DNA of 64,000 bases from IMG/VR virus record IMGVR_UViG_3300045988_062714, positions 36,078 to 100,077 of that record, one strand, 5' to 3'. This document shows, piece by piece, positions 1-64,000 of the stretch. Origin of the DNA: a virus. The translations under genes were made by a program, and so were the position numbers. The notes below the pieces were generated by a model, which had not been told where the DNA came from, did not search any database, and was given only the letters and a program-made list of their open reading frames with translations. How positions within the stretch are numbered: the first letter of the stretch is position 1; the number at the start of each line of letters is the position of its first letter.

Positions 1-2
1 AG

Positions 3-888
3 CGTTCTGGGCTTCCAGAATCCTATTTAGCGGCTATATGTGCAGACTTCTAGGAAAGACTTGGCAGATTTCCCCACCTTGATGAAATTAAGGGAGTAGA
101 TTCTTCAAATTATTTGACAGAAGAGCTAAATATTAAACGTGGGATTACGAAGGAATAGTAGATTTATAGGCTTACTGGGAAAAATGATTTACAATCTTCA
201 TAGGTATGGATAAATGATAACTTTAGAGACCTAGAAGTGGAGTTTTCTCCATTCTTTGGCGATATTAAGGTATATATTACTCATAGACCTATTACTCAAG
301 AAATCTCTACTCCTGTAAGTCATTCTAAAATAAGCGATACGCTAGTTGTAGAGGAGATTGTAAGTAAATTGCGGGACGTATATGGACTACCAGTAGAATC
401 TGTTATAACAGAGGATTTAAATGAATATAAAGAATCTCCAATTTTTTCGGAAGGTGGGATAACTTATGTAAATGCAGATGCTGTTACCCTAGATACCCCA
501 GTAATAGAGCTAATTCCTCTGTTAATTACTTCACTCCACGGTACAGAACTTTACGATAAGCTAATTAAAGATAACGAAAAAGAATTTTCTAAAGAATTAA
601 GAAATAGAATAATAGATAAAAGCGAAAAATTATAGTTTCTTCCAACCAACGTATAGTATGAGTTAATGTATAATATGAAGCGTGTATTAGACTCTATTCT
701 AATGGGGGAATCTAGTATTAGAGATATTAATGACGATATATTATTCAACAGTACTTTGAGGTCACTTGCTAGAATAGTTAACTCTAAAATCGATGTTTCT
801 AATTCTAATATACTAAGTCTGGATTTGGAAGAAAAGCACAAATAGTTAATGGAAGAAGGGAAGGTAACTGAATACTGTCATGTCTGAA
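3..888 (+). CDS. Late-module protein, N-terminally truncated by the window. Frame 3 is open only if TAG is sense. In-frame TAG at 51, 156, 159, 201 and 633; real stop TGA at 886-888.
   Basis: Frame 3 from base 3 to 888 has no TAA or TGA but five TAG codons. The stop overlaps the ATG of the next gene (ATGTCTGA). Confidence 0.5.
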
Positions 889-3800
889 TGTATATATAAA
901 TTTAAAGACCACGAATTTAGTAGTAAAAAGGAGTATGAAAACTTTCTACTACAAAAAGGAGACGAACTATACGAAATCTACGGGGATTTGGTATTTAATG
1001 CTTTAGATAACGTAATAACTTAGGAAGCTTTAAAGAAAGTTAAAGCAGAGGCTCAAAAGCATGTTAAAGCTTATGCTGAGGCTAAGAAATTATACTAGGA
1101 TGGAGAAGATAATCTAGAATTTAAACGCCCTTATATTGGTGTAACGGAATTTCTCGCGGATCTTACTAATTCTAAAGACTAGCTTTTAATGCCTTCTTTT
1201 AGAGAATTTGAATATTGGAGAAGACGTATTAAGGACTGGAAAGATCCCACTAAAGGATTTAATAATGACGAAATAGAACTATTCGGGAAGAATGTAACCG
1301 TTACCGATAATGTTAGCGAAGACTAGCTGAAGGAGTATTTAGATAACTTTGATAATAATTCAGAAACTACCAGTTAGACTTTAGGATTAATCAAACAAAT
1401 GAAGGATAAGTGGAAAGCACAGGGCGAATTAGGTACAGAGATCCATAGTATCTTAGAAATGCTTTTCAGAACTACAAAGGCTGGATTACTTATCACCCAG
1501 AGTGACAAAGCCATTAAGAGCTATATAAATTTACAGTATAAAGACAAAAAATTAAAGCAGGATACTATAAATAGTATAATTAAGTATGGAAAAAAGTTAC
1601 ACGAAGATTTAATTAATACATATGGACAGAATCTAACTTTCTTTCCTGAGTTTAAAGTAGTTACCAAGTTGGGATATGAGATCGAAGGGAAAGGAGATAC
1701 CATCTTAGGAAAGATAGACCTATTGGTAGTTGATGGGGATGGGTATGCTCATGTTATTGACTATAAGACTTCCCCTAAAGATTCTTTTGATTCTGCGAAA
1801 CAGAGAGCTTTTTGGTATCAGATGGGATTATATCATAGAATGATTGAGAATGCCGGAATTAGAGTTAACAGTCCATCACCTAAAGTTATTGTTGCTCCTA
1901 TAAAAATGCATAATTTCAGGTAGGAGGGAGACACTTGGGTATTTGATACTATTTCAGCTAGGTTAGGAGAGTCTACTTTGGAAGATATAACTACTAGAGC
2001 AACATTAAATGAGGTTGCTGCTAATATTGATGAGTTTATTCCTCCTACCCCAGTTATTGATTTAACTCCCAAGGAAATTGTAACTAATGTTTCGTAGGTA
2101 ATGGAGTATTCGTTTCCTAGTATAAATATGAGTAAGACTTGGGGAGACGAAGAAATAAAATCTATGATGGAAGGAAATATTGAGTAGGACCCAGAGTCTA
2201 AGAAATGGGTATTTAAAACTGAAAACTCTAAGATTCCATATACTGCTAACACTTAGGAAGAACTTTTTGAAAAAGTTAAAAAGTTCTATTAGGAAACTCT
2301 CCCAAAAAAACGCAGAGATATGGTAGCCTCTGTGGAAATGGCCTTGAAGAAAGGCATAAAAGAAAATACTAGTCTAGTTCCTTTACCAAAATAGGGAAGT
2401 ATTAATGTTAAACAAGGAGCTTCCGCAGAATGGTTCTAGAATCTAATGGGTAAGTACTGTAGGAACTATTATGAAATTATCGAAAATGAAGCAATAAAGG
2501 CTTATGGGGTTATTCTACTAAGAAACAAGCTCAACGGGTAGATTGATATATTGAAAATTACTACTGACAATCTAGATTATTCTCATAAGTTTAATAAATC
2601 TAGTAGAAGATAGTTATTAACTGGGGCATTTGAAGTAGATAGTGTATAGGCTAGGAAACCTGGTTCATTGGCTATGAAAGCTACCAATGGAAACATACAC
2701 TTGATGGAGACAATGGCAATCCTAAACTGTTTGCCTGAAATAACCTCTAAAGAAGGAATTATTGGAAATATACTTGTAGCTAATCCCCATTCTCTACAGG
2801 GTACAGCGGCATCAAACGAGGAATTAGTCTACAATTTCGGAGAGTTAGTATCCCACATTGATGGATTCTAGAATAATATTAAGAACATTAAATTTGCGAA
2901 TAAAGTAGAATTGGCTAAAAATAAGCTTAGAGAAGTATTAGAACTTGGTGCTAGCACACACTGGGAAGAGGATAAGTATAAGTTTGTAGGAAAGTATAAG
3001 GATTTATATACATAGTTGGATGAAGCAGTCTCTACTAATGACAGAAGAGATATTCTTAGAAAATTGGAGGCAATTAGGAAAAAATTAGAAGAGCCTAATG
3101 GAGGTTTAAGAACTGAGTAGATAACATCGTTAGACACTTATAGTGAGGAGGGAAATGAGTAGAGAACTTTATATAATCATATAATGTTAGCTATTGCTGA
3201 AATATAGGGAGTGCAGTTTAGACAGCAGACTAAAGACAACGAGAAGTATCTTGAGAGCATGAATATATTTAATAACGGGGTTAAATCTCTGATGTTAGAT
3301 AATCCAGGAAATCTAGATAATGCTACTCTAAATAAATTAACCTCTCTTATTACTGAAGCTTATTAGAACACTCGTGAGGATATGATGAGGGAGACTCCAA
3401 TTATTAGAGAGCTAGTAGAGGAACTAAAGAAAAGCAAAGGGTTTGGAAAGCTATCAGAAATGACTGTTGGCAATTAGGCAAGCTTGTATAGAAATATGAT
3501 AGAGTATAAAGATGGCGATATTCTATTTAAGAATCCCTGGAGCAACAAATTCTCTGGTACTGAACAGGAAAAGAAATTTCTTAAATATGCTCTTACTAAG
3601 ATAAATTAGGATAGGTTTGGAACTGATGAATTGGATGAAATGATAACTACAGAAGATGTTAGATTCTTTAGAGTTCCATTGGCTGTAGGAAGTTTATCCT
3701 CACAAGCTTCTTAGTTAGGAAGTATTGCTGAAGCATTCAAGAAGAGATTAGTTAGTAGATTGAGTCCAAAAAGATGGTGGGAAGAAACACAGAAATAGTT

Positions 3801-5589
3801 TCTAGGAGTATTCTCAGATGTCTAGAATCCCTCTTCTGAAGGAGAATTATTTCAGATGAATAATATGTTTGATGCTGGAAAGAATACAGAGTAGAGACTA
3901 GAGAAGATTGCAGAGAAGGGATATGATTATTTTGAGAATAATCTAGAAACTTTGTTATTAAAGCATATATTTGCTTACTCTACTAAGAAAAACGTTGATT
4001 TAATTATGCCAATGGCTAAAGCATCAATGATCCATGTAATCACTTAGGGATAGTTAACTAATAAAAAGTTTACTAATACTGCCAATTATATCACAGATTA
4101 TATAAAATCTCATATTAAAAACGAATCTTTAATTCCTGAAAATTAGTAGAATTTTAATGCTATTGTTAGCAGAATTAAAAATGCGGCATCATTCTTGGTG
4201 CTGGGATTTTCTCCTATTTAGTATGGCTACTAGATGATATAGGCTCTTTGGACCGATATAAGGCTAATGTATTAGGGAAGAGGAGATGAAAACACTCCTT
4301 TCACCTTTGAGAATTTTGCATTTGCTTTTAAAGAAGTTTATAGAGAACTATTTACTCTTGGAGGAAAGCCTACTAAATGTAGCCTATTAAATGATATGTT
4401 TGCTATTAACGATAGAGATATGAATACTTATGCAGAACAGACTAAATCAGATAGGTATGGAATATTCAATATGTCTAATATTGCTTTTCACTGCACCAGC
4501 AGACCAGATTATTACAGTAGAATGTCTATATTTGTCACTTAGTTAAAATAGGATGGCAGTTATGATGCCTATGAAAAAGTTGGAAACAAACTAGTATATG
4601 ATTGGAAAAAGGATAAACGCTTTGAAGCATATGCTAATGGAAGGACTGATGACCCCAAATATAACGAACAAAAAGGGTTATATTACGCTATAGCTGAGTA
4701 GTTAGAAATAGAACATGCTAAAAATGCTGACGGTAGTTTATTCTAGATCGGACAACCTTTACCTAAATCTCATACAAACCAGCAGATTGAGAGTTTCAAA
4801 TCGTTAGCTGATGATATTTATGGTTACTATGCCCACGAAAAAAAGGCAATGATTCATTCCTATACTCTCGGAGCCTTGTGGATGCAAATGAGAACTTTCT
4901 GGTCTGGTAAGAAAAACCAGTATTTGGGAGGATAGGGTATCAAATTAAAAGGACGCTATGCTCAGTAGAAGGATGCTAATGGTAATTTGTTATACCTCAC
5001 CGAAGAAAATGGCAGAATGATACCAACTACAGAAAATACTGGAGTTCCAGTAGTAAAGTGGGAGGGAGAATGGTAGGAAGGAATTATGCTAACCTTATCA
5101 TAGTTAATATCTGGAACCTTTCAAGGAGATGGATTAAAGCATACTTTCGAAGATATGTGGTATAATGAGGATGAGAAGCTTAGAAATCTCTATAGAGCCA
5201 ATTTACGACAAATCTAGTATGATTTACTAATGTTCTTTATTGTTGGTTCTCTTGTCACTGGAACATTAGCCGATTGGGATGATGAAAACATGAAGAAAGC
5301 TAAGGATTCTAGAGATATAGACGATGCAGCTATAGCAGCTGCTGCTCATATGGCATGCAAGATGGTAAGTTCGTCTTTTTTAGACCTTAACTTTATTGAA
5401 TCTATTGGAGGACCACTAGTTTATTGGCAACCAATGTCATTTAGTTATTTTTCTAGAAGAGCCGAAGATATATATAATATAGCATTTGGGGATACTTCTT
5501 TTACTGATGCTCTTATTAGAATGTCTTCATTAACAAATAATACTAAGATATTTTGGAATACTTTACTTCCTGAAAGGGAGTAGGAATAA
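877..5589 (+). CDS. Giant late protein of about 1570 aa, probably virion-associated, with about 45 in-frame TAG codons read as sense. Contains a PD-(D/E)XK-like segment (IDLLVVDGDGYAHVIDYKTS).
   Basis: I read frame 1 codon by codon from 877 to 5589. It has zero TAA or TGA and many TAG, and terminates at TAA 5587-5589 just before a hairpin terminator. It joins track ORFs 1399-1923, 2668-2871 and 5230-5583 in one frame. Confidence 0.6.
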
Positions 5590-5595
5590 AAAAAT

Positions 5596-5640
5596 AGGGA
5601 GAAACATAGACTTTATTGTCTACGCTTCTCCCTTTATTAT
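5596..5640. terminator. Bidirectional rho-independent terminator at the junction of the convergent + and - modules.
   Basis: 8-bp perfect stem AGGGAGAA/TTCTCCCT with an inner stem TAGAC/GTCTA. It is flanked by AAAAAAT upstream and TTTATTATTT downstream, between the stops of both modules. Confidence 0.55.
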
Positions 5641-6159
5641 TTACCAAGTATTGTAATCAGTTATGTTCTTACTCTCCTTACATACATTACATTTAACAGA
5701 TTTACCTATACCTATTCCACTATGTGTAAATGTTACTGAACATCCACACGCCTTTATTCCCTTATGTAGTTCATAATGTTGTTTTTGAAATTCGGCATAT
5801 GCATTTGCCTCCTTCTCATTCAAACTATAAGAGATAGCACTAGGTTTAAATATATTAGATATACAAGCAGTACCATCAGTACTAATAACAAATCCAGAGG
5901 AAGTTCCTTCTTCCTTTTTGTCCTCGTTAATCTGCCGAATCCTTTCTTTGCAAATATGGATAATCTTCTCGTAATCCATTATTCTAGCATCCTCTTTAGA
6001 CTTACCAGGTTCTTCCTTAGTTCTCAGTATCCTCTTTACAATATCCGCATCCCATGGATTCAAATTATATTCTCTCCAAATATCCCAAGGTTGTATTTTA
6101 TGCTTGCTGTAATTAGAATTTCCTACATTATAGCTTCTAATGTCTTCATTCGTCTCCAT
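5641..6159 (-). CDS. Hypothetical protein with a C-terminal Cys-rich (zinc-ribbon-like) tail.
   Basis: Intact ORF. ATG at 6159; the track M at 6162 is a TTG. C-terminal CGCS...CNVCK. Confidence 0.45.
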   Translation of the reverse strand: METNEDIRSYNVGNSNYSKHKIQPWDIWREYNLNPWDADIVKRILRTKEEPGKSKEDARIMDYEKIIHICKERIRQINEDKKEEGTSSGFVISTDGTACISNIFKPSAISYSLNEKEANAYAEFQKQHYELHKGIKACGCSVTFTHSGIGIGKSVKCNVCKESKNITDYNTW

Positions 6160-6347
6160 CAACTATTTCGATTTTATATTCAAGTTCCATAGAATCTCTT
6201 AAAGTGTCTAAATCATCTACGAACATAATTACGTCTCCAGAATCCACAAAGTCTCTTAAGACCTCTATAAAATCAAACTCATCGAGTTCGTCATCACATT
6301 CCTTAGCATAGGCTACTCCTGTTCTGCTCAATAATACTCTATACATA

Positions 6348-6608
6348 TTAATTACCGTTTATAATTGATATAATAGTGCCCAAAGAAACAGCACCTACTG
6401 TTCTCTTAACTTCTTCATCTTGCTCGTTATAATATATCAAAACTGGAACATTTCGTATACCTCTTGCATTCGCAAGTTCTTCCTCTTCGTCTACATCATG
6501 CTTGACAATTTCTATTCCAGTAAGCTGTTCTAACGTCCTGTCTAGTACTTTGCATGGTCCACACCATGATGCTCCAAACTTTTCAATTCTTGTAATCATT
6601 TTAATCAA
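6348..6608 (-). CDS. trx: Thioredoxin/glutaredoxin-like redoxin (NrdC/NrdH-type hydrogen donor for the RNR).
   Basis: FGASWCGPCK active-site motif (WCGPC), 86 aa. Confidence 0.75.
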   Translation of the reverse strand: MIKMITRIEKFGASWCGPCKVLDRTLEQLTGIEIVKHDVDEEEELANARGIRNVPVLIYYNEQDEEVKRTVGAVSLGTIISIINGN

Positions 6609-7492
6609 ATAGGCTTAGTTCTTGACTTATCTGTACTCTGTTATTTACGTACTTAATTGGTTCCGTTATTTCTCCAGAAATAAGTTCAGAGTTAGGATTT
6701 TCTGGTATTCTTTTAGCCAGATTATGATCTATAGTAGCATAACAATATTTACATCCCATCTTACAAGTATCGTATTCTCCTATTCCGTAGGTCTGAACGC
6801 TACAAGTACATCCACTAGTAATAGAAGCTTTAGTCGGCTTTATGTTAAGCCCAAATATCTTAGGACTCATACATCCTTCAACATATACCCCAGGATATTC
6901 CTTTCCTAATCTACATATCTGTAAATGTAGATTATTCTCGGATATAGCAATAACTCCCATTCTCATAGTAATCCAGTCCTTTTCCTCTTCAGTGAAAGGA
7001 ATTATTTCTGGCATATTAGCTAATGTGTGGGAATATGGAGTAATAAAACTAAATATACATCTACTTACATACTTGGACAATTCTTTAGCCATTTTCTTGA
7101 AAGAATCTACTAACCATTCGCAAGATATTTTGTTAGTCTTAAGTAAAGGGTCAAACCTCCACAAAACATTTTCTTTGCCTACTATCTTACTCAACTCTTT
7201 TAAAGTCTTTATACTTTCATCTACCGATGGAACATTTGGCTCTATGTCAGTTCCATATGGAGTAATAGTATATACACTTATACTTGGAATTGATTTCTTG
7301 AATATATGGTAATATTTTAGAATAGTCCTTAGAACAGAAGGCTATACAGTCTACATCCTTTAAGGAGTATGCTGTAGTAACCTTAGTTCTAGGATTCTGG
7401 GAATAAATAAAGTCCTTATGTAACAATTTATCTACCAGCCAATCAGTATAACAAGCTACTATGTCAGTTCTTAAGCTGATGTTTAGAATCAT
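6601..7492 (-). CDS. DUF1848-like radical-SAM-related protein with a C-terminal CxxxCxxC cluster. It is split over two frames, by a frameshift, an overlapping-gene arrangement or an authentic indel.
   Basis: Track ORF 7247-7492 has an ATG start. Track ORF 6601-7194 starts at TTG, and its frame stays open upstream to 7341, overlapping the first ORF in a +1 frame. The C terminus carries TCKMGCKYC. The combined length of about 295 aa fits a single protein. Confidence 0.4.
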
Positions 7493-7772
7493 TTATTTTT
7501 TCATTATCCTCGCTTAAAATAACTAATCTGTCTGCTAGTAAATTAGCTACCTGGTGGCGTACAGAGTCTGTAGTCCAATATCTCATTTGCGTTTCGATAT
7601 GTCTACGTACAAAAGTATCCATATCGAAGTCGTCAAAAGTTTTCTTTAACATAAGCTCAGCTTGAGACTGCACTGCCTCTTTAAGCCAAGCTCTTATATC
7701 ATCCTTGGTGATGCCCAATTCATTATGAATGTAATTCTTGAACATCATCCATTTATCATTCTTTTCTGACAT
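7464..7772 (-). CDS. Hypothetical protein.
   Basis: Intact 102-aa ORF with an ATG start, tightly packed with its neighbours. Confidence 0.4.
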   Translation of the reverse strand: MSEKNDKWMMFKNYIHNELGITKDDIRAWLKEAVQSQAELMLKKTFDDFDMDTFVRRHIETQMRYWTTDSVRHQVANLLADRLVILSEDNEKINDSKHQLKN

Positions 7773-8428
7773 TAGATATGAAAGTCTATTACTGAAATTT
7801 CAACATCATCTCCTACACTGTCTAGATACTCTTTAAACTCCTTGTTCCAAACATCTTCGTCTTTGTCATTTGTAGTCATAGCCCACCAACCCATACTAGC
7901 AGACTCATGCCAATCTCCGTCCTCTGTTACAAAACAGAATGGAATTCTATCTTTTTCCAACATAGCATCCCAGTCTACTTCTTCTTTGGTAGCAAAGATG
8001 GCATTGAGGGGTTCTCCGTCTTCTCCTTTTTCCTTAAGAAGTAACCATGCTCCCCATCTACCTCCTTCACAATACCAATCCCACTTAGAGTCAGGATTAT
8101 ATGTAGACATCAAGTTCTCTTCGTCATCAATTTCATATCCCCAGTTCTTAGCTTCTTCCCAGGCATCTTCATATGAGATAAACAACCCTTTCTCTATGAT
8201 TTTATTAGCTCTTTCAAGCTGTTCCTTTTCCCATTCGGTGGTAGGATTCTTATACTTATCTGCTAGCTTAATGGCATACTCATAGTTATCAGCGTGTCTG
8301 GTTTTAACCTCATCAATGGCTTCATCCTTTGTATATCTAACATATTGTTCTACCTCCATGTTTTCATCATAGGGTTCTAACAATGTTTCAACATTACTTC
8401 CGAATACTAGTCCTACAAAATGGCTCAT
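7772..8428 (-). CDS. Hypothetical acidic protein.
   Basis: 218-aa ORF. Its start overlaps the neighbour stop (ATGA). Confidence 0.45.
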   Translation of the reverse strand: MSHFVGLVFGSNVETLLEPYDENMEVEQYVRYTKDEAIDEVKTRHADNYEYAIKLADKYKNPTTEWEKEQLERANKIIEKGLFISYEDAWEEAKNWGYEIDDEENLMSTYNPDSKWDWYCEGGRWGAWLLLKEKGEDGEPLNAIFATKEEVDWDAMLEKDRIPFCFVTEDGDWHESASMGWWAMTTNDKDEDVWNKEFKEYLDSVGDDVEISVIDFHI

Positions 8429-8910
8429 ACTATATATTTTTTAACAATTTCTGAAATCATCTTACCGTCTGCTTGAGGAAATTCTGATTTCAAATATTTA
8501 ATCGCATTTCCCATTTCTTTCTTTGGAATTTGGAAACTAACCATATCTATTGAATTTTCTTCATTATAGAAATCTTCAATAAAGCCTTTTCCCTCACACC
8601 ATATTTGTAATGCAGAATGTATGTCTGGCTCATTTACAGGCTCAGGAAGCAACTTTTTTAGTACTTCCAATTCATCCCTATATTCAGTTGCCAAGTCCTC
8701 TCTACCAGCCTCTATAAAGCTAGAAATACTGTCCTCTAATTTCTTACACATTTTAGAAATAAGCTGTATCTCAGCTGCTTCATCATAAGGTTTAGCATTT
8801 TTAGCAGTTTGTAGAATCTGAATTTCTGCCTTCAGATTCTTATATGCACGAAGTTCTACTTGATTTTTAGACTTCATTGCTTTAGCTATACATTCGTTTA
8901 TATTTATCAT
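8425..8910 (-). CDS. Hypothetical protein.
   Basis: 161-aa ORF with a 4-nt start/stop overlap. Confidence 0.45.
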   Translation of the reverse strand: MININECIAKAMKSKNQVELRAYKNLKAEIQILQTAKNAKPYDEAAEIQLISKMCKKLEDSISSFIEAGREDLATEYRDELEVLKKLLPEPVNEPDIHSALQIWCEGKGFIEDFYNEENSIDMVSFQIPKKEMGNAIKYLKSEFPQADGKMISEIVKKYIV

Positions 8911-9245
8911 TTTAAATTATTTAATCCTTCTTCTAAAACTTCATTTAACCAAGTGCCTCCATTGTAAAATTGGACAATGTACTTGTAAGTTCCATCTCCA
9001 TTACTTCTAACGTCAACCAAATAGGAAGTGTCTTCTGGATATTGAGTATCACCACATTTATACAGTTCTCCGTTTAACACTTTATAAGTATCATCCACAT
9101 CCATTAAGGTTTCAGCATATGTATCTCCTTCATAAGCAATCTCATAACCATATTTCTTACAAAGATACTCACAATATTCTTCTACTGTAAGTCCTTTTGT
9201 ATTAATTTTAGTTAAAGTTCCTGTATGTAATTCAACACAACTCAT
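8907..9245 (-). CDS. Hypothetical protein.
   Basis: 112-aa ORF. Confidence 0.4.
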   Translation of the reverse strand: MSCVELHTGTLTKINTKGLTVEEYCEYLCKKYGYEIAYEGDTYAETLMDVDDTYKVLNGELYKCGDTQYPEDTSYLVDVRSNGDGTYKYIVQFYNGGTWLNEVLEEGLNNLK

Positions 9246-9320
9246 ATTTCTAGAGTATAATTAGAAATCCAATCTCCACAACATTCACAATGTCCTAAGT
9301 CTTTATATTCTCCTAGATGC

Positions 9321-9476
9321 TCAATAAGAGACATCCTGAAGAGTAGCTATATCGGTTTCCCTATCTAGCATGGCTCGTATAGATACTTTTATCTCTTCCG
9401 GAGTCATGTATGCAGTCTCTTTTCCATCAACGGTAAGGGATGTGCAAATACATCCGTCAGTATATTCTATTTTCAT
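9321..9476 (-). CDS. Small ORF of 51 aa, absent from the >=60-aa track.
   Basis: ATG (9476) through TGA in an otherwise empty 240-nt gap. Sequence MKIEYTDGCICTSLTVDGKE... Confidence 0.3.
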   Translation of the reverse strand: MKIEYTDGCICTSLTVDGKETAYMTPEEIKVSIRAMLDRETDIATLQDVSY

Positions 9477-9486
9477 AATTAATTTA

Positions 9487-9690
9487 TTACCTATTATAAT
9501 CCAAAGTCTTAACCAAATACTTGATTGCTTCTAACTGTCCATATGTTAAGGATATCAGTTTGTCATTTAAACAAATATCCCAACCTTCTCCATTTGCCCA
9601 TTCTGTTACTTCTATAAAGTCTGAATCCTTCGCCAGATGGTCATACTTTTTTAATTCGTCGCTTACAGCTTTTCTTTCATGAATTTCCAT
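9487..9690 (-). CDS. Hypothetical protein.
   Basis: 67-aa ORF. Confidence 0.4.
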   Translation of the reverse strand: MEIHERKAVSDELKKYDHLAKDSDFIEVTEWANGEGWDICLNDKLISLTYGQLEAIKYLVKTLDYNR

Positions 9691-9691
9691 A

Positions 9692-9814
9692 TCAAATAAT
9701 TATTTTAAAATATACAGAAGTCTTCCAGGTTCTCCAACCTAGAAATTTAGTAGGAACCCAGTTAGGTTTTCCTATTAAATCTCTAAGTTCTAATGGAGTC
9801 AAATCAAATTCCAT
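9692..9814 (-). CDS. Small ORF of 40 aa (MEFDLTPLELRDLIGKPNWVP...).
   Basis: ATG at 9814. Its stop lies 1 nt upstream of the next gene's ATG (tight packing). Confidence 0.3.
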   Translation of the reverse strand: MEFDLTPLELRDLIGKPNWVPTKFLGWRTWKTSVYFKIII

Positions 9815-9824
9815 CCCTTGAACA

Positions 9825-10427
9825 TCATCTGGAGACAGTCCTATCCAAACTTTCATTCTTCTGAGATTCTATTTTTTCTTTAACTTCCCTATATGATATT
9901 GGGGTAAAATTATTATTATCAACTCCGACATCATACTGAGTCGGTAATAATACCCTAAGTCTAGAAATATCCAAACCATCAGCTTGTGGTCCGGAGTGAA
10001 CATGGCCAAACAGTTGCCATACTCCTCTATATGACCCTCCATAACACAGAAATGGATAATGGTTTAAGTAGATAGAATTATCCTCAATTTCTATCTGCAG
10101 CTGAGGTACTACCATATCAAAATATAACATATATCCCTGTCTAAGATTCTTTCTGTCATGATTGCCTATAATGAGGTTTATATGACCATTTAGACGAGGG
10201 ATGATGCTATTCCATACACTACTTCCACCAAAGGCAAAATCTCCCAGATGGAAGACCGTATCGTCCTTAGAAACCACCTTATTCCAATTTTCTATCAGAA
10301 CTTCGTTCATTTCTTCTACATTTTGAAAAGGTCTATTACAAAACCTAATTATATTGGCGTGTCCGAAATGAGTATCTGAGGTAAAAAATGTATGGTCTGG
10401 ACTATACTTAATCTTCTTTTCGCTCAT
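9825..10427 (-). CDS. Calcineurin-like metallophosphoesterase.
   Basis: Motifs HLGDFAFGG, IIGNHDR and GHVH. Confidence 0.6.
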   Translation of the reverse strand: MSEKKIKYSPDHTFFTSDTHFGHANIIRFCNRPFQNVEEMNEVLIENWNKVVSKDDTVFHLGDFAFGGSSVWNSIIPRLNGHINLIIGNHDRKNLRQGYMLYFDMVVPQLQIEIEDNSIYLNHYPFLCYGGSYRGVWQLFGHVHSGPQADGLDISRLRVLLPTQYDVGVDNNNFTPISYREVKEKIESQKNESLDRTVSR

Positions 10428-11106
10428 TCTCTTCTAGTTTTTCAGCAGTTATATTATACCCAGTTTTCATCCAACAATAAAACTTAGATGAAACCATTTT
10501 TCTAAATTCAAAGTAAAACATCTCTTCTCTAGCTAATATAGGAAATAGGGTATGCGTTACTGCCAAGATTGAAACATTAAATTTCTTATGCAAGTTCCTG
10601 TACATATTAGACATTCCTACTTGGCGAGATAGATCGAATCCCTTGTCAACTTCATCAAACACTAATAGAGTTTTCTCATCCCAATGTTCCTTGTTTTCTT
10701 CTAACCATTTACTTAACATCGCTAGACCTCTCTGACCTGTAGACATACGTTTGGTTTGGAATCCTCCGTTCTCAAGTAAGGCTTCTGCTGAAGCACTATT
10801 ATTAAGACTCGTTGGGTCATCAAATTCGGCACTAATGAAATAAAACCTAGTAAAGTCAGTACTTATTTCAACCTTATTTTTGAATCCTCTAATATCACAA
10901 TATCCAAGCTTAGTCTGATACACAGCGTTTGGGTCATCTTTGCTGTTATCACATTGATAATCTCTTATAACATTAACAAGAGTTGATTTTCCACACCCGT
11001 TATCTCCAGCAATCAGAATCTCTGGATGTTTACTAAAATCGAAATTAAATTCATCACCTTGCTTGAGGGTTCGGAAATCCTCAAGCATTTTTATATTAAG
11101 GTACAT
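10408..11106 (-). CDS. P-loop ATPase (AAA/ABC-like).
   Basis: Walker A IAGDNGCGKSTL and a Walker-B-like LLVFDEVD. Confidence 0.5.
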   Translation of the reverse strand: MYLNIKMLEDFRTLKQGDEFNFDFSKHPEILIAGDNGCGKSTLVNVIRDYQCDNSKDDPNAVYQTKLGYCDIRGFKNKVEISTDFTRFYFISAEFDDPTSLNNSASAEALLENGGFQTKRMSTGQRGLAMLSKWLEENKEHWDEKTLLVFDEVDKGFDLSRQVGMSNMYRNLHKKFNVSILAVTHTLFPILAREEMFYFEFRKMVSSKFYCWMKTGYNITAEKLEENERKED

Positions 11107-11646
11107 ATTAAGAAATTAAATCTTTAAGTTTAGAGATATACTTACTATTATCCTCAGCTACTTGCTGGTTAAACTCAATTTGAGTTTGGATAGAAGCAAT
11201 CTCATTTTGTTTAACTTTAATGTCTTCAGCTATAGCTGCATTTAGAGCCATAGCCTGGTCATAAGAGGTCTTGAAAATATTCTTTACTTCTGCTAACTGT
11301 TCAGCAAATGATTTTATTTGTTTTTTGCTACCGAAAATACTTGAAATGTTCATAATATTAATTTTTACTTATTTATAAAATTGGTTTCTACTTCCCATTC
11401 GAAAAAGCTAGAGTCTAAGTTCTCATAACTTTTTCTTGGACTATTTGCGTAAATGCCTTTTAACTGTTCAGTCATCATATTTATCATTTCAGCATAGTCC
11501 ATATATCTTCTTATTTTGGCAGCTTTACGAGTCCATTTAGAATTTCTTCCTACAGTATATACCGCTCCATACCTAAGACATCTTCCACATACTCTTGGAT
11601 ATAGGAAGGTATACTTAAGAGCCTTCTTTATTTTTCTGGTATCCTT

Positions 11647-12099
11647 TTATTCTCCATGATACGTGAAGCCATAAGCTGCTCCATATAAATCCCACAAAGT
11701 TTCTTCCTCCAAGTCTCTAGAACTCCACTCTAAATCTGGAAGAGAATATTTTACTATAGCAAAATACAAGTCTACAAATTCCTCCTCAGCATAGTCAAAT
11801 TCATAACACCCAGCTGGTGCACCCCATTCAGCATCTGATTCCCTAACATACTTCTCGTCTATTATTCCTAGTTTTAATAACTCTTTAGTAAATTTTTCTG
11901 GTATCCAATAGTCTGACTGAAAATCTACTCCAACTTCCTTGATAAAATCAAAACCTAGGAGTTTAGTAGTTTCTTTGTATGCTTTGGATATTTCATCTGC
12001 CGAATGATTAGCAACTATATGATAGTCCGTTGTACAGGCATGACCGTCCCCTCCTGGGTCTCCAAGCGTAAATCCAATATTATACTTCATAATTAACAA
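11647..12099 (-). CDS. Hypothetical protein.
   Basis: 150-aa ORF. Confidence 0.4.
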   Translation of the reverse strand: MLIMKYNIGFTLGDPGGDGHACTTDYHIVANHSADEISKAYKETTKLLGFDFIKEVGVDFQSDYWIPEKFTKELLKLGIIDEKYVRESDAEWGAPAGCYEFDYAEEEFVDLYFAIVKYSLPDLEWSSRDLEEETLWDLYGAAYGFTYHGE

Positions 12100-12779
12100 G
12101 TTCCATATTCTGTTTCTTTATAAAACTCAATCTTTTGCCCATATAGTTTCTGTAATTCCTGATTTATTTCAGTAAACACACTATAAGGCATCTTTTTATT
12201 CTGTCTAGCAAAATAGGCAGGATGATACACTTCTATAATTTTGGGACTATTTACAATATATTTCTTAAATGATGATGCTTGATTACCAAATAAGACATAT
12301 ATTATACCTCCATCTCTAGAACTTAGATTGTGAATTAATTTGGCAGTAAAGGATCTCCACATATCAAAGTGTGAGCCAACTCTACCAATTTCACAAGTGA
12401 AAGCAGTGTTAATCATTAAAATACCTTGCGTTGCCCATGATTCTAGAGTATTATCAAATTCTATCCTATTGTGTGGAATTTCGTAATTTATTGCAGCTTC
12501 TTTAACTATCTGTAATGAAGGCGATAGTTTATCTTCTGGGGTGTCCTTTGAGTTGCCAAACAATATTCCAGTAGCCACACCTTGTTGTGGGTACGGGTCT
12601 TGTCCTAAAAATACAACTTTACAATCTTTAAGAGGACACGCTTGAAACGCTCTAAATATGTTTTGAGAAGCAGGACACAGGGTAGTCTTGTCCAGCTTTC
12701 CTATCCATGAGACTACCCTATATAGTTCCTGTGTATCAATTACTCCCATCCAATCTCCAAAATATTCACTAGCTTTCAT
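12093..12779 (-). CDS. ung: Uracil-DNA glycosylase.
   Basis: Water-activating loop motif VVFLGQDPY. Length 228 aa. Confidence 0.55.
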   Translation of the reverse strand: MKASEYFGDWMGVIDTQELYRVVSWIGKLDKTTLCPASQNIFRAFQACPLKDCKVVFLGQDPYPQQGVATGILFGNSKDTPEDKLSPSLQIVKEAAINYEIPHNRIEFDNTLESWATQGILMINTAFTCEIGRVGSHFDMWRSFTAKLIHNLSSRDGGIIYVLFGNQASSFKKYIVNSPKIIEVYHPAYFARQNKKMPYSVFTEINQELQKLYGQKIEFYKETEYGTC

Positions 12780-13759
12780 TCACACCATCCCTTTTTTCTA
12801 AATTCTGCATGTAGAGGTTCTGCCAATTCTCTAGCCTGTGGATGTGCACTTTCTGCATCACGCAATTTAAAGAATCCGTCCCACTGTGTAAGAGTACCAG
12901 TCATAATTAATTCAGTCTTAAGACTATTAGGTAGTACAGCTCTTGCTTGCTGAGGTTTCCAACCCTGATTTAGTAATTCCAAATATAATTGTTCGGATAT
13001 TTGTAAATTAGCTATAAAATTCCTTTCTGGAGTAATCTCCCAAGGTTTAAACCAGGGGTTCCCTTTTCCAGTTAAATGATAGTAGTATTCTCCAATTAAA
13101 TTTCCATACTCATCATGATTAATGATAGTTCCTTTAACTTCTTGGAGAGCTAGGCTGTCTGCCCAACATGGAATAATAAAGGTAAGCTCATTACCAAATT
13201 TGTCCTTGGAATAATTGCAATAACGGGTACTCTCCTGAGCAAAACTAAACACTCTATGCCTTACAAATTCGTGGCTTACTCCTCTATCACATACAAATCG
13301 AACCGTAATTCTTTTCTCATGTTCCTTACCAGGATTACAGATATATTCCAAATCCTCAAGCCAACCATTTTCTACTAATACTCTATAATTAGTAGTAACA
13401 AATCCGTTCCAAGTTCCCTTTTCGGCTTCTCCAGTACTATTAGCTACAGAATAAGGATTGCTGCAATACTTAAAATACTGTTGTCTAGAAGACATCGTTA
13501 GAAATAGATATACGGTACCATGCTCTAACATAGCTCCATGTCCAGACTTTACCATTCTCTCAACAAATTTTGCAGCAGAATCTAGAGTAATCTTGTCCTC
13601 TGATTTGTAACAGGTTCTTCCAGCTATTTCAATCTGTCTATATACAGTGTCAATAAGCTCTTGCCTAGCCATTTTAGGTCCTATTTCCATATCAGATGGA
13701 ATGATTATGTTTCTAGGTTTCTGTTCTAAGATTTCAAAATATGGTTTAATTAGCTTCAT
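12776..13759 (-). CDS. thyX: Flavin-dependent thymidylate synthase ThyX.
   Basis: ThyX signature RHRVFSFAQESTRY (RHRxxSxxQxSxRY). Confidence 0.75.
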   Translation of the reverse strand: MKLIKPYFEILEQKPRNIIIPSDMEIGPKMARQELIDTVYRQIEIAGRTCYKSEDKITLDSAAKFVERMVKSGHGAMLEHGTVYLFLTMSSRQQYFKYCSNPYSVANSTGEAEKGTWNGFVTTNYRVLVENGWLEDLEYICNPGKEHEKRITVRFVCDRGVSHEFVRHRVFSFAQESTRYCNYSKDKFGNELTFIIPCWADSLALQEVKGTIINHDEYGNLIGEYYYHLTGKGNPWFKPWEITPERNFIANLQISEQLYLELLNQGWKPQQARAVLPNSLKTELIMTGTLTQWDGFFKLRDAESAHPQARELAEPLHAEFRKKGWCE

Positions 13760-13918
13760 TGTAATCCTTTGTTAGTTCATCATTAGTGTATTCATCTGCT
13801 TCATAGTCACTCATTGCCTGGTCATACCATGTCCAATTATCAACACCTGCCATTTCTAGACAACGCAACTTCCATCTATCCCTTAATAACTCTGCTAACT
13901 CGTCTTTTCTAATTAACT

Positions 13919-14296
13919 TCATTTCCATAGTCCCAGTTCTATACCTAATGCTTTATCCATGAAGCAATACGTTGTTCCGTCCTTTAATGTCCTGGTATTC
14001 GGCTTTATGTGTAATGCTAAAGGACAATCTTTATTAATTCCTGTAATATCTCCAGTTCTCCAAGGTTCTTTCTCAGATTTTTCTGCGTCGATGCCTATTA
14101 TGAATAAGGCTTCATCCTTATACTTTGCACATTCCTTGCAAGCATGATCAGAATAACCTACAGTTTTTCCATGTAGACTCTTTACCTCTTTTGCAGCTTC
14201 TTCAGAAAGAAGGGAATTCATTATGATTCCCTCCTCTGCTATATTCCCACAAACTGGGCATATATATTTAACTATAGAAGCTTTGAACTTATCCAT
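13919..14296 (-). CDS. Zinc-ribbon protein.
   Basis: CPVCG...CKEC pairs. Confidence 0.4.
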   Translation of the reverse strand: MDKFKASIVKYICPVCGNIAEEGIIMNSLLSEEAAKEVKSLHGKTVGYSDHACKECAKYKDEALFIIGIDAEKSEKEPWRTGDITGINKDCPLALHIKPNTRTLKDGTTYCFMDKALGIELGLWK

Positions 14297-14708
14297 GTTT
14301 ACACCTTTTACAAGGTTTGTAACCTTTCTTCCTTGCTTCAGAAAGCAGTATTTCTTCCACTTTCGGATTTCGAGCTTTCAAAGATGCGCAACCTCTATCC
14401 GTATGATAAACACTACCAGTTTTTGTTATATAAACGTACTCTTCATCATCTATACATCCACCAGTAGGATTTCCGTCTTCATCACAATAAGCACCACTAT
14501 TAGCTAATATAAGTCTGCCATTATCAGCTTCTATTACTTCGTCACCATTTTCTAAATACATATCCTCTACCTTTATTAAAGTTAAACTTTTGATTGAATG
14601 ATAATCATGTCTAATTTCCTGCTCTGCTTCATACTGATTTTCTGCAGAAGTCCAGACATTTTGGTCCATACCGTTAGTATGTTCTATATGATATATAAAC
14701 TTCTTCAT
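14289..14708 (-). CDS. Hypothetical protein with a C-terminal Cys/His cluster.
   Basis: 139-aa ORF. C-terminal HTDRGC...CKRCKHG. Confidence 0.4.
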   Translation of the reverse strand: MKKFIYHIEHTNGMDQNVWTSAENQYEAEQEIRHDYHSIKSLTLIKVEDMYLENGDEVIEADNGRLILANSGAYCDEDGNPTGGCIDDEEYVYITKTGSVYHTDRGCASLKARNPKVEEILLSEARKKGYKPCKRCKHG

Positions 14709-14855
14709 TTAATCCTCCTTAATAAGCTCTACTAAAGTCAGATTTCTAAAAGTCTCTCTGAGAGATTTTCTTGCTTCTTCTTCACTTGGAGCTTCTATTG
14801 TAATCGTTTCAGCACATCTAGTTTTAAATTCTATATAGTATGTATAGGTTTTCAT
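14709..14855 (-). CDS. Small ORF of 48 aa (MKTYTYYIEFKTRCAE...).
   Basis: ATG at 14855. Its TAA abuts the ATG of the downstream gene. Confidence 0.3.
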   Translation of the reverse strand: MKTYTYYIEFKTRCAETITIEAPSEEEARKSLRETFRNLTLVELIKED

Positions 14856-14863
14856 CTTAATAT

Positions 14864-15487
14864 TTATTTCTGGTTATAGTATAAAAGTGTAGGATTATTG
14901 TCATGTATATCTATTGGGTCTAACTGATACAAGGCTAGCTTCTGAGAAAACTGTTGCCTGTCAAACCCGTTAGAAATAAGGTGATATCCATTTACAGTCG
15001 GAATGATGTGTCTAATTCTCTCTCCTTCCGAACCTCTACACTCTTTGATTAGAGAAATTATTTTCTGTTGATACCCATCATCTTTAGAATCTATATCAAC
15101 TATCCATAATTTCTTATAGTTTGTACTTCTGCTAGCACCAGTAGCTCTGTCATATACAGCAATACCTTGTCTAGTATTTTTATTCTTTATTAAGTCAGTA
15201 AACTGCTTAATAGATTCGCAAGCTATATCGAAAGTATTTCTTGGATTTATCCAGAAATAAGCACGAGCGTTATTACTATTACATAGGTCTTTTATGTAAG
15301 GTTCTTGTCTTAGAAATTCTTCCTTGGTAAAGAAATAGAAACTTCTAATAGTTCTAGCGCCAGAAGTATATGATGAGAGTTCTACTCCATCCTTCTTACG
15401 TTGAATTATTTGTACGAAATAGAAATCATCCTTGTCTATTAATTCATCAAACAATTTAGATAAATATTCAAAATTATCTACTATCAT
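14864..15487 (-). CDS. Hypothetical protein.
   Basis: 207-aa ORF. Confidence 0.4.
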   Translation of the reverse strand: MIVDNFEYLSKLFDELIDKDDFYFVQIIQRKKDGVELSSYTSGARTIRSFYFFTKEEFLRQEPYIKDLCNSNNARAYFWINPRNTFDIACESIKQFTDLIKNKNTRQGIAVYDRATGASRSTNYKKLWIVDIDSKDDGYQQKIISLIKECRGSEGERIRHIIPTVNGYHLISNGFDRQQFSQKLALYQLDPIDIHDNNPTLLYYNQK

Positions 15488-15954
15488 TAAAACATTCCTC
15501 CAAATATTCCGTTAAACAATCTATCATTAAAATACTCTGGTACACATTTAGTTATAATAAGTTGTCTAAATGCATCTCCATGTTTTCTTCTTAAATAATC
15601 CTCAAGAGAACATTTTGCCATCAATTCATTATCTTTGTTCTTAACCTTTATTTCTTTATCGTAAAGGATTTCGTTAAATAAAACTACATTGTAGTTAATC
15701 CTATAATTCATTTCTAAGCTCTTCTCTTATTTGTTTTTTGATAAGCTGTCTAGCTTTTCTCTTATTTACACAATCTATCATGATTTCCCCAAATCTTTTG
15801 AAGTATATTTCTCCTCCCCATCCTTTCCATCCTTGAGAGCCATAAGCACGTCTTTTTCTTCGTCTCTCTTTTTTACCTTCATTGTCTAAGTATGGGGAAG
15901 GAAACCTATTTTTTGGGTTATGTGCTACTGGATGATGCTCATCAAATGTTCTGC

Positions 15955-16740
15955 TCATATAAGCTTCTCTATATAGTCTCTCCCTTCTCCAGTAAAGATT
16001 GGAATCTCATCGTCAATATACCAATAACCTCTGAGAGTTTGGTTCATAGTCTGATGATACTTCTTGATACAACAGCTTCCTCTTCTAAACTTAGTAGGAT
16101 AATCATTCCAATTAATTCCCTTCTCTTGGAAAAGTAGTTCTTGAATCTGATTAGTATTTAATCCTTCTAACTGCTTATGAGAAAAGTAAGCTTGCCCAAC
16201 AGATTGAATACTATTTCGTGTAGCGTCTTGCTGTCTCCATAATATACAATTAGTTACCTCTTCCTTGGGGATATTAAAGCATCTTGCATCAAATACCGCA
16301 CCTGATTTAATAGCACGTATGTAGGATTTAGCCAGATTTTCGTCTCCTAATTCACCTTTCCAAGAAAGTTCGTTAACTTGCACTTGGAATTGTCTATTAA
16401 AGATAAAGGTGGCCATAGATGCAGCTACACTACAGATTTTTTGTACTTCGTAATCAAACCAAGCATCTGTAGTAAGTTTTTGGTAGTCTATCAGAACTAG
16501 CGTAATTTCATCAGATTGTGTATATCCCAAGACACATCCCTGAATGTTTTCACACAGATATTTCATAGTTTCCTGCATGGCTTTGGACATACACTCATCA
16601 AAGGGCTTAACAAAACCCTTTGTGAATGTGTGAAATGCTTTTCCATCTAATCGGATGATTACAGGAGTTCTTCTCATAAGTGATGTCTTAGAACGCGCTT
16701 CATAATAAAGCTTCATTCTATCTCCAAATTCGTCTTTCAT
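15955..16740 (-). CDS. Thg1-like protein (tRNA-His guanylyltransferase family 3'-5' nucleotidyltransferase), a likely tRNA 5'-end repair enzyme.
   Basis: RLDGKAFHTF...KPFDE...LGYTQSDEITLVL matches the Thg1/TLP catalytic motifs (RxDGRxFHxF, FExPxD, YxQSDE). Confidence 0.6.
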   Translation of the reverse strand: MKDEFGDRMKLYYEARSKTSLMRRTPVIIRLDGKAFHTFTKGFVKPFDECMSKAMQETMKYLCENIQGCVLGYTQSDEITLVLIDYQKLTTDAWFDYEVQKICSVAASMATFIFNRQFQVQVNELSWKGELGDENLAKSYIRAIKSGAVFDARCFNIPKEEVTNCILWRQQDATRNSIQSVGQAYFSHKQLEGLNTNQIQELLFQEKGINWNDYPTKFRRGSCCIKKYHQTMNQTLRGYWYIDDEIPIFTGEGRDYIEKLI

Positions 16741-17255
16741 TTCTCCTTTCTTATATTAATGTTTCCGTAGTATAAACTACCACTAACTATATACTTGAAG
16801 TCTTTTCCTTCCTTTATGAAAGTTACCCAATAGTCTATATCCCAGCCATTAGTTTCTATGTTAGTATCAGTCCATCCTAACTCCTCTAACACTTCTTTAA
16901 CCAATGCAAACGAGATACAGCCTGCACTAAACTCTTCTGGTTCAGATTCCATAATGTGAAACAGTTGGTCTGAGATATTCCTAAGGTCTTGGGTGATTAT
17001 TTCACCTCTATTAACTAGTTTTGCATTGTCCCAGACAACCTCGTCTTCGTGGTAAATTTCTCTGGTAGCAGACCCATTGTTCTCTTCTGGAGCTAAGTCG
17101 TCAGTACTTTCATAAAGTTGTTCACTATCGTAGCAATCTACCTCTCCGTCCTTTACTTTTTCTATAGCTTCCTCTAATGTTTCGGCTTCTACTTCATAGT
17201 AATACCTATTCCATGTACGAGATAGTACATCCTCGTAGAGATTAAAACTGTTCAT
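16737..17255 (-). CDS. Hypothetical protein.
   Basis: 172-aa ORF. Confidence 0.4.
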   Translation of the reverse strand: MNSFNLYEDVLSRTWNRYYYEVEAETLEEAIEKVKDGEVDCYDSEQLYESTDDLAPEENNGSATREIYHEDEVVWDNAKLVNRGEIITQDLRNISDQLFHIMESEPEEFSAGCISFALVKEVLEELGWTDTNIETNGWDIDYWVTFIKEGKDFKYIVSGSLYYGNINIRKEK

Positions 17256-17794
17256 AACTTATCAATTAAGATTTCTTCGTCTAAATCTTTTCCACTATAG
17301 TCTACAATTTTGAGTATCCAATTCCCTTTAAATCGAGCTTTGCATACTTCCTTAGCTAGAGCTATTACATCTTCTGGAGAATGGAAGGCATTAGTATTGT
17401 CACCAATTTCATATCCACACCACCGTGAATTATCCTCTTCAATTTCTTCACGAGTAACCGGCCGCACTAGTTCGATATGATACATTCCTCCAGCTAGAGG
17501 ATTTTTTTCTTCAGCATCATAGGTTTCTGAACACATAGTCATTGTGTTTGGACTATCTTCCTGACTAAAGCTTATACCTTCTATGTCTAAATTGCCATAG
17601 TAATGAACTGCATTCCAACTAGTTCCTATATAGGTAGTTACGTTTAAAGTAATTCTTCTAGGACGATTATGTTCTCTCCATGGGCCTCTAGTGATAAATC
17701 TAGGAATAGATATATCCAATCCAGCATCATCAGAGATTATCTCTGGATAATCCCTTCTGTCCCAACAATGTTCTACTGCTTTATTTAAATCCAT
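17252..17794 (-). CDS. Hypothetical protein.
   Basis: 180-aa ORF. Confidence 0.4.
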   Translation of the reverse strand: MDLNKAVEHCWDRRDYPEIISDDAGLDISIPRFITRGPWREHNRPRRITLNVTTYIGTSWNAVHYYGNLDIEGISFSQEDSPNTMTMCSETYDAEEKNPLAGGMYHIELVRPVTREEIEEDNSRWCGYEIGDNTNAFHSPEDVIALAKEVCKARFKGNWILKIVDYSGKDLDEEILIDKL

Positions 17795-18730
17795 TTAAAA
17801 CTTTCCGTCATTAGGTTGTAAACAAGTAATGCCTAAGTCTCTCCACATTCTTACACATTTTGTACTATCTTCGAGTACGATAGGGACATAATACTTGTCC
17901 TTTACATATTGCTCGTATAACTTTTTCTTACAGTCTGGTCCTGCTGAATAATCTCCTTTAGGTCGCATAAGAACCATGTCTGGACATAGTAGGTGCGCAT
18001 CAAGCCATTTCTCAGTAGCTACGCGAGATTCCGGAGTATCTTCTCTACCAGTAAGAATGATTAACTCTGCATTGTGGAAATTACAATAAGCTCTTACTAA
18101 GCCAACTATTTCATTAATTGGTTCATCTTTTTCCATACCCTCGGCAGCACCTTCTCCATAGAAGGGACGACCACTAGTATTTAAGCACAACGTAGCATCC
18201 ATATCACATATAATAGCTACTGGCAAATCGGGATTCTGTTGACTTGCCTTAGCCTTCATTGCCATAATATCCTCGTGAATGATAAAGTTTCTATAGCGTC
18301 TCCATGTGTCTTTAATAACCTTTGCTCCTATAGGATTTAGTCGAGATGCGTCTCGACGAATACATTCTTCAACAGGAGTCCAGAAATCTTTAAACTCTAC
18401 TTCATACTTCCATCCATACTCACCTCGTACTCCTCTATTAAATAGATCAACCTCAGATTCTATTTCGGCAACAGTCTTGGGATTTAGGTTCATATTGTCT
18501 ATTACAATATCATACTTACGGGCCATAGAATCAAGCAAGAATCTATCATAAAGACATTTAACTAATTTCTCTCTGCTAGGAATCCAATAATCTCCTAGCA
18601 TATTACGAATATCGTCATTATTAAATCTCACTCTATGTTCTGGGTCTTCGTGACACCATTGTTTAGCCCATGTACTCTTTCCAGAGCCTTGTATTCCTCT
18701 ACATATAATTATTTTTCTTGTTTCCATCAA
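17795..18730 (-). CDS. pnk: Polynucleotide 5'-kinase/3'-phosphatase (T4 Pnk-like).
   Basis: N-terminal P-loop CRGIQGSGKSTWAK. C-terminal HAD motif IICDMDATL (DxDxT). Confidence 0.65.
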   Translation of the reverse strand: MMETRKIIICRGIQGSGKSTWAKQWCHEDPEHRVRFNNDDIRNMLGDYWIPSREKLVKCLYDRFLLDSMARKYDIVIDNMNLNPKTVAEIESEVDLFNRGVRGEYGWKYEVEFKDFWTPVEECIRRDASRLNPIGAKVIKDTWRRYRNFIIHEDIMAMKAKASQQNPDLPVAIICDMDATLCLNTSGRPFYGEGAAEGMEKDEPINEIVGLVRAYCNFHNAELIILTGREDTPESRVATEKWLDAHLLCPDMVLMRPKGDYSAGPDCKKKLYEQYVKDKYYVPIVLEDSTKCVRMWRDLGITCLQPNDGKF

Positions 18731-18996
18731 TATAACATATTTAAAATACCCAACCGTATTTAGTTTCTAAACTATAAAACTTATTCTTATACATAAAGCC
18801 GGATTTACCTTTCTTTATAATTCTTCTACAGAGAAAAGGCATTCCGACTTTACAAGTATTGTTGTTTCTCCAAGCACATAGTAAGTTCTTACCCATGAAG
18901 TCCATAATAACAAAGCTAGAATCCTTACTATTTGGAACCTCTGTACAGTATTTTATCGGAACTCTCCAATAAGACTCATGTACACTTCTATACTTT

Positions 18997-19281
18997 TCAA
19001 ACTTGTTCATATTTAGATAGACGTTCTTCTAGTCTAGTCAATTTCCTTTCTCTTTCCAGAGCAACTTTTTCTTTTCCAAAATAATTAGAAAGCTGTTCGC
19101 ACATAATCATAACATCAGCAATTTCAGTTATAATATCATCCTCTCCAACTCTACCTCTTCTAAACTTACATATAGCATTAGTTAACTCGCTACATTCTTC
19201 TACTACCATAGCGGCTTGAGCAGGAAACCCATAGATTTCCATAGCTCTTCTACATAAATTTTCTGAATCAACCACTAACAA
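18997..19281 (-). CDS. MazG-like nucleotide pyrophosphohydrolase.
   Basis: EECSEL...EIADVMIMCEQL matches the MazG EExxE/ExxD helix pattern. 94 aa. Confidence 0.4.
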   Translation of the reverse strand: MLVVDSENLCRRAMEIYGFPAQAAMVVEECSELTNAICKFRRGRVGEDDIITEIADVMIMCEQLSNYFGKEKVALERERKLTRLEERLSKYEQV

Positions 19282-19477
19282 TTACTTTCATTATATCGTG
19301 ATACAATTTAACTGCCTCTTCCACACTTTCTTTCCTCTCGGCCAACATCTTACAGATATACACTCCTCTACCTGTACTATATCTAATCTGCTTTATCTTT
19401 TCCATATCTCCAGTATATTGTGCTGGAATTGATTCTAAAGCCTCTCTTAGATTACGTTCTGTTATAATATTGTACAT

Positions 19478-20284
19478 TTATTTTTCACTAGTTGGCTTAA
19501 GCCATAAATTAGTGTTCTTAAAAATGTAATCTCTTAAATCAGTGAGTTCAGATAACCACCCTAGAGTTAAAGATGAGTTACACTTAAAGCACTTTGTCAG
19601 TTCTTCCCTTATTCTCTCCTCAGATACTACTGGCATTTTGTCTAAATAGTCATAAGCCTTCATAGCCTGCCACATATCTTCAGATACCCGTAGTCTCTTG
19701 GTAATAGAGAATCTTATGCCTCTGAGAATCCTTAAAGGGTCATCATCAAAGGTTATAATAGGAGGTAATGGAGTCCTAAGAAGTTTCTCCTTAATATCTT
19801 TAAGACCTCCAAAATAATCAATGATTTCTCCAGTATCAGGGTCTTTAGCTAAAGCATTAACAGTAAAATCCCTACGTAATAAATCATCATAGAGATTTCC
19901 TGGCTCAACTATTGGAGTTCTAGTACCTGGAATGTACCCTACCTCCTTACGAGCCATTACAAAATCAGCCACTCCTTGATACTTATAGCCCTCCGGAAAC
20001 CTAGCTCGAATTGTATAGCAGTCTGGAGTTACTAAGAAGATTTCAAACTTTTCTGCTATTAAATGTTCCCATAATAACTGAAACATATCACAGGTAGTCA
20101 AGTTTTCCTTTAAAGCTTCCTCGCATGGAACTGCTACATAATCAATATCCTTATTAGTAAGGCCGAGAAGTTCATCCCGTACCTTACCTCCTACTTCGTA
20201 AAACTTAAACATCTCCATTTTCAAATAATTCTCTAATATCATAGCAGTCAATATAGGGAGTTCCACTTGCAGTTTCTTTTTCAC
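19478..20284 (-). CDS. cca: tRNA nucleotidyltransferase (CCA-adding enzyme) or poly(A) polymerase head-domain protein.
   Basis: GGKVRDELLG followed by a DIDYV (DxD) motif. Confidence 0.6.
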   Translation of the reverse strand: MKKKLQVELPILTAMILENYLKMEMFKFYEVGGKVRDELLGLTNKDIDYVAVPCEEALKENLTTCDMFQLLWEHLIAEKFEIFLVTPDCYTIRARFPEGYKYQGVADFVMARKEVGYIPGTRTPIVEPGNLYDDLLRRDFTVNALAKDPDTGEIIDYFGGLKDIKEKLLRTPLPPIITFDDDPLRILRGIRFSITKRLRVSEDMWQAMKAYDYLDKMPVVSEERIREELTKCFKCNSSLTLGWLSELTDLRDYIFKNTNLWLKPTSEK

Positions 20285-20708
20285 TTGTGAAGAAGTCTAC
20301 AAAGTCCTCCCATGCTCCATCATCCTTTAGAATAAAATCAGCAAGAGGGTATATTGCCATCTCTTCTAACTGCCAGGAGAGATGATACTCTTCAGCAGGA
20401 ACCCATTGGGTAAGATACTCCCCACAGTGGTCAACTACATACTGAATACAATGGTCTAGCCAGTCATTGCCTGCAACCTTACAATGATAATCGTAAAGTA
20501 TTGGATACTTCTCTGCTAAGAATAGTAAGAAGTTTTTATCGGCTTCTCGCGAGAAGTTACAATAGTCAGTAAAAGACTCTCCAGCTTCTCCTTCCCATAT
20601 GCTAATAAGACGTGCTACATCTTTAGCCTTCAAATCCTCTCTATTGTAAAACCTTGTCTTCTCCATAGATTTCTCCGCTATATTCATTCCATTCTTCGTC
20701 ATCTTCAC
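20205..20708 (-). CDS. Hypothetical protein.
   Basis: 167-aa ORF. Confidence 0.35.
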   Translation of the reverse strand: MKMTKNGMNIAEKSMEKTRFYNREDLKAKDVARLISIWEGEAGESFTDYCNFSREADKNFLLFLAEKYPILYDYHCKVAGNDWLDHCIQYVVDHCGEYLTQWVPAEEYHLSWQLEEMAIYPLADFILKDDGAWEDFVDFFTSEKETASGTPYIDCYDIRELFENGDV

Positions 20709-21156
20709 ATTCTTCTATGGAAAAACTATAGTAGGTACTCTCGTCTACTCTACTCCATAATTCATCCCAGTCACTTTCTTCCATTTCATCTGGGTCATAG
20801 CCTTCTTCCTCAGCTATATCGTTCTCACAGCTGTAGCTTTGAAAGTTATCATAAGCTAGTTGTTCGGCTAAATCCCATAACTCCATCTCTGATTCAGCGA
20901 CTGCTCTAAATGTATCATCCATTCCACACCAATATGTAGAAACATGAATTAAAAACCTTTTCATAATTTCTTAACAGTTATTTGGTCGTAAGTTATACCT
21001 TCTATAACTCCATCTAGATAATTATATACCACGTCCATCAGAGTATCTTCTGGTACATCTTCTAAACTAGTATATTCTTCAGATCTACCATCGTTAGCGT
21101 CTATCAATAACGAGCTATCGGAGATATCAAATGTAAATTCTAATTTAAATTTCATG

Positions 21157-21558
21157 TTAACCTACGTTACAACAAATTTGACTGAAGTCAGAAAAGCCTA
21201 AAGATGTCCACGATATGATATACCGTAGAAACTCACAATAATTTTTACTAGTAGTAAGCTCCTCTAGATACTCCTTTAAGAGTATAATCTCCTCAATATA
21301 ATCTGGATTATTGGCAGCATATTTTTCATATAGAGTTAATCTCTCAGCAGAAGATTTTATATCCTCTTCAATACTATGAATAACTCCATCTAAGTCTGAA
21401 GTATTCAAGTTGGTATATACCTCACTTTCTCCAGCCCATGCCACATTAACTTCATCGCAAATTGCACTATATATACAGTGGGACCGACTAAAGCTAACAA
21501 TATCTATAGGCTTACCTTCATTTTTAGGAACACCATATATAGTTAAGTAACTACTCAT
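21157..21558 (-). CDS. Hypothetical protein.
   Basis: 133-aa ORF. Confidence 0.4.
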   Translation of the reverse strand: MSSYLTIYGVPKNEGKPIDIVSFSRSHCIYSAICDEVNVAWAGESEVYTNLNTSDLDGVIHSIEEDIKSSAERLTLYEKYAANNPDYIEEIILLKEYLEELTTSKNYCEFLRYIISWTSLGFSDFSQICCNVG

Positions 21559-21946
21559 ATTTATTCAATTTATTAATTAACATTTTATTATTTTTAATCA
21601 ACTCGCTATTACGAGCGCGAAGTTTTCTATTTTCTCCTTTTAAAGTCTGATTTTGAATGATTAATTCAACATTCTTAACATCATAAAAATCCGTTAATTC
21701 TTTAATGCCTTTCCGAGCTAAAGATGCTTTAAGTCTCCTATTTTCATCTTTCATAGCTATATAGCTCTTAGAATATTTATTTATTCCTCTAAGCTCTTCA
21801 ATTTCATCCTTTAATTTTCCAAGCTCCACTAGAGCATTACTATAGTATTTCTTACGCTCAATATCATACTCTTGAAACTCTTTTATAGCTAATTTTAACT
21901 TAGCAATTATAATATCTTTGGAATCCATCAAATTCTCATTCAGCAT
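21551..21946 (-). CDS. Coiled-coil protein.
   Basis: 131-aa K/E-rich heptad-like sequence. Confidence 0.4.
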   Translation of the reverse strand: MLNENLMDSKDIIIAKLKLAIKEFQEYDIERKKYYSNALVELGKLKDEIEELRGINKYSKSYIAMKDENRRLKASLARKGIKELTDFYDVKNVELIIQNQTLKGENRKLRARNSELIKNNKMLINKLNKYE

Positions 21947-22196
21947 ACTATGTCTAATTAAAACAATACTTACAACTCGCTTACTAATTTAATTACTAAT
22001 TCTTTAAGGTGTTGTAACAATTCTTTCTTAGATTTCTCAGTAATACAAAGACCCATTACGTCAGCTCTGTCTTCTAAGCAATCAATAAAAGAATCTATCT
22101 TAAACTTCCCTTCGTCAAATCGGATGGATTCTCCAAATGCGCTTAGAATCTCTTCATCTGTAATTAATTCTGTTGTTGTAAATTCTACATTCATAA

Positions 22197-22475
22197 TTAC
22201 TTGACGTTTGGTTCAACAAAAGATACTGGCTCATATAATTCCCAGCCAGTTAACCATACTGGAACAATTACGGTTTCTATAGCAACAATATCCCAAACAA
22301 TGTTCTCAAAACATGCTTCATATGTTACTCCTTCAATCTTATTAGATTGGTAGTTAGCCCAACCATAAGGTTCAGCTACAAACTTAGTTCCATCAGCTCT
22401 CTCAAAAGTCTTGCTGTCTGCACAAGAACTTAAAGCAATAATTGCTATTAACAATAAACCAAATAATTTTTTCAT
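22197..22475 (-). CDS. Small lipoprotein.
   Basis: Signal peptide plus lipobox MKKLFGLLLIAIIALSSC. Confidence 0.45.
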   Translation of the reverse strand: MKKLFGLLLIAIIALSSCADSKTFERADGTKFVAEPYGWANYQSNKIEGVTYEACFENIVWDIVAIETVIVPVWLTGWELYEPVSFVEPNVK

Positions 22476-22499
22476 ACACTACTATATTTAATTAAAAAT

Positions 22500-22600
22500 G
22501 ATGCCCTAACTGCGCTCTCAGCATTACGCCTTGGACTGTAGGCACTGTTAGTAGGCCAAGGGGGCTCAGGTTTGGCATCACTACTATAGCCCCTTATTCG
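22500..22600 (-). other. GC-rich structured element (two tandem 6-bp-stem hairpins) immediately 3' of the polymerase gene.
   Basis: GGGGCT...AGCCCC and CCTTGG...CCAAGG hairpins. Local GC is far above the surrounding sequence. Confidence 0.35.
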
Positions 22601-24790
22601 TTAATGAATCCAATGATCTGATACAGTAACATCTGCACCTAAAAATACATTAGGACAGAATGGTTTCCCTCCATCTATCATACATTTAACTAATACCTTA
22701 GATACTTCATCGGCAATAGATTCTGGGCATTCTAGATTAAACTCGTCATGGACTGGAACACACATCTTAACAATGTTAAGAAGCTTATGCTCCTTAATCC
22801 AATTAAATAGTTTAATAGAGGAAAGTTTAAAACACATTGCTCCCCTGTTCTGAATACGATAATTGATAGACTGCTTTTCAGATGCTGCTTTTCTCTGAAA
22901 ATATCTCTTAACGTCTTGGACGGTATCACAGCCAGGAGAATCTCTCTTCATTTCTCTGTAATAATCCCAGAACTCTGGGTCATTGAACTTCTTAGAAATC
23001 CGCCAGAGGTCATCAATATCATATATATGTGCTCTATGCTTAGTTATAGGATTTAACAAAATATAACCATCCCTCATTACCGCCATTCTACAATAATCTT
23101 GATACTGTTTTACTCCGGGGAAACCCTTCATAAAGTTATCATAGATTTCTTGAGCTTCTGACAACGGTAGACCCTTGTTATTAGCTATAGTATTTGCATC
23201 GCCTCCATAATTGATGGCAAATTCAATACCTTTAGCATCCTGTCTTTGGGCATGATATAATTTAGCTATATCCCCTATAGGGCAGTCTCTAGGGATAATA
23301 TTCGGATAAGACATTTTAGCTACTAGACTATGAACATCCCCACAGCCATGTTCAAATAGTTCAATCATAGCCTCGTCCTTAGATACAGAAGCAATGATTC
23401 TACTTTCTTGAGACTGATAATCCGCAGAAATCCACTTATTACCTTTCTCTGCAGTAAAACATGCTCTAGTTTCCTTGTCATGAGGTAAATTCTGTAGATT
23501 AAGTTTATATACTCCTCCTCCAGAACTTACTCTAGCTGTATCAGCTCCTAGTGAGTGAAAATCTACATGGATTCTTCCAGTCTTAGGGTTAATTGCCTTC
23601 AACCAGTTTTCCCCATAAGTAGAAACCACTTTTGCAGCTTCCTGATATTTTAGATAGATAGGAATAATCGGGAAATCTTTAGCCTGTGGAGCTAGAAGCT
23701 TAGCTTCAACAGATTTCTTTTCCTTCTTAGTTTGCTTATCAAATGTCTTGACTTTAATTCCTAATAATTCAAATAACTTGGTAACTTGTTGAGAGCTACT
23801 CCAGTTAATTGTGCACTTAGGCTTGGTATCAAAGCCATTAAATAAATCACCTTGATTATCTACCTTAGTAAATTGACTTATTACTCTTTTTCTATAAGCT
23901 TTAACCTTTCCGTCTGGTGTTTCAAGGTCTTCCTGAGGGCATCGGACATATTTCTCTTTTAGCAGTCTAGCTACTTCATCCTCTATTTCCATAAGATTAT
24001 AAAATTCCAGTTCTGGGTATTTAATATCCCATCCATCATGCTCATGTCTCTTTTCAGAATCCCATTGAACTACCCAATCGTTTAGTTCTTGCTCAGCATC
24101 CTTCAGCTTAACAAGGTCTTTAGCCATCTTATTTCTCCATTTTACGACATCTAGATGAACACCGCAATGCTTGAAATAAGCAAGACTCTTGATAAACTCA
24201 CACTCAAGTTTCATAGCAAGATTTAATTCTTGCTTAGCAAGCTCTATTTCTTGTTTTTCTTTAATGTCTTCTAGCCACATTACGTCTCCTGCAGCATAGA
24301 CTACTACATCTTCAGTAAGACCATCATTTATAATCTTACCTCGAACAGATTTATCTAAGTCATAGTTTAGATAATTCCATGCAGCTGCTTTCAAACTCAT
24401 TTCTCTTATATTAGCTGGATAGCCTAACCAAAGTAATTTCTCGGCAATCATACCATCCCAGATATAATTTGGCCAAATATCCTGCACATATAAAAACCCT
24501 AAGTCAAACATTAAATTCCATCCAAGAAATACTCTATCAGACTCAAAATAATTCTTTATCTCAGCTTTCTCTTCTGCTGACATAGTTGTCCAGTCAAAGA
24601 CAACTTGATTTTCTTTGCAACCTAGTTGCACAGTTAGTAACTCCTTAGTATGCGCATCTAATCCCTTAGTTTCAGTATCAAATTGAACTAAAGAAAGAGG
24701 CAACAATATTTTCATTGCCTCCTCGAAACTTACTTCTTTGTATTTTGTAGACACAAATAAAGTTTTATTCCGACTTACTAAATAAATCAT
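22601..24790 (-). CDS. polA: Family A DNA polymerase with an N-terminal 3'-5' exonuclease domain.
   Basis: Exo I FDTETKGLD. Motif A SADYQSQESRII. Motif B RQDAKGIEFAINYGG. Motif C PVHDE. Confidence 0.8.
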   Translation of the reverse strand: MIYLVSRNKTLFVSTKYKEVSFEEAMKILLPLSLVQFDTETKGLDAHTKELLTVQLGCKENQVVFDWTTMSAEEKAEIKNYFESDRVFLGWNLMFDLGFLYVQDIWPNYIWDGMIAEKLLWLGYPANIREMSLKAAAWNYLNYDLDKSVRGKIINDGLTEDVVVYAAGDVMWLEDIKEKQEIELAKQELNLAMKLECEFIKSLAYFKHCGVHLDVVKWRNKMAKDLVKLKDAEQELNDWVVQWDSEKRHEHDGWDIKYPELEFYNLMEIEDEVARLLKEKYVRCPQEDLETPDGKVKAYRKRVISQFTKVDNQGDLFNGFDTKPKCTINWSSSQQVTKLFELLGIKVKTFDKQTKKEKKSVEAKLLAPQAKDFPIIPIYLKYQEAAKVVSTYGENWLKAINPKTGRIHVDFHSLGADTARVSSGGGVYKLNLQNLPHDKETRACFTAEKGNKWISADYQSQESRIIASVSKDEAMIELFEHGCGDVHSLVAKMSYPNIIPRDCPIGDIAKLYHAQRQDAKGIEFAINYGGDANTIANNKGLPLSEAQEIYDNFMKGFPGVKQYQDYCRMAVMRDGYILLNPITKHRAHIYDIDDLWRISKKFNDPEFWDYYREMKRDSPGCDTVQDVKRYFQRKAASEKQSINYRIQNRGAMCFKLSSIKLFNWIKEHKLLNIVKMCVPVHDEFNLECPESIADEVSKVLVKCMIDGGKPFCPNVFLGADVTVSDHWIH

Positions 24791-25322
24791 GTTGATAGAT
24801 TTCGATGTTATTTATTTCAACATCTTTGGATTTGAACCTATTATAAATAGCTTCTTCAACTGCACCTTTAATATCATCTTCATCTATTACTTCTACATCT
24901 ACGAATAACCCTAATTCAACTCCTACTTCTACCTTAACCTTAGTAGGTAGTGGTTCATTGTAAGGTGCTCTAGGGTCATTAGCTGCACCCATTGGATAGT
25001 TATCTAAAGTCGTCATATGGGTCATAAGTTAAAGGATCAACTACTTCCCAATCATCTGCGTTTATATCTTCACCATCAAAAGGATAGTAAGTACAAGTCC
25101 TATCAGAAAAGTCATACATGATAAACTGGTCATGGTATGTAATACCTACACCGTAACTACACATAAGAGCTTTCATATCATCAGGGATAGAACGCATAGC
25201 AGGTATTCCATCTCCAGAAATCATTGCAGGTATCTGCATAAATATTACCAGATTGCTCTGAAATACTTTCCTTCTTACTACTTTTCCCTCTTGTAACTTA
25301 GACAATATTTCTCCGAATTTCA

Positions 25323-26168
25323 TTACATTAAATTTTTAAGTTGATTAGAAAATCTACGTCTTAATTTAGCTAAAGCTCCCTCTTTCATCTGTCTTATTCT
25401 TTCTCCTCCAACACCGTACATATCAGCTATAATTTTAGGATTGACAGGAGCCATTCCTATACCAAATAACATACAGATTAAATCGTGCTCTCTAATTGTT
25501 AATTTAGAAAGTAGATTCTCTAGCTCTTTAGTTACATAGCTTTTATTTACTTGTTCATCAAGGGGGTCTTCACCATCTGGAATAATATCACAGACTTGAC
25601 TGTTTTCTTCATCTCCTCCTATGAAATCGTCCACAGAAACTAACTTATTAGAAAACTGTGCTAGATAGTCAATTTGCTCCCTAGGAATATCAGTCATTTC
25701 TGATATTTCTTCGGAACTTGGATTTCTATCATGCGATTGCAAGAATTTATTAGTTGCATCGAGTATACTTATTACCAATAATTGCTGAGACATTGGAAGA
25801 CGAATTTCTCGTGCTTGCCAATATATAGAATTATAGATACTTTGTCTAATCCACCATACAGCATATGACAAGAATGTCACTCCTCTTTCTGGGTCAAACT
25901 TATCAATAGCTTTCATTAATCCTTCATTTCCACTAGAGATTAAATCCATTAAAGGGATACCTCTATTCTGAAATTGCTTGGCGATAGTCACAACAAACCT
26001 AAGATTTGATTTTATGACTTGTTCTCTAGCAACATCATCTCCTTTTTGAGCCTCACAAATGAGACGAGTTACCTCAGTACTATCTAAAATCTTATATTTA
26101 GATATATCCCTGAGATAACTCGTCAACAGTGAGTCAGAACGGTCTGTGAAAATGATTTTTTTACTCAC
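25323..26168 (-). CDS. Sigma-70 family RNA polymerase sigma factor.
   Basis: Regions 2.1-2.4 (VAREQVIKSNLRFVVTIA..., DLISSGNEGLMKAIDKFDPERG, FLSYAVWWIRQSI) and a region 4 helix-turn-helix. Confidence 0.8.
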   Translation of the reverse strand: MSKKIIFTDRSDSLLTSYLRDISKYKILDSTEVTRLICEAQKGDDVAREQVIKSNLRFVVTIAKQFQNRGIPLMDLISSGNEGLMKAIDKFDPERGVTFLSYAVWWIRQSIYNSIYWQAREIRLPMSQQLLVISILDATNKFLQSHDRNPSSEEISEMTDIPREQIDYLAQFSNKLVSVDDFIGGDEENSQVCDIIPDGEDPLDEQVNKSYVTKELENLLSKLTIREHDLICMLFGIGMAPVNPKIIADMYGVGGERIRQMKEGALAKLRRRFSNQLKNLM

Positions 26169-26403
26169 CTTCTTTTACAACCTGGGCTTCTGAAATTTCA
26201 TCTTTAGGAGCATTAAGACCAATACGAATAGATAGTACTGATATATATGCTTCCATTGCTTTTAGTTGGGCGACTAGTAAGTCTTTATTAAGGTTGTCAA
26301 CCTCCTTGAACTTATCCCCTAGGATAAAATCTCTGAGCTTAACAGCACGTTCATTAACTTCGTTAAATTCTCCCAACATTCTTTGAAATACAGCTTGTTC
26401 CAT
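26161..26403 (-). CDS. Hypothetical protein adjacent to the sigma factor (possible regulator).
   Basis: 80-aa ORF. Its start overlaps the sigma gene stop. Confidence 0.35.
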   Translation of the reverse strand: MEQAVFQRMLGEFNEVNERAVKLRDFILGDKFKEVDNLNKDLLVAQLKAMEAYISVLSIRIGLNAPKDEISEAQVVKEGE

Positions 26404-26541
26404 TTGATTAATTTTTAATATTTACAAATGAATCTAGACCCGTAGGTTTCAAGGAAGTCCTTTTCTTCCTGTATTATCTCATAAATTCCAACTATTACTA
26501 ATGACAATACTAATCCTCCAAATATATAGACCAGAATAGTA

Positions 26542-27237
26542 TTAAATATCCAAATATAAAGGTTCATAATTAATATCGTAAGAGTCATCGAGAATAGATA
26601 CATTGGCGGTCTTTGTCTCGCCTGCATCTAGTAGCCAATGATTTCCTTCGTGGATATGTCCACAAAAAGCATACTTCGGTTTCTTATCTATAATAGCCTT
26701 AGCCAAGACCTCATTTCCTGCATTTATGGGAGTAGAACTCCACCTACCAGGCGGAATCATACCACAATCATTTAATGCGGGAGCATCATGACTAATCAAT
26801 ATATCGCAATTTCCTGGGATATGTGAATAGATTTCTTCCAGTTTCTCATCAGAATACATGAAAGCCCAATTACCAAATTCATGGCAGGCCGGAGTTCCAT
26901 AAATTCTATATACCTTTCCTTCATCACTTAGATAGTCTAGATGAGAATTATCAAGAAATTCAGCTTTTCCTTCTGTAGGAAATTTAATCACAGAGTTATT
27001 CCAAAGAAAATCCCTATTTTCAAAAACAAAATCATGGTTTCCAGCTGTAAATACTACCTTCTTACACGGCAATGATTTAATCCAATCTGCAAATACAGTC
27101 TTCAACCACTTCTCACACTGTGGCTTGTTTCTCTGCATATAAAGAGGAACAATATCTCCACATATTAAAACAAGTTCACATGGCTCTATATAATCAATTA
27201 GAAATCCATGTAAATCACTTATTGCACATATTTTCAT
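26542..27237 (-). CDS. Calcineurin-like metallophosphoesterase.
   Basis: Motifs DLHG, GDIV, GNHD and GHIH. Confidence 0.6.
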   Translation of the reverse strand: MKICAISDLHGFLIDYIEPCELVLICGDIVPLYMQRNKPQCEKWLKTVFADWIKSLPCKKVVFTAGNHDFVFENRDFLWNNSVIKFPTEGKAEFLDNSHLDYLSDEGKVYRIYGTPACHEFGNWAFMYSDEKLEEIYSHIPGNCDILISHDAPALNDCGMIPPGRWSSTPINAGNEVLAKAIIDKKPKYAFCGHIHEGNHWLLDAGETKTANVSILDDSYDINYEPLYLDI

Positions 27238-27483
27238 ATCTTATGAGCTAATCCGTAAACATTTTTAGTCCATCCATTCATATGCCCTTTGTTATTTCCA
27301 ATAAGGCATCCTTTGTTTGAGTCTATCGCGTATACTTTATGAGTAACGCAAGCGCCTCTAACTTTACAAAATACTACATCTCCAACATTACATTCTTGCC
27401 ACCTTATAGGAGTGACAAGATGCTTTTCATTGCTCTTATACAGAGGGAGCATTGAATTTCCCGGCTCGCTTGTTATAAACGAT

Positions 27484-28083
27484 TCACCAGCCTCCAATCT
27501 CTGTATCTTTCTCAGTATGTTTGGATTCATCAGAATATTTATTTAGTCCTTCCCTAGTCATATTAGGTACTATACTAATATAAACCTTTTCACCATCACG
27601 GTCATACGACCATATATGATTGTCTACTACATAGCTTAGAGATTTATCATATCTAGTATAGTCTAGAATAGCTTCCCAAGTAGCCATGCTGCCAGTAATA
27701 CTATCCTTTTTATGTTTAGTAGCCCAGTTAAATATCCATAATAAATGCCAAGTTCTGAAAAATGTTATACAAATCATCGGGTCCCATTCGTGTCTGGGAC
27801 TGTCCCATTTATCCTTCCATCCTAATGCATGAAATCCTATATCTATCACCGGACTATAGTAGTCTCTTCTTATGGGAAGTCCAAATGTCCAAAAGTTCTT
27901 TCTAAATAGAAAGTGGGCCTTGGGGCGTTTAAAGTATTTTCTGGCTTTCCACCAGTGATACCATGGATTACGATACTCGTTCCAGCCAGGAGAAAGGAAA
28001 GGAATTTTACTATGAAAAAAGTACAACAGCTTGTAACGCAAACTGCCATACTTTTTACTAGTTAAGTACTCTTTAACATTCAT
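27484..28083 (-). CDS. Hypothetical protein.
   Basis: 199-aa ORF. Confidence 0.4.
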   Translation of the reverse strand: MNVKEYLTSKKYGSLRYKLLYFFHSKIPFLSPGWNEYRNPWYHWWKARKYFKRPKAHFLFRKNFWTFGLPIRRDYYSPVIDIGFHALGWKDKWDSPRHEWDPMICITFFRTWHLLWIFNWATKHKKDSITGSMATWEAILDYTRYDKSLSYVVDNHIWSYDRDGEKVYISIVPNMTREGLNKYSDESKHTEKDTEIGGW

Positions 28084-28332
28084 ATCCTTGTTTTACTAGC
28101 TCTTTCTCCATTTCGTCTAAAATATCATCAATGACATAGTCAGTTAGACAATCAGAGTCAGGAAAGCCTAAGTTCCGCAGATGATAATCTATGTTATCTC
28201 CCGCTTCATTAAGTATCATCCAGCCTTCAACTTCTCCCTCTTCATCTTCCTTAAGTGTTTTCACCACTTGGTCGATTAACTTAGGGATATTCACATCGTA
28301 GTTCTTAACTACCTCTACATTATAACTTATTA

Positions 28333-29700
28333 TCATGCTTCGTCTTCAATATTAGTTTCACCTTTGTCAAGTTCCTTTCCTTCCTTATCTAGGAATTTAA
28401 AACATTTAAGCTTAAATGCCTCAGATTTCATATTCTCAATCTTAATAACTATTCCCTCATGAGGTACTTTGTTATCGCAAGATGGCGAAGTTCGCTCCAT
28501 ATAGAATCTAGCGTCGTTAGCTAATTTCTCCATGAAATTTTCGTTCCAGTGCTCAGCTTCGTTAAGTTCTGGATATAAGCTATTGGCAGTACCATAATAC
28601 CACTCTTCTACTGGGATAAGACCTACCTTAGCGCACCATTGTTGAACTTCCCTAGCACTAAATTCGTGAACTACACCGTCAACATTAGTTAATGTTACAC
28701 GATATATTCGCACTTTAAAGTGCTTTTCGTGAGTATACTGTTCTCCTTCTTTAGGAGGCATACAGCCATAGTCATAATTCTTTTGGATATAGCCACCATT
28801 AGGTAAGAAACCAACGATTTCATAATATGCAGTCATACCTTTAGACAAGCAAGGTTTAACTATTTTATCAGCTTCCGCCCAAACGTCACACCCGTAGAAT
28901 CCAGGAGTAACATTCTTATTATAGAACTGATTCTTTATTACCGTTCTAGAAGCATACAAATAGTCATACTTATTGAACTCTTCTCCAGTAAGCCATTTAG
29001 CGATTTTCTGTTTCCAGTTCAGATCTTGTTTACAAAGCACATAAGCTGATATACCAGAAGTTCCGTGAATTTTCTCAGTAATACTGATTAAATCATTTGG
29101 ATGAATTACATTAGGACATTTCTTAATAAGAGTTGTGTCGTAGTGGAATCTAAATTGTTCATCAATGACCTTGCTGATTCCTTTGACCTTCTTCGTTTGG
29201 TTGTTACGTGGTGTGCCACCTTGTCCTTGCTGTCTCTTAGGGATGTACTTCTTGTTAATCCAAAATTCTTTGCCTTCATGTTCTACAATATCAAATTCAG
29301 TTCCTACTTCAATTTCTATCTCTTTATTAGTTACGGACATTATGTAGTTTTGGAACTGTATAATGGGCATAATAAAACCTTCCGACAGTTCATTTTTAAG
29401 TCTAATAGCTTTGACTCTACCATTGTCTTCAAACATACCAGTTTGTTCTGGGTCGTTGTTCAACTCCTTATGTCTATACAAGTTGCAATACCTTAGAAAA
29501 TCAGGATTAATGCAACAAGCAGTTGGGAAATAAACATACAATCCTGGCTGGGAATCAATACCAGTAATAATGTTAAATCCATCGATGGTGCAACACTTAA
29601 GTCTAGTTACTTCTGGGTTACTGTGTTGTCTAAAATTCTTAATTTCTACAATCTTTGCCAAATAATTGACATTGGCTTTCTTACTTTTTGATAACTTCAT
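28333..29700 (-). CDS. rnl: RNA ligase (Rnl2-like covalent nucleotidyltransferase).
   Basis: Motif I KIHGTSG, motif IV HEGIVIK, motif V FKLK. Confidence 0.55.
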   Translation of the reverse strand: MKLSKSKKANVNYLAKIVEIKNFRQHSNPEVTRLKCCTIDGFNIITGIDSQPGLYVYFPTACCINPDFLRYCNLYRHKELNNDPEQTGMFEDNGRVKAIRLKNELSEGFIMPIIQFQNYIMSVTNKEIEIEVGTEFDIVEHEGKEFWINKKYIPKRQQGQGGTPRNNQTKKVKGISKVIDEQFRFHYDTTLIKKCPNVIHPNDLISITEKIHGTSGISAYVLCKQDLNWKQKIAKWLTGEEFNKYDYLYASRTVIKNQFYNKNVTPGFYGCDVWAEADKIVKPCLSKGMTAYYEIVGFLPNGGYIQKNYDYGCMPPKEGEQYTHEKHFKVRIYRVTLTNVDGVVHEFSAREVQQWCAKVGLIPVEEWYYGTANSLYPELNEAEHWNENFMEKLANDARFYMERTSPSCDNKVPHEGIVIKIENMKSEAFKLKCFKFLDKEGKELDKGETNIEDEA

Positions 29701-30020
29701 TTCTTATATTTTTAAAATGGTTCTTCAGTAGTTTCTATAAATTCACACATAAAGTTAGCATATACTTGAGCCTGAATCTCATTAAATTCATTATTGTAAT
29801 AGAACTGGAAAACATGAAACAGCTCATGATAAAATGTATTCCTAAGCTGTTCATCACTCATAGAGACGTTTCCTTCATATTCAGACTTTACTGTTCTCGC
29901 CAATTTAATAGTGTTAGTAGCATCACAAAAATAACCGTAATCGTTATTTGGAAGAGAATCTTCTATGATTACAGTTATTTCTTGATTAGCTATTTTAAAC
30001 TTGTCTGGAGCTTTCCTCCA

Positions 30021-30512
30021 TTATTCAATTTCATCATAATACAGTTTGTACAGACTATTTAAATAATCCACAAACTCCTGTTTGTTTTCAAAAAGATTAT
30101 CTACATCAGGAAGCTCTACCTTATTCTTTCTTCCATCGTTGTCATAATATTCTATACGTATCTGAGATACGCTATGGCACATGATATCACACATTCCAGC
30201 GAATATCAGAATATCATTTTCAGATAGATACTCCGACAACCAAGGAAAATCTTTGTTTTCGTCTACATACTTCCCGTATCCTGCAGAGTTCCATCCTTTC
30301 TCAGAAAATCTTCCGGAATACTTACTAACATATGATAAAACCAATAGGAGAAGTTCGTCTTCTTCAAACGATTCTTTATCAAATTCAATAGTATCTCTCA
30401 TGTAATCACCATCGTTTGCGTCACATTCTACATAAACTACATACAGCTCTCTATTATTCGGAACGATAGAATATTTAGCTTTCTTTAGAATATCAAATTT
30501 TTCGTATTTCAT
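30021..30512 (-). CDS. Hypothetical protein.
   Basis: 163-aa ORF. Confidence 0.4.
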   Translation of the reverse strand: MKYEKFDILKKAKYSIVPNNRELYVVYVECDANDGDYMRDTIEFDKESFEEDELLLLVLSYVSKYSGRFSEKGWNSAGYGKYVDENKDFPWLSEYLSENDILIFAGMCDIMCHSVSQIRIEYYDNDGRKNKVELPDVDNLFENKQEFVDYLNSLYKLYYDEIE

Positions 30513-30925
30513 CGCGTATCAAGTACAATAAAATTATCACACATTTTTATAACATTTACTTTAAGCCCTCCCTTCAAGGCGCGAGTATCGCACACTTCAT
30601 ATTTCTCTTCAAGAAGGGCTGCATTCTCTTTGGTTATCTTTACCCAATAAACCCCGTTTTTCTGCTTAGAGCCATTCCAGATTAGATGATTAACTAACCA
30701 AATATAGCGTTTTTCTACATCACTCATTTTCAAAGAAGTTTTTCAATGTCTCATATAGCGGCCTAAGCTCATCTGCATAATACTCCAACTCTAGACCTTC
30801 TATGTACGAGGCTGTATGATACACAAAATTTTCCGTATCCTGTTCCAGATAATTCCACATATCTTCGATGTCAGACTGCATTAGTTCAACGCTGTCATCA
30901 TCTAATCGAATACTTAAATACATAA

Positions 30926-31564
30926 TTAGTAATTTATTATAGAATTATAGATTTTATCTGCTTCTTCCTTAAACTTAGCAGCTATATCATTGGAATTAGA
31001 GAACTCCTCAAACCATATACGTCCATATGGTAATTCACTAACAGCCATAGAAGCAACTTCTGTTCCATCTATCCAGTTCTTGAAATACACACTACCTATC
31101 TCTATACCTTTATAAGTAATACGTCTAAGCTTAGATATTTCGGATATACCCTTAGATTCCTTATATAATACTTGTAAGTCACTCCTATCCTGTTCAGAAG
31201 CTTCACTGAGCTTTCCTATTTTACTTAGAATAGCTGATATTTTGTTTTCTGCCACAGCATCTTTGTAGTATCTTACCATATACGCATTTTCAAATCTAGG
31301 AGCCTCCTCTACATTCTGTATGGGTATTTCTGAGTTTTCTATAAAAACATCGTCTAGGTAAGATAGATAAACATTACAAAGCAGTTTAGAATCCTCGATT
31401 TCTGAAGGACAAAGAAAAACATAAGCTTTAGTCTCGCCTTCTTCAATCTTGTGGGATATATTCATAAAGCCTACCTCATAGATACGGCATTCGTCAGGAA
31501 CTTCTAACTCTAGGTTAGAAAAGTTCCCATTGTAGTAATATTGCCTATACTTAATCTTCTTCAT
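30926..31564 (-). CDS. Hypothetical protein.
   Basis: 212-aa ORF. Confidence 0.4.
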   Translation of the reverse strand: MKKIKYRQYYYNGNFSNLELEVPDECRIYEVGFMNISHKIEEGETKAYVFLCPSEIEDSKLLCNVYLSYLDDVFIENSEIPIQNVEEAPRFENAYMVRYYKDAVAENKISAILSKIGKLSEASEQDRSDLQVLYKESKGISEISKLRRITYKGIEIGSVYFKNWIDGTEVASMAVSELPYGRIWFEEFSNSNDIAAKFKEEADKIYNSIINY

Positions 31565-31978
31565 AAAAATTGATTTTAAAAGTATTTCCAGCTATATAGT
31601 ATTTGCCTTGATGATAGCAGTTGTCCCACTTATCATGTACTTCTAACTCTAGAGACTTTGGAAGATACAGTTCGTGTGATTGCCCGAATCTATTTGAGCT
31701 GTTGCCAACTATATTAGCGATAACTAAAATAATTATATCTTCAGCGCTCATTCTTTAATCGCCTCCATTCTTCCAAAAATCCTTTTGGGTAACGCCAGTC
31801 TGATTCGCAAGTATATACTCTAGAGAACTTGATATGCTTGCGAAGTGTACCACACAATGTGTCGTTAACTTCATCAAACAACTCATCTTCATCCTCACAA
31901 TATAGATAGTCACTAGGCTGCAGTTCGAATACCCCTTCACTAAGACCAGATGTAACAAGCGACACATCAAATTTGTAC

Positions 31979-33178
31979 TTACTCATAATCGCGAATACAT
32001 TTTAGTACAGGTTGCAATGGAGTACCTTCATCAGACAGATAGAAATACTTAACAGTAGCCATCTTTCCTATCAGCTCCTTAAGTCTTTCCCTATATTGTT
32101 GTTTAAGTTCTCTAGAACCCATTGGTTTAGCTTTAAATTCTATACCATCTTCTGTTATTAGCGTAAAACACATATCTTCTTCCCGAAGACCTTCTGATAA
32201 ACCAGTAATTTCAAACTCTGCATCCTTGTAGAATTTAAATTTAAGCATATCATTAGTACGTTTTCCGAAGCCATACTCTTTATCAGGATTTCTACATACT
32301 ACTCCTTCCCAACCTTCTGATACATACTGGTCGTGGAGTTTCATTATATTCTCATATCCAGAAACCTTCTCCTGTGGAACTAATTGCATTTGAAGTTCTC
32401 CTTCTTCCCATTCTCTATTTGGGTCAAATCCAAGATTAAGTTCCTTTTGCAACTGCTTAAGAATCTCTAATCTATCTGAGAACTTCATTCCAGGAATCAT
32501 GATGTCGTAAACATAATATTCAAGCCAGTCGCAGTCAACTGCGTTCTTCTCAAGACGAGCTGCTCCACTGATTTGTTGGAGGCTTTTACCATGTTTATAC
32601 AACTCTCCATCAAGTATGTAAGCGGGATGAGATTCGAAGAACTTAAGCAATTTCTCATTTCTTCTGATATGACCTGTTGAATAGTCATAATTTCCCCCTC
32701 CCCTAGAAGCAGATAAAATCTCACCATCCTTGTAGTAGAAGGAACACCTAACTCCATCAATTTTTCGGCTAGCATACCAATACTTGACCTTATTGATTGA
32801 GGATTCTTTAACCTTATCTGCAGATTTTGCAAGCATATGCTTTGCAAATCCATTCTGGTCCGTCTTGATGTCTCCATAAAACTCCTCCAATTGCGTTTCA
32901 CTGTAGGTTTCCGGATCATTTTCCATTTCCTTGTAACCTTTATCTAAATATTTCTTAAGCTCAGACTTAAACTGTAACTCAAGCTGCTCTCTATGCGTTC
33001 TACCAGCCTTACCCTTAGTAATAACGATTTCTGGCTGTTCTGTCATCTTTCCATGTAGCTGTCCAGTAACTCTATTTATTACAAATCCAGCTTTTTCTTC
33101 ATCCCACTCTTCAGTAGTAGATAGGTATACAACTCTAAATTTACCAGTAGAGGCTTTGCTTAACAAATATTTAATCAT
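31979..33178 (-). CDS. lig: ATP-dependent DNA ligase (could alternatively be an RNA ligase).
   Basis: Motif I KIDGVR, motif III ILDGELY, motif IV EGVVCR, motif V MLKFK. Confidence 0.6.
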   Translation of the reverse strand: MIKYLLSKASTGKFRVVYLSTTEEWDEEKAGFVINRVTGQLHGKMTEQPEIVITKGKAGRTHREQLELQFKSELKKYLDKGYKEMENDPETYSETQLEEFYGDIKTDQNGFAKHMLAKSADKVKESSINKVKYWYASRKIDGVRCSFYYKDGEILSASRGGGNYDYSTGHIRRNEKLLKFFESHPAYILDGELYKHGKSLQQISGAARLEKNAVDCDWLEYYVYDIMIPGMKFSDRLEILKQLQKELNLGFDPNREWEEGELQMQLVPQEKVSGYENIMKLHDQYVSEGWEGVVCRNPDKEYGFGKRTNDMLKFKFYKDAEFEITGLSEGLREEDMCFTLITEDGIEFKAKPMGSRELKQQYRERLKELIGKMATVKYFYLSDEGTPLQPVLKCIRDYE

Positions 33179-34267
33179 GAATAGTTACCTTATAATCATC
33201 ATAGTCTAATACATCATCTAGTCCACTGTAGTCATATTCATTCTCGATTAAGGTTTTCAAAAGCTCTTCATCGCTAACGAACTCTTCCTCTATATATTTC
33301 TTTAGCCATTCTTCCTGTAAATCTTCTCCTAATACAATATTTTTGTGTACTGTAATAGTGACTACTTTCTTTTTAAGTTCTTCTAGTGTCATTTCTGATA
33401 GTCCTTAACTAAGTTCCACAAATCATCTATAGTATCAGTAGGAATTATATTTCCGTCTTCATCATAAGCTTCATTAGGAAGACTATTTTTGAATAGTCCA
33501 GGCTTCTCAAACAACCACCAATTAACCCAGTCCACTCCTTCATCAGAGAACAATTCCGGAAGTACTGTATTTAAGAATCCCCAACCTAGTTCGGATATAG
33601 GAAGTTCAAACAAATCAATTCCAAAATCAGACCATCTATCCAATTCCTTAGAATAGTTCTGAGCATTTTCAATAAGCTTTACAAATCCTTCTTTAGTCAT
33701 AGTAGTAATTATTTTAATATTCTTTTTGTAATATCTGTCTTCCAACCGCAATCGCACTCCTCGGCTGCTATCTTAAATGATTCCTCTAGGTCTCCACTTT
33801 CCATATACTCTGCAATTAATATATCAGTGTCTACATCGTATTTATCAACAATTCTTTCAGTGACTATTTTAACTGCAACACCTTCGAGTTCGTCATAGAT
33901 AACATCTTCCAACTTACTCATTAATTCATCCCATTCATCACTTAGTTTAGCTGTGGTAGACTTGCTGTCTTCTTCTCTCATAGCTTCTTCGAGTTCTAAT
34001 ATTTTAGACCTCAATTCCTCTTTAGTCATGGTACTTTTAATACATTTTTAACAACAATTTCCTTTTTCATCTTACCAAATTGCTTCTCGATTTCTTCTGG
34101 AATATTTACTCGTATATCCATTAGGGAAGTTAGATACTTGACTTTGTCTCTTATATCATCAATAAAGTGATAATTAGTTTTGATTTGATTACTAATGTCC
34201 TCAACTCTCCGCATGAGACAAAGTATTAGGGCTAAGTTACATAATCCCAATACCATTAATACCCATA

Positions 34268-34849
34268 TCATACTCCAGTATGTCCAAATCCTCCTTCTCC
34301 TCGTTCAGTAGAAGGTAATTCTTCGACAACTTCCCATTCTATAGTTTCATGCTTAGCAATAACTATTTGGGCAATTCTTTCTCCATCAGTAATTCTAACT
34401 GGGACATTAGAAGTGTTCACTAATACAACTCCAATCTCTCCTCTGTAGTCGGCGTCAATGGTTCCAGGTGAATTAAGGACAGTAAGTCCCAATTTTAATG
34501 CAAGACCGCTTCGTGGTCGAACTTGCGCCTCGTAACCCTTAGGTAAAGCTATAAACAATCCAGTCGGAATCAAACATCTACCTCCGGGCTTTATTTCAAT
34601 AGTAGAAGCAACGGGAATACTAGGAACTCTTCTATCAGTAAGATTTCCTTCCTTGTCTACCACAAATGGACCATTTGGATCTTCAATTTTACTAATAGCT
34701 ACAACATCAGCATCGAAAAAGAATTTCTCAGGCTTATTGTCTACTAACTTAATTCTACTAAAGTCTCCTCTAATATCCATACCTGCTGATAAGGGAGTTT
34801 CATACTGAGGAAGTTGATGTCTTGATTTATTAATTATGAGTACTTTCAT
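34268..34849 (-). CDS. dut: dUTPase / dCTP deaminase family enzyme.
   Basis: RSGLALK and [17 protein letters not shown] motifs. Confidence 0.6.
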
Positions 34850-35384
34850 GTAATAAAATAAATTCAGTTAAATAAAATCTTGCATCTATAACACACTTAG
34901 GAACTAGTCCTTCTAGGCTTAAATTAGATCTTAGGGCATCTCTTACAACAGTAGCCGATATACCTTCTTCTACCTGTTCTCTTGCCATGAGAGTCATTGA
35001 TATATAACCCTTCAGCATAAACTTTGGAAACCATGTTGTAATAATTTCGTATCCATCGCTATAGTAGATATTAAAATGGGACTCTTTTATAATACTAACT
35101 ATGTTAGCATATAAATAGAATCCCCAATCCTGAGAGTTATCAGACTCATCAGTCAAATCATTAAGAGGCTGAATGATACATCTACTAAGTAAACCTTCGT
35201 CCTCTAAGGCAGTTTCTAGTAATTTTATCCTAACCTTTATAGGAATAGGATTACGCTTGTTTACTTTATCAGCACTACCAACTAACAAAAGAACCTTATC
35301 GTTCTCTGAACAAGCTTTTTTAATTAAAGCTAGGTGCCCATTGTGAATGGGCTGAAACCTAGCTAAAATAACTCCATATTTCAT
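34830..35384 (-). CDS. NMN adenylyltransferase-like nucleotidyltransferase (NadM/NadR-type).
   Basis: [12 protein letters not shown] (HxGH motif in the GRFQPxHxGH context). Confidence 0.55.
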
Positions 35385-36300
35385 TTCTGATCTTTTGGTT
35401 TTATCTCTGTTGTTTTAATTATTTCCCTAAAGTCGAGCAATTTCCAGTTCTGCCTCTTATACTTCTTATGGTCTTGTGAAAAATCTTTTAAATCAGATTT
35501 GGTACAGAACAAAGCAAAGGCATAATCAACAATAATCTCAGAAATCTTTTCATAATTCTGTTCCTTGTTTGTAGTCAGGTTGAGAATTACATCATCAATC
35601 TCTAAGTCTGGACAATTATACTTAGCTGGAATATAATTTTTGTCGTTGTAATATACACAAACGATGTTAGTAAATTTTCTTATCATACACTTAATTCGTA
35701 GAGTCTTATTGGAGTAAATTCAAATATAAACCACTCTCTATCTGCATCCTGGAACATACTAGAGTCCCAATCTATCATGGTAATTCTCTGTATTATCTTA
35801 GTCGGCTCACTATCAATAATTAGAGGAAGCCCAACCTTAAACGCTCCAGTTATCCCTTCGTACACTTTACCAGCGCCTGACCTATGACTAACTTTAATCA
35901 TTCCGTGCTTGGAGTGCAAGAGATTTTCTTCTTCTTCAGTAAAGTCCTTGAAGATATTCTCTTCAAGTCCTTTTATCAGAAGTTTCTTCCTTTCAATAAT
36001 ATCTTTAACCTTCAATTCTACCATACACTACAGGATTATTTAATGCTTTCATTATCTCTTCTATGGTACAAGTATTAGCTTCACTGTAGAATGCCATTAC
36101 TGGAGCTGCATCATTATCAATTAATACAGCAAATGGAGTATGTCTAGCGCTAAAACCTCCCTTAAGCTTGAAGGCGTTTTTACGTTCCTTAAACAAGCCT
36201 TCATGGTAAGTTTGTAATTCTACTAAAGGATATTTAGAAAGAACCTTTTTTAATTCGTCAACCAGATGTTGACTGTTATCATCATATGCAACCTTAAGAA

Positions 36301-36804
36301 TCATTTCCAAAAACGTGATGTTATGTCTTTAACTATGGGTTTTCCACAGCTATTATCTATATGAAGCATAACTTGATTAGTTGTCTTACTATTTAAAGGC
36401 CCGTTTTCTTCAATATATGGACCTAGCTTGATATAATCGAAATGCTTCATATTCACGTGCTCTGATAGTTCTTGTCTACCTGAGTACCATGCCACTTTTA
36501 AATTCGGATAATAATCTTTAACAAAACTAGCTAACACATTTACTAAGTGAGGGTCAGAATCCCCTCCCATAAATGCTATACACGAAATACCATCTGTAAT
36601 TAGTTCGTCTAGATGAATAATGTAATCATCAGAGAACCCCTGCGGATATTCAATTAATGGTTTACCTATATCTTCGGCTAGGTATTGACTATGACATCCT
36701 TTACAATGACAAGGACAGTTAGATATATTTATAGCTAATGTAATCTCATCCGGAATTTCCTGAAAGACTACTCTGGCATCAACATATTTAAGCATACTCC
36801 TCAA
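36301..36804 (-). CDS. nrdG: Anaerobic RNR activating protein NrdG (radical SAM).
   Basis: CPCHCKGC (CxxxCxxC), positioned next to nrdD. Confidence 0.65.
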   Translation of the reverse strand: MRSMLKYVDARVVFQEIPDEITLAINISNCPCHCKGCHSQYLAEDIGKPLIEYPQGFSDDYIIHLDELITDGISCIAFMGGDSDPHLVNVLASFVKDYYPNLKVAWYSGRQELSEHVNMKHFDYIKLGPYIEENGPLNSKTTNQVMLHIDNSCGKPIVKDITSRFWK

Positions 36805-37453
36805 TCTTTTTAGTTTCTGTATCTAATATAAAAGGTCTTCTTACGTCTAAGCAAGCAAACTTGTCAGTAATAATGGGTTCTGATTCCAATTGAGTATGCC
36901 CAAATATTTGATAATATGTAGACTCTCTATCTCCTTCTCTGACATCGCTCCATACCATACTGCCTGTATTAGACCACCCTCCTCTCATACGAGATACTTC
37001 CCATAGGAAGCCAACTAGAAAGTCCTCAGGCTTAGTAATTAGGTCAGTAATAGTAAAATCCATACTCTTTAACCAATCATTAGTAACTCCAGCATGAGTA
37101 TATAGAATACCTTCCGAGAAGTATTTGAGTTGGAATAGAGACTTGAAATTCTCAAACATTTCCTTAATTAGCTCTGCATTAGCGTAATCATACCTAGAAG
37201 CACTTCCGAAATCATAGCAATAAGCACAGTCGTGATTTCCAAGGAGTAGTATTACCTTATCGGGATTATCAACTTTGAATTGGATAATCTCTTTAAACTC
37301 CTCTATCGCATTCTCTCTAGTAATACCTTCATAACCATATGGGTCGAGGTAGTCCCCTAAAAAGACTACCTTATCCACACTATTAATCTTCTCTTTTGCT
37401 TTTCTCCAGAATGGTCTACCGTGAACATCTGGAATAATTAAAACTTTACTCAT
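36788..37453 (-). CDS. Ser/Thr-phosphatase-like metallophosphoesterase.
   Basis: Motifs DVHGR, GDYLDPYG and GNHD. Confidence 0.6.
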   Translation of the reverse strand: MSKVLIIPDVHGRPFWRKAKEKINSVDKVVFLGDYLDPYGYEGITRENAIEEFKEIIQFKVDNPDKVILLLGNHDCAYCYDFGSASRYDYANAELIKEMFENFKSLFQLKYFSEGILYTHAGVTNDWLKSMDFTITDLITKPEDFLVGFLWEVSRMRGGWSNTGSMVWSDVREGDRESTYYQIFGHTQLESEPIITDKFACLDVRRPFILDTETKKIEEYA

Positions 37454-37455
37454 TT

Positions 37456-39627
37456 TTAATTTACTTCTTTAGAATATGTTCTTTTCTCAGCTTCTATTCT
37501 TCTATCTTTACCAAAAGCAGTGATAGGTCTTAGATAGCCAATAATTCTGGTATATTGAGTAATATGTTCACTCCCACATTTAGGACATACCTTAATGGGA
37601 GCTTTCACAATATGTTTACAATCCTCGCACTTACTATTAGGAATATTGAACGTGAAGTAATTAGTTCCTTGCTGAATAGCAAAGTCTATAAGCTTCAAGT
37701 ATTGCTCCTTAGATAGATGTTCCTCCAAGTTAATGTGGGCTGCACTACCTCCATCTGTATACTGATAAGTCTGCCTTCCATGAAGTATAAACTTATCTAA
37801 TACAGATGTGTCATCATGGGCATTATAGAAATAACTATTGTATAGATTCCTATCTTCAGGAACCCAATAGCCATCTGCTTTATCCCATTTATAATTCTTA
37901 CCACCAAGTCCCTCTGCTGGAACAACTTCAGAATTAAATAGGAAAGGTCTTTTCTTATCGTAGATGGAATGAATCTTATTCTGCTCCTTAATAGTTCCGA
38001 GGATTAGTTGCAAGAACTCGAAATACTCTGGATTATTAGATACTTTCAGTCCTAGGAACTCAGCAGCTTCATTCAGACCATTTAGCCCAATAGTACTATA
38101 TAGGTCTTTGATGTTTATATAACCTCCATTTGAAGAAGCAAACATCTTCTTATCCTCCCACTCATAGAGCATGGTCTTATAGGTAATGTGATACTTGTAT
38201 ACTCTCTCTAGAATATCTATTAGATATTTTTTGAGTAGGGCAACATTATCTTTACAATGCAAGAGATTTTTGTCTCCATCTTCACTCCACCAAGTAGTTT
38301 CTTGTCTAGCCCAATCTTGGACAATTCTGTTAATATTCAGAGTAATAACATTACAAGAACCTGTCTTTACACCAGTCATACCAGAGGTAGGACTAAATGT
38401 ATTTTCAGCTAATTCATTACGAAGACGACAACAAGATGCAAGACTATCTGCACTGTCTGAGATATAGGTAAAGAAACTATGACCTTGAGAATACATTTCT
38501 GCACATAAGTCTTTATAGTTCTTATCTATAATGTCTTTACCGTCATGCACCATAGCAAAGGTTTCTACTGGAAATGTCAGAACTTGTTTCAAGCGAAGTT
38601 TATTAAACCAAGACATGAACAATCTCTGTAAAGTATCAATTGCTACCCATTCTGGCTTAGTTCCGTCTGGATAGTAAAATTCTCCAAATAGAGATTCAAA
38701 ATAGGTCTTATCGTAGTACGAAACATTAGTAAAGGGAGATTGATAACTTCTGTTTCCAGCAGGTTGATTAATTCCCCAAACAAACTGTTTAAAAGCTTTA
38801 AGGATAGAGTCTTCGATAGTTCTCTTAATAAGAGAATGTTCCGAAGTACATATACAGTCGAGCTTCTCGTACCACTTTTCTCCGTATTCAGCAATAATAT
38901 AATAGTTAAGTGCAATAAAATAGCTACCTACAGCAACTGCTCCTTTACATTGAGAGGACAATAGAAATACTAAGTTAGTAACTTGTCCACTGAATGACTG
39001 CAAATCATTAGGAGGGCCAGGAGTAACTCCATCAATATTACCTACTCCCTCTAACATTAGGGGGTATAACGAGACTGCCATACAATACTGTTTAAGTACT
39101 GACGTAGAAGCCTCATCGTGGGTATAAATAATATGACTGTCTAGGTCTTTAGAATATTGAGAAGAGAGTTCGGGATAAAGAAGCTTTAATTTCTTCTTCA
39201 TACGATAGCGCTGAATTTCTCTGTTCTCGCGCTTTCTATCTTCACTCTCTAATGTAGCAACGTTCTTAGATACAACATTAGCATTTCCATCTGTTTCAGA
39301 TGAAGTAGCTGCATTTTCGGAACTATTAATATAGTTATCTTGATAACTAATCTTAGCTATGATTTCTCTAAGTCTAGATTGTTCACTTCTATACTGAGAA
39401 TATGCTGAGGCTACATCATCGTAACCATAGTCCCTCAAGGTTTCTATTACTACGTCCTGAATCTCTTCTATAGTAATGCCGTCCCATAAATGCATATCAG
39501 CCACCATAGCTGTAATGACTTCTTTATTTTCTTCAGGACAGCAAGCATTAAATGCTTTAGATATTGCTTCTACTATCTTATTACCGTCAAATTCCTGTAA
39601 ACTTCCGTCTCTCTTTACTACTTGCAT
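37456..39627 (-). CDS. nrdD: Anaerobic ribonucleoside-triphosphate reductase NrdD (class III).
   Basis: 723 aa. C-terminal zinc ribbon CEDCKH...CPKCG plus glycyl-radical motif TRIIGYLRP. Confidence 0.8.
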   Translation of the reverse strand: MQVVKRDGSLQEFDGNKIVEAISKAFNACCPEENKEVITAMVADMHLWDGITIEEIQDVVIETLRDYGYDDVASAYSQYRSEQSRLREIIAKISYQDNYINSSENAATSSETDGNANVVSKNVATLESEDRKRENREIQRYRMKKKLKLLYPELSSQYSKDLDSHIIYTHDEASTSVLKQYCMAVSLYPLMLEGVGNIDGVTPGPPNDLQSFSGQVTNLVFLLSSQCKGAVAVGSYFIALNYYIIAEYGEKWYEKLDCICTSEHSLIKRTIEDSILKAFKQFVWGINQPAGNRSYQSPFTNVSYYDKTYFESLFGEFYYPDGTKPEWVAIDTLQRLFMSWFNKLRLKQVLTFPVETFAMVHDGKDIIDKNYKDLCAEMYSQGHSFFTYISDSADSLASCCRLRNELAENTFSPTSGMTGVKTGSCNVITLNINRIVQDWARQETTWWSEDGDKNLLHCKDNVALLKKYLIDILERVYKYHITYKTMLYEWEDKKMFASSNGGYINIKDLYSTIGLNGLNEAAEFLGLKVSNNPEYFEFLQLILGTIKEQNKIHSIYDKKRPFLFNSEVVPAEGLGGKNYKWDKADGYWVPEDRNLYNSYFYNAHDDTSVLDKFILHGRQTYQYTDGGSAAHINLEEHLSKEQYLKLIDFAIQQGTNYFTFNIPNSKCEDCKHIVKAPIKVCPKCGSEHITQYTRIIGYLRPITAFGKDRRIEAEKRTYSKEVN

Positions 39628-39628
39628 A

Positions 39629-40396
39629 TTAAATACCCATTACGTCCTTAATTAACAATGTCTTCTCGAATTTATTTACTAAGTCTCTCTTATCCTGAGT
39701 AATCAAGTCAGTAAATGCGTTATACACGGTAAATCCATCTACAACATTGTCTGTTGTATAATACTTAGATTTTTCATCATAAAACAAATCTTTATAAACA
39801 TCAATCGGAGCAGATTCAGCTAATTTTACAGAACCAAATCCCATGTTGATTTTAGAATTGATGCAGTTGTCAACCCAGTGACCTAGGTCAGCATATATAT
39901 CATCTTTCTTATACTCCATCTCTGAAAGTTTCTTAAGCATTAAGTTGGTTTCATCTGTCATCGACATAGCATTTCTTAAGAAGCTATAGTTAATAGCAGA
40001 TTCTGGCTCTAGCTCAGAAACATTTAACATTTCTGGATTAAATACACACAAGTTTAGACAAGCCATATTTAAAGCTCCTACATAGAACTTAACTAATGGT
40101 TTACGAGTATCAAGGGCATAAATCATACTAATTACTCTTTTATGATTATCCCAAGCATATTCATCCGGCAAAACACCTTGAATCCAAACTCTATTGTATA
40201 TTACATCATCAAAATTAATCTCCCCATCTTTAGTAAGCGATATTTGGTCAGCAGGCTTAGCATTAATGATAAAATTATCAGTCATTTTAGATACTCTGTC
40301 TATAAACGGAGTTACATAGGCTTCAGTAGTAAAATACTCTTTATCCTTAATTCTAGTTGCTTTCCCTTGCATCAATTGTTCAATCGTCAATTCCAT
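39629..40396 (-). CDS. Hypothetical protein.
   Basis: 255-aa ORF. Confidence 0.4.
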   Translation of the reverse strand: MELTIEQLMQGKATRIKDKEYFTTEAYVTPFIDRVSKMTDNFIINAKPADQISLTKDGEINFDDVIYNRVWIQGVLPDEYAWDNHKRVISMIYALDTRKPLVKFYVGALNMACLNLCVFNPEMLNVSELEPESAINYSFLRNAMSMTDETNLMLKKLSEMEYKKDDIYADLGHWVDNCINSKINMGFGSVKLAESAPIDVYKDLFYDEKSKYYTTDNVVDGFTVYNAFTDLITQDKRDLVNKFEKTLLIKDVMGI

Positions 40397-40398
40397 AT

Positions 40399-40989
40399 TT
40401 AAACATTATTATAGTAAATCTCCTTTAATAGGAGGTCTAATCTAAAGTGTTCATCCAATGCTTTAACCCTATGCCTTAGAGAATACATAGCTAATTCTGC
40501 AAAACTCTCTAATTCTGGTTCTTTGTATGCTTTGGAAGGTGAAACTCGAAAATATTTGCGCCATAAAGGTTCAAATTTTTCCATTAGAGTATCTATTTCC
40601 TTTCTCGGAATGTAGCAAAAATACCTTGCCGAATCGAGAAATACTCCATTGAAATTATCTACTCCTAAATGAGTACTAGTATCATAATACACGTTTCCTA
40701 AATACATCATAGCCTGTAATAAAGACCTATGTACGAAAACAGAGTTAATACCTATATCTCTTTTAGTTTCTTGAAGAATCCAGAACTTGACATTCCGGTT
40801 TTCATCATAGAACCTAACTATTCCATCTGTAGGTTTTCCCGCGATGGATTCTTTTCTTCCGATTATTAGAGGATTAACTAAGCTAAAATAGTTATAGAAA
40901 TGATTTTCTATTACATCTTCAAGCACACAACCTCTGTTTGTATAGAAATTAATTCTAATCTGAAGTCCTGTTATAGGAGTAAATTCCAT
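40399..40989 (-). CDS. Hypothetical protein.
   Basis: 196-aa ORF. Confidence 0.4.
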   Translation of the reverse strand: MEFTPITGLQIRINFYTNRGCVLEDVIENHFYNYFSLVNPLIIGRKESIAGKPTDGIVRFYDENRNVKFWILQETKRDIGINSVFVHRSLLQAMMYLGNVYYDTSTHLGVDNFNGVFLDSARYFCYIPRKEIDTLMEKFEPLWRKYFRVSPSKAYKEPELESFAELAMYSLRHRVKALDEHFRLDLLLKEIYYNNV

Positions 40990-41061
40990 TTAATTGTTAA
41001 TTAGTTGTTACACTTCCATAATTAAATTACGTTTAATATCTATTAAATATTGCTTATCTCA

Positions 41062-41100
41062 AAATAAAAAAGGAAGGCCACCCTTAGGCAGTCTTCCTTT
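41062..41100 (-). terminator. Rho-independent terminator of gene 41123-41680.
   Basis: Stem AAGGAAGGCC/GGC..CTTCCTT followed on the - strand by TTTTTTATTTT. Confidence 0.55.
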
Positions 41101-41122
41101 TAAACGTATATCTTTCAAGAAA

Positions 41123-41680
41123 TTAGGCTTCGATACCGAAAGCTAACCAAGTACCATTCTTGGTATTCTTAGAAGGAGTATATTGTGCAGTTGCTACTAC
41201 TGCCTGTCCTTCAACAACATCCTTAGTTTTCACCAACTCAGCATTTCCTTTATACTTACCGCTCTTATACAATTCTTTGATTGCGTTCTTAGCGTCAGCT
41301 TTGTTAGTATCAACTTGGCAAACAACAGTCTTAGTTTCTTTGTCAATCCACTTGTAGAAAGTCTTAAACTTACGCTTTCCATCACCTTTAACATCGTCAA
41401 TCTTGTACGGACGCTCACGAGTGTCTGCAACAGACGATTCGATAGTAATCAGATAACCAGCACCGGGGCAGTTCTTGCCTTTCTTAGCGAGATATTCAAG
41501 CATAAACTCTTTTACATCACGCTCAGTAATACCCTTAGTCTGTTTAGCTTTCCAATTTTTGTAAGCCTGAGTTGCATCACCATTTACATGGAATAATGTA
41601 CTTTCAACTTGTGCGATTGCTGCTTCTTTGCTTTCTGCTACTACTTCTACTTTCTTAAAATTCAAAATCGTTGTACTCAT
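41123..41680 (-). CDS. Lys-rich basic protein, probably abundant (candidate DNA-binding or early structural protein).
   Basis: 185 aa. Bracketed by a long AT-rich upstream region and a strong terminator. GC-richer codon usage than its neighbours. Confidence 0.4.
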   Translation of the reverse strand: MSTTILNFKKVEVVAESKEAAIAQVESTLFHVNGDATQAYKNWKAKQTKGITERDVKEFMLEYLAKKGKNCPGAGYLITIESSVADTRERPYKIDDVKGDGKRKFKTFYKWIDKETKTVVCQVDTNKADAKNAIKELYKSGKYKGNAELVKTKDVVEGQAVVATAQYTPSKNTKNGTWLAFGIEA

Positions 41681-42183
41681 AATAAATAAAATTTTTAAAC
41701 ATAAATCATTAACATATAATCTGAAATTATTTTTCCGTATCTAATCAGTATTGTTTCCCTTACTGATGTAATCAATTATACTACATCATACATAGAAACC
41801 CTAATCTTCAAATGTTAATTTTATGTTAAAGGACGTTAAAATCCTCTTAACTAAAAATCTCTTAAAATGGTACATAATTGTCGAGCAAAATCTGGAGCTG
41901 TTTGGGCATATCTTTCGGCTTAATACCAAAGTCAAGAAAAGTGGTACACCCATACATTAAATCCTCACAGATAGCCCCTAAAGACTTCAGAAAGGTATTT
42001 TTTTCTCCCTCCCTAAAATCTTTTCCGACTTTCAATAAAACATCATAACACGTTACCTTTTGACCTTTTTTCTTTAACTCATTAGTTATATAACAAGTAA
42101 GAGCAATACAGGCTAGTTTATCACCCATATTGCTCCCTAGGTAGTTTAAGGTAAAGTATTTTGAGTAAATTGATGACAATTGT

Positions 42184-43233
42184 TCAAAGCTGATATTTTG
42201 AAGGTCGTTCATCAAGAGAATAGTCTCTATAACCTATCTGATAGGCTACATACTTCAAAAGAGTCTTGAACTCATGAAATCCTTGTCGCAATTCCAAATA
42301 AGTAACTGGCCTAACCTTACTATAAAAGTTCGGAATGGTAGAAACTACTAAGTAATTAGCTTGCAATTTTGGATTCTCCAAGTTATAGAACTTTTCAGCA
42401 CACAACTTCAGAAGGTATAAATACATAGCAAACTCCCTACTATAGTGATACTTATTGATATTGGTATCAATTTCACTAACGATTTTTCCAATCGTCTTAA
42501 TATCATTCACTACAATAGTGTTAGTTTCTGTATCTATTGTATAATTATCTAGTTTGGACTTCAGGTGTAAGATAAACTTTTTTCCATTAGGGCAGGTCGC
42601 CTCCACGTCCAATAAAATAGCTTGCTCATTTTCAGAAATAGGTGTTTTAGTTATCCCTTCAGGATGTAAAAGTTTCTGCACTTGCTTATTGCTATTTAAT
42701 GCTGATACACAAGACTTTACGATTTCTAGTGATTTGTTGTCAAGATATATAATTTCCTTATCTTGTGTTAAATCAAATTCTTTTAGCTGTCTATTCTTCC
42801 AATAGTTAGTAGAAGCTTCAATCACAGATTTAGCTAGTTCCTTGGTAAGCTTTCCCTTATAATATTCGACCTTGTCTGATGCTTTCTTTACATCGTCAAA
42901 TGTCACTTCTCCTTTTAGAAAAACGGGATAGAGTTCATTAGCCATTGCTCCTAACTTTGCAGTAGGTTTACCAATGTCTTCTGACAGTTCAAAACTATCT
43001 GGCTGTAGCACCAATTCGTGTACAGCACTTCCAAGTTCCAGAGCAGAAGAGAAAGTATTTTTAAACCCAGTAAAGAATTTATCTGGATTACCATCCTGCC
43101 GAGGATTAATTAATCCTAAACGGGAATTACTAACGTATCCACTGTACTGTTCAGAAAAATATACCTTATCACTTATCTTCTCCAATCTTAGTGTGTCTAG
43201 CAGCGGCCTAAGCTTGATATCTTTTAATTCCAT
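42184..43233 (-). CDS. Hypothetical protein.
   Basis: 349-aa ORF. Confidence 0.4.
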   Translation of the reverse strand: MELKDIKLRPLLDTLRLEKISDKVYFSEQYSGYVSNSRLGLINPRQDGNPDKFFTGFKNTFSSALELGSAVHELVLQPDSFELSEDIGKPTAKLGAMANELYPVFLKGEVTFDDVKKASDKVEYYKGKLTKELAKSVIEASTNYWKNRQLKEFDLTQDKEIIYLDNKSLEIVKSCVSALNSNKQVQKLLHPEGITKTPISENEQAILLDVEATCPNGKKFILHLKSKLDNYTIDTETNTIVVNDIKTIGKIVSEIDTNINKYHYSREFAMYLYLLKLCAEKFYNLENPKLQANYLVVSTIPNFYSKVRPVTYLELRQGFHEFKTLLKYVAYQIGYRDYSLDERPSKYQL

Positions 43234-43742
43234 CCTAAAGTTGCTAATTCTAATTCATATGCAAATCTAATTTCGTCAATATCTAAACTATAAATGCGGA
43301 ATAAAGGATCTCCATTCTGGTTATGTGGCCTATCTATTAGCAATGCTGGAAGTCCAGAGTTTATTGCCATAGTCACATTACTAATACTGTCGTCGATTAA
43401 TACATCGCATTTGCCTTTTATCAAGTCAGCCTTGTTTCCGTGCTGATAATACATTTGATAAATAGGTCTTATGGGTAAATTGTATTTAGCTAGACAATTT
43501 CGAGTATAAGTTTTACTGTTAATTCTTTTAGTCGCATAAATATGCGGCTCGAAATTCGGCTTTTCTAGCAAGGGTAAATTTTCCCAAAACTCCTTGTTGT
43601 AGCAAAGACTTACTACGTTTCGTGTAATTACGTGCTCGACTAAATCTGATTCTCTAGGGAATAGTGTTTTATATGCTCCCCAGAAATCGAAGATTGTGTC
43701 ATCCAAGTCTAACGCTATCCTTAATGGATTACATAAATTCAT
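43224..43742 (-). CDS. HAD-superfamily phosphatase (5'-deoxynucleotidase-like).
   Basis: N-terminal IALDLDDTIFDF (DxDxT). Confidence 0.5.
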   Translation of the reverse strand: MNLCNPLRIALDLDDTIFDFWGAYKTLFPRESDLVEHVITRNVVSLCYNKEFWENLPLLEKPNFEPHIYATKRINSKTYTRNCLAKYNLPIRPIYQMYYQHGNKADLIKGKCDVLIDDSISNVTMAINSGLPALLIDRPHNQNGDPLFRIYSLDIDEIRFAYELELATLGWN

Positions 43743-44191
43743 TTATCTCAGATACTTCTCCTAAATATATCCCATGTTTATCGGCAAGTTCTTCGCAGAA
43801 ATCATCATAATCCAGAAGATCATCTAAATCGTCGTACTTATTTATATACATACTCTTTATTTTTTCTTCACAATCCTCGTAGCTTCTAGCTACCACTTTA
43901 CCAATTCTACAGACTTCATCTGTATGCCATGGAAATAAATATGTGTTCATAACTCGATTACTTCAATAACATTTAATCGCTTCTTAATTAAAAGTTCAAG
44001 GTCTTCTCTATCCACGTAGACAAAGTGACTCTTTTTCAAATCAGATAATGTAGAGTCAAATTCTAGAGAAAATGCTTCCTCAGTTCTCCAATTCTTCTTA
44101 GCTGTCCTCAAATAGAGGGCATACTCGTCATCAAAGTCATTAACTACACAGTTCTTAATCGTAGGAATTGGACCTTTAACTATTAACTTTT

Positions 44192-44737
44192 TCATTTCTT
44201 AAGCAATTCATAAAAATATTCTATAGGTATTACAGCTACTTGACCCACGCTAGGTGCCCCGTTCTTTCCTGCCTTCTTCCAACATATACAGAACGGTTTA
44301 GATTTATCACTACAAGCGTCCCTAATGTCAAAATAGTTTGGCATATTTTGGGTAAACTTGGCTTGGATATTAACTGGAAGTTCATTGTTCATATCAACAA
44401 TATCTATTTTGTCAGCATCAGCCAGTTTGTTCTGGCTTCTACTAGATACACATCCTTCATATCCAACATCTCTCAATTTATGAATTATTTCTAACTCATA
44501 TTGAGAACCTTTTTGTTTACTTTTCTTCGCTTGCTTACTTCTTCTAACTGCAGGATCTGCCCATTCAAAGGTAATTCCATCTTTCGATTTAGCTCCAGAG
44601 CCAGGTTTATTAGCCCTAGCTTTAATAGAGTTTATCTCTAAGCCAGTTACTTCTGAGGCTTCTTCTATAGTTTCGAAGGTTTTCTTTTCTCCATTTTTAA
44701 ATGTAGCTGTAACACTTGTATTAGTCTACTTTTTCAT
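44192..44737 (-). CDS. Hypothetical protein whose frame opens ATG AAA AAG TAG, with TAG as codon 4.
   Basis: The track ORF 44192-44476 starts at TTG. The same frame is stop-free for a further 88 codons upstream, with no ATG, GTG or TTG, until ATG at 44737, which is followed by TAG at 44726-44728. Confidence 0.4.
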
Positions 44738-44941
44738 TCCGTTTATTCTATTTATTTTTTCATTAACTTTACATCTCTAGGGTTTCTCTAGTCAATAACG
44801 AGTTGCTCATTTATAAAGTCCAATAAGTCTTGTGTATTTACACACGCTCCGGCTGGAAGCTCACACCTATATACTGTCTGTCTAGGAAATTTGGATATTA
44901 GTGCTTCTTCGTCTCCAGAAATAAAGTTTTCTCCAGTATCA

Positions 44942-45961
44942 TTAATTACTACGTAAAATACCATTTCTTTTAAATTTGTCAATAGTTAACTTAATCAACT
45001 CCTGAGTAGCTTTTCTTCCATAGTCCCTATAGTAATCACTTATATCCTTAGCTCCTGTGTTTCTGGGAATCATTGATACGATTAATTCTGGATGTTGTTT
45101 CCTAATCTTATTAGTAAAACGAACTCCAGTTAGGTCATTATCATATAGCAACACAATGTATTTGAATCTCTGCTTTAATTCTTCTAAAACTTTGTCAGAA
45201 ACAAACTGAGTCTCAGAGTTGGGAGCTATAGCTGGTATTCCTAAAGAATATAAACACATTACATCTTTCATAGACTTAGTTATTACTACCAGTTTTCCAG
45301 TCTTAGCTAATTGTTTATAGCCTTGAATAGTCTTAGTAGAAACATTACCTATGAATCTAAACTCCTTTCGTTTTGGCATATAAATACGCCATTGCTCGAT
45401 GTTCTCTTTCTTCCCAAAATAATATCCATAGATAGGACTATGTTGGGCAGACTGTGCATATATATTTCCATTTAAGAATACAGTACTACAACTGTATACC
45501 TTAAACCTATGTAGAATATCTTTAGTAATACCAAAGCTTCCCCACCACTTCAACTCAGGTTCTGAGAACTCCTTAGCTTCTATTTGGATGAAGGTTTGTT
45601 TTTCTTCCTCAAATTTCGGCTGGATTTTTACTGCAATCTTCTTTACAGGAGAATCCTTAGTATATCCAAAGTCCTTAGCTATAATCTTTAAAGCAGTGTG
45701 ATAGTTACAATTATACTTTTCCATAACTACCCCTTCGAATGTCAAACATTTTCCGGAAGCAAAGTCCTTAAAATATAAGTTTCCAGATTTTCCTCTAAAA
45801 AAGCTGCAGGTGACATGACTGTCACTACGCAAAGGAGACTTGAACAGTCCTTTCTTAACTGGAATACCCAGATAATAAGTCATGTAAGTCTCCTCATTGT
45901 TCTTAGATAGAAGAAATTCCTTAGTAATTTTGGGTTCAAAAGTATAATCAAACATAGTCAC
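44942..45961 (-). CDS. DNA primase (TOPRIM domain).
   Basis: C-terminal TOPRIM-like VVITKSMKDVM...LLYDNDLTG (DxD). Confidence 0.5.
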   Translation of the reverse strand: MTMFDYTFEPKITKEFLLSKNNEETYMTYYLGIPVKKGLFKSPLRSDSHVTCSFFRGKSGNLYFKDFASGKCLTFEGVVMEKYNCNYHTALKIIAKDFGYTKDSPVKKIAVKIQPKFEEEKQTFIQIEAKEFSEPELKWWGSFGITKDILHRFKVYSCSTVFLNGNIYAQSAQHSPIYGYYFGKKENIEQWRIYMPKRKEFRFIGNVSTKTIQGYKQLAKTGKLVVITKSMKDVMCLYSLGIPAIAPNSETQFVSDKVLEELKQRFKYIVLLYDNDLTGVRFTNKIRKQHPELIVSMIPRNTGAKDISDYYRDYGRKATQELIKLTIDKFKRNGILRSN

Positions 45962-45995
45962 TAAGGAATTTATGAATTACTCTACTAACAAATCA

Positions 45996-46691
45996 TTATA
46001 GCAAGTTGTCAAGATCGAAGTCATTTCCTGGTGCAGCATCTACACCGGCAACATCTGCAATCGGGTCTTCTGACTTCATTTCGGTAGGCTTAGCTTTCAG
46101 ATACTTCTGACGTTCTCCCTCCTCATAGTCAGAGAAGAACAGCTTGTCACCAATATAGTTATCAGAGATGAACGACTCACCTTGTTTGTTAATACCTACG
46201 ATACGAGGTATATCAGCAACTACTTTACCATCACGGTTTCTACCAATCAACTTCAACTTAGTCTCTGTACCTTTAACTTTTTCAGTTATAGTAATCAGAG
46301 CCTTAGCTACATCATCGAAGCTCTTAAATTTAGAGCTAGCTGCTTGCATCTTTTCAAATCCTGCAGGATTGAGAACCTGTGCAGTCTGCTTAACTACAGC
46401 CATCAAAGTCTCGAAGTTGGAAGGCATGATAACCTTTCCACCATTCTTACTATCAAACTCACGTCTCTCATCATCGCCAGCTTTAGGGAAGAATTGGGTT
46501 ACAGAGAAGTAACCCTCTTCGTTCTCAAAGTTGATTGCTAGAACTTTATAATGAGCCGTTGGATCCTTTTTACCATCAAATTCTTTGATTTCACATCCCA
46601 TGAATTTTACATCATGGATGTTCCAAGGAGTTAAAGGACGACGTGTGTTTCTTACTGCTGAGTCTGCTGATATACCAAAATTAAATGCCAT
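45996..46691 (-). CDS. Putative ssDNA-binding protein.
   Basis: 231 aa with an acidic C-terminal tail ...GNDFDLDNLL. Sits in the replication cluster. Confidence 0.35.
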   Translation of the reverse strand: MAFNFGISADSAVRNTRRPLTPWNIHDVKFMGCEIKEFDGKKDPTAHYKVLAINFENEEGYFSVTQFFPKAGDDERREFDSKNGGKVIMPSNFETLMAVVKQTAQVLNPAGFEKMQAASSKFKSFDDVAKALITITEKVKGTETKLKLIGRNRDGKVVADIPRIVGINKQGESFISDNYIGDKLFFSDYEEGERQKYLKAKPTEMKSEDPIADVAGVDAAPGNDFDLDNLL

Positions 46692-47268
46692 AATTAATTC
46701 AAATTAAAATCAAATTTTTCTAAGTCTTTGTCATCTTCGTCTATGTTTATATTATCTAATGATTCTATATCGAGTTCATTCTCAATATCAATTATCTCAT
46801 CAGGTACAGAGTTTTCTTCCTGTATCTTATCTCCTACTAGATAATAAATTCCTTTATCCTCTGTAGGCTCTAGTTTAAAGGTAGTACCATAAGCTGAGAG
46901 CTTTTCATTAGCTGCACCTCTATAACTTACAGTATTACTCTTCGTTAACTTGTTTCCACTTTTAGTTCCGAAAGCGGCATCGGTTCCAATAATAGGAACT
47001 GCCTTCTTATCCTTTTTCTTATACTTGATGTCTACACGACAATCTGCACAGACTTGTAACAAGTCTACTGCCCCTTGGGTCAAAATCAACTTGTTAGAAT
47101 CAAGCGTAATAATAGGTTCAGGATTTTCATCTACCTTAGCAGATGAAGATTTACTACTTGCAGCTTTCTTAGTAGCTACGGTGTCAACATGGATTTCTTC
47201 TTTACCAATATAGGTGATTTCACCCGTTTGCTCATTCACATCATAGTGAAACAGTATGTCTAATTTCA

Positions 47269-47964
47269 TTATTCCCCTTCGTTATAAGCGTCAATAACTT
47301 TAATAATCTCATCCAAATCATTATCAATTTCTAAGTCTTCAAACATTCCCAAAGAAGTCTTTGCTACACAGCTACCATCATTGTTAGTGATAAGCTTATA
47401 CTCCATTCTACCGGAGTCTCCTTCGTTTACTTTAGTAAAGAAGATATATGTAAACAAACCTTCCAAGGTTACTTTTTCAGACAGCAACTTACCAACAGTC
47501 TTGATAACATACTTAGGATTAACGTTGTCTCCAACATTTTCTGAGTGAGTCAAGAAGATCATTTTGCAATCCTCTCTCATCTTTTCTGAATATCTCAGAA
47601 TTTCCATAGCGTGTTGAGCTAATTCACTAAACTTAGTATAACCAACTTCAGTTGCTCTATCAACGAACTCATAAGAGAGAACATATTGGAAGTCATCAAT
47701 GATTACCTGCTTGATGTGTGGCATCATCTTATCAATAATTTGAAGAATTTTCAGTATTTGGTCCCACTTTGAACTTACATAGTAGTTACCACTCACGTTC
47801 TTTCCTTCGATTTTGATGGGAATATACTTCTTCTTCCATGCACGGAAGGGAAGGGGTTTACCCGTAGTACTTATAATAAAAGTAGTTTCGGGATTAAGAT
47901 TTCTTAAACTTGTACTTTTTCCAGTACCTGATTCACCTACGATAGCAATTGTTTCAGCAGCCAT
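47269..47964 (-). CDS. RecA-fold P-loop ATPase (AAA_24/Sak4-like).
   Basis: Walker A IAIVGESGTGKSTSL and Walker B IIDDFQYV. About 230 aa. Confidence 0.4.
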   Translation of the reverse strand: MAAETIAIVGESGTGKSTSLRNLNPETTFIISTTGKPLPFRAWKKKYIPIKIEGKNVSGNYYVSSKWDQILKILQIIDKMMPHIKQVIIDDFQYVLSYEFVDRATEVGYTKFSELAQHAMEILRYSEKMREDCKMIFLTHSENVGDNVNPKYVIKTVGKLLSEKVTLEGLFTYIFFTKVNEGDSGRMEYKLITNNDGSCVAKTSLGMFEDLEIDNDLDEIIKVIDAYNEGE

Positions 47965-49058
47965 TATTCTAATGCAAAATTAAAATTCGAATTTGAATTA
48001 TCTAATTCTGTAATATCATCTAGCTCCTGTTCTACAATAGAACTATTATCTTCTAATATATAGTTTGGACTTGTATATCTCTCATAATCATAAATTTCAT
48101 CGGGCTTCGGCAGCTCGTAGAACATATTAATCCATCCAAAGAAGTTTACTCCAACCTCAACATCGCAATCCCCATATCGGTTCTTAAGTACCATAATACT
48201 CCTATAATAAGAGCCTAGATACTCAATATTGTAATGTTTATAAGTCTTCAATCCATCTCTGTGAGGATTATACAATGCAATCATGATATTACAATCTTGC
48301 ACAGTATTACCTGAATCCTTAGCATCGTGAATAGTAAATGCACTTTTGCCTTGTTTAAACCTCTCAATATTTCCTTGCTCTCTATTAGCTTGCTGTATTA
48401 CTACAGGACTAATAAAACACTTATCTCTAAGAAAAAGAAGATAGCTAGACAACAAATCAATATCAGGCTTTGTACCAACAAGACCAATATGGTCTACAAC
48501 TACATTATAAATAAGATTAGGATTATTTGGAGTATAGACGAGGCGGGTTTCACTTTCAGAAAAGGTTCCCATTTCCTCCAACCTAGTTTTCAAGATGGCA
48601 TATACCTTCTTCGGAGTTACCTTCTTGTCATAGATTTCTAACTTCTTACTAATCTTATCTATCCAAGGCATACATTGCTTAACTAAGTCATAATGCTCAT
48701 CAGATAAAATATATTCTTTTTCTCTTGACAATATCTTCTTAAAAGATAGTTGGATTCCATAGGTCTCAAATATATATATGGATAACAGCTTAATATACAA
48801 AGCTACTTCTCCCATTTCAAGACTGAAATACAATACCTTAAAATCATCATCATCAAGATGTTCCATTAGTGGTCGATATACATAAGCATATAAGGCAAAC
48901 GAAGTCTTACCTGCACCAGAGTTTGATAGAATTAAAGTATAGGTTTCCCTAGTAACTCCATCAATAATACTCTCTAGCTTAGGAAGTTTCATAGAAATAC
49001 CATGATTTAGTCCCTGTCTACCTCTATCAATTTCATTGAGAAGTTTATCAGAAATCAT
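47964..49058 (-). CDS. DnaB-like replicative helicase (RecA-like C-terminal domain).
   Basis: LILSNSGAGKTSFAL resembles the DnaB Walker A segment. Confidence 0.55.
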   Translation of the reverse strand: MISDKLLNEIDRGRQGLNHGISMKLPKLESIIDGVTRETYTLILSNSGAGKTSFALYAYVYRPLMEHLDDDDFKVLYFSLEMGEVALYIKLLSIYIFETYGIQLSFKKILSREKEYILSDEHYDLVKQCMPWIDKISKKLEIYDKKVTPKKVYAILKTRLEEMGTFSESETRLVYTPNNPNLIYNVVVDHIGLVGTKPDIDLLSSYLLFLRDKCFISPVVIQQANREQGNIERFKQGKSAFTIHDAKDSGNTVQDCNIMIALYNPHRDGLKTYKHYNIEYLGSYYRSIMVLKNRYGDCDVEVGVNFFGWINMFYELPKPDEIYDYERYTSPNYILEDNSSIVEQELDDITELDNSNSNFNFALE

Positions 49059-49660
49059 AGTAATCTCATAGAATCATAATTAACTCCGCCTTCATTCTTT
49101 AATGCCTCTAGTTCTTCCCACTTATGGTCTATTACAAAATTAGCTATTGTGGTACACAATATATTGTGTTCATTAGCCCACTTAACTAACTCTATAATAT
49201 GGTTATGAGTTTCTGGCTTCCATCTGATAGTTTTACCATAAAACCTATAGAAGTCTTCAATTGTATCAAATTTCTTAGATACGCTTTTCAGACCCACTTG
49301 TGTATTATTAACTATTCCAAATAATGGATAAGTATCCCACAATTCCTTACCTAAGTCGAATGAACACTTATAAAAGTCTTTCACAACTAACTTATTTAGA
49401 GGAACATCTAGTGGGTTAAATACAGACCCTTTCTCAGGAATCTTATAGGATTTATGAATAACTCCAGCATCGCGAAGTCCAGTTAATAGTTCTATTGTAA
49501 AACCACGAGCGCATACTCTAGAAGAGAAATACTCGTGGACAATTTCGGGTTCATCACCCTCTTGGGCGATAAGAAGAATTTCTAACAACAACAGCTCACT
49601 TGGGTTTATGCTATATTTTTCACAAAACAAAAGTTGCTGTTTCAGTTCAAGATTTTTCAC
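49055..49660 (-). CDS. Hypothetical protein (possible helicase-associated).
   Basis: 201-aa ORF. Confidence 0.35.
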   Translation of the reverse strand: MKNLELKQQLLFCEKYSINPSELLLLEILLIAQEGDEPEIVHEYFSSRVCARGFTIELLTGLRDAGVIHKSYKIPEKGSVFNPLDVPLNKLVVKDFYKCSFDLGKELWDTYPLFGIVNNTQVGLKSVSKKFDTIEDFYRFYGKTIRWKPETHNHIIELVKWANEHNILCTTIANFVIDHKWEELEALKNEGGVNYDSMRLL

Positions 49661-49917
49661 GTGTACAAATTAATAGATTTTCTACTAATCTATACACCAA
49701 GTCTAGTTTACTTGTTAAAGCGTTAAAACTTGGTTACGTGATAAACTTTAGTCCTCAACTTTTTCGCTGGCAGTTTCAAGAAGTACTGCATAGTCCTTCT
49801 TTAATTCCTTCAATTCAGCAGTAAGCTTACTAACTTTAGTTTCCAATGCTTTGCACTTCTTAGTCAAAGCAGACTTCATCTCATTAAACTCTTTTTTAGT
49901 GTAATAAGTTTCCATAA

Positions 49918-51195
49918 TTAAAAACGATAGGTAAAATTCTGCAATTTTTTCTTGTAAGGTTCCCAAGGCTCTCCATTAAGTAACTTTCGTAAGTTATCTA
50001 CATCAATAGTAACATACTCGCTCTTTTGATGAGACTTCTTAAACCATTCTTGTTCAACGGTATCTTCTAGCACTAATGTGAATATTTCAGAGTATTTAGA
50101 ACCTTCTTTTCTAATGACCCTACCAGCGGCTTGAGTGCTTTTTGTGCTACTAGAGTCAACTCCAAGCATTATCCCGACCGATAGACCGGGACAATCAAAA
50201 CCTTCAATAGCCAATTTACAGCTATTAATTACGCCCTTGTCTAGTAGGGCGAACTCCTCAAGTGTAATTCTGTTTTGTTTTTTACTTTCTTTGCCAGTGT
50301 AAACATATCCTACTCCTATCTTCTCTGCCATTGCAGTGTTGGCAGAGAATGTAATAATTTTCTTGTCTGCTCTGTGAGCAATAATCTCCCTAGCCACTTC
50401 TAATTTAGCCGGATGATTATGGATAAACTTTTTTCTAGCTTGTAAAGCTCTCATAAAAGCCGTAGAATGAAAGGTAATCTGCTTCAAAGCATTAGACAGC
50501 TCAGCTTTATCCGAACTACTACAAATCTGATTTCTGTAATTAAGCCTATTTCTGAGGCCGTCTTTACCAACCATACTCATTGCGAGTCCAAAATCAAAGT
50601 TAAAGAATTCAAAATGTCTTATAAATTCCCTATTTTGCTCTCGATAGCTTTCGATGTCTTCTGCTGTGATAATTACTTGATATTCAGTAAAATCAGATAC
50701 CCAACCATTGGCTTTGGCTACTTCAATAGTTACACTATCAACTACAGGGCAATATTTCTCGACTATAGTATGTCTACCGTCAAGTCTTTCCAGAGTAGCA
50801 GTTAGTCCAAGAATTAACTTGTATTTAACCTTACTAAATACAAATTGTAAAGTCTCAGCAGCAGTTCTATGGATTTCATCAATGATTAAAAAGTCACATT
50901 CGTATCCATTCTTTGCTGTAGTATTTACAACTTGCACCTCTGTATTTAACCCTAGACCTTCCTTATCTAATATATCTATCCACTGATTCTTTAAAAGTTC
51001 CGTGGGGACTACTACCAATGCTCTAATAGTAGGATATTTAGATAGAACAGCCTTTAAACAATTAATAGCACATCGTGTTTTACCAAAGCCTGTACAGGCT
51101 TCTATGGTGCCTCTTCCTTTATGTAATAACCAGGCTCTCTTACATTGCTCCTGTCGCTCATCACGAGTAACAGGAGTAAAGAGGTCTTTCATCAA
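49918..51195 (-). CDS. Superfamily II DEAD/DEAH-box helicase.
   Basis: Walker A TGFGKT, DEIH box and a helicase C-terminal region. Confidence 0.6.
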   Translation of the reverse strand: MMKDLFTPVTRDERQEQCKRAWLLHKGRGTIEACTGFGKTRCAINCLKAVLSKYPTIRALVVVPTELLKNQWIDILDKEGLGLNTEVQVVNTTAKNGYECDFLIIDEIHRTAAETLQFVFSKVKYKLILGLTATLERLDGRHTIVEKYCPVVDSVTIEVAKANGWVSDFTEYQVIITAEDIESYREQNREFIRHFEFFNFDFGLAMSMVGKDGLRNRLNYRNQICSSSDKAELSNALKQITFHSTAFMRALQARKKFIHNHPAKLEVAREIIAHRADKKIITFSANTAMAEKIGVGYVYTGKESKKQNRITLEEFALLDKGVINSCKLAIEGFDCPGLSVGIMLGVDSSSTKSTQAAGRVIRKEGSKYSEIFTLVLEDTVEQEWFKKSHQKSEYVTIDVDNLRKLLNGEPWEPYKKKLQNFTYRF

Positions 51196-52055
51196 TCTAT
51201 ATTCCTAGTGATGTCCCATCCTTTAAGTTCTGCAACTTTCTTGATTTCTTCCATCTTATCCTTCCATTGTTTAGCCTGGTTCTCGCATTGATTTTGGAAG
51301 CGATAAAGAACTTTGTTTGATAGCAGTCTGAGCTGATCACTAGTTAAGTTAGCATATTTATCTCGTTTCAATCTACACATAGATCTAAACTCAGCATAAC
51401 TTAATCCAGTATCACAGATTTTCAGAGCTATAGAAGGATTCAAACGAAGTTCCTTACTTACTACTAACAGTCTGTTAACAGCTTTACCTGTCACTGGGTC
51501 TTTACGATACAAGTCTTTCTGCATTTCTTGCTGTGTAAACCACAGTCCCATTTTTACAATGAAGTTAAGCGTCAAGTGAGAGTTGTCAAACAATCCCAAG
51601 GAATCTAAACAAGCATCCATAACTAAACTTACTGGTACTTCTCTAAACTCTACAGGGATTCCATTAAGAATCTCTCCAATTGGATAGACCTTAATAGCCT
51701 CATTAGTTAACACTTCCTTATTGTTTTTGATAACAGCTTTCAAGTCTTCCAAACAACGTGTGTTTGTGTATTGCTTTTCAGCTCTAAGCCATCTAATAAG
51801 AAGCTCTGCACGACATCTTTGTATTTGGTCGGACACAATTCCGAGTAATGTTACACGACCCGGATTCTTGGTATCAGAGTTGTACAACATTTGTTCACAA
51901 TGATTGTAGAATCGTCTTAGCTGGTCATAACCTGCGTCTACCAATTTAATTTCCTCCTGGACCCCATTTACCTTAGGTCCTTTCCATACATAGCTATTAA
52001 CGTCGTTTGCTTTATCGCTCAAAGCCTCTCTCAGCTTATATCCTAATACAGTCAT
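51192..52055 (-). CDS. Hypothetical protein.
   Basis: 287-aa ORF. Confidence 0.4.
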   Translation of the reverse strand: MTVLGYKLREALSDKANDVNSYVWKGPKVNGVQEEIKLVDAGYDQLRRFYNHCEQMLYNSDTKNPGRVTLLGIVSDQIQRCRAELLIRWLRAEKQYTNTRCLEDLKAVIKNNKEVLTNEAIKVYPIGEILNGIPVEFREVPVSLVMDACLDSLGLFDNSHLTLNFIVKMGLWFTQQEMQKDLYRKDPVTGKAVNRLLVVSKELRLNPSIALKICDTGLSYAEFRSMCRLKRDKYANLTSDQLRLLSNKVLYRFQNQCENQAKQWKDKMEEIKKVAELKGWDITRNID

Positions 52056-52578
52056 AAATTATTCTTTAAAAATACTTCATAGTTTATCTCCTTTTTAATG
52101 TTAATCTAATAATATTTGTCCATCTTCAATGATAGGCTTTTCATGAATAAATTTCAAGAAAATTATATTACTATCCTTGTATGGAACAAAATCTTTACCA
52201 TCGTACCATTTATCGATGCCTTCTTCTACGTATCTTAGTGAAACATAGCCGACATCTCCTAATTTCATAGAACACTGGTTCCAATTCGGGAATCGAACAC
52301 ACATTATATCCTTGTAATCTAGATTATCATATTCTAGCCTTTCAAAGACATAATTAGCGTATCCCATCCCGTCCTCACATTCAGCAACAAATTTGACATG
52401 GTAAGTTACTTCTTTGGTTTCCACACTTCAAATGTATTAATATCCTCGAACTTCCTACAACCATAAGAAGCGAAGTCTCCTTGCAGCTTATCCATGTTAG
52501 GCAAGCAAGGGTAATTCTTACACCTAGTGCAGCTACGTTCAGGATGTTTGTAGTGAAAACCATCTTTGTCCTTAAACA

Positions 52579-52953
52579 TTACTTCAGTAATAGGCATAAT
52601 AATATTAATACACATGAACCAGCAGTGCCATATTTAATGACATTCTGCTTCTTTTTTAAAGACTTATTAAGACCTTCAATAGATCTATTTTTATCTTCAA
52701 TTATGTTTCCATAATACAGTAACTGAACTCTACGAAGAGAATCCGTTTTTTCCCAACTCTTATTTATTAGTTCTAGATTAGTTATTCGCTTATTCAATAA
52801 CGGAACAGTTTCAGACAACTTCTGATGCTCAGCAAATATCAGATTAGTTGTTTTTAGTTGCTCGCTGGTTATTGTAACGGTCGATGTATTCTGAGAAAAA
52901 GCACAAATTGATGCTATCAGAACTAGACATAATAGTAGATACTTTCTCATCAT
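52579..52953 (-). CDS. Secreted or membrane-anchored protein.
   Basis: Signal peptide MMRKYLLLCLVLIASICAFSQ. Confidence 0.4.
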   Translation of the reverse strand: MMRKYLLLCLVLIASICAFSQNTSTVTITSEQLKTTNLIFAEHQKLSETVPLLNKRITNLELINKSWEKTDSLRRVQLLYYGNIIEDKNRSIEGLNKSLKKKQNVIKYGTAGSCVLILLCLLLK

Positions 52954-53135
52954 ACTCTTTGTCTATATACTTAATTTTCTCCACGATGGAATCGTTAACT
53001 ATATAGATGCTATCTCTAATTATAGAATCCCTTACTATTTCCTGCACATTAGGTGGAGAAACTGTGGTTTCCTTCTTAGGTATTAGCAAATAAATAATTA
53101 ACAATCCCATCAAGGCTATTAAGATATAGCAAAAC

Positions 53136-53720
53136 TTAGTCCTGTTCATTCAGATCAACGCCTATTGCCTTGGCTTTAGTTACCAGTTCAGCGCATTTAA
53201 CTACATCTATACCTTCTTTAGCTAGATTCAAAGCTTGCTTCTCTTTATCAGAGAGATTTTTGATTTCATTTTTGAGGGCTTCTTTTCTTTCAAACCGAGC
53301 TTTCATTTGGTTATATCCCTTAATGATACGCTCTGGATTTTCTTTCAAGAAAGTAAGCTCCTGTTCCAAGAATGCTTTTACCAGCACTTTACTTGCTACA
53401 CCTCCAGATGTAGTATAAATAGCTGGACACTTTGGATCATGAAGAGCCTTATCGTAAGCCTTCTTCTGTCCCTTAGCCAAATCGAAGGTATCACTAGGAT
53501 TACATACTGCAATACCAACGGTTACTACTCTACAGATTCTAGCATAGTCCGGATCATTTGTGCATATGTATTCATCGGGAGTCACCCAACCTACTGCTAA
53601 GACACAATCATCCTCACTTACTTCAGCAGCCTGACTTAAAGCACAAGCTACAATTTTACGTTCTTCACCCTTAAAGTCTACAAATGAGTCTACCATGTAC
53701 TCAATCACATCCTGTTTCAT
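53136..53720 (-). CDS. Hypothetical protein.
   Basis: 194-aa ORF. Confidence 0.4.
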   Translation of the reverse strand: MKQDVIEYMVDSFVDFKGEERKIVACALSQAAEVSEDDCVLAVGWVTPDEYICTNDPDYARICRVVTVGIAVCNPSDTFDLAKGQKKAYDKALHDPKCPAIYTTSGGVASKVLVKAFLEQELTFLKENPERIIKGYNQMKARFERKEALKNEIKNLSDKEKQALNLAKEGIDVVKCAELVTKAKAIGVDLNEQD

Positions 53721-54656
53721 TTTCTACAATTTTAAAACCGTTATTAATTAAATATTCTTCGGGAGCAAATTGTAATTCAAAGAATCTATGCAGAGAGTAT
53801 TTCTTCCTCTTACAACATAGTTGACTCTTTTTCAATACAATAGGTTTATTAGAAGAGTAGTATTTTTCTTCCATTAGAGCAGCTCCCCAGCTCCATATTT
53901 GATATACTGAACTACAGTAGATAAACTTATCATGCGTATGCACAATCTGTTTATCCTTCTCGTAAGTCCTCCGTGAGGTCGTCATAAAACACCTTTATAG
54001 TCTTAAAAATGAATTGATTCTTTTGAGTATTATAACAGTCATTCCAGCTACATTTCTGATAGTGAGATAGTAGTTCGGAAGCTTTTACGCCAGTATACAC
54101 ATTTCTGCAAAAGCTATCGTCATCATCACAATCTGCTGCGTTTATGGTGTACTTTCCAATAGAAATCGCATAATGATAATGACTTCTCGCTACTTCGCTA
54201 AACTTTTCTTCTAGTTCATAATCCTCGTAAATAATGACTTTGAACTTGAATTTATCTCTACTTAGTAGCCTAGCTAGACAGTATGCTATATAGCAACACC
54301 CTCCACAATTAACGTCATATTCCTCATCTAAGAATCTACAAAGCTTATTCAGCCTCTCCGCTAGAATCTCCTGAATCTCCTGAGACTTCGAGTTTAATTT
54401 CCTCCTTTGCCTTTTTAAACTCATCTAAGTACCTACCTAAAGTTATAACTTCATCTTTTCCGAACTTTTTTCTTACTGCATAATGGCGACATCGCTCTAT
54501 AGCAGCTTCTAGGGGATAGCCGTAGCCCTCCACTTTAAATTCTTTTCTCGGATTTTTCCCACCAATATCATACAACAATTCCAAGTCAAACCTCGGAGAA
54601 GATTCACTAATGGGAGTAAGTCTGTAAAAAGGACCTTCAATTACCATTTTATTTTG

Positions 54657-55466
54657 TTATTTACAAACGTCTATTACAGTTAAGTTCTCGTTGCTGGGAC
54701 GATAATTAATATCCCTATGAGAATTAGATACAATAACCTGGTCAAAATTATTACACATATTAACCAGGCCTTTATCATTAACTGCATGACATACGATTAT
54801 GATAAACTTGCTATTTGGATATCTCTCTTTGAGAACCTTAAGCTCTCCTAGGAAAGTTCCTCCAGCATCACACAAGTCATCAATGAACACAAATGTAGAA
54901 TAGTAGCAATTCTTAGACTCCTCTATTTCAAAGGACTCAATTCTTCCAGTCTCTAGATTTCTTTCCTTTTTGAAGACTAAATAACCATAGTGAGAATAGT
55001 TACTTCCATATCTGTCCTTCGCCCCATGGTCTGGGAACACGATATTACTTTGGGCTGGAATCCAAGAGTGGTGTCCAAATTCCCAAGGTAAACATCTGTC
55101 ACCAAGAAGATGAAAAGTTCTACTAGAATGTGCCTCAAGAACATATATGTTTCTATAGCCTAAGCTATTTAACATATTACATACTACTTTCAAGGAGAAT
55201 GGACGATTAAAACTCATTACTCTATCCATACGCATAGACATTAAATAAGTAATGTGTAAATCCCATTCTACTTCTTGTCTATCTAAAATATCTCCTACTT
55301 GCATTAAGAGGAATAAATCCTCAGTATTAGATATTCTACAAATGACATCAATAGATTCCTTTCTGTTTAATTCCTCAGTAAGGAAAAACTGAGGCTCTCC
55401 ATCAGGAAATCTAGTAACATCGTACTTAATTTCACTGATTTCCTTGTTGATTAAGTTTAATTTCAT
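54657..55466 (-). CDS. Ribose-phosphate pyrophosphokinase-like enzyme (Prs-like; candidate ADPR-pyrophosphate synthetase Adps).
   Basis: PRPP-binding loop VFIDDLCDAGGTF and a Prs-like VFPDHGAKDRY segment. Confidence 0.55.
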   Translation of the reverse strand: MKLNLINKEISEIKYDVTRFPDGEPQFFLTEELNRKESIDVICRISNTEDLFLLMQVGDILDRQEVEWDLHITYLMSMRMDRVMSFNRPFSLKVVCNMLNSLGYRNIYVLEAHSSRTFHLLGDRCLPWEFGHHSWIPAQSNIVFPDHGAKDRYGSNYSHYGYLVFKKERNLETGRIESFEIEESKNCYYSTFVFIDDLCDAGGTFLGELKVLKERYPNSKFIIIVCHAVNDKGLVNMCNNFDQVIVSNSHRDINYRPSNENLTVIDVCK

Positions 55467-55887
55467 CTACTACATATTTTAAGATTTCATAACTTTCTTC
55501 TAGACCTGCCCTATCATCTAGGAGGATATTATAATAGGGTTTCTCAGAATTAGGAAATACAGGACTTTCATTTGTATATAGCTCAAAGTCTTCATCCAGA
55601 CCTAATAATTTAGCAGTTTTCATCTGTTTAATACATAGCTCTTGAAGATTTGTTTCACAGGTAAACAATATCAAATGAAATCCCAATTTATAACACTTAT
55701 TAAGTAAATTTATGACTTCACTATAATCTCCTCCATTATTATGGTAATCGAAAATAGTATTATCAAAATCGAAAGCGACTATTAGCTTTCCGTATTTATG
55801 ATACTCTTCTAATAGTCGTTTCTTGCAAGCTTCTTTCCCAAAAGGATGATTAAAGTCCATGGTCAATTCTTTGTCTGATTTCTTCAA
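55432..55887 (-). CDS. HAD-superfamily phosphatase.
   Basis: IVAFDFDNTIFDY (DxDxT). Confidence 0.5.
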   Translation of the reverse strand: MKKSDKELTMDFNHPFGKEACKKRLLEEYHKYGKLIVAFDFDNTIFDYHNNGGDYSEVINLLNKCYKLGFHLILFTCETNLQELCIKQMKTAKLLGLDEDFELYTNESPVFPNSEKPYYNILLDDRAGLEESYEILKYVVDEIKLNQQGNQ

Positions 55888-57400
55888 GAGAATATTCTTT
55901 CTTCAAGATACCATCTTCAAAGACAGTCTCTAAGCATCCCTCTTTTTCCTCCTCGATTGAGACCTGGTCGGTAGCAGTATACTTCCCATCCAGACCTTTA
56001 TAGACAGCAATCAAACCTTTCAAAGAGTTCTTAGTACCATCATCAGTTTTAGGATGTTTGAAGATTTCTTTCAATTCGCCATTTACTACGCAAGCAGTAG
56101 CCTTAATAGCAAACCCAAGACTATCTCTACTTGCATACTGATAGGAATATGAACCTACTCCCAGAACGAGATTACAAGCCGCCATATGAGCGTTTTCTAA
56201 TCTCAAGTAGATTTGCTTTTGACGTTCTAGAGTAATAGAATCTCCATAAAGCAGACCAACCTTAGTGCTAGGATAACGGTAATCCTTTGAAGTAGTATTC
56301 CATCCGAAGATTTTACCAAGCATATAATATGCCCCATAATATTGACCTTCGGACACTTCAACATACTCTGCATCGTCGTTAAACGGAGCATAGCAGCAAT
56401 AATACTTACCTTCTTTCATTCTGGTATTGAAGTGAGGATTAGTTCTCAACCCGCAGATTATATCTACTGGGTCTCCACTATCAGGACGGATTACTACTCT
56501 ACCATCACGAGCCATAATGTCTTTCTTCAGCTTGGGCAAGAAATTTTCAATTACATTCCAGAAATCCCAAGTATCAGATACAATAGAAACAAACCCAGAA
56601 GGATACAAATCATTAATTAGACGTTTGAAAGTGCCCAGCTCATCTTCCTCCCCTCCAGCACACATTACAGAGTGTTCTGTTGCTGGAACTGTAGCAGCAA
56701 TCAATTCCTCGTCTGAATTAGCTCCATAATATTCTTCCAAAGCAGCAATAGCTGGAATAGTCTCACTTCCCACAAAAGAAGTCATATGCGCCATACCAGA
56801 TATAATTGCGGCTTCCATTCCCGCCATACCTCGCATTGAGAAATCATGACAACAAAAACCAAGATTTACATCTGTTGGAAAACCAGTCTTGCAAGCATGA
56901 CGATGTAGCTCTTTCTTATAAAGCCTAGCTCTAGTAGCAGATGTGCATGGCATCCACAAGGTACAGCTGATAATAGTCTCTAAGTAGTTAGTTAACCAAA
57001 AGAACTCGGGTAGGGTATTTGTAATGGTCATCATGGGAACCCGAATAGGGCACACAGAACCTTCAGGAAGAGCCTTTATGCGAATTGGTAGATACCCAAG
57101 GTCATATAAAGCTTCAATATGTCTGTACCCAACGGATTCAATACCAACAAAGTTGTTTACTCTACGATAGAACATCTCTACAGCTTCCTTCTTTGGTAGA
57201 TTAAAGAAGTTTTTCTCAAACTGTTTAATGAGATATTCTTTGATTAGGTATTGAATACCAAATACTACTGAACCTTCGGTTGCTTCTGGGAAGTATTTAT
57301 TACTTCTAGGAGTCCAGTTACTATAAACTTGTTCAGTACCTTCGGGGTACATTCTGTGATGGCCCAATTTGTAACCATCTGTAGCATTAATTATTTCCAT
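55850..57400 (-). CDS. nadV: Nicotinamide phosphoribosyltransferase-like enzyme (NadV/NAMPT or Namat).
   Basis: N-terminal INATDGYKLGHHRMYP...QVYS matches the NAMPT TDSYKxxH...YP...VYSY pattern. 516 aa. Confidence 0.7.
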   Translation of the reverse strand: MEIINATDGYKLGHHRMYPEGTEQVYSNWTPRSNKYFPEATEGSVVFGIQYLIKEYLIKQFEKNFFNLPKKEAVEMFYRRVNNFVGIESVGYRHIEALYDLGYLPIRIKALPEGSVCPIRVPMMTITNTLPEFFWLTNYLETIISCTLWMPCTSATRARLYKKELHRHACKTGFPTDVNLGFCCHDFSMRGMAGMEAAIISGMAHMTSFVGSETIPAIAALEEYYGANSDEELIAATVPATEHSVMCAGGEEDELGTFKRLINDLYPSGFVSIVSDTWDFWNVIENFLPKLKKDIMARDGRVVIRPDSGDPVDIICGLRTNPHFNTRMKEGKYYCCYAPFNDDAEYVEVSEGQYYGAYYMLGKIFGWNTTSKDYRYPSTKVGLLYGDSITLERQKQIYLRLENAHMAACNLVLGVGSYSYQYASRDSLGFAIKATACVVNGELKEIFKHPKTDDGTKNSLKGLIAVYKGLDGKYTATDQVSIEEEKEGCLETVFEDGILKKEYSLEEIRQRIDHGL

Positions 57401-57413
57401 TCTAAAAATTATT

Positions 57414-57938
57414 TTAATAACTAATTGTTAATAAACTTTTCATGCCTTTACCACTAGCTAAATTCTTAAAACACTGAGTGATAAATTCCTTCGTTTCTGG
57501 ATGGATAGCCCTAGGAGAATTTATATACTTAATCCACCAGTTATATTCTCCTTGAAAACTATTACCGTTGTATACTTTACCAGCAGCCAGATAATCGCAT
57601 ACCAATTCTAGAGCATACTCTTTAGGCATCTTCACTGGAACACCGCCAATGTCTAGCTTAGTTACCCAGTATTCATAATGGTGTGGATTTCTTCCTCTGT
57701 GATGTAAATAAGACCTAGAATATCCTAGAATTTCTTTTTCCTTGTTTAAGGGAGATGTGTCATCATCGTAAAATTTTACAGAACGAGAGAACTCATACCA
57801 TCCGAATTTAGATAAGTCGTGCAAGATGCCCTGTTTGTATAAACCTAACTGAAAACAGTAATAAGCTACCCAAAACTTATGTCTAAGTATTCGCCTAAGA
57901 TGTTTCAGTGTTATACACATACATTTAAGAATTTCCAT
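57414..57938 (-). CDS. Hypothetical His-rich protein (possible HD-like hydrolase).
   Basis: HDLSK...YLHHRGRNPHHYEY. Confidence 0.35.
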   Translation of the reverse strand: MEILKCMCITLKHLRRILRHKFWVAYYCFQLGLYKQGILHDLSKFGWYEFSRSVKFYDDDTSPLNKEKEILGYSRSYLHHRGRNPHHYEYWVTKLDIGGVPVKMPKEYALELVCDYLAAGKVYNGNSFQGEYNWWIKYINSPRAIHPETKEFITQCFKNLASGKGMKSLLTISY

Positions 57939-58254
57939 ATCTTCTTCACTATTCTAGTTAGAAAATTATTTCCTCTTAGATTGAACTTATGTGTATATCC
58001 AGACAACTTATCTGGATTCCACACAGCATGAACTATATAGAATAAATATCCTACTGTGTATAGCATAATGTTCAGTACTGGGATAAATCCTAGGATTAGT
58101 ATTACTAAAACTAGCCACACTGGAACTTTAAGGTCACAGTCTTCTTCTATAAGTGCCACACTTCTGCTATACCCATTGTAATAAACGGTTACATGGGTAT
58201 CTTTCAAGATAAGCACCGTGATGATTACCATCACAGTGCATATTACTAGATACA

Positions 58255-59082
58255 TCATTTGTTATTAGCTACATCTTTAAATAAGGTGGGAACCTGACCA
58301 TAAGTAGGAAGTTTTCCATCCCACTTCTTAATCATATCCTGCTGAACTATGAGAACTGACAAAGATGCTGAAATCTTTCTATTATATTCAGCTTCTGCAT
58401 CACCCTTAATCTTAAGAGCTTCTGCCTCTCCTTGTGCAGCTGCTACTTTCTTTTTAGCTTCTGCCTCAATAGTCTTAACTTCATTCTCTGCCTTCAAAGC
58501 CTGTTGAATTGCAGCATTCTTAGCATCAATAGAATTGACTAGCGTCTGTGGATATTGAAGACCAGAAGTCATTTGTTCAAGCTGAAAATTCTCAGCCAAG
58601 AGTTCCTTTGACAGTCTATCTTCTATAGACTTCTCAAACTCCTCACGTTTACTTACTAGTTCATCAGTAGTATAGTTATTCAGCTGAATGCGAAAAGCAT
58701 TCTTTACGTAATTATACAAAGTAGTGTTAATTACCTCTACAATATCTTCCTTTCTATACTTCTTAAATACTTCTGGTGATTTCCCGTCAACAATCTTCAA
58801 AGAAATTGTAGGGTCTACAGTAAATGATGATCCATCTTTAGCATTAATACTGAAAGGAGGATAGTCCACAGTCTGTACGAATGTAGGATATTCATATACA
58901 GCCGTAGTAACAGGATTGTACCATACCGCACCAGTAACAAGAGACACATCGTCTACTCCTTTACCATCTCCGTATAGATTTACCTTGATGCCTTCATAAC
59001 CAGCATCAATTCTCTCATAGCCACAACTAGATAAGCCAAACACTAAAGTTAATACGCACAAAATCTTAATAATTGTCTTCAT
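58255..59082 (-). CDS. SPFH/band-7 (stomatin/HflK-like) lipoprotein.
   Basis: Lipobox LVFGLSSCGY. C-terminal Ala/Glu-rich coiled coil typical of SPFH proteins. Confidence 0.5.
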   Translation of the reverse strand: MKTIIKILCVLTLVFGLSSCGYERIDAGYEGIKVNLYGDGKGVDDVSLVTGAVWYNPVTTAVYEYPTFVQTVDYPPFSINAKDGSSFTVDPTISLKIVDGKSPEVFKKYRKEDIVEVINTTLYNYVKNAFRIQLNNYTTDELVSKREEFEKSIEDRLSKELLAENFQLEQMTSGLQYPQTLVNSIDAKNAAIQQALKAENEVKTIEAEAKKKVAAAQGEAEALKIKGDAEAEYNRKISASLSVLIVQQDMIKKWDGKLPTYGQVPTLFKDVANNK

Positions 59083-59409
59083 TTTCCTTATTTAAGTAAT
59101 GTTTCTTAATATATTTGAATATCCTATAAACTAAACTTGGGATTGCCACTAGTAATAGTAACAACCCCAAGATATTTGCAGCATACAATGATTCGGATAA
59201 TAACCATAAGCTGACGTTGTAAATCACAACGATTAACAGAACGGCAACAAATGCCTTAATTAAGTTTTTCTCGACCATAGAATAATATATTCTCTATTGC
59301 CACTTTTATTATACCATAGTAGTACATTATCCTCTGTAATGTCTACATACGGGTCATAATAAATATACGCGGCAAACATTATGCACACAATTATAAATGC
59401 AACCATGAT

Positions 59410-59523
59410 TTATCGAGTTTTAACAGACCCAGGTCTGGTAGTTGCAGCCTGAAAATCTTTTCCTTGTTTATCCCACCATGCTTGCTTTGCTTTTAACCAA
59501 GCTACTTTTTTCTTATACTTCAT
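59410..59523 (-). CDS. Small, very basic ORF of 37 aa (MKYKKKVAWLKAKQAWWDKQGKDF...).
   Basis: ATGA start/stop overlap with the OmpA-like gene. Confidence 0.3.
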   Translation of the reverse strand: MKYKKKVAWLKAKQAWWDKQGKDFQAATTRPGSVKTR

Positions 59524-60536
59524 TGTTCGGAAATTATTACGATACGATTAAATTCATTATCTCCAAATTCAGTAGTAATTCCGCATCCCTTAACAACCAA
59601 TTTATCCTCTGGAGCACCATAGCTAATCAGAGCCTTCTTCATAGATTCTGCCCTAGCTACAGCAAGGTTATTATTAAACTCTTCTGGACCTTCTTCCGAA
59701 GCATATCCCTCAATCACATAAGTTTTTCCACTATTAGAAATATAGGAAGCTAGTTCTGAGACAGCCACATTGGAAGTTTTAGAAATCTCTGAAGAATTTT
59801 GAAGGAATTGAATTTTTGGAGTCAAAAGCTCTACTTTAGTAATTTCGATTGTGTCCGTCTTAACAATTTCTATTGGTTTACGAGCCATAAGTTCCTCATT
59901 CTTGGCTCTCAACTCATTAATAGAAGCGTTTAGGCTTTCAACCTCGGCATCACTATACAACTTCATAATTGGAAAGTCCCCTTTGCTAGACTTAAAGCGA
60001 TAGGTAGCACCAATATAGACGTTAAACTCATGATTCAGAGGAGAAGTCTTGGGAAGTAACATATACTCAGGAGTAACATTTAATGCCCATCTATTAGAGA
60101 TATTAAAGTTACATCTAACGGCTCCACGGGCGGATACATTATTATAGACATCTCCATAAGTATGATACCAACCAGCACCAACGATTAGTATAGGCTCAAA
60201 CAGACGCCTATCTCCGTTATATCCACATATCAGGTTAGTAAGATTGGTAGTAACGTTAGCTGTCAAATTATGTGAATCAAAGAATGTTTTATTTCCTTGG
60301 TTCATTCCAGCCATCATGTCTAACTCCAAGCCAAAGATAGGAGTAACCTCCTTACCAATAGCAATGTTTACTAGTACATCATTTGGTTCTGCCCAACTTC
60401 TATGGTTATCCCAAATAGTAGTTCCAACATTACCAGAAATATACCAGTTATCCTTCATACTTCCAGTCTCAACAACTTGTGCGCTAGCAAATGCACACAT
60501 CAAACACAAACAAATAATACTAAAAATTCTCTTCAT
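59520..60536 (-). CDS. Outer-membrane protein with a C-terminal OmpA-like peptidoglycan-binding domain.
   Basis: Signal peptide MKRIFSIICLCLMCAFASAQ. C-terminal EGYASEEGPEEFNNNLAVARAESM (OmpA_C pattern). Confidence 0.55.
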   Translation of the reverse strand: MKRIFSIICLCLMCAFASAQVVETGSMKDNWYISGNVGTTIWDNHRSWAEPNDVLVNIAIGKEVTPIFGLELDMMAGMNQGNKTFFDSHNLTANVTTNLTNLICGYNGDRRLFEPILIVGAGWYHTYGDVYNNVSARGAVRCNFNISNRWALNVTPEYMLLPKTSPLNHEFNVYIGATYRFKSSKGDFPIMKLYSDAEVESLNASINELRAKNEELMARKPIEIVKTDTIEITKVELLTPKIQFLQNSSEISKTSNVAVSELASYISNSGKTYVIEGYASEEGPEEFNNNLAVARAESMKKALISYGAPEDKLVVKGCGITTEFGDNEFNRIVIISEQ

Positions 60537-60949
60537 AATTAAATTAGTTAAATTAATCCCACCAAGTTCTCATACGTTCAAACCTAAGTTTATTGTATAA
60601 GTACCAGGCTTTTTCTCTTCTCAGATAATCTTTAAGGATTGGGGCATTCCAATCGAGATCAGCAGCCTTAGGGTGGAATCGATTCCAATTTTTAGTATTT
60701 ATGTGTCTATCTACAAATCCCTTTGACCCAGGTCTAAAGTCATGGTGATACGCAGAATCTATTTCTAGCACAATATCTAATAGCTTTAGTGCTAGATTTA
60801 GCTCTTTTTCGACACGTTCATTGCCTTCCGCAATTCTAGATACTTTGAAGTATTCATACATTCTGATTAAGGCTTGCTTCTCTAGTGAGAGCACGAAACC
60901 ATAATCGAATGGATAAAACTTCATAGCTTCTTTGATAAGTTTCTTATTC

Positions 60950-61393
60950 TTATTCTTTCTTAGTTTCATATTCCTGACTTGCTTCAACTGCTAATTTATC
61001 TGCGAGATTATTCATCTGAGAAAAGAAGTCTGAACTTGAAGTATGTCCTTTCACCCAACAAAAATCTATATTAGGACAAAATTGCTTTGCCTTATTTAAG
61101 ACCTTGTCGTATAAATTCCATAACTCTACGTTCTTCTTTCTTTTCCATCCTTTAGTAGCACATCCTATGACGTACTGAGAATCTGAGTAAATAGTCAGAG
61201 ATTCGATTTTACGACTTACTGCATTTAGAGCATAAATTACTGCTAACAACTCACATTTGTTGTTAGTAGTATTTGGAATCATCTTGCTAAATTCATAGGA
61301 TTTTTTCCCATCAATTACGAATACAACTCCTACTCCTCCTGTATTTCTAGATGAACTAAAAGCTCCGTCAGTAAAGACCTCTAAATTACTCAT
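60950..61393 (-). CDS. rnhA: Ribonuclease H (RNase HI).
   Basis: Acidic catalytic residues in VFTDGA, ELLAV, YSDSQYV and ...NNLADKLA. Confidence 0.7.
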   Translation of the reverse strand: MSNLEVFTDGAFSSSRNTGGVGVVFVIDGKKSYEFSKMIPNTTNNKCELLAVIYALNAVSRKIESLTIYSDSQYVIGCATKGWKRKKNVELWNLYDKVLNKAKQFCPNIDFCWVKGHTSSSDFFSQMNNLADKLAVEASQEYETKKE

Positions 61394-62440
61394 TCTGAGT
61401 ATTAGTCCTGAGATTAGTTCCTAGTAGTATTGCTATCTTTAGCAGGTCGTCTTGGTTATCACAAAATATATTATCTAAAATATAGTTTGCGTAATCACTT
61501 ATTCTAACTCTCTTTCCTACAGCTCCATACTTCCCATTAAGCCACTTAATTTGTGGAATAAAGTCTTCCAAATTATCTCCAAGATGCCTCAAGGCTTTTC
61601 TAATAGAGACTGGAAACCACATTTTTTCTTTTATCCAATCTAAGTGACAATAACCAAACGCAAATGCTCTACTTAAATCCTTCTGAATAAACTCGTCTAA
61701 CTCGAAATTTCTCTCATGCCTACCAGCTTCCTCGAAATCATCTTTCAAATCCTCACAAAAAATCTGATTAAATTCAATCATAACTCCAAGTTTCTAGGCA
61801 AGCTATAAGTTCCAGCATCCCATATCTGCAATAACCTTGAATGGTCCAGTAGCTATAGAAAGATAAGGACTTTTGTTGTCATTGTACAGCTTCATTACTT
61901 CTCTTAGTAGTATACTAGCATTTCTGGATAGTTCGTAAAGAGTGGGAACTCTGTGTTCGTTCGGACCTACATACATTTTCCATGTACTTTTGCCTATACA
62001 GCGACCCTCGTCATCATATTCTCTATGACTCTTGTTCCACTGCATATACTCCAGAACCTTATCAAAATCAAAGTTCTCCATAATGCTTTTGTATTGTTCC
62101 TCCAATGGGGGACAATCATCCCTTGTCAGGACTGTTCTCTTTGTTTTGCTCATTTTTGTAACAATTAACAAGATTCTGTAAGTTGGACAACTTATCAGTT
62201 CTTACACTGACCAGTAGCCCACCCTTACGTAAGTTGTAACTAAGTTTAATTCCGCAATGATTTAGAATTTCGATAAACTCTCTCAATGCGCTTCCCTTTA
62301 ACACATTTCTGTAGACTAGTTTCTGACCATCTTGATATCCTGCTCGATAATATTCATTCGCAACATCAGAAATAAGCCATCGCTTAATAGGAGATACCCT
62401 ACTTAAGAGTTCATTGACTCTGGTTGCGATAAAATCCATA

Positions 62441-62614
62441 TTACTGAATACTATCAATTACAAGACTATCCACACCTAGAGTGTCTACACTCATTGTGTC
62501 AGCAACTTCTTTAACGATTGCGATAGAATCGTTTTCTGGAGCCTGAGTCTTTGTATTACCTGCACAAGCAGACATCAGTGCAACCATTCCGAAAAGCAAT
62601 AGTACTTTCTTCAT
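62441..62614 (-). CDS. Small lipoprotein of 57 aa.
   Basis: ATG at 62614. Sequence MKKVLLLFGMVALMSAC (signal peptide plus lipobox). Absent from the track because it is shorter than 60 aa. Confidence 0.35.
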   Translation of the reverse strand: MKKVLLLFGMVALMSACAGNTKTQAPENDSIAIVKEVADTMSVDTLGVDSLVIDSIQ

Positions 62615-62655
62615 TTTTCTTAATTTAAATTAGTTAATAATCATTTTATCTATCA

Positions 62656-62707
62656 AAAAAAAGAGTGGTTCCAGTATCTGTGCTTCACCAGATACTTTCC
62701 CCACTCC
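62656..62707 (-). terminator. Rho-independent terminator on the - strand.
   Basis: Bipartite stem GAGTGG..CCAGTATCTG/CAGATACT..CCACTC followed on the - strand by U8. Confidence 0.5.
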
Positions 62708-63088
62708 TATCACTCCGAAGAGCTTGTACCATTATTAGGTTGGTCAACCTCCCTCTTCATCTTGTTGAGAATTTGGGATAATAGTCACCAAGTTTAAAGA
62801 TTACTTGTAACTGAAGCAAAAGGCTAGAATCCCGAAGGGATTCCGTAACTCCTTCAACACGTGGTTGACGAGCTATGTAGGAAGCTAACGCGCAGGCAAA
62901 GATGAAGCCGTAGTCAAAGACCTAGCTACACTAACAAAGACTAAGACAAAGACTCTCAATTAGAGAGTAGGTTGTAAATTTTTGTGTAGCCAGCGAATAA
63001 AGATTAAATCCATGCGGATTTAAGAATATACTGTTCATAATTATTCCTGTTAAGTATGTTATGTTAGCTTCCTACGGAAGTCCTCTAA
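62708..63088 (-). ncRNA. Candidate structured non-coding RNA or unusually long structured 3' UTR.
   Basis: About 380 nt with no ORF. GC is well above the genome background. Contains multiple perfect hairpins (GAATCCC/GGGATTC, AAATCC/GGATTT, CCTCTAA/TTAGAGG) and ends at a terminator. Confidence 0.3.
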
Positions 63089-64000
63089 TTACTTAGAGGA
63101 AGAGTCGCCTTGTCTCCTAATCTCTTCGAAAATATCTAAAAGATTCTTAGGCAAAGCGATTTTTAGTTTGGAAATACGTTCCATTTCAGAAGTTTTCCAA
63201 CTATTGAAACAACTTCTCAACTCTCCTAATTCGGAGGTATATTTGTCGTATTTTGCTTTAAATTCAGCCATTTTCTCACGATACTCTTGTTCTTGAGTGT
63301 TAGAAAGTTTATTAACCTCCTCCTTAAGCTCAGCTTTAAGAGCATTTAACTCCTTCTCGTAAGAACGATAGGTGTCTTGAAGAGACATGAACATATTGTC
63401 CACTTTTTCTACTTCGATGGTAGGGTCTTGGTAGTAGAGAATTAAATCTCTTCCAGAGCCTTCCTTATAGATAGGACAATTCTCAGCTGCATGAACTTCT
63501 TTTCGTGCTTTACTAAAGGCTCCTTTTGGATGAATATACTTTCCATAGGTAGAAGCAAACGCCTCTAATCTTAGGAATTTATTTCTCTTGTTAATATCCC
63601 ACGACTTTATGATAGTCTCTTCAGTCGGAGAAGGTAGAGCTTCTGGATACTTAGGCTGCTCTGGCAGTCCTATTCCCTGACTTTCTGCCCAATCATCAAG
63701 CATAGTAGCAGATACTTTGCCAATCATTCCTTCTTTCTCTTTAATAGCTTCTCGTACCCAAGCACAAAAACTATTCATGGCAGCGACCTTTTCCAAATCA
63801 TCTTTTATAAAGTCAAGGGACTTTTGTCCTACTGTCATTAACTGCTTTTCTCCTCCACCGATAGAGGCTACAGATACTTGAAAGAATTTCACATTATTCA
63901 AGCGTTCCTGTGCTGCTTGAATCATTTCTTGTGCGATGTTCGCATAGAAGTTTGCTGACGTAGAAGTCAACCCTTCATTTCCAAAAAATACACTGTTCAT
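63089..64000 (-). CDS. Hypothetical coiled-coil protein, possibly truncated by the window edge.
   Basis: ORF runs to the last base of the window. Confidence 0.4.
   Translation of the reverse strand: MNSVFFGNEGLTSTSANFYANIAQEMIQAAQERLNNVKFFQVSVASIGGGEKQLMTVGQKSLDFIKDDLEKVAAMNSFCAWVREAIKEKEGMIGKVSATMLDDWAESQGIGLPEQPKYPEALPSPTEETIIKSWDINKRNKFLRLEAFASTYGKYIHPKGAFSKARKEVHAAENCPIYKEGSGRDLILYYQDPTIEVEKVDNMFMSLQDTYRSYEKELNALKAELKEEVNKLSNTQEQEYREKMAEFKAKYDKYTSELGELRSCFNSWKTSEMERISKLKIALPKNLLDIFEEIRRQGDSSSK

What the first reader, a model, noticed from the sequence alone, without database searches (positions are those of the whole stretch)
25323..26403. Phage-encoded full-length sigma-70 family factor with a small downstream partner ORF
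The 281-aa protein has clear sigma regions 2 and 4. An 80-aa ORF overlaps its stop codon, which may be a co-regulator or anti-sigma-like partner. A phage's own sigma factor alongside recoded late genes implies two layers of late-gene control, one transcriptional and one translational.
Basis: partly seen in the sequence, partly recalled or inferred. Interest (0 to 1): 0.5.

Follow-up and report, generated by a model that had tools for sequence, protein, structure and literature searches.

The report
Phage sigma factor flanked by immune sponges
A roughly 186-kb crAss-like gut phage carries its own full-length sigma factor, closest to the main sigma of Bacteroidota hosts; the two small genes touching it look like decoys against bacterial immune signals, not sigma partners.

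Summary
The sigma factor is real. It is a 281-aa ORF on the minus strand (26168 to 25323) with sigma-70 regions 1.2, 2, 3 and 4, so it is not ECF-type. It is under strong purifying selection. Its nearest cellular relatives are the roughly 287-aa primary sigma factors of Bacteroidota, at 36-40% identity.

The 80-aa ORF lies upstream, and its stop overlaps the sigma start by 8 nt. It belongs to the Sequestin family (PF21825), a published sponge for the Thoeris signal 3'cADPR, and keeps all four pocket residues. The ORF that overlaps the sigma stop is a 107-aa Tad2-like sponge. Neither resembles an anti-sigma factor. More distant phages have sigma next to DNA polymerase A without these genes.

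The context fits the crAss-like Zeta group. The sigma sits in a standard-code replication block. The opposite-strand genes need TAG read-through. Two suppressor tRNAs lie upstream, outside the window.

Across 13 lineages, one conserved Bacteroidetes-type -33/-7 promoter heads the structural block. No repeated late-promoter motif was found. Whether the phage sigma or the host sigma reads that promoter is untested.

This is a new member of a known kind and is moderately interesting.

The parts
25323..26168 (-). Sigma factor gene: 281 aa, GTG start at 26168, TAA stop at 25323-25325. No in-frame TAG.
   Evidence: ORF listed. Pfam r2, r3 and r4. NCBIfam best matches are RpoS/RpoD types, all below their equivalog cut-offs. 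PDB SigA 8e-47. AF2 model has pLDDT 85, and its best folds are SigA and sigma-S in holoenzymes. pN/pS is 0.02-0.3.
25824..26015 (-). Sigma region 2 (aa 52-115): core binding, -10 recognition and DNA melting.
   Evidence: Pfam PF04542, 1.3e-17. Y430, W433, W434, R436 and Q437 (E. coli numbering) are kept, while T440 is Y and R441 is N.
25566..25766 (-). Sigma region 3 (aa 135-201).
   Evidence: Pfam PF04539, 2.5e-8. H455 is S and E458 is L, so the extended -10 contacts of sigma-70 are not kept.
25359..25514 (-). Sigma region 4 (aa 219-270): helix-turn-helix that reads the upstream promoter element.
   Evidence: Pfam PF04545, 6.5e-9. E585, R586, R588 and Q589 are kept, while T583 and R584 are both G.
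26161..26403 (-). 80-aa Sequestin-family ORF (PF21825) immediately upstream of sigma. Its stop overlaps the sigma start by 8 nt.
   Evidence: Pfam 1.2e-16 and phrog_774. The family is named Sequestin. A published study describes it as a 3'cADPR sponge against type I Thoeris. R8, E12, Q46 and R60 are invariant in three lineages.
25000..25323 (-). 107-aa Tad2-like ORF immediately downstream of sigma. Its ATG overlaps the sigma TAA by 1 nt.
   Evidence: Pfam PF11195, 7.1e-9, full length. PDB 8wjd SptTad2, 6.7e-6. Present only where sigma is at least 77% identical.
24765..25025 (-). 86-aa ORF of unknown function between the Tad2-like gene and PolA.
   Evidence: ORF. No Pfam or PHROG hit.
22601..24790 (-). 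DNA polymerase A (729 aa), the conserved downstream neighbour of sigma.
   Evidence: Pfam DNA_pol_A_exo1 and DNA_pol_A on the same gene in L001. Sigma lies next to or near PolA in five diverged relatives.
26542..27237 (-). Metallophosphoesterase (231 aa), the conserved upstream neighbour.
   Evidence: Pfam PF00149, 3e-12. Also found upstream of sigma in L085, MT835492.1 and L007.
26415..26567 (-). Small hydrophobic ORF of about 50 aa that fills the apparent 138-nt gap upstream of the Sequestin gene. As a result, no obvious promoter gap precedes the sigma unit.
   Evidence: ORF. A homologous ORF sits at the same place in the 77% relative L007.
1..5589 (+). 3' end of the TAG-recoded block on the opposite strand. 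It converges on the standard-code block.
   Evidence: ORFs 3-887 and 868-5589 exist only with TAG read-through (7 and 45 in-frame TAGs).

Best explanation
The 281-aa gene encodes a working phage sigma factor of the primary type, closest to the compact sigma-A of Bacteroidota.

Shown:
- It lies in the standard-code replication block, so it can be translated before TAG suppression is established.

Inferred mechanism:
- By analogy with phi14:2, that block would be transcribed by the virion RNA polymerase.
- The sigma binds host core RNA polymerase through its conserved regions 2.1-2.2 and 4.
- It then directs the polymerase to phage promoters of the Bacteroidetes -33/-7 type.
- The most likely target is the one conserved promoter at the head of the TAG-recoded structural block.
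- Late proteins would then need both this transcription step and the phage suppressor tRNA(CUA).

Flanking genes:
- The small ORFs on either side are not sigma partners.
- They are a Sequestin-family sponge and a Tad2-like sponge, which soak up Thoeris-type immune signals.
- They are co-expressed with sigma through overlapping stops and starts.
For: **Sigma identity**
- Complete sigma architecture, with group 1/2 relatives as best matches.
- End-to-end alignment with named Bacteroidota RpoD/SigA of about 287 aa. It shares the short N-terminus and the helix F(I/L)SYAVWWIRQSI.
- Melting residues and DNA-reading residues are kept: Y430, W433, W434, R436, Q437, E585, R586, R588, Q589.
- Strong purifying selection: 106 synonymous against 9 non-synonymous differences versus L327.

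**Distribution**
- More than 100 near-identical copies on contigs of up to 186-193 kb.
- 580 homologous stretches in viral contigs.
- Sigma lies beside or near PolA in five diverged lineages.

**Genome programme**
- TAG recoding affects only the opposite block.
- Two tRNA(CUA) genes sit in the standard-code block.
- In 13 lineages the structural block starts with an invariant TTG, then 20 nt, then TA...T. This matches the -33 TTTG and -7 TAnnTTTG layout.

**Sponges**
-.
Against: - No experiment or covariation links this sigma to that promoter. Host sigma-A could read it equally well.
- Only one such promoter was found in about 125 kb examined. About 68 kb of the late block was not examined.
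- No shared motif appears in the intergenic regions of the standard-code block.
- The canonical TTTG-N19-21-TAnnTTTG pattern is not enriched.
- The timing of sigma expression is inferred only from its position and its genetic code.
- phi14:2 promoters were transcribed in vitro without any phage sigma. A phage sigma is therefore not generally needed in crAss-like phages.
- Sequestin-sigma adjacency holds in all 32 viral loci where sigma is at least 51% identical. A functional link is therefore not strictly excluded.
Confidence: 0.6

Rival explanations
1. The sigma is functional but does not drive late genes. Either it drives a middle class of phage genes, or it competes with host sigma-A for core polymerase and so shuts down host transcription. 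Host sigma-A would then read the structural-block promoter.
For: - The promoter has the host-type -33/-7 layout.
- phi14:2 middle promoters work with a primary-sigma holoenzyme and no phage factor.
- Only one such promoter was found.
Against: - The fifth position of the -7 element is A or C, not the consensus T, in all 13 lineages.
- The sigma differs from Bacteroidota RpoD at DNA-contact positions 440, 441, 583 and 584. This fits a shifted specificity.
- No candidate middle-promoter motif was found in the 92-kb stretch that holds the standard-code block.
Confidence: 0.25
2. One reading: the 80-aa ORF is a co-regulator or anti-sigma-like partner of the sigma factor.
For: - An 8-nt stop/start overlap implies co-translation.
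- The pair is adjacent in all 32 viral loci where sigma is at least 51% identical, and in L088 where sigma is 40% identical.
Against: - It is a clear member of the Sequestin sponge family, with all four ligand-pocket residues invariant.
- The family is widespread in phages, including T4-like phages.
- It is absent beside sigma in 48 of 48 more distant viral loci, and in L085, L087 and MT835492.1.
- No Pfam anti-sigma family hit.
Confidence: 0.05
3. The sigma is itself part of an anti-defence cassette, for example a decoy. This would explain why it sits between two sponge genes. It would have no role in the phage's own transcription.
For: - It is sandwiched between Sequestin and Tad2-like genes.
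- One NCBIfam hit is to the sigma-like MzaA of the MZA defence system. This only reflects shared sigma domains.
Against: - In more distant phages the sigma keeps its place between the metallophosphoesterase or ligase and PolA without any sponge. The sponges are therefore later additions around a core gene.
- All promoter-melting and DNA-reading residues are conserved. A decoy would not need them.
Confidence: 0.05
4. The gene is a decaying relic of a captured host rpoD.
For: It scores far below the NCBIfam equivalog cut-offs: 216 bits against 378.7.
Against: - pN/pS is 0.02-0.08 among close strains.
- The ORF is intact in hundreds of contigs.
- The best bacterial genome match is only 39% identical, so there was no recent capture.
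Confidence: 0.02

Closest known systems
Bacteroidota primary sigma factor (sigma-ABfr / RpoD-SigA, about 287 aa)
   Same: - Similar length, with no region 1.1.
- Same short N-terminal segment and the same region 2.3-2.4 helix (SYAVWWIRQSI).
- E585, R586, R588 and Q589 are kept.
- It aligns end to end.
- The one conserved phage promoter has the -33 TTG and -7 TA layout that this sigma reads.
   Different: - Only 36-40% identical.
- Encoded by a phage.
- Y/N instead of L/Q at positions 440/441.
- G-G instead of T-R at 583/584.
- S instead of N at position 455 and L instead of mostly G at 458.
- Not an ortholog by NCBIfam cut-offs.
Transcription scheme of crAss-like phage phi14:2 (Drobysheva et al., bioRxiv 10.1101/2020.03.07.982082)
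   Same: - A giant ORF with a DxDxD motif lies at the end of the late-strand block.
- The phi14:2 paper reports a three-block motif at middle promoters. The promoter here likewise has two sigma-type blocks followed by a third.
   Different: - phi14:2 is described as using host RNA polymerase without a phage sigma.
- This phage adds its own sigma-A-like factor.
- The Yutin 2021 survey of the Zeta group never mentions sigma.
- A 2026 mouse virome paper lists an RNAP sigma factor annotation as enriched in Zeta genomes.
Classical phage sigma cascades (T4 gp55; SPO1 gp28 and gp33/34); from my own knowledge
   Same: A sigma is made from earlier genes and redirects host core polymerase to later phage promoters. 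Like T4 gp55, the gene sits among replication genes.
   Different: Those factors are small or highly diverged; gp55 has only a region-2-like part. This one is a complete primary-type sigma with regions 1.2 to 4.2.
Other phage-encoded RpoD/RpoS-like sigmas (cyanophages, Bacillus and jumbo phages)
   Same: tblastn finds 243 phage records with homologs at 28-38% identity. Several are annotated rpoD or group 2 sigma.
   Different: Those phages have different hosts and belong to different lineages. None is reported together with a virion RNA polymerase and stop-codon recoding.
Sequestin (PF21825) and Tad2 (PF11195) anti-Thoeris sponges
   Same: - Family membership by Pfam, above the cut-offs.
- Sequestin pocket residues are kept.
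- Small size.
- The Tad2-like ORF matches SptTad2 over its full length.
   Different: Ligand binding is untested here. I did not find this arrangement, with the two sponges tightly bracketing a sigma gene, described elsewhere.

Membership tests
Sigma-70 family, group 1/2-like (primary type) | Region 2 domain | tested here: met
   PF04542, 63.8 bits against a cut-off of 24.
Sigma-70 family, group 1/2-like (primary type) | Region 3 domain, which ECF sigmas lack | tested here: met
   PF04539, 34.3 bits against a cut-off of 25.3.
Sigma-70 family, group 1/2-like (primary type) | Region 4 helix-turn-helix | tested here: met
   PF04545, 35.6 bits against 24.1. E585, R586, R588 and Q589 are kept.
Sigma-70 family, group 1/2-like (primary type) | Region 1.2 | tested here: met
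   Residues 16-45 align with SigA region 1.2 and with Bacteroidota RpoD. The Pfam r1_2 model did not fire on this protein, but it did on the L088 homolog.
Sigma-70 family, group 1/2-like (primary type) | Aromatic and basic residues for -10 melting and recognition (Y430, W433, W434, R436, Q437) | tested here: met
Sigma-70 family, group 1/2-like (primary type) | Overall fold of a holoenzyme-bound sigma | tested here: met
   AF2 model with pLDDT 85.4. Foldseek top hits are SigA and sigma-S chains, E 1e-17 to 1e-14, over about 270 columns.
Sigma-70 family, group 1/2-like (primary type) | Binds core RNA polymerase and confers promoter-specific initiation | not testable with these tools
   Needs biochemistry.
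RpoD / RpoS orthologs (NCBIfam equivalogs) | Score above the curated equivalog cut-off | tested here: not met
   The best score is 216 bits against 378.7 (TIGR02394). All others are also below cut-off.
ECF (group 4) sigma factors | Only regions 2 and 4, with no region 3 or 1.2 | tested here: not met
   Regions 3 and 1.2 are present. The 'ECF sigma factor' name that one nr record gives a 99% homolog is a mislabel.
Sequestin (PF21825) sponges, for the 80-aa ORF | Profile match above the gathering score | tested here: met
   60.7 bits against 24.8.
Sequestin (PF21825) sponges, for the 80-aa ORF | Pocket residues equivalent to R8, E12, Q47 and R61 of SequestinA | tested here: met
   R8, E12, Q46 and R60 are present and invariant in three lineages. 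The 77% relative L007 has N at position 8, a position whose alanine mutant stayed active in the paper.
Sequestin (PF21825) sponges, for the 80-aa ORF | Homodimer that binds 3'cADPR and blocks type I Thoeris | not testable with these tools
   No multimer or ligand modelling is available here.
Tad2 (PF11195), for the 107-aa ORF | Profile match above the cut-off and similarity to a solved Tad2 | tested here: met
   36.5 bits against 25, covering profile positions 1-73 of 73. PDB 8wjd SptTad2, 6.7e-6, residues 2-96.
Anti-sigma factors, for the 80-aa ORF | Similarity to any known anti-sigma family, and co-occurrence with the sigma across the family | tested here: not met
   The only Pfam hit is PF21825. 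The ORF is absent beside sigma in 48 of 48 viral loci where sigma is 44% identical or less.
crAss-like phages (Crassvirales), Zeta-like group | TerL related to crAss-like phages | tested here: met
   The only named tblastn hits are Crassvirales TerL at about 25% identity. PolA shows DNA similarity to cr111_1 and IAS virus.
crAss-like phages (Crassvirales), Zeta-like group | Giant ORF with a DxDxD RNA polymerase motif | tested here: inconclusive
   A 3004-aa ORF carries GSDYDIDT. It has no PHROG hit and no annotated tblastn hit.
crAss-like phages (Crassvirales), Zeta-like group | 145-192 kb genome, stop-codon recoding in late genes, introns in core genes (Yutin 2021) | tested here: met
   Contigs of 185-193 kb. 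TAG recoding. TerL split by a LAGLIDADG ORF. Criteria taken.

The most novel reading that the evidence does not exclude
Zeta-type crAss-like phages run a three-step expression programme.
1. The packaged virion RNA polymerase transcribes the standard-code block.
2. A phage sigma-A-like factor with shifted specificity takes over host core polymerase. The shift shows as A or C at position 5 of the -7 element and as loss of R584. It keeps the roughly 100-kb structural operon away from host sigma-A.
3. Suppressor tRNA(CUA) unlocks translation of that operon.

The tight coupling of Sequestin, sigma and Tad2 would ensure that immune-signal sponges accumulate together with the switch to late transcription.
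Probability: 0.25. Interest if true: 0.6.

Novelty: new member of a known kind. Interest (0 to 1): 0.4.

Why it matters
crAss-like phages are the most abundant viruses of the human gut. This lineage appears in hundreds of metagenome contigs.

The published model for the group uses a virion polymerase for early genes and unmodified host polymerase for later genes. A conserved, selected phage sigma of the host's own primary type would add a takeover step to that model.

It would also give a concrete handle for testing how transcription and stop-codon recoding are coordinated: one sigma, one conserved promoter and two suppressor tRNAs.

The practical correction matters too. The two small ORFs that touch the sigma gene are probably anti-Thoeris sponges. 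They should not be annotated as sigma regulators.

Tried and rejected
1. Canonical Bacteroides promoter scan. TTTG-N18-22-TAnnTTTG gave 0 matches in the window against about 2 expected. TAnnTTTG alone gave 68 against 71.5 expected. With one mismatch allowed over 101 kb, there were 26 and 27 hits per strand against about 30 in shuffles. Not enriched.
2. The sigma-70 consensus scan around the operon found fewer sites than shuffles did.
3. De novo motif search:
   - k-mer counts and my own EM motif finder were run on up to 49 intergenic pieces.
   - The first hit was the tRNA T-arm, which exposed unmasked tRNAs.
   - After masking, only roughly 7-bit AT-rich motifs remained.
4. The 10-mer TTCATTTGTA, shared by the region before Sequestin and the late promoter, is not enriched: 15 matches against 11.7 expected.
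5. TAGATAA, the third block of the late promoter, is barely enriched: 31 against 22. It has only one further intergenic copy, at window position 62652.
6. The apparent 138-nt promoter gap upstream of Sequestin turned out to hold a conserved small membrane ORF.
7. The supposed gaps before the 529-aa and 736-aa late genes are conserved as coding sequence, not as promoters.
8. Identifying the 3004-aa ORF as a crAss RNA polymerase by PHROGs or tblastn failed.
9. The genome-contig scan did not return Bacteroidota rpoD because the word patterns were too specific to the phage. The 'Pedobacter' hit L012 is a 367-aa SigA of the long type seen in Firmicutes.
10. Pairing sigma variants with promoter variants gave only two lineages with near-identical promoters. 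No covariation test was possible.
11. The look-up of encoding contigs for P0271 found nothing.
Full report
**What is at the coordinates**

Both ORFs are on the minus strand.
- The sigma ORF runs from a GTG at 26168 to a TAA at 25325-25323 and encodes 281 aa.
- The 80-aa ORF runs from 26403 to 26161. It is therefore upstream of sigma, and its stop overlaps the sigma start by 8 nt.
- The ORF that overlaps the sigma stop by 1 nt (TAATG) is a third gene of 107 aa, at 25323-25000.
- Next come an 86-aa ORF and DNA polymerase A (24790-22601).
- A metallophosphoesterase lies upstream (27237-26542).

**The sigma factor is real and complete**

- Pfam finds regions 2, 3 and 4, all above the curated cut-offs.
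- PHROGs files it under 'RNA polymerase sigma factor' at 1e-56.
- The NCBIfam best matches are RpoS and RpoD models. All are far below the equivalog cut-offs, so it is not an ortholog of either.
- Solved SigA and sigma-S chains align from region 1.2 to the C-terminus at E 1e-47 to 1e-42.
- An AlphaFold model built on 34 family members has mean pLDDT 85. Its best Foldseek matches are SigA and sigma-S chains from initiation complexes.
- It has region 3 and region 1.2, so it is not an ECF sigma. One public record gives a 99% identical copy that name.
- Against a 97% identical relative there are 106 synonymous and 9 non-synonymous differences. pN/pS is about 0.02, and 0.07-0.3 for more distant relatives.

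**Where the sigma comes from**

- More than 100 copies at 93-100% identity exist in gut metagenomes, on contigs of up to 186-193 kb.
- An identical copy sits on a 186,052-bp contig that was deposited as a 'Bacteroides sp.' MAG.
- In a search against 50%-identity cluster representatives, the next cluster is 58% identical. After it come many 273-290-aa sigmas at 35-45%.
- Part of these lie on 100-216-kb metagenome contigs and look viral.
- Part carry the N-terminus MRQLKITKSITNRES. These include clusters that NCBI names RpoD/SigA of Taibaiella, Chitinophagaceae and Saprospiraceae, all Bacteroidota.
- The phage protein aligns with these end to end. It shares their short N-terminus, the lack of region 1.1 and the helix F(I/L)SYAVWWIRQSI.
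- The best bacterial genome hits reach only 35-39%. There was no recent capture.

The lineage is old and phage-borne, and it is most like the compact primary sigma of Bacteroidota. IMG/VR holds at least 580 homologous stretches.

**Residues that read DNA** (E. coli sigma-70 numbering)

| Status | Positions |
|---|---|
| Kept | Y430, W433, W434, R436, Q437, E585, R586, R588, Q589 |
| Changed | T440 to Y, R441 to N, H455 to S, E458 to L, T583 to G, R584 to G |

- Bacteroidota RpoD has L/Q at 440/441, mostly N at 455, and T-R at 583/584 in 7 of 11 sequences sampled.
- Only 9 of 80 viral homologs have R at 584.
- Conservation at 430-434 among the viral loci is partly forced, because the search pattern included those residues.
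- The pattern fits a working sigma whose promoter preference may be shifted. I cannot derive the preference from sequence.

**The two small neighbours are sponge-family genes**

- The 80-aa ORF matches Pfam PF21825 at 1.2e-16.
- The newer Pfam name for that family is Sequestin.
- A 2025 preprint shows that PF21825 proteins bind 3'cADPR and cancel type I Thoeris defence. In SequestinA the pocket residues are R8, E12, Q47 and R61.
- This protein has R8, E12, Q46 and R60. All four are invariant in the homologs that sit upstream of sigma in two other lineages.
- The 107-aa ORF matches Tad2-like PF11195 over the whole profile. It also matches the solved SptTad2 at 6.7e-6.
- Neither ORF hits any anti-sigma family.

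**Synteny across relatives**

- In viral contigs, a Sequestin gene abuts the sigma start in all 32 loci where sigma is at least 51% identical. It does so in none of the 48 loci where sigma is 44% identical or less. One 40% relative from a metagenome is an exception (L088).
- The Tad2-like gene is present only where sigma is at least 77% identical. It evolves fast: it is 67-69% identical where sigma is 93-97% identical.
- More distant phages have metallophosphoesterase or ligase, then sigma, then PolA, with no sponge.

I read sigma as a core gene of the replication module. The sponges are accessory genes that settled around it in one sub-lineage. A direct functional link between Sequestin and sigma is not excluded by synteny alone, but nothing else supports it.

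**Genome context**

- The minus-strand block of the window encodes replication and nucleotide-metabolism genes in the standard code. These include NrdD, helicases, primase, ligases and thymidylate synthase.
- TAG serves as a true stop in about five of these genes.
- The plus strand at 1-5589 is readable only with TAG read-through.
- I walked outwards on near-identical IMG/VR contigs. This showed:
  - The standard-code block runs on for about another 30 kb. It holds 25 tRNA genes, two of them with anticodon CTA.
  - The structural block starts with a 304-aa nuclease-like gene, then a TerL split by a LAGLIDADG ORF. Genes become TAG-rich from there.
  - Just left of the window lies a 3004-aa ORF with 103 TAGs and the motif GSDYDIDT. 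This resembles the DFDxD motif named for the crAss virion RNA polymerase. Homology could not be shown.
- The only named TerL relatives are Crassvirales, at about 25% identity.
- Size, recoding, introns and the deep TerL branch match the Zeta group of Yutin et al. 2021. That paper never mentions a sigma factor.
- A 2026 mouse virome paper lists an 'RNAP sigma factor' annotation as enriched in Zeta genomes.

**Promoters**

- No canonical host-type promoter is enriched, and no shared motif appears in the standard-code block.
- That fits phi14:2, where early transcripts made by the virion polymerase had no common upstream motif.
- The apparent gap in front of the Sequestin gene encodes a small conserved membrane ORF. 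The sigma unit therefore has no visible promoter of its own.
- One convincing element exists upstream of the first structural-block gene. I aligned 13 lineages whose downstream protein is 100% down to 50% identical.
  - The only invariant columns are TTG, then TA 20 nt later, then a T four bases on.
  - The consensus is A(T/C)TTG(T/G), about 19-20 nt, then TA(t/c)(a/t)(A/C)TTG.
- This is the Bacteroidetes layout of -33 TTTG and -7 TAnnTTTG. The difference is A or C at the fifth position of the -7 element in every lineage.
- A third block, TAGATAA, follows at a variable distance.
- An alternative reading takes TTGAAA as -35 and GATAAA as -10. It fits the close lineages but fails in L298 and L303, where the spacing collapses.
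- Only one such promoter was found in about 125 kb. About 68 kb of the late block was not seen.

**Most likely mechanism**

Shown:
- A selected, complete sigma of the Bacteroidota primary type sits in the standard-code block.
- The suppressor tRNAs sit in the same block.
- A conserved sigma-A-type promoter heads the recoded block.
- The flanking genes belong to sponge families.

Inferred:
- The virion polymerase transcribes the standard-code block, by analogy with phi14:2.
- The sigma binds host core polymerase and reads the structural-block promoter.
- Late proteins then also need TAG suppression.

I put 0.6 on this overall. I put about 0.85 on 'functional sigma that uses host core polymerase', and less on the specific late target. 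The main rival, at 0.25, is that host sigma-A reads that promoter and the phage sigma serves another gene class or host shut-off.

**Verdict**

- Phage sigma factors are a known kind. This is a new, well-conserved member in an abundant and little-studied crAss-like lineage.
- The 'partner ORF' idea is replaced by a better-supported reading: the two small neighbours belong to anti-Thoeris sponge families.
- Interest is moderate.

Noticed in passing
window 868-5589 (+): A 1573-aa ORF exists only if 45 in-frame TAGs are read through. It carries a PD-(D/E)XK-like nuclease motif (IDLLVVDGDGYAHVIDYKTS) and a weak exonuclease PHROG hit.
   Followed up: partly
L093:939-9953 (just left of the window start, on a 98% identical contig): A 3004-aa ORF with 103 in-frame TAGs and the motif GSDYDIDT. 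This resembles the DFDxD catalytic motif of crAss virion RNA polymerases. PHROGs and annotated phage records gave no hit.
   Followed up: partly
L171, L136 and L095 (0-28 kb beyond window position 64000, contig IMGVR_UViG_3300045988_065177): An array of 25 tRNA genes in the standard-code block. Two have anticodon CTA (UAG suppressors), one on each strand. The window itself has no tRNA.
   Followed up: partly
window 55850-57400 (-) and 34830-35384 (-): Nicotinamide phosphoribosyltransferase (phrog_448, 2e-182) plus a CTP_transf-like ORF. From my own knowledge these resemble the Nampt and Nmnat of a phage NAD+ salvage pair. With the two sponges, they suggest heavy investment against NAD-depleting and Thoeris-type defence.
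   Followed up: no
window 28333-29700, 17795-18730, 15955-16740, 19478-20284 (all -): A set that looks like tRNA repair and maturation: RNA ligase, PNKP-like kinase/phosphatase, Thg1-like enzyme and a PolyA_pol-family nucleotidyltransferase, possibly CCA-adding.
   Followed up: no
window 20285-20640 (-): A roughly 350-nt segment that is absent from the 97% relative L001. It holds an ORF with 5 in-frame TAGs inside the otherwise standard-code block. Unexplained.
   Followed up: partly
window 26415-26567 (-): A small hydrophobic ORF of about 50 aa overlaps the end of the metallophosphoesterase gene. It is conserved at the same place in the 77% relative L007.
   Followed up: partly
window 62615-63088 (-): A 474-nt non-coding stretch.
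- Its RNA fold is much more stable than shuffles (z = -4.75).
- It ends in a strong hairpin followed by U8.
- A TAGATAAA motif follows, which is conserved in relatives with 74-78% protein identity.
- There is no Rfam match.

It may be a non-coding RNA plus a terminator and a restart site.
   Followed up: partly
L264:7891-11422 (structural block, outside the window): The terminase large subunit is split into 342-aa and 473-aa parts by a 303-aa LAGLIDADG endonuclease ORF. This fits an intron, as described for Zeta-group genomes.
   Followed up: no
L264:4355-4415 (head of the structural block, outside the window): A conserved three-block promoter-like element: ATTTGT, 19 nt, TATACTTGAAAAG, about 14 nt, TAGATAAAT. 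TTG, then 20 nt, then TA...T are invariant across 13 lineages.
   Followed up: yes
window 40990-41122 (-): An intergenic region with a GC-rich hairpin followed by a T-run (aaggaagactgcctaagggtggccttccttttttatttt). It looks like an intrinsic terminator inside the long minus-strand block.
   Followed up: no
L085:10803-14144 and L087:6455-8817: In more distant sigma-bearing relatives, the PolA gene next to sigma is split. In L085 the split is by a LAGLIDADG-type ORF.
   Followed up: no

What the first reader, a model, noticed from the sequence alone, without database searches (positions are those of the whole stretch)
44192..44737. Standard-code gene with an amber codon at codon 4 (ATG AAA AAG TAG): possible translational gate
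The annotated ORF starts at an unlikely TTG. Its reading frame is stop-free for 88 further upstream codons and contains no ATG, GTG or TTG at all. The chance probability at this AT content is roughly 0.001. It then reaches ATG AAA AAG TAG. The simplest reading is a 181-aa protein whose fourth codon is TAG. Its translation would then need amber suppression even though it lies in the otherwise TAG-free module. A TAG placed right after the start codon would act as an on/off gate rather than as ordinary codon usage.
Basis: seen in the sequence. Interest (0 to 1): 0.8.

Follow-up and report, generated by a model that had tools for sequence, protein, structure and literature searches.

The report
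Conserved amber codon gating a phage nuclease
A DNA-cutting enzyme gene in the replication block of a large gut crAss-like phage starts ATG-AAA-AAG-TAG, and this single early TAG has been kept, or re-created nearby, in nearly every relative examined, so it looks like a selected switch that blocks the enzyme until the phage starts reading TAG as glutamine.

Summary
On the minus strand the gene reads ATG(44737) AAA AAG TAG(44728-44726). Then come 83 codons with no stop and no ATG/GTG/TTG before the TTG at 44476.

The window is a ~187-kb, probably Zeta-type, crAss-like phage. Its plus-strand late genes are full of in-frame TAG (45 in one 1,570-codon gene). The minus-strand replication block avoids TAG.

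I recovered orthologue DNA from 39 protein clusters (90% identity level, 41-100% identical to the window). In 37, the gene has exactly one in-frame TAG, 2-6 codons after an in-frame ATG; one lineage has it at codon 10. Every other glutamine is CAA or CAG.

Synonymous sites between clusters are saturated. In a late gene, TAG and CAA/CAG swap freely even at 97% protein identity. So the TAG itself is under selection. A further lineage, outside the 39, moved it to codon ~99. A few lineages lost it.

The protein is a NUMOD-like DNA-binding domain joined to an Hjc-like PD-(D/E)XK nuclease. It always sits just downstream of the primase.

Best reading: an amber gate that holds back nuclease synthesis until suppression is active. 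The delay itself is inferred, not shown. This is a new variant of the recoding-as-regulation idea of Borges et al.

The parts
44192..44737 (-). Whole gene: 181 sense codons (TAG read as Gln) plus TGA stop. It encodes a two-domain nuclease.
   Evidence: Searches give the sequence. Database proteins of 181 aa begin MKKQTNTSV (P0002, 494 member sequences).
44735..44737 (-). ATG start codon, preceded by an A-rich leader.
   Evidence: In every lineage an in-frame ATG lies 2-6 codons upstream of the TAG, or 9 in the L152 lineage. The leader peptides vary (MK, MS, MAK, MKK, MAKK, MGKT, MSKSN, MAKRKT and others).
44726..44728 (-). In-frame amber codon (codon 4), the proposed gate.
   Evidence: It is conserved as TAG in 37 of 39 clusters at 90% aa identity, at codon 3-7 in 36 of them and at codon 10 in one. 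It is never CAA or CAG there. It was relocated in L152/L153 and in L334.
44561..44725 (-). N-terminal NUMOD-like DNA-binding domain (residues 5-59). This is the part lost if translation started at the annotated TTG.
44195..44527 (-). Hjc-like PD-(D/E)XK nuclease domain (residues ~71-181), with invariant E81, D112, Q125 and K127.
44474..44476 (-). TTG that a standard-code gene caller takes as the start. It gives a 94-aa product lacking the DNA-binding domain and the E81 helix.
44942..45961 (-). Toprim primase gene directly upstream. This synteny partner is conserved in all lineages, and in several its ORF overlaps the nuclease start.
   Evidence: No terminator-like site lies between the two genes.
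44788..44982 (-). Small 64-aa ORF between primase and nuclease. It ends in TAG and is present only in part of the window-type lineage.
   Evidence: Alternative upstream sequences appear.
43947..44195 (-). Downstream 82-aa ORF whose ATG overlaps the nuclease stop (ATGA). It may be translationally coupled to the gated gene.
880..5589 (+). Late gene of about 1,570 codons with 45 in-frame TAGs. It shows that this phage reads TAG as a sense codon (Gln).
   Evidence: TAG and CAA/CAG exchange with the 97%-identical orthologue L155, and Gln is enriched about 5-fold at TAG-aligned sites of standard-code orthologues.

Best explanation
The gene encodes a 181-aa structure-specific or junction-type DNA nuclease. 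It has a NUMOD-like DNA-binding domain followed by an Hjc-like PD-(D/E)XK domain. It lies in, and is probably co-transcribed with, the primase/replication operon of a TAG-to-Gln recoded Zeta-type crAss-like phage.

Its fourth codon is a TAG that is kept by natural selection as a translational gate. While the infected cell still terminates at UAG through host RF1, ribosomes that start at the ATG release only Met-Lys-Lys, and no nuclease or truncated fragment is made. Once the phage's amber suppression is working, the single TAG is read as Gln and the full protein appears. This is the same activity that must read dozens of TAGs in each late gene.

The effect is to uncouple the nuclease's translation from its early or middle transcription. 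A DNA-cutting enzyme would then appear only in the late, packaging-competent phase.

Shown here: the sequence, the coding status of the N-terminal extension, the code-15 usage of the phage, the fold, the conserved synteny, and selection for TAG at the start of the gene. Inferred: the timing, the co-transcription with primase, junction resolution as the biochemical activity, and the presence of a tRNA-Sup(CTA) outside the window.
For: (1) Sequence. The gene reads ATG AAA AAG TAG followed by an open frame.

(2) TAG is sense in this phage. One late gene has 45 TAGs. Against a 97%-identical orthologue the only changes at TAG sites are to or from CAA/CAG: 42 kept, 3 TAG>CAR and 11 CAR>TAG. Gln is the top or joint-top residue at TAG-aligned sites in four of six standard-code orthologues, at 15-16% versus a 3-4% background. 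Code 15 in crAss-like phages has been validated by metaproteomics (PMC9523058, abstract).

(3) Conservation of the TAG. There are 39 clusters at 90% aa identity, 41-100% identical to the window, from about 110 unique gene sequences. Of these, 37 have exactly one in-frame TAG, at codon 3-7 in 36 of them and at codon 10 in one. The leader peptides and the spacing to the conserved LNT motif differ between lineages.

(4) Time was sufficient for change. dS between the window and every other cluster is at least 0.85, up to saturation. Fifteen of 17 invariant two-fold-degenerate columns show synonymous variation. The invariant Gln at residue 125 is CAA 15, CAG 2, TAG 0.

(5) Control. In TAG-recoded relatives at ~40% identity, only 5-6 of 15-16 conserved Gln sites that are TAG in the window remain TAG. 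If the start-proximal codon behaved like those, 14 clusters at 70% identity all being TAG has P of about 8e-4 to 3e-6 (a rough figure that ignores shared ancestry).

(6) Relocation. In L152/L153 the old site is GAG and a new TAG sits at codon 10. In L334 the N-terminal TAG is gone and the conserved SRS-Q-NK Gln is TAG.

(7) No alternative start. The codon after TAG varies (19 different codons) and is GTG or TTG in only 3 of 37 clusters.

(8) It is the only such gene in about 56 kb of early region, both here and in the 47%-identical MT835492 genome.

(9) Late genes carry tens of TAGs, so late suppression must be nearly complete. One TAG therefore acts as a switch rather than a dimmer (inference).

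(10) The fold is a nuclease.

(11) Precedents. Borges et al. proposed that in-frame recoded stops keep an intron endonuclease inside an early gene silent until late (10.1101/2021.08.26.457843). T4 silences I-TevI, segB, mobE and gene 49 on early transcripts with RBS hairpins (PMC2988022).
Against: No suppressor tRNA is present in the window, in 31 related loci, or in the 121-kb MT835492 record. Its existence rests on the heavy TAG use and on literature for Zeta phages (PMC12386605).

Nothing here measures timing.

Several lineages have no TAG at all: the L148-L150 clade, L151, L278 and the distant L335, L337, L338 and L339. I could not establish whether those phages use the standard code, because TAG-stop usage does not discriminate. 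The predicted link between the gate and the code is therefore untested.

The third catalytic acid of Hjc is Gln here, so nuclease activity is assumed, not certain.

Related sequences are not independent samples, so the probabilities given are rough.
Confidence: 0.65

Rival explanations
1. Dose limiter rather than timer. The single TAG is read whenever the suppressor is present, but RF1 competes with it, so the codon simply keeps a toxic nuclease at a low level throughout infection.
For: The selection signature is the same. The enzyme is a nuclease. If the suppressor tRNA sits in an early tRNA block, as described for many Zeta phages (PMC12386605), the delay could be short.
Against: Late genes carry 45-128 TAGs each. 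Per-codon read-through must therefore be close to 100% in the late phase, and one TAG would then lower yield only marginally. A weaker start context would achieve dose limitation without any need for a stop codon.
Confidence: 0.15
2. Ordinary code-15 codon usage. The TAG is just one of three interchangeable Gln codons that happens to lie at codon 4.
For: The phage does read TAG as Gln, and 60% of the Gln codons in its late gene are TAG.
Against: The site is TAG in 37 of 39 clusters despite saturated dS. The other 2-7 Gln codons per gene are never TAG. The residue lies in a variable, unstructured tail where even the amino acid should drift. TAG and CAR swap at 14 of 74 conserved Gln sites in a late gene at 97% identity. 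The TAG has been re-created at two other positions.
Confidence: 0.04
3. Mini-ORF plus re-initiation or a non-canonical start. MKK-stop would be a leader peptide, and the nuclease would be translated independently of suppression from a codon just after the TAG.
For: In a few lineages the codon after TAG is GTG or TTG (L133, L135, L144-147, L245). Gene callers then predict 'MNTSV...' proteins.
Against: In 34 of 37 clusters the next codon is not a start codon (ACT, ACA, GCT, CTA, AAT, GAC, AAA and others). No start-type codon follows for 83 codons in the window. The ATG, the TAG and the ORF are always in one frame, which re-initiation would not require.
Confidence: 0.05
4. Safety lock against expression outside a productive infection. 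This could apply during a carrier or persistent state, after transfer of the gene to other genomes, or against hijacking by co-infecting elements. The TAG would tie the nuclease to the phage's own translation system rather than to a time point.
For: The module is related to homing-endonuclease parts, and about 400-aa proteins fuse NUMOD4 and HNH domains to it. Recombination mosaicism around the gene is visible: it is 100% identical to MT836281 within flanks that are 84-95% identical.
Against: In crAss-like phages the gene is a stable resident with fixed synteny downstream of the primase. It does not behave as a sporadic mobile element. No direct evidence exists.
Confidence: 0.08
5. Pseudogene, recent nonsense mutation or assembly error.
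For: Under the standard code the ORF is broken.
Against: Independent assemblies from many samples are identical. Purifying selection acts on both halves of the gene. The TAG is conserved down to 41% protein identity.
Confidence: 0.01

Closest known systems
Stop-codon recoding as a regulator of late and lytic genes in alternatively coded phages (Borges et al., bioRxiv 10.1101/2021.08.26.457843). The closest case is the TGA-rich group I intron endonuclease inserted in an early gene of Agate phages.
   Same: The phage infects a standard-code host. Early or replication genes are code-neutral. In-frame recoded stops are proposed to block translation of particular proteins, including a nuclease located in an early region, until the code switch.
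   Different: The published signal is a statistical preference for the recoded stop over many codons of a gene family, mainly in lysis genes. Here it is one codon, placed 2-6 codons after the start, in an otherwise TAG-free gene. It is conserved or re-created across saturated divergence. The recoded codon is TAG rather than TGA, and the gene is a resident replication-module gene rather than an intron ORF.
RBS-sequestering hairpins that restrict translation of T4 nuclease genes lying in early or middle transcription units to late times. These include I-TevI, I-TevII, I-TevIII, segB, mobE of Aeh1 and gene 49 (endonuclease VII) (PMC2988022 and its ref. 60).
   Same: The logic is the same. A DNA-cleaving enzyme is transcribed on long early polycistronic RNA but is kept untranslated until late.
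   Different: The mechanism is entirely different. T4 uses RNA structure together with a late promoter. Here it is a stop codon together with a change of genetic code. No significant RNA structure is predicted at this start (z -0.13).
Archaeal Hjc and phage Hjc-like Holliday junction resolvases (PDB 1gef, 1ob8, 2wcw, 1hh1; Thermus phage 15-6, 7bgs).
   Different: Sequence similarity is sub-threshold (E 0.18). The third acidic residue is an invariant Gln. An extra N-terminal DNA-binding domain and a long basic helix are present. Junction specificity has not been tested.
The I-HmuI-type NUMOD-like DNA-binding domain of HNH homing endonucleases.
   Different: The window protein has no HNH domain. 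The Pfam match is below threshold. The synteny is fixed, unlike a mobile endonuclease.
Dual-coded or 'soft switch' early blocks of multi-code phages (the Pfennig et al. Mgcod preprint 10.1101/2022.06.29.495998, listed, and as discussed in 10.64898/2026.08.21.746148).
   Same: The gene lies in exactly such a block, which reads the same under codes 11 and 15.
   Different: This gene is the exception inside the block. It is the one open reading frame in the block that the two codes read differently.

Membership tests
Code-15 (TAG to Gln) recoded phage gene | The genome carries many in-frame TAGs in long, conserved late genes. | tested here: met
   There are 45 TAGs in the 1,570-codon gene at 880-5589 and 7 in the ORF at 3-887. 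The same holds in relatives L155, L164, L165 and L169 and in MT835492.
Code-15 (TAG to Gln) recoded phage gene | TAG positions correspond to Gln in orthologues. | tested here: met
   Against L155 the only changes at TAG sites are to CAA or CAG. With TAG masked, Gln is 15-16% at aligned sites of four of six standard-code orthologues, against a 3-4% background.
Code-15 (TAG to Gln) recoded phage gene | [quoted passage not shown] | tested here: inconclusive
   No tRNA is found in the 64-kb window or in 31 related loci. Five ordinary tRNAs but no suppressor are found in the partial MT835492 genome. Amber-suppressing Zeta phages of this size and GC content are reported to carry tRNA-Sup(CTA) (PMC12386605).
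Recoded-stop translational gate (Borges model) | The in-frame recoded stop lies inside sequence that is demonstrably coding. | tested here: met
   dN/dS is 0.06-0.25 for codons 5-87 in most comparisons. The AF2 domain is confident, and an in-frame ATG always lies upstream.
Recoded-stop translational gate (Borges model) | The recoded stop is preferred over the synonymous sense codons beyond neutral expectation. | tested here: met
   TAG is present in 37 of 39 clusters and is never CAA or CAG at that site. Late-gene TAG and CAR interchange freely. Two relocations were found.
Recoded-stop translational gate (Borges model) | The protein appears only after the switch to suppression. | not testable with these tools
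   This needs time-resolved proteomics, ribosome profiling or reporter assays.
Recoded-stop translational gate (Borges model) | The gate is absent from relatives that do not suppress TAG. | tested here: inconclusive
   TAG-less orthologues exist (L148-L151, L278, L335, L337-L339), but only early-region DNA of those contigs could be fetched. TAG-stop usage (5.5% against 6.2%) does not reveal their code.
Hjc-type PD-(D/E)XK Holliday junction resolvase | Restriction-endonuclease-like alpha/beta fold of Hjc. | tested here: met
Hjc-type PD-(D/E)XK Holliday junction resolvase | Catalytic E...D...E-x-K residues. | tested here: inconclusive
   E81, D112 and K127 are invariant and align to Hjc E12, D42 and K57. 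Hjc E55 is replaced by an invariant Gln125.
Hjc-type PD-(D/E)XK Holliday junction resolvase | Significant sequence membership. | tested here: not met
   The best PDB profile hit is Hjc, but at E 0.18. No Pfam nuclease family matches. Only phrog_244, annotated 'RusA-like Holliday junction resolvase', matches, at 4e-10.
Hjc-type PD-(D/E)XK Holliday junction resolvase | Dimeric, junction-specific cleavage. | not testable with these tools
   This needs biochemistry.
Free-standing homing endonuclease (mobile) | Sporadic presence and variable genomic position among close relatives. | tested here: not met
   The gene sits directly downstream of the Toprim primase wherever a gene table was available, in lineages from about 36% to 100% identity.
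Regulatory mini-ORF with re-initiation | A start codon at or just after the mini-ORF stop. | tested here: not met
   The codon after TAG is a start-type codon in only 3 of 37 clusters. In the window the next one is 84 codons away.

The most novel reading that the evidence does not exclude
A single start-proximal amber codon is a purpose-built, evolutionarily maintained translational timer. It couples one replication-module nuclease, and perhaps the ORFs translationally coupled downstream of it, to the phage's switch of genetic code. If the same one-codon gate also exists in the Zeta crAss-like phages reported to carry tRNA-Sup(CTA) with 'no suppression', it would explain those orphan suppressor tRNAs. 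They would then be regulators of a handful of gated genes rather than relics or anti-host weapons.
Probability: 0.45. Interest if true: 0.8.

Novelty: new variant of a known kind. Interest (0 to 1): 0.66.

Why it matters
The idea that phages use stop-codon reassignment to time gene expression rests mostly on the block-wise distribution of recoded stops and on codon-preference statistics. This gene gives a much cleaner signature. One codon, in an otherwise code-neutral gene, has been held as TAG across saturated sequence divergence. It was re-created elsewhere in the gene when lost. It sits where premature termination costs only a tripeptide.

That is direct comparative evidence that a recoded stop can be selected for its regulatory effect. 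It also provides a minimal element of four to seven codons that could be tested in reporters, or reused as a phage-dependent expression switch.

For annotation, standard-code gene callers truncate this protein to a 94-aa fragment that lacks its DNA-binding domain and one catalytic residue. The same applies to any other singly gated gene inside 'standard-code' blocks.

Tried and rejected
(1) I looked for other gated genes. All minus-strand 'ATG ... TAG ... long ORF' patterns in the window were screened.
- The candidate at 7353 is an out-of-frame artefact of a gene split over two frames.
- The candidate at 20299 lies upstream of the true start of a CCA-adding-enzyme gene.
- The pair at 61386-62201, two in-frame ORFs separated by TAG-x-x-TAG, stays unresolved. 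It has no homologue in MT835492.
- The same scan of the MT835492 early region found only the nuclease.

(2) I searched for the suppressor tRNA. None was found in the window, in 31 loci or in MT835492.

(3) I tried to determine the genetic code of the TAG-less lineages.
- Stop-codon usage does not discriminate.
- IMG/VR holds no close relatives of P0114 or P0138.
- An alignment of distant members was too divergent to scan with.
- Cross-matching contig names between late-gene loci and nuclease loci gave six shared contigs. Five are window-type (for example L037/L155) and one is distant (contig 054096: L164 with 27 TAGs and L296 with the gate). All six are TAG-recoded, so none tests the TAG-less lineages.

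(4) RNA structure at the start is not significant.

(5) A promoter and terminator scan between primase and nuclease found nothing above chance. The scan does not model Bacteroidota promoters.

(6) The phage GenBank collection holds only two records with this gene, both unannotated.

(7) Sequencing error or pseudogene is rejected.
Full report
**The observation.** The feature is on the minus strand. Read 5'->3' it is ATG(44737-44735) AAA AAG TAG(44728-44726) ACT AAT ACA AGT GTT and onward. It stays open to TGA at 44194-44192. After the TAG there is no ATG, GTG or TTG in frame for 83 codons. The first is the TTG at 44476, which a standard-code ORF finder takes as the start of a 94-aa product, and the first ATG is 112 codons down.

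A random sequence of this composition stays free of both stops and starts for 83 codons with P of about 8e-6. Genuine coding sequence of this phage lacks start-type codons for 83 codons about 3-4% of the time. The real anomaly is an 83-codon conserved extension upstream of the first usable start. The median distance from the upstream in-frame stop to the ATG in 90 genes of the window is 5 codons. The TAG is not an error. An independent assembly from Mexican faecal samples (MT836281) is 100% identical through the gene. Dozens of IMG/VR contigs carry the same codon.

**Genomic setting.** The window (35% GC) belongs to a crAss-like phage. The primase has weak DNA matches to phages cr56_1 and cr50_1. 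Contigs carrying near-identical copies of the gene are 185-192 kb. That size, with heavy TAG recoding, fits the Zeta group described by Yutin et al. (PMC7886860) and the amber-suppressing Zeta genomes of 176-189 kb and ~35% GC listed in PMC12386605.

The window has two regimes. Plus-strand genes at 3-5589 contain 7 and 45 in-frame TAGs. The minus-strand genes from 7.7 kb to the end of the window contain none. That block includes DnaB-type helicase, primase, NrdD, dUTPase and similar genes, and it uses TAA (58), TGA (30) and only rarely TAG (4) as stops. No tRNA gene lies in the window.

**TAG is read as glutamine.** The orthologue of the 1,570-codon late gene in L155 is 97% identical. There, 42 window TAGs are TAG, 3 are CAA/CAG and none is anything else, while 11 window CAA/CAG codons are TAG. 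When TAG is masked before alignment, Gln is the top or joint-top residue opposite the window's TAGs in four of six standard-code orthologues. It reaches 15-16% there, against a 3-4% background. Use of code 15 by crAss-like phages has been confirmed by metaproteomics (PMC9523058).

A protein search found 390 relatives. Most database entries are 181-183 aa and begin MKKQTNTSV, MAKKQTNTSV or MKKTQLNTSV. I then fetched the DNA from these sources:
- IMG/VR loci L002-L147 and L254-L333;
- the 121.6-kb GenBank record MT835492;
- ENA, Logan and JGI contigs.

Every 'Q' at that position is a TAG. After clustering about 110 unique gene sequences at 90% protein identity there are 39 clusters, 41-100% identical to the window protein. 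In 37 of them the gene contains exactly one in-frame TAG, and all other Gln codons (2-7 per gene) are CAA or CAG. The codon counts are 6 clusters at codon 3, 6 at codon 4, 13 at codon 5, 10 at codon 6, 1 at codon 7 and 1 at codon 10.

The leader peptide varies: MK, MS, MAK, MSK, MNK, MKK, MAKK, MRKK, MVKK, MGKT, MAKG, MKKK, MAKKV, MAKKY, MAKRT, MKKSN, MSKSN and MAKRKT. The spacing from the TAG to the conserved Leu-Asn-Thr motif varies from 0 to 3 codons. The codon after the TAG takes 19 different values. The only constants are an in-frame ATG, a few codons, and TAG.

**Why this is selection and not inertia.**
- dS between the window gene and each other cluster is at least 0.85 and often saturated.
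- Fifteen of 17 invariant two-fold-degenerate amino-acid columns show synonymous variation among the TAG-bearing lineages. The invariant Gln at residue 125 is CAA 15, CAG 2, TAG 0.
- In the late gene, TAG and CAA/CAG swap at 14 of 74 conserved Gln sites at only 3% protein divergence. At ~40% identity only 5-6 of 15-16 remain TAG, which is the equilibrium frequency.
- The gated codon lies in a short unstructured tail where the flanking residues change freely, so there is no protein-level reason to keep Gln.
- The TAG has moved. In L152/L153 (80% identical, on 186-200-kb contigs) the old site is GAG and a new TAG sits at codon 10. In L334, a short contig outside the 39 clusters, the N-terminal TAG is absent and the conserved SRS-Q-NK glutamine is TAG.

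A rough figure treats 14 clusters at 70% identity as draws from late-gene Gln codon usage, where TAG is 0.4-0.6 of Gln codons. All being TAG then has P of about 3e-6 to 8e-4. Shared ancestry makes this approximate.

**The extension is coding and needs the upstream ATG.** Codons 5-87 have dN/dS of 0.06-0.25 in most comparisons. An AlphaFold2 model (mean pLDDT 87.5) places two strands and two helices immediately after the TAG. In 34 of 37 clusters the codon after the TAG is not a possible start. In the window no start-type codon follows for 83 codons. A mini-ORF with re-initiation, or a hidden downstream start, is therefore not tenable as the general mechanism. It could add leakiness in the few lineages with TAG-GTG or TAG-TTG.

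A search of 1.84 billion representative proteins finds 450 relatives. Many are 110-140-aa nuclease-only proteins. Five proteins of about 400 aa place NUMOD4 and HNH domains in front of the same two-domain module. In crAss-like phages the gene is not mobile. It sits directly downstream of the Toprim primase wherever a gene table was available, often overlapping the primase stop. No terminator-like site separates the two genes in the window. Its own stop overlaps the ATG of the next ORF (ATGA at 44195-44192).

**How it most likely works.** The gene is embedded in the replication operon and is presumably transcribed with it (inference). As long as UAG is a stop, ribosomes release Met-Lys-Lys. No enzyme and no DNA-binding fragment is made. 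When amber suppression is established, the full nuclease is produced.

Late genes carry 45-128 TAGs each. Per-codon read-through late in infection must therefore be close to complete. One TAG then behaves as an off/on switch rather than a rheostat (inference). Placing it at the very start minimises wasted synthesis and avoids a truncated DNA-binding product, and the flexible tail tolerates the inserted Gln.

A junction- or branch-cutting nuclease is the kind of activity phages need at packaging and must keep away from replicating DNA. T4 reaches the same end differently. I-TevI, segB, mobE and, according to reference 60 of that review, gene 49 (endonuclease VII) sit on early transcripts but are translated only late, because an RNA hairpin hides their ribosome-binding sites (PMC2988022). 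No comparable RNA structure is predicted here (z -0.13).

**Relation to what is known.** Borges et al. proposed that recoded stops regulate late and lytic genes. [quoted passage not shown] Later work describes the early blocks as dual-coded. None of the papers I could search describes a single, position-conserved, start-proximal amber codon in a resident replication-module gene. I therefore class this as a new variant of a known kind, not as categorically new. The 181-aa reading already exists in protein databases (P0002), unnamed.

**Open points.**
- The suppressor tRNA is outside the window. It was not found in the partial MT835492 genome either.
- Several lineages lack any TAG in the gene. 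These are L148-L150, L151, L278 (94% identical to TAG-bearing L277, so a recent loss) and the distant L335, L337, L338 and L339.
- The gate model predicts that most TAG-less lineages belong to phages that do not suppress TAG. Such phages exist in this group: many orthologues of the late gene have no TAG at all. I could not obtain late-gene DNA from the same contigs, and TAG-stop usage does not discriminate.
- Timing, nuclease activity and substrate are untested.
- A lead worth following: some Zeta phages are reported to carry tRNA-Sup(CTA) although 'no suppression' is seen in their genomes (PMC12386605). A one-codon gate like this one would be easy to miss and could be what those tRNAs are for.

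**Verdict.** The mechanism, a translational amber gate on an Hjc-like nuclease, is well supported as a selected feature but remains unproven as a timer.

Noticed in passing
window 6601-7492 (minus strand): A DUF1848-like gene is split over two frames. Frame A runs from ATG 7492 to a stop at 7247 (...KYKCIYYYSIWN*). Frame B continues ...TITPYGTDIEPNVPSVDE... to 6601. There is an apparent +1 shift near 7255-7265. It could be a programmed frameshift, an assembly indel or a pseudogene.
   Followed up: partly
window 61386-62201 (minus strand): Two ORFs of 116 and 131 aa lie in the same frame, separated only by TAG-CTA-GCT-TAG. They could be one gene with two internal amber codons inside the 'TAG-free' block, or two genes with the first ending in TAG. 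No homologue exists in MT835492.
   Followed up: partly
window 44200-44800 versus L001 (MT836281): The nuclease gene and its leader are 100% identical between the two assemblies. Yet the flanks at 43700-44200 and 45400-46400 differ by 5-24 mismatches per 100 nt. This mosaic pattern suggests recent recombination.
   Followed up: partly
window 44788-44982 (minus strand): A 64-aa ORF lies between primase and nuclease and ends in TAG. It would extend by 12 codons to a TAA if TAG is read. It is present in only part of the window-type lineage. Other contigs have the primase end directly upstream of the nuclease.
   Followed up: partly
P0121, P0123, P0127, P0130, P0244: Proteins of about 400 aa fuse NUMOD4 and HNH endonuclease domains to the same DNA-binding plus Hjc-like nuclease module. 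They are possible two-nuclease homing endonucleases.
   Followed up: no
L334:82-624: A distant orthologue has lost the N-terminal TAG. Instead it encodes the conserved Gln of the SRSQNK motif, near the nuclease active site, with TAG.
   Followed up: partly
L151:15016-18397: The NrdD gene of this 220-kb relative is called as three pieces with a 295-aa ORF between them. This suggests an intron, intein or endonuclease insertion, as reported for Zeta crAss-like phages.
   Followed up: no
window 25323-26174 (minus strand): This gene has 75 stop-free codons upstream of its first ATG and is bounded by TAA rather than TAG. It probably uses a GTG, TTG or other non-ATG start.
   Followed up: no
window 19478-20242 (minus strand): A CCA-adding tRNA nucleotidyltransferase-like gene (motif FYEVGGKVRDELLG) is present in a window that carries no tRNA genes.
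   Followed up: no
L251 (MT835492) 24189-25382: A 398-codon open frame begins right after a TAG. It has no upstream start codon. Its first GTG is 21 codons in and its first ATG is 183 codons in, so its start is unclear.
   Followed up: no

What the first reader, a model, noticed from the sequence alone, without database searches (positions are those of the whole stretch)
54657..57400. NAD+ reconstitution cassette: NAMPT-like, Prs/Adps-like and HAD phosphatase, with an NMNAT-like gene at 34830-35384
Three adjacent genes encode an enzyme with the NAMPT N-terminal signature (55850-57400), a phosphatase with a DxDxT motif (55432-55887) and a PRPP-synthetase-like enzyme with the PRPP-binding loop (54657-55466). 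Elsewhere there is an HxGH nucleotidyltransferase matching NMNAT (34830-35384). Together these resemble the recently described phage NAD+ reconstitution pathways. NARP1 uses Adps plus Namat to rebuild NAD+ from ADP-ribose and nicotinamide. NARP2 uses NAMPT plus NMNAT. Both counter NAD+-depleting defences such as Thoeris, DSR, SIR2-type effectors and SEFIR. This phage may carry both routes, or a hybrid with an extra phosphatase step not described in the canonical pathways.
Basis: partly seen in the sequence, partly recalled or inferred. Interest (0 to 1): 0.8.

Follow-up and report, generated by a model that had tools for sequence, protein, structure and literature searches.

The report
Phage NAD+ rebuilding operon, HAD phosphatase
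A gut phage carries the known two-enzyme kit that rebuilds NAD+ after bacterial immune systems destroy it, but with an unreported small HAD-type phosphatase wedged between the two genes where other phages carry an unrelated Macro-domain phosphatase, plus a separate NMN adenylyltransferase elsewhere in the genome.

Summary
Three overlapping minus-strand genes encode a Namat-type transferase (55850-57400), a 151-aa capless HAD-fold phosphatase that I call X (55432-55887), and an Adps-type PRPS-like enzyme (54657-55466). An archaeal/NadM-type NMNAT lies at 34830-35384.

The core is NARP1, not NARP2. The NAMPT-like protein carries the Namat adenine-clamp signature (GSYSYQYASRD). Its best solved match is SpβL1 Namat (E 1e-145). 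The Prs-like protein keeps the Adps catalytic residues and scores further below the PRPS cut-off than three validated Adps enzymes do.

The new element is X. It matches no Pfam family, but all four HAD motifs are invariant and the model is confident. It travels with Adps and Namat in unrelated phages and in several gene orders. These include crAss-like phages, Lak megaphages, Bacillus Wphvirus, and Vibrio, Aeromonas and Tenacibaculum phages.

In Vibrio phage VPT02, X fills the slot that the Macro-domain ADPR-1''-phosphate phosphatase Adpp fills in phage Cody, while the flanking genes are 80-86% identical. Across the sampled Namat-type loci I found Macro or X, never both.

Best reading: a NARP1-AP-like pathway with a non-homologous phosphatase. 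The substrate is inferred, not shown. I rate this a new variant of a known kind.

The parts
55850..57400 (-). Namat (nicotinamide ADP-ribose transferase, Nampt family), 516 aa
   Evidence: Family matches: PF04095 and PF18127; phrog_448 E 2e-182.

Best solved match is SpβL1 Namat 9W5X/9W5W (E 1e-145, 489 bits). Human NAMPT scores 226 bits, and the available portion of KVP40 Nampt scores 172 bits by tblastn.

Residue map to 9W5X, from the alignment:
- D8 = D13
- Y10 = Y15
- HDFSMRG identical (F189, S190, R192)
- PATEHS identical (catalytic His)
- IRPDSGD identical (R306, D308)
- GSYSYQYASRD = GSFTYQYNTRD, the selectivity-clamp helix signature GSXΦXΦXΦTRD of PMC12774641

Differences: K35 in place of R40, E213 in place of D215, S in place of T398, and an insertion of about 26 aa within residues 318-355.
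55432..55887 (-). X: capless HAD-fold phosphatase, 151 aa from the TTG start (probably 142 aa from the ATG at 55860), embedded between Namat and Adps
   Evidence: No Pfam or NCBIfam hit. It matches phrog_1238 (E 6e-22), a family named 'phosphoheptose isomerase'.

In a 46-sequence alignment these residues are invariant: D40, D42, N43, T44 (motif I), K116 (motif III), and D124, D125, R126 (motif IV). Motif II has T or S at position 76.

- deoxyribonucleotidases and class B/C acid phosphatases
- 1xpj
- phage AfhF (9iqw)

All of these are HAD-fold proteins. Foldseek against the PDB gives the same picture. The family profile hits 2obb at E 0.004.
54657..55466 (-). Adps (ADP-ribose pyrophosphokinase, PRPS-like), 269 aa
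   Evidence: It matches phrog_619 at E 5.9e-52.

On TIGR01251 it scores 59 bits against a cut-off of 113. The validated Adps enzymes of SpβL1, Gary and ICP1 score 106, 100 and 98 bits. Its match ends at profile position 287 of 309.

A MAFFT alignment with the three validated Adps maps window residues to ICP1 residues:
- F20 = F18
- R79 = R87
- H113 = H121
- D146 = D161
- K167 = K185
- D196/D197 = D212/D213
- C199 = C215
- D200 = D216
- T204 = S220
- F205 = F221

BLASTP to SpβL1 Adps gives 28% identity, E 1e-18.
34830..35384 (-). Stand-alone NMN adenylyltransferase (archaeal/NadM type), 184 aa, overlapping the dUTPase gene 34268-34849
   Evidence: It matches PF01467.

Its best NCBIfam hits are NMNAT models, but all are below cut-off (NF002243: 57 bits against 127).

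Best solved relatives are M. jannaschii and M. thermautotrophicus NMNAT and NadM. R9, H14, H17, R44 and R148 align with R11, H16, H19, R47 and R136 of the archaeal enzyme (alignments).

KVP40 NatV matches only the N-terminal domain, and there is no Nudix domain.

It is present on 41 of 44 same-lineage contigs that carry the cassette.
55510..55725 (-). Mosaic, hypervariable patch inside X (residues about 58-113)
   Evidence: IMG/VR locus L013, and about 15 other loci, are 98-100% identical to the window across 53000-57405. The exception is this patch, at 45-60% identity.

At least four alleles occur in the same phage lineage, in two loop-length classes.

The patch covers helix 2, the motif II strand, helix 3 and the loop at the C2-cap insertion site. 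Both flanks of the gene are identical between alleles.

Best explanation
The cassette is a NARP1 NAD+ reconstitution operon, extended by an embedded HAD-family phosphatase.

**Core pathway.** These steps are established for the family and inferred here from conserved residues. Adps transfers pyrophosphate from ATP to the 1'' position of ADP-ribose, giving ADPR-PP. Namat then joins ADPR-PP to nicotinamide, giving NAD+ and PPi. This undoes NAD+ cleavage by TIR, SIR2, SEFIR and similar immune effectors.

**The phosphatase X.** It is an active Mg2+-dependent aspartyl-phosphatase. Its most likely role is to convert a phosphorylated ADP-ribose that NARP1 cannot use into ADPR. The best candidate is ADPR-1''-phosphate, the product of RES-domain NAD+ phosphorylases such as aRES. 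On that reading X does the job of the Macro-domain Adpp of NARP1-AP with an unrelated fold.

**The NMNAT.** The NMNAT 20 kb away can make NAD+ from NMN and ATP. It could use NMN from Namat's residual PRPP-dependent activity, or NMN released by NAD+ diphosphatases such as Metis MisA.

**Shown versus inferred.** Shown: the gene identities, the conserved catalytic residues, the linkage of X to Adps and Namat across lineages, and the displacement of Macro by X. Inferred: the substrate of X and the counter-defence role of the NMNAT.
For: **Namat identity.** The clamp signature and catalytic core are present, and SpβL1 Namat is the top solved match.

**Adps identity.** The catalytic and acceptor residues are conserved. 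The protein is more PRPS-divergent than three biochemically validated Adps enzymes.

**X is a functional HAD phosphatase.** All four motifs are invariant, and the confident model hits only HAD-fold proteins.

**X is tied to NARP1.**
- 73 of 80 IMG/VR loci with X have both Adps and Namat within about 3 kb.
- Several gene orders occur: Namat-X-Adps, Adps-X-Namat, Adps-Namat-X and Adps..X..Namat.
- The same linkage appears in annotated phages from unrelated groups: crAss-like cr126_1 and DAC15, Bacillus Belinda, Vibrio VPT02, Aeromonas PhAER-3, Tenacibaculum PTm1 and Phass-1.
- The other neighbouring genes do not co-travel with the cassette.

**Same slot as Adpp.** VPT02 and Cody share Adps at 83% identity, Namat at 85%, an RNA ligase at 86% and a Nudix gene at 80%. 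The gene between Adps and Namat is X in VPT02 and a PF01661 Macro protein in Cody. The orthologue in the sister phage Gary is the experimentally shown ADPR-1P phosphatase.

**Macro or X, never both.** None of the 80 X loci holds a Macro gene. None of at least 21 Macro loci with a Namat-type gene holds X. No X-carrying phage appears in the published Macro list.

**Host distribution of aRES.** aRES is most frequent in Bacillota (10.4% of genomes) and Bacteroidota (4.7%). These are the host phyla of most X-carrying phages.
Against: - No biochemical data exist for X or any close relative. Its nearest solved structure, BT_0820, has no known function.
- The wider X family has 978 clusters at 50% identity. 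It also occurs outside NARP1, for example fused to a nucleoside 2-deoxyribosyltransferase-like domain or to a GIY-YIG domain. The fold therefore does not fix the substrate.
- A distant X-like subfamily co-occurs with a Macro gene in Nampt-type clusters. Macro and HAD-like proteins are therefore not always alternatives.
- The flap residues that might bind substrate are not conserved between the gut-phage X and the VPT02 X.
- Macro-type NARP1 operons also occur in the same gut virome dataset, for example L212 and L221. Host phylum alone therefore does not explain the choice of phosphatase.
- The NMNAT scores below every curated NMNAT cut-off. Its closest phage relative, in Bacteroides phage BS-TP1, has no Namat or Adps within 20 kb.
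Confidence: 0.55

Rival explanations
1. X belongs to the NAD+ pathway but acts on a substrate other than ADPR-1''P. Candidates are:
- 2'-phospho-ADPR or NADP(H), which would feed the NADP pool into NARP1
- ADPR-2''/3''-phosphate or the 1'',2''-cyclic phosphate
- NMN
- PRPP or ribose phosphates
- PPi, whose hydrolysis would pull the Namat reaction forward

On this reading X would answer a defence chemistry that has not yet been described.
For: - The tight linkage to NARP1 holds under this reading too.
- The structural neighbours act on ribose-ring or pentose phosphates. T4 Pnkp is a 3'-phosphatase. AfhF removes the 5-phosphate of arabinofuranose-1,5-bisphosphate. AphA and the deoxyribonucleotidases are further examples.
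- Fusions of X to a nucleoside 2-deoxyribosyltransferase-like domain point to nucleotide or pentose-phosphate substrates.
- X-like HADs co-occur with Macro in Nampt-type clusters, which suggests non-redundant roles there.
- The middle segment of X is hypervariable.
Against: - X replaces Macro Adpp precisely, in situ, in otherwise 80-86% identical neighbourhoods.
- X and Macro are mutually exclusive in the Namat-type operons sampled. The simplest explanation is equivalent function.
- The co-occurring X-like proteins have His in place of the Asp+2 general acid (FDIHGT), so they form a different subfamily.
Confidence: 0.27
2. This is classical auxiliary NAD+ salvage rather than ADPR recycling. 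The Prs-like enzyme makes PRPP, the NAMPT-like enzyme makes NMN from nicotinamide and PRPP, and the distant NMNAT makes NAD+. That is a NARP2-like route. X would be a generic nucleotidase.
For: - This is how these genes are annotated in every public record.
- An NMNAT is present and co-inherited with the cassette in this lineage.
- SpβL1 Namat keeps about half of human NAMPT's NMN-forming activity in vitro.
Against: - The Namat clamp signature is present, and the Nampt-type GGGLLQ motif is absent.
- The Prs-like protein scores 59 bits against a PRPS cut-off of 113 and lacks the C-terminal end of the profile. It clusters with validated Adps enzymes.
- Other X-NARP1 phages lack the NMNAT. Neither crAss-like nor Bacillus phages appear among the NMNAT hits.
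- The NMNAT is not in the operon.
Confidence: 0.1
3. X has nothing to do with NAD+. It would be, for example, a polynucleotide 3'-phosphatase or a dNMP nucleotidase that happens to sit in the cassette.
For: - T4 Pnkp phosphatase and 5'(3')-deoxyribonucleotidases are among the top structural neighbours.
- Some Bacillus phage records call the gene 'polynucleotide kinase'.
- L075 and L081 have X with no NARP1 genes within 6 kb.
Against: - The linkage to Adps and Namat survives gene-order changes and spans phages of Bacteroidota, Bacillota and Gammaproteobacteria, while no other neighbouring gene co-travels.
- The coding sequences overlap on both sides of X.
- X takes the place of an ADPR-1P phosphatase.
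Confidence: 0.06

Closest known systems
NARP1-AP (Adps, Macro-domain Adpp and Namat) of Vibrio phage Gary and Pseudomonas PaP1-like phages; bioRxiv 10.64898/2026.01.28.702374
   Same: It is a three-gene operon in which a small phosphatase gene sits between or next to Adps and Namat. In VPT02 and Cody the slot is literally the same one.
   Different: The phosphatase here is a capless HAD-fold aspartyl-phosphatase, not a Macro domain. The two share no sequence or fold relationship. Activity on ADPR-1''P has not been tested. The known Macro list covers Vibrio, Pseudomonas, Acinetobacter, Pseudoalteromonas and Aeromonas phages. X is mainly found in phages of Bacteroidota and the Bacillus cereus group.
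NARP1 (Adps plus Namat) of Bacillus phage SpβL1, E. coli phage Bas63 and Vibrio phage ICP1
   Same: The catalytic residues of both enzymes and the Namat clamp-helix signature are shared. The genes are adjacent and co-oriented.
   Different: - A third gene is embedded between the two.
- Namat has Glu at the nicotinamide-contacting Asp215 position, Lys at the Arg40 position, and an insertion of about 26 aa.
- Adps is only 25-28% identical to the validated enzymes.
NARP2 (Nampt plus bifunctional Nmnat-Nudix NatV) of Vibrio phage KVP40
   Same: An NMNAT of the same NadM/archaeal type is encoded in the genome.
   Different: There is no PRPP-type Nampt and no Nudix domain. The NMNAT is not in an operon with the Nampt-family gene. 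[quoted passage not shown]
BT_0820 (PDB 2obb) and the 1xpj / AfhF group of minimal capless HAD phosphatases
   Same: They share the fold, the small size, and the motif pattern DxDxT ... DDR.
   Different: Sequence identity is only about 20%. BT_0820 has no known function. AfhF acts on arabinofuranose-1,5-bisphosphate in a DNA-modification pathway. X has an extra conserved N-terminal helix with an HPF motif.

Membership tests
NARP1 | Adps and Namat genes lie close together (the operational definition used by Osterman et al.) | tested here: met
   The two genes are separated only by the 151-aa gene X, all three overlap, and all are on the same strand.
NARP1 | [quoted passage not shown] | tested here: met
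   The window protein has GSYSYQYASRD: Y at position 3, Y at position 7, and T replaced by S. KVP40 Nampt has GGGLLQQLDRD.
NARP1 | Namat selectivity-clamp loop residue Arg40 | tested here: inconclusive
   Lys35 aligns with Arg40, and the loop is 2 residues longer. The paper describes this loop as variable.
NARP1 | Nampt-like catalytic core of Namat (F189, R192, D215, catalytic His, R306, D308) | tested here: met
   All are identical except D215, which is Glu213 here. The same Glu occurs in the cr126_1 and DAC15 Namats.
NARP1 | Adps catalytic Lys185, the acceptor and PP-loop residues, and the Phe221 lid | tested here: met
   K167, R79, H113, D146, D196, D197, D200, T204 and F205 all align. F92 is not conserved, but it is not conserved in SpβL1 Adps either.
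NARP1 | Adps is distinct from housekeeping PRPS: truncated C-terminus and below the PRPS family thresholds | tested here: met
   It is 269 aa long and scores 59 bits on TIGR01251 (cut-off 113), with the match ending at profile position 287 of 309. Validated Adps enzymes score 98-106 bits.
NARP1 | ADPR-PP formation and NAD+ synthesis from ADPR, ATP and nicotinamide | not testable with these tools
   This needs enzyme assays.
NARP1-AP | A phosphatase gene lies inside or next to the Adps-Namat operon | tested here: met
   X lies between Namat and Adps. Homologues of X sit in the Adpp slot in VPT02 and PhAER-3.
NARP1-AP | The phosphatase is a Macro-domain protein (PF01661, PF14519 or PF20016; Poa1p-like) | tested here: not met
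   X has no Macro hit and no BLAST similarity to Cody gp176. Its fold is HAD. Five Macro queries find no convincing homologue anywhere in the window (best hits E 0.01-0.87, short and about 25% identical).
NARP1-AP | Hydrolysis of ADPR-1''P to ADPR, and rescue from aRES | not testable with these tools
   This is inferred only from slot equivalence and mutual exclusivity.
NARP2 | A PRPP-specific Nampt of the KVP40 clade | tested here: not met
   The only Nampt-family gene is Namat-type. A KVP40 Nampt query hits only that gene.
NARP2 | An Nmnat is encoded in the same genome | tested here: met
   34830-35384 has the conserved NMNAT catalytic residues. It has no Nudix domain and scores below the curated cut-offs.
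HAD superfamily phosphatases | Four motifs: DxDx[TV], [ST], K, and DD/GDxxxD, with Asp at the +2 position | tested here: met
   D40, D42, T44, T76, K116, D124 and D125 are invariant or conservatively substituted in 46 homologues.
HAD superfamily phosphatases | Rossmannoid HAD fold | tested here: met
HAD superfamily phosphatases | A match to a curated HAD family model | tested here: not met
   No Pfam or NCBIfam model reaches threshold. Relatives give only faint hits, with E-values of 0.017-0.39.

The most novel reading that the evidence does not exclude
X is not just an Adpp substitute. On this reading it recognises a phosphorylated NAD+ breakdown product made by a defence chemistry not yet described in Bacteroidota or Bacillota. 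Its recombining middle segment would tune substrate access or evade a host factor.

Together with the co-inherited NMNAT, this ~190-kb gut phage lineage would then carry a three-way NAD+ repair kit:
- ADPR, through Adps and Namat
- phospho-ADPR, through X
- NMN, through the NMNAT

That kit would cover glycosidic, phosphorolytic and diphosphatase modes of NAD+ destruction.
Probability: 0.2. Interest if true: 0.8.

Novelty: new variant of a known kind. Interest (0 to 1): 0.62.

Why it matters
NAD+ depletion is among the commonest bacterial antiphage strategies. NARP1 is the main known phage answer, and aRES was described as a way for bacteria to defeat it.

If the HAD protein is a second, independently recruited ADPR-1''P phosphatase, then phages have solved the aRES problem at least twice, with unrelated folds. 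That solution would also be widespread in human-gut phages, including crAss-like phages, Lak megaphages and this ~190-kb lineage, as well as in Bacillus cereus-group phages. Those groups are absent from the published Macro-type list.

The finding also gives a name and a testable function to a family of about 1,000 sequence clusters. That family has no Pfam model and is currently mis-annotated as 'phosphoheptose isomerase'.

Finally, it flags a NARP1 phage lineage that also keeps an NMNAT. [quoted passage not shown]

Tried and rejected
- **Flap and N-terminal residues as a substrate signature.** I considered the conserved residues H14, R24, Y29, H49 and Y55. I rejected them because the VPT02, PhAER-3 and PTm1 homologues lack them.
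- **Fusion proteins.** I looked for fusions of X to Adps, Namat or Macro among 150 family representatives and found none. The fusions present are to PF15891 (Nuc_deoxyri_tr2) and to GIY-YIG, in contexts without NARP1.
- **Neighbouring genes as further cassette members.** I tested DUF5662, the SPFH gene and the small ORFs at 53136-54647. They are conserved only within the lineage. The one exception is DUF5662, which lies inside the cassette in L058. DUF5662 has no solved relative.
- **Apparent co-occurrence of Macro and X.** Thirteen Macro loci seemed to contain X. They turned out to be Nampt-type clusters with a diverged DxH HAD, not NARP1 operons.
- **Context of L075 and L081.** These loci hold X without NARP1 nearby. 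The neighbours are all hypothetical proteins, so the context was uninformative.
- **Bacteroides phage BS-TP1.** It holds the closest NMNAT among cultured phages. There is no Namat or Adps in the 40 kb inspected.
- **AFDB fold search.** The library was unavailable.
- **Literature.** Searches for a HAD-type NARP1 partner returned nothing.
Full report
**1. Observation**

All four ORFs exist at the stated coordinates on the minus strand.

- The 516-aa product of 55850-57400 matches NAPRTase (PF04095) and NAMPT_N (PF18127).
- The 269-aa product of 54657-55466 is PRPS-like, with the loop IDDLCDAGGTF.
- The 151-aa product of 55432-55887 contains VAFDFDNTIF, a DxDxT motif.
- The 184-aa product of 34830-35384 has [10 protein letters not shown] and ISATVVR.

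The three cassette genes overlap each other, so they form one expression unit. Homologues of the middle protein start just before FNHPF, so its real start is probably the ATG at 55860.

The window is a replication and nucleotide-metabolism block, with every gene on the minus strand. It encodes family A DNA polymerase, NrdD and NrdG, ATP-dependent DNA ligase, ThyX, dUTPase, helicases and a primase. It belongs to a ~185-190-kb gut phage lineage that is abundant in IMG/VR. Among deposited phage records only a 25-kb human-faecal scaffold, MT836666.1, is close. Everything else is below 60% amino-acid identity.

**2. NAMPT or Namat**

The best solved matches are 9W5X and 9W5W (E 1e-145, 489 bits). 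These are the SpβL1 Namat structures. Human NAMPT scores 226 bits.

[quoted passage not shown] The window protein reads GSYSYQYASRD. KVP40 Nampt, the NARP2 enzyme, reads GGGLLQQLDRD.

The catalytic core is identical to SpβL1 Namat, with one exception: Glu213 replaces the nicotinamide-contacting Asp215. In the variable clamp loop, Lys35 replaces Arg40. The same Glu occurs in the crAss-like phage Namats. I conclude the protein is Namat-type.

**3. Prs or Adps**

Sequence alone separates these two less cleanly, so I calibrated against known enzymes. The three biochemically validated Adps proteins are from SpβL1, Gary and ICP1 (their sequences come). On the PRPS model TIGR01251 they score 106, 100 and 98 bits, all below the cut-off of 113. 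The window protein scores 59 bits, and its match stops at profile position 287 of 309.

In an alignment with the validated enzymes it keeps the catalytic lysine (K167 = ICP1 K185). It also keeps the acceptor residues, the DD(L/I)CD..(T/S)F PP loop, and the Phe that caps the donor adenine (residue roles are). It matches phrog_619 at E 5.9e-52.

Together with its position next to a Namat-type gene, this meets the operational definition of NARP1. Activity on ribose-5-phosphate cannot be excluded without an assay.

**4. The middle gene, X**

No Pfam or NCBIfam model matches it. PHROGs places it in phrog_1238, which carries the misleading name 'phosphoheptose isomerase'.

The family is large. It has 596 clusters at 90% identity in one search, none with a Pfam annotation. 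It has 978 representatives at 50% identity in an exhaustive search.

In 46 homologues the following residues are invariant: D40, D42, N43 and T44 (motif I), K116, and D124, D125 and R126. A Thr or Ser occupies the motif II position. That is the full HAD phosphatase motif set, including the Asp+2 general acid.

- T4 Pnkp 3'-phosphatase
- 5'(3')-deoxyribonucleotidases
- class B and C acid phosphatases
- GmhB
- 1xpj
- phage AfhF

X is therefore a minimal, capless and almost certainly active HAD phosphatase. Its fold does not reveal its substrate.

**5. Linkage of X to NARP1**

Of 80 IMG/VR loci with an X homologue, 73 have both Namat and Adps within about 3 kb. Most of the exceptions are explained:

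- Three loci (L047-L049) end within about 50 nt downstream of X.
- Two Lak-like loci have Adps next to X but no Namat within the stretch held. In the deposited Lak genomes, X and Namat lie about 220 kb apart.
- Two loci have no NARP1 gene within 6 kb.

Gene order varies between lineages: Namat-X-Adps, Adps-X-Namat, Adps-Namat-X and Adps..X..Namat.

Deposited genomes show the same linkage in:

- crAss-like Steigviridae (cr126_1, cr111_1, DAC15, DAC17)
- 54 Bacillus cereus-group phage records (the checked example, Belinda, is a Wphvirus)
- Vibrio phage VPT02
- Aeromonas phage PhAER-3
- Tenacibaculum phage PTm1
- Phass-1

None of the other neighbouring genes co-travels with the cassette outside the lineage.

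X is present in 85 phage records, against 1,369 records with an Adps homologue. That is about 6%.

**6. Relation to the known phosphatase**

A January 2026 preprint showed that RES-domain defence proteins (aRES) cleave NAD+ by phosphorolysis to nicotinamide and ADPR-1''-phosphate. NARP1 cannot use that product. About 15% of NARP1 operons carry a Macro-domain phosphatase, Adpp, which restores ADPR. The authors call this arrangement NARP1-AP.

Vibrio phage Cody belongs to the same genus as Ceto and Thalassa, which are in the published Macro list. Its operon matches the published Adps-phosphatase-Namat operon of phage Gary, reading Adps-Macro-Namat, and its gp176 matches PF01661.

Vibrio phage VPT02 belongs to a different genus of the same subfamily. 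Its Adps is 83% identical to Cody's, its Namat 85%, the upstream RNA ligase 86% and the Nudix gene 80%. The gene between Adps and Namat, however, is an X homologue with no similarity to the Macro protein. This is a non-orthologous displacement in place.

I then tested the reverse direction on 81 IMG/VR loci around Macro genes. At least 21 of them have a Namat-type gene, and none of those holds X. None of the 80 X loci holds a Macro gene. None of the X-carrying phages appears in the published Macro list, which covers Vibrio, Pseudomonas, Acinetobacter, Pseudoalteromonas and Aeromonas phages.

The same preprint reports aRES in 10.4% of Bacillota genomes, 4.7% of Bacteroidota and 3.3% of Pseudomonadota. 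The first two are the host phyla of most X-carrying phages.

**7. Caveats on the inferred function of X**

- Thirteen Macro loci do contain a distant X-like HAD. They are a different kind of cluster: a Nampt-type gene (GMGGKLLQ...), Macro, a second HAD, a dCMP deaminase-like gene (judged by eye), the X-like protein and a SIR2-like gene (judged by eye). The X-like protein there reads FDIHGT, with His at the Asp+2 position. HAD-like and Macro proteins can therefore coexist in NAD-related clusters, though not in the Namat-type operons I sampled.
- More distant family members occur outside NARP1, some fused to a nucleoside 2-deoxyribosyltransferase-like domain.
- Macro-type NARP1 operons also occur in the same gut virome dataset, for example L212 and L221. 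Host phylum is therefore not the whole story.

Weighing these, I put about 0.85 on X being an active phosphatase that works with NARP1. I put about 0.5-0.55 on ADPR-1''P as its substrate.

**8. The NMNAT**

The closest solved relatives are archaeal NMNATs and NadM. The residues probed by mutagenesis in the archaeal enzyme (R11, H16, H19, R47, R136) are all conserved. The protein scores below all curated cut-offs. It lacks the Nudix domain of KVP40 NatV, and it overlaps the dUTPase gene.

It is co-inherited with the cassette on 41 of 44 contigs of this lineage, about 18-24 kb away. It is absent from the NMNAT hit list for crAss-like and Bacillus phages. Its closest relative in a cultured phage, Bacteroides phage BS-TP1, has no NARP1 genes within 20 kb. 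It is therefore a lineage feature rather than part of the operon.

This is not NARP2 as defined, because there is no PRPP-type Nampt. Two uses are chemically plausible, and both are inference:

- Completing NAD+ synthesis from the NMN that Namat can make from PRPP. SpβL1 Namat retains about half of human NAMPT's activity.
- Re-joining NMN released by NAD+ diphosphatases such as Metis MisA, which are predicted to defeat NARP1.

[quoted passage not shown] This lineage combines NARP1 with an Nmnat only.

**9. An unexplained detail**

Contigs that are 98-100% identical to the window across 53000-57405 differ sharply in one place. That place is a ~220-nt patch inside X (window 55510-55725, residues about 58-113), at 45-60% identity. 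At least four alleles and two loop lengths occur in the lineage.

The patch spans the motif II strand and the loop at the position where HAD enzymes insert a C2 cap. The cause could be recombination between co-circulating phages or diversifying selection. I could not decide between them.

**10. Verdict**

The core is a known system, NARP1, in a new gut phage lineage. The embedded HAD phosphatase is a previously unreported accessory that occupies the place of the Macro-domain Adpp. I found no mention of it in the searchable literature.

I classify the finding as a new variant of a known kind, with moderate to high interest. The central functional claim rests on comparative genomics and needs the simple enzyme and rescue assays listed under next steps.

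Noticed in passing
window 55510-55725 (inside gene X): This is a mosaic patch. Otherwise 98-100% identical contigs (L013 and about 15 others) drop to 45-60% identity only here. At least four alleles and two loop lengths occur in one phage lineage.
   Followed up: partly
window 57414-57938 (-): A DUF5662 protein (PF18907, E 1e-28) lies 14 nt upstream of Namat. In IMG/VR locus L058 its homologue lies between X and Adps. It has no solved relative and no known function.
   Followed up: partly
window 55850-57400, residue 213 and residues about 318-355: The Namat has Glu where SpβL1 Namat and human NAMPT have the nicotinamide-contacting Asp (D215 and D219). The same Glu occurs in the crAss-like phage Namats cr126_1 and DAC15. 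The protein also has an insertion of about 26 aa relative to SpβL1 Namat.
   Followed up: partly
L174 3385-8342 (also L175-L177, L179-L181, L183, L184, L188, L191, L202): This is a different NAD-related cluster in environmental phage contigs. In order it holds a Nampt-type gene (GMGGKLLQADINRDT), a Macro gene, a second HAD, a dCMP deaminase-like gene, an X-like HAD with His in place of Asp+2 (FDIHGT, FEDKA), and a SIR2-like gene. The dCMP deaminase and SIR2 assignments were read by eye from the translations, not tested. A Prs-like gene lies further downstream in some of these loci.
   Followed up: partly
L163 (Phage Phass-1, OQ749652.1) 881-4396: A gene annotated as nicotinamidase sits directly upstream of Adps-Namat-X. 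This is odd for a pathway that consumes nicotinamide.
   Followed up: no
Prevotella Lak megaphage records (e.g. MK250024.1); IMG/VR Lak-like loci L061 and L070: In the Lak-like loci L061 and L070, X lies next to Adps with no Namat within the stretch held. In the deposited Lak genomes, X (about 413-420 kb) and Namat (about 190-197 kb) lie about 220 kb apart, so the cassette is split.
   Followed up: no
P0209 and P0229 (metagenomic proteins of 284-290 aa): The X domain is fused to a nucleoside 2-deoxyribosyltransferase-like domain (PF15891). It sits in a phage-like contig next to YopX and an ATP-dependent DNA ligase, with no NARP1 genes. P0184 is a GIY-YIG plus X fusion.
   Followed up: partly
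window 58255-60536 (-): An SPFH/Band 7 protein (58255-59082), listed in PHROGs as a lipoprotein, and an OmpA-like protein with an outer-membrane beta-barrel domain (59520-60536) are encoded just upstream of the cassette. An SPFH gene also lies next to the cassette in crAss-like cr126_1.
   Followed up: no
window 36301-39627 (-): This block holds an anaerobic ribonucleotide reductase NrdD with an ATP-cone, a gene I read as its activase (not scanned), and a gene I read as a metallophosphoesterase (36788-37453, also not scanned). They lie in the same block as the NMNAT and dUTPase genes, which fits an anaerobic gut host.
   Followed up: no

What the first reader, a model, noticed from the sequence alone, without database searches (positions are those of the whole stretch)
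57911..60536. Envelope-targeting cassette inside the early region: SPFH lipoprotein, OmpA-like outer-membrane protein and small membrane/basic peptides
A 275-aa lipobox protein with a stomatin/HflK-like coiled-coil C terminus lies next to a 338-aa signal-peptide protein with an OmpA_C peptidoglycan-binding domain. Next to these are two small hydrophobic ORFs and a 37-aa Lys-rich peptide joined by an ATGA overlap. Early-expressed phage envelope proteins of this kind are candidates for superinfection exclusion, receptor masking or membrane stabilisation during infection of a Gram-negative Bacteroidota host.
Basis: partly seen in the sequence, partly recalled or inferred. Interest (0 to 1): 0.5.

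Follow-up and report, generated by a model that had tools for sequence, protein, structure and literature searches.

The report
Phage SPFH and OmpA envelope genes
A large crAss-related gut phage carries, inside its replication operon, a copy of its host's OmpA outer-membrane protein and a five-gene membrane block built around a prohibitin-like lipoprotein; the genes are real, but they belong to phage families that are already annotated and whose function nobody has tested.

Summary
All six minus-strand ORFs exist, are tightly packed (two ATGA overlaps) and are conserved in other phages. The 275-aa protein is a lipobox-bearing SPFH/Band-7 protein whose model most resembles prohibitin. The 338-aa protein is a complete OmpA-type protein: signal peptide, 8-stranded barrel, helix and OmpA_C domain.

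It is not one cassette. The block 37aa/48aa/70aa/SPFH/115aa is shared with crAss-like Steigviridae, including cultured phiCrAss001-type phages. The OmpA-like gene is a lineage-specific addition that stands alone in other phage contigs. The core is the pair of a ~65-aa 2TM protein immediately upstream of the SPFH lipoprotein. This pair occurs in 16 of 19 SPFH clusters, and similar arrangements occur in N4-like, Stx, Burkholderia and Cellulophaga phages. Fifteen full-size sister genomes lack the pair, so it is dispensable.

Published phiCrAss001 RNA-seq puts the homologous block in the middle class (10-30 min), not with the late lysis genes.

The most likely mechanism, which is inferred, is a periplasm-facing SPFH cage on the cytoplasmic membrane that encloses small membrane partners. 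Superinfection exclusion, lysis timing and FtsH modulation remain open. These are known families with an untested function: moderate interest.

The parts
59520..60536 (-). 338-aa OmpA-family outer-membrane protein. It has a signal peptide ending ASA|Q, an 8-stranded beta-barrel (res 31-180, last strand ...YRF), a helix at 196-217 and an OmpA_C peptidoglycan-binding domain (238-337, motif GYASEEG...N..LAVARA).
   Evidence: Pfam PF13505 and PF00691. AF2 model with pLDDT 75, 8 strands, a helix and an alpha/beta domain. Foldseek best hits are the full-length E. coli OmpA model 9a2m, OmpW, the OmpA TM domain and Ail. Compared with MT836666, 124 synonymous and 44 non-synonymous codon differences. 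417 family representatives at E<=1e-10, none above 40% identity outside the phage lineage.
59410..59523 (-). 37-aa Lys-rich soluble peptide, translationally coupled to the OmpA-like gene by an ATGA overlap. Small basic proteins occupy the analogous place in IAS virus (69 aa) and PhiCrAssBcn1 (61 aa).
   Evidence: Overlap read. 13 synonymous and 2 non-synonymous codon differences. 95-100% conserved in all three locus variants. Positional analogues. No homologue outside the lineage.
59260..59406 (-). 48-aa single-TM protein of the 'Y-[DE]-P-x-[LIV]-D ... LLWYN' family.
   Evidence: The jackhmmer family is present in 28 of 82 SPFH loci, always 2-6 genes upstream of SPFH (9 of 19 SPFH clusters). 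Alignment. An unannotated member is present in PhiCrAssBcn1.
59066..59278 (-). 70-aa 2TM protein with a basic C-terminal tail. It is the dedicated upstream partner of the SPFH gene and overlaps its start by 17 nt.
   Evidence: The family is found in 61 of 82 loci, only at position -1 or -2 of SPFH (16 of 19 SPFH clusters). A conserved loop motif T-x-x-N-[IV]-x-G appears in the alignment. It is lost together with SPFH in 15 sister genomes. No PHROG or Pfam family.
58255..59082 (-). 275-aa prohibitin-like SPFH/Band-7 lipoprotein. It has lipobox LSSC20, an SPFH domain at 21-172, a 75-residue helix at 179-253 and a C-terminal I-x-K-W-D-G-K-L-P motif.
   Evidence: Pfam PF01145 E 3e-22 and phrog_200 'lipoprotein' E 4e-60. 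PDB sequence search: best hit prohibitin-2, E 2e-6. AF2 pLDDT 77. Foldseek full-length matches to prohibitin, stomatin, HflK/C, QmcA, erlin, flotillin and vault cages. The C-terminal motif is conserved from crAss-like to N4-like, Pseudomonas, Burkholderia, Caulobacter and Staphylococcus phages.
57911..58258 (-). 115-aa 3TM protein, ATGA-coupled to the SPFH gene. Its family carries an 'IPV-x-N-I' motif in TM2/3.
   Evidence: The family is found in 41 of 82 loci, always directly downstream of SPFH (14 of 19 clusters). It is retained as a 104-aa homologue (hmmsearch E 3e-12) in sister genomes that lack SPFH. In Steigviridae it precedes a membrane-anchored glucosaminidase. No PHROG match.

Best explanation
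The region is a mosaic of dispensable cell-envelope genes. They are co-transcribed with the replication and nucleotide-metabolism genes of a ~188-kb crAss-related gut phage.

(1) The five genes 37aa/48aa/70aa/SPFH/115aa form a block inherited in common with, or exchanged with, Steigviridae crAss-like phages. Its core is a pair: a ~65-aa 2TM inner-membrane protein followed by a prohibitin-like lipoprotein. The lipoprotein is exported and lipid-anchored. By analogy with every solved SPFH assembly, it is predicted to oligomerise into a closed cage on the periplasmic face of the cytoplasmic membrane. The 2TM partner, and possibly the 3TM protein or host proteins such as FtsH, would sit inside. During the middle phase of infection this would fence off a patch of inner membrane, shielding or organising membrane proteins and keeping the envelope working until lysis.

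(2) The 338-aa protein is a diverged phage copy of the host's major OmpA-type protein. It would be inserted into the outer membrane and tethered to peptidoglycan, adding to or replacing host OmpA.

Shown: gene reality, domain architecture, targeting signals, synteny, dispensability, and middle-class timing in a cultured relative.

Inferred: cage formation, inner-membrane location, physical interaction of the partners, and any phenotype.
For: Architecture.

Extracytoplasmic topology is conserved. There is a lipobox in phages of Gram-negative hosts and an N-terminal TM anchor in Staphylococcus and Enterococcus phages.

Partner synteny:
- The 2TM family occurs only at -1/-2 of SPFH, in 61 of 82 loci and 16 of 19 clusters. 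The 3TM family occurs only at +1.
- A 2TM ORF overlaps the SPFH start in a Bacteroidales prophage, in PhiCrAssBcn1 and in an Stx2 phage.
- The same arrangement appears in N4-like Moo19 (gp30/gp31, the N4 gp19/gp20 homologues), phiE125 gp44/gp43 and Cellulophaga phi17:2 gp168/gp169.

The pair behaves as a unit. Fifteen full-size (183-192 kb) sister contigs plus MT836666 lack both genes, while the OmpA-like, 37-aa, 48-aa and 3TM-family genes are kept.

Operon context: genes overlap, and neither scan exceeded its shuffle expectation in 54-64 kb; a few terminator-like hairpins do fall inside the block's coding sequence. DNA polymerase, NrdD, ligases, helicases and primase lie on the same strand.

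Timing: in phiCrAss001 the SPFH gene rises by log2 8.2-8.8 between 10 and 30 min, like the HKD nuclease and replication genes. Early genes peak at 10 min and late genes at 60 min.

OmpA-like protein:
- Bacterial full-length homologues have the same barrel + coiled-coil + GYASPEG architecture at about 30% identity, in a chromosomal context.
- Homologues in three other phage contigs also lie in replication regions.
Against: - No experiment exists for any phage SPFH protein.
- Oligomerisation and partner binding could not be modelled with the tools available.
- Sorting rules for Bacteroidota lipoproteins are not established, so an outer-membrane location cannot be excluded.
- Outside Bacteroidota phages the upstream small TM proteins are similar only in position and architecture. 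Homology is weak or undetectable, and Enterococcus EF24C has no upstream partner.
- In contig L096 the SPFH allele is swapped without the 2TM gene.
- Adjacency to a glucosaminidase in Steigviridae, and to lysK/holA in Kayvirus, leaves a lysis-related role open.
Confidence: 0.45

Rival explanations
1. Superinfection exclusion or receptor masking. The OmpA-like protein would replace or mask a host OmpA-type receptor. The periplasmic SPFH cage would block DNA entry of later-arriving phages at the inner membrane.
For: - The genes are middle-expressed, dispensable and patchily distributed, as exclusion genes typically are.
- In an Stx2 prophage the pair lies between cI and int, and in N4-like Moo19 it lies next to a P22 gp17-like exclusion gene.
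- A B. uniformis OmpA-family gene acquired a SNP in a phage-tropism-switched host.
Against: - No similarity to Imm, Sp, Llp, Cor, Sie or any PADLOC model.
- The OmpA-like protein is at most 40% identical to any non-phage homologue, so mimicry of a specific receptor is not evident.
- No adsorption or plating data exist.
Confidence: 0.2
2. Lysis-timing module. The 2TM and 3TM proteins would be holin/antiholin-like, and the SPFH cage would sequester them to delay or synchronise hole formation.
For: - In 8 of 19 SPFH clusters (Steigviridae and relatives) the order is 2TM, SPFH, 3TM, membrane-anchored glucosaminidase.
- In Kayvirus the SPFH gene mbpS lies between lysK/holA and tgl.
- The sizes, TM counts and charged C-termini resemble class II and class I holins.
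Against: - In this window no peptidoglycan hydrolase is nearby.
- In N4-like, Bruynoghevirus, phiE125, CcrSwift, EF24C, phi17:2, Stx2 and Bacteroidales prophages the pair is not next to lysis genes.
- The phiCrAss001 authors place holin and endolysin in the late module, whereas the SPFH block and its glucosaminidase are middle genes.
- No holin family matches.
Confidence: 0.15
3. HflK/C mimic. The phage cage would enclose or displace the host FtsH-HflKC complex, changing degradation of membrane or regulatory proteins.
For: - Prohibitin and HflK/C, the closest folds, both face the extracytoplasmic side and regulate FtsH-type AAA proteases (plus established knowledge of 7vhq, 7wi3 and 8rrh).
- FtsH is universal, which matches the spread of the family across Gram-negative and Gram-positive phages.
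Against: - The score against the HflC equivalog is far below its cut-off (16 vs 134 bits).
- There is a single gene instead of a K/C pair, and a lipid anchor instead of a TM helix.
- The strictly linked 2TM partner has no counterpart in HflKC.
- The idea is only speculation in the literature.
Confidence: 0.15
4. The small ORFs are chance reading frames, or the proteins are virion components.
For: Three peptides of an SPFH lipoprotein were recovered in a Vi01-like virion proteome.
Against: - Conservation is position-specific and substitutions are biased towards synonymous changes.
- The genes carry membrane-targeting signals and lie in the replication operon, and the homologous block is a middle-class transcript.
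- The peptide count in that proteome was trivial compared with structural proteins.
Confidence: 0.03

Closest known systems
Phage SPFH/Band-7 lipoproteins (PHROG 200): N4 gp20, phiCrAss001 gp91, phiE125 gp43, CcrSwift gp244, Kayvirus MbpS
   Same: Same family (E 4e-60 to phrog_200). Same length, the same extracytoplasmic anchoring, the same C-terminal KW(D/N)GxLP motif, and usually a small TM gene just upstream.
   Different: Here the gene sits in a ~188-kb crAss-related phage, next to an OmpA-like gene. None of the family has a tested function.
Prohibitin (PHB1/2), HflK/C-FtsH and other SPFH cages (stomatin, QmcA-YbbJ, erlin, flotillin)
   Same: SPFH domain followed by a long coiled-coil helix, with full-length structural matches. 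It faces the extracytoplasmic side, like PHB and HflK/C.
   Different: It is a single gene with a lipid anchor rather than a TM helix. It scores below the HflC and FloT equivalog cut-offs. Its partner is a ~65-aa 2TM protein without the NfeD OB-fold. Cage formation is not shown.
Bacteroidota OmpA-family proteins (for example the Capnocytophaga gingivalis OmpA periplasmic region 5wtl, and the chromosomal homologue P0013)
   Same: Signal peptide ending A|Q, 8-stranded barrel, helical linker, and an OmpA_C domain with the GYAS-EG...N..L...RA motif.
   Different: Only about 30-40% identical. It is shorter (338 vs ~400 aa), phage-encoded, and lies in a replication operon.
Cellulophaga phage phi17:2 gp168-gp171
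   Same: 2TM protein, SPFH lipoprotein, tiny ORF, then an OmpA-domain outer-membrane protein, in one block in another Bacteroidota phage.
   Different: The gene order is reversed (OmpA-like downstream). Identity is 31% for SPFH, and for the OmpA-like protein only the OmpA_C domain aligns (28%). It is unclear whether this is common descent or convergence.
Early or middle phage envelope exclusion proteins (T5 Llp, Cor, T4 Imm/Sp)
   Same: Small membrane or lipoprotein products, dispensable, made before late genes. The comparison rests on established knowledge of those systems.
   Different: No sequence or fold relationship. No phenotype is known.

Membership tests
SPFH/Band-7 superfamily | SPFH (PF01145) domain above the Pfam gathering score | tested here: met
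   79.8 bits against a cut-off of 23.6, residues 24-209.
SPFH/Band-7 superfamily | SPFH domain followed by a long coiled-coil helix, as in the cage-forming members | tested here: met
   The AF2 model has the domain at 21-172 and a helix at 179-253. Foldseek E is 3e-13 to 1e-8 against prohibitin, stomatin, HflK/C, QmcA, erlin and flotillin.
SPFH/Band-7 superfamily | Assembly into a closed multimeric ring or cage on a membrane | not testable with these tools
   Only monomer prediction was available.
HflK/HflC (FtsH modulators) | Score above the NCBIfam equivalog cut-off | tested here: not met
   TIGR01932 hflC: 16.1 bits against a cut-off of 134.4.
HflK/HflC (FtsH modulators) | Two paralogous subunits with N-terminal TM anchors | tested here: not met
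   A single SPFH gene with a lipobox instead of a TM anchor.
HflK/HflC (FtsH modulators) | Physical association with FtsH | not testable with these tools
   This requires pull-down experiments or cryo-EM.
SPFH-NfeD operon | Adjacent NfeD partner with a C-terminal OB-fold (PF01957) | tested here: not met
   The flanking 70-aa and 115-aa proteins have no Pfam hit and are too short for an OB domain.
Phage SPFH lipoprotein family (PHROG 200) | Full-length profile match | tested here: met
   E 3.7e-60, residues 1-265. 565 phage records hold relatives.
Bacterial lipoprotein | Signal peptide with lipobox [LVI][ASTVI][GAS]C | tested here: met
   MKTIIKILCVLTLVFGLSSC. Cys20 is invariant in 36 homologues and near-invariant across distant phages. 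Lipidation itself is not testable here.
OmpA family outer-membrane protein | N-terminal 8-stranded beta-barrel | tested here: met
   PF13505 at 42 bits against a cut-off of 28.7. Eight strands in the AF2 model. Matches to OmpA-TM, OmpW, Ail and NspA.
OmpA family outer-membrane protein | C-terminal OmpA_C (PF00691) domain | tested here: met
   43 bits against a cut-off of 27.2. TM-score is up to 0.83 on OmpA_C structures.
OmpA family outer-membrane protein | Peptidoglycan-contacting Asp and Arg of the OmpA_C pocket | tested here: inconclusive
   The Arg is conserved (R295 invariant). The Asp position is Ser (GYAS), as it also is in the bacterial homologues P0011 and P0013. Binding was not tested.
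Holins (class I / II) | Match to a holin family, or adjacency to the phage's lysis endolysin | tested here: not met
   No Pfam or PHROG hit for the 70-aa or 115-aa proteins or their families. No lysin is nearby in the window. Only the size and TM architecture are holin-like.
Spanins | Small outer-membrane lipoprotein plus a type II inner-membrane protein, next to holin and endolysin | tested here: not met
   The lipoprotein is 275 aa with an SPFH domain and is not in a lysis cassette.
Known exclusion or defence proteins | Similarity to a PADLOC model or to NCBIfam exclusion models (Cor and others) | tested here: not met
   No significant hit for any of the six proteins.

The most novel reading that the evidence does not exclude
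The 2TM-protein + prohibitin-like lipoprotein pair (N4 gp19/gp20 type) may be an ancient two-component module that phages of many bacterial phyla use to build their own SPFH cage on the outer face of the cytoplasmic membrane. The cage could cordon off host machinery such as FtsH or DNA-entry routes, or the phage's own membrane proteins. In Bacteroidota phages the module would have been expanded with extra small membrane proteins and, in two lineages, with a phage OmpA. This would be a previously unrecognised class of membrane-takeover device.
Probability: 0.2. Interest if true: 0.65.

Novelty: new member of a known kind. Interest (0 to 1): 0.35.

Why it matters
SPFH lipoproteins occur in about 1% of sequenced phage genomes (565 of 50,697 records). 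They include crAss-like phages, the most abundant human gut viruses, as well as N4-like, Kayvirus and Stx phages. No function has been tested for any of them.

This analysis adds three things:
- The gene almost always travels with a tiny 2TM partner, which is often left unannotated.
- In crAss-like phages it is part of a five-gene middle-expressed membrane block.
- Natural sister genomes with and without the pair exist.

Together with the cultured phiCrAss001 and PhiCrAssBcn phages on B. intestinalis, these points make the question directly testable.

The phage OmpA copy matters for how gut phages remodel the Bacteroidota outer membrane, with possible effects on receptor display, vesiculation and envelope strength. 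Evidence for any of these effects is still lacking.

Tried and rejected
- **Lysis cassette.** The crAss-type glucosaminidase has no homologue in the window (tblastn), and the adjoining genes are DUF5662, NAMPT-like and RNase H. phiCrAss001 data place the block in the middle class and the lysis genes in the late class. I kept this only as a minor rival.
- **Defence or exclusion families.** PADLOC and NCBIfam gave nothing.
- **NfeD partner.** No such domain is present.
- **Internal promoters or terminators splitting the block.** Neither scan exceeded its shuffle expectation in 54-64 kb, and the Bacteroidota-type promoter pattern was found only once in the window, elsewhere.
- **PHROG search of the 70-aa and 115-aa families, member by member.** There were no informative hits.
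- **Homology of the 2TM partner beyond Bacteroidota phages.** Only a weak match to the N4 gp19-like protein (E 3e-6 in a 9-sequence set); the others were not significant. I therefore claim positional and architectural analogy, not homology.
- **Frequent truncation of the OmpA-like gene.** 40 of 41 IMG/VR loci are intact. The truncated forms in other assemblies are a minority, with breaks at scattered positions. I do not treat this as phase variation.
- **Host identification through genome contigs.** The scan returned only MAG bins (Bacteroidales, Alistipes, Prevotella and evident misbins) and was not decisive.
- **Literature.** No experimental paper on phage SPFH or phage OmpA-like proteins was found. 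One search failed on a term that was too short.


Full report
**What is in the sequence.**
Between 57911 and 60536, six ORFs run head to tail on the minus strand. In order of transcription they are:
- 338 aa (59520-60536)
- 37 aa (59410-59523)
- 48 aa (59260-59406)
- 70 aa (59066-59278)
- 275 aa (58255-59082)
- 115 aa (57911-58258)

Neighbouring genes overlap or are separated by a few bases. The ATGA junctions between the 338-aa and 37-aa genes, and between the 275-aa and 115-aa genes, were read directly. Neither a sigma-70-type scan, a terminator scan nor a Bacteroidota-type promoter pattern gave more sites than shuffled sequence. The block continues without a break into DUF5662, a NAMPT-like gene, a HAD-like gene and a PRPS-like gene downstream, and from RNase H upstream. 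Further along the same strand lie DNA polymerase, NrdD, RNA and DNA ligases, helicases, primase, thymidylate synthase and polynucleotide kinase. The genes are therefore part of the replication and nucleotide-metabolism transcription unit.

**The phage.**
Identical or near-identical copies of the region lie on IMG/VR contigs of 183-193 kb from human gut samples. The DNA polymerase is 45-52% identical to PolA of Steigviridae crAss-like phages. The window therefore comes from a large crAss-related phage. A Bacteroidota host is indicated by several observations:
- The invariant A|Q end of the OmpA-like signal peptide. This matches the Bacteroidetes "Q-rule" for signal peptidase I substrates, which I know from the literature and did not test here.
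- The GYAS-EG variant of the OmpA_C motif, shared with bacterial homologues.
- SPFH relatives in Bacteroides, Prevotella and Lak phages and in Bacteroidales MAG bins.

**The 275-aa protein.**
It scores well above threshold for the SPFH/Band-7 domain and matches PHROG 200 "lipoprotein" over its full length. The N-terminus, MKTIIKILCVLTLVFGLSSC, is a textbook lipobox, and the Cys is invariant in 36 homologues. By sequence, the nearest solved structures are prohibitin-2 and prohibitin-1. An AF2 model (pLDDT 77) shows the SPFH domain followed by a 75-residue helix. It aligns over its whole length with the subunits of prohibitin, stomatin, HflK/C, QmcA-YbbJ, erlin, flotillin and vault cages. It is not an HflC, HflK or FloT orthologue by NCBIfam cut-offs. 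A C-terminal I-x-K-W-(D/N)-G-x-L-P motif is shared with homologues from N4-like, Pseudomonas, Burkholderia, Caulobacter, Stx and Staphylococcus phages.

The family is widespread. 565 of 50,697 phage records contain a relative, and 3,656 protein clusters scored at E<=1e-5 in the metagenome collection. Phages of Gram-positive hosts replace the lipobox with a TM anchor, so the extracytoplasmic orientation is conserved.

**The 338-aa protein.**
Pfam finds both the outer-membrane beta-barrel domain and OmpA_C. The AF2 model (pLDDT 75) has eight strands, a helix at 196-217 and the alpha/beta OmpA_C domain. Its best structural match is a full-length E. coli OmpA model, followed by OmpA_C domains and by the 8-stranded barrels OmpW, OmpA-TM, Ail and NspA. 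An exhaustive HMMER search finds 417 family representatives at E<=1e-10, mostly full-length and 30-40% identical. One of them (31% identical) sits among cobalamin and branched-chain amino-acid genes in a bacterial contig. The phage gene is therefore a diverged copy of a host-type OmpA. Relatives occur in at least three other phage-like contigs, each time inside the replication or nucleotide-metabolism region and without an SPFH gene. One contig of this phage group retains only the last 40 codons.

**The small ORFs are genes.**
The 37-aa ORF differs from its counterpart in MT836666 at 13 synonymous and only 2 non-synonymous codons. Iterative HMM searches started from the 70-, 115- and 48-aa proteins, run against all 1963 plus-strand ORFs of 82 SPFH-containing loci, recovered hits only at fixed places:
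- the 70-aa family at -1/-2 of SPFH (61 loci)
- the 115-aa family at +1 (41 loci)
- the 48-aa family at -2 to -6 (28 loci)

After collapsing SPFH proteins at 90% identity, these families accompany 16, 14 and 9 of 19 clusters respectively. Alignments show conserved motifs rather than mere hydrophobicity. None of the families is in Pfam, or in PHROGs at E<0.01.

**One cassette or several modules?**
The cultured B. intestinalis phage PhiCrAssBcn1 (Kehishuvirus, the genus of phiCrAss001) and IAS virus carry the following series: 48-aa family, small basic protein, 70-aa family, SPFH, 115-aa family, then a membrane-anchored glucosaminidase. Two of these ORFs are unannotated in GenBank. The five small-gene/SPFH block is thus shared with Steigviridae. 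The OmpA-like gene is not: among SPFH loci it appears only in this phage group and, in reversed order, in Cellulophaga phage phi17:2.

Within the ~188-kb phage group there are three locus types:
- the window type
- a type with diverged alleles of the 70-aa, SPFH and 115-aa genes
- a type lacking exactly the 70-aa and SPFH genes while keeping the OmpA-like, 37-aa and 48-aa genes and a 104-aa member of the 115-aa family (hmmsearch E 3e-12); this comprises 15 contigs, mostly 183-192 kb, plus MT836666

The 2TM+SPFH pair is therefore a unit, and it is dispensable. A Bacteroidales prophage carries the same pair after RecT/YqaJ in its early operon. An Stx2 phage has an unannotated 62-aa 2TM ORF overlapping the SPFH start, between cI and int. 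N4-like Moo19 (gp30/gp31, annotated as N4 gp19/gp20 homologues), phiE125 (gp44/gp43) and phi17:2 (gp168/gp169) show the same layout. Sequence homology of the small partner outside Bacteroidota phages could not be established.

**Timing.**
The supplementary RNA-seq table of the phiCrAss001 study gives log2 changes between successive time points at 0, 10, 30, 60, 90 and 120 min.
- The SPFH gene (crAss001_91) rises 1.7/2.3 by 10 min and 8.8/8.2 between 10 and 30 min, then falls.
- The downstream small gene (crAss001_90), the glucosaminidase (crAss001_89) and the HKD nuclease (crAss001_88) behave the same way.
- Early genes jump at 10 min. A late gene jumps at 60 min.

The authors list holin and endolysin among the late genes. 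The homologous block is therefore middle-class and is separate from the late lysis genes. For the present phage this timing is inferred from synteny, not measured.

**Mechanism.**
Every solved SPFH protein with this architecture forms a closed cage on a membrane. Prohibitin and HflK/C, the closest matches, do so on the extracytoplasmic face and enclose FtsH-type proteases (established structural knowledge; matches). The simplest reading is that the phage lipoprotein assembles such a cage on the periplasmic face of the cytoplasmic membrane, and that its obligatory alpha-helical 2TM partner sits inside it. The 3TM protein or host proteins might be further clients.

What this achieves is not known. 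Possibilities are shielding of membrane proteins from FtsH, stabilisation of the energised membrane, control of holin-like proteins, or blocking entry of competing phages. The OmpA copy would add outer-membrane-to-peptidoglycan tethers or displace host OmpA. I put 0.45 on the general cage-plus-client, accessory envelope-remodelling picture, and lower values on each specific purpose.

**Literature.**
Full-text searches found only annotation-level mentions and speculation: HflKC/lambda CII analogies, "remains unclear", and a suggested aid to Sec export in Kayvirus. No experiment was found. The gene families are known and annotated. The consistent small partner, the five-gene block and the natural presence/absence variants appear not to have been described in the papers searched.

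**Verdict.**
This is a new member of known kinds, with moderate interest because a widespread, unexplained phage membrane module becomes experimentally approachable.

Noticed in passing
window 54657-57400 (-): A NAMPT-like gene (55850-57400), a HAD-like phosphatase (55432-55887) and a PRPS-like gene (54657-55466) lie directly downstream of the block. A NAMPT + PRPS pair also neighbours the SPFH block in crAss-like cr126_1. The pair resembles the phage NAD+ reconstitution pathway NARP1 (Namat + Adps; papers listed) plus a phosphatase, so it may be a counter-defence locus.
   Followed up: partly
window 62441-62614 (-): A 57-aa ORF with a lipobox (LMSAC) is the first gene after the 475-nt intergenic gap 62615-63088, which holds the best promoter-like site of the region. 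It is conserved in MT836666. It has only sub-threshold hits to the PG1828-family lipoprotein and to the phage exclusion lipoprotein Cor. A small lipoprotein at the start of the operon is a better formal candidate for an exclusion factor than the SPFH protein.
   Followed up: partly
window 57414-57938 (-): The DUF5662 protein carries H...HD and HHxGxNPHH motifs, suggesting an HD-type metal-dependent hydrolase. It fits with the nucleotide-metabolism genes rather than with the envelope block.
   Followed up: no
L017 / L127 (IMG/VR contig 3300045988_065173, 193 kb): This is a natural variant in which the OmpA-like gene is reduced to its last 40 codons while the 37-aa, 48-aa, 70-aa, SPFH and 115-aa genes are intact. 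A minority of assemblies also carry frameshifted OmpA-like genes, with breaks at scattered positions.
   Followed up: partly
L096 (IMG/VR contig 3300045988_058615): The SPFH allele is only 66% identical to the window's, yet it lies between a 99%-identical 70-aa gene and an 87%-identical 115-aa gene. This indicates recombination inside the block.
   Followed up: no
L157 4554-4769 and 4936-5106 (PhiCrAssBcn1); L135 2816-3004 (Stx2 phage EH1910); L136 7817-8011 (Bacteroidales prophage): Small conserved membrane ORFs next to SPFH genes are missing from the deposited annotations, or were called on the wrong strand.
   Followed up: yes
L006 upstream edge (IMG/VR contig 3300045988_056969): A 73-aa glucosaminidase-like fragment lies about 6 kb upstream of SPFH in one contig of the same phage group. 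The equivalent region of another contig shows no such gene. It may be a chimeric assembly or an insertion.
   Followed up: no
window 22601-24790 (-) and whole window: The DNA polymerase is 45-52% identical to Steigviridae PolA, and related contigs are 183-193 kb. The window therefore seems to belong to one of the large-genome crAss-related groups. No tRNA genes were found in the 64 kb.
   Followed up: partly
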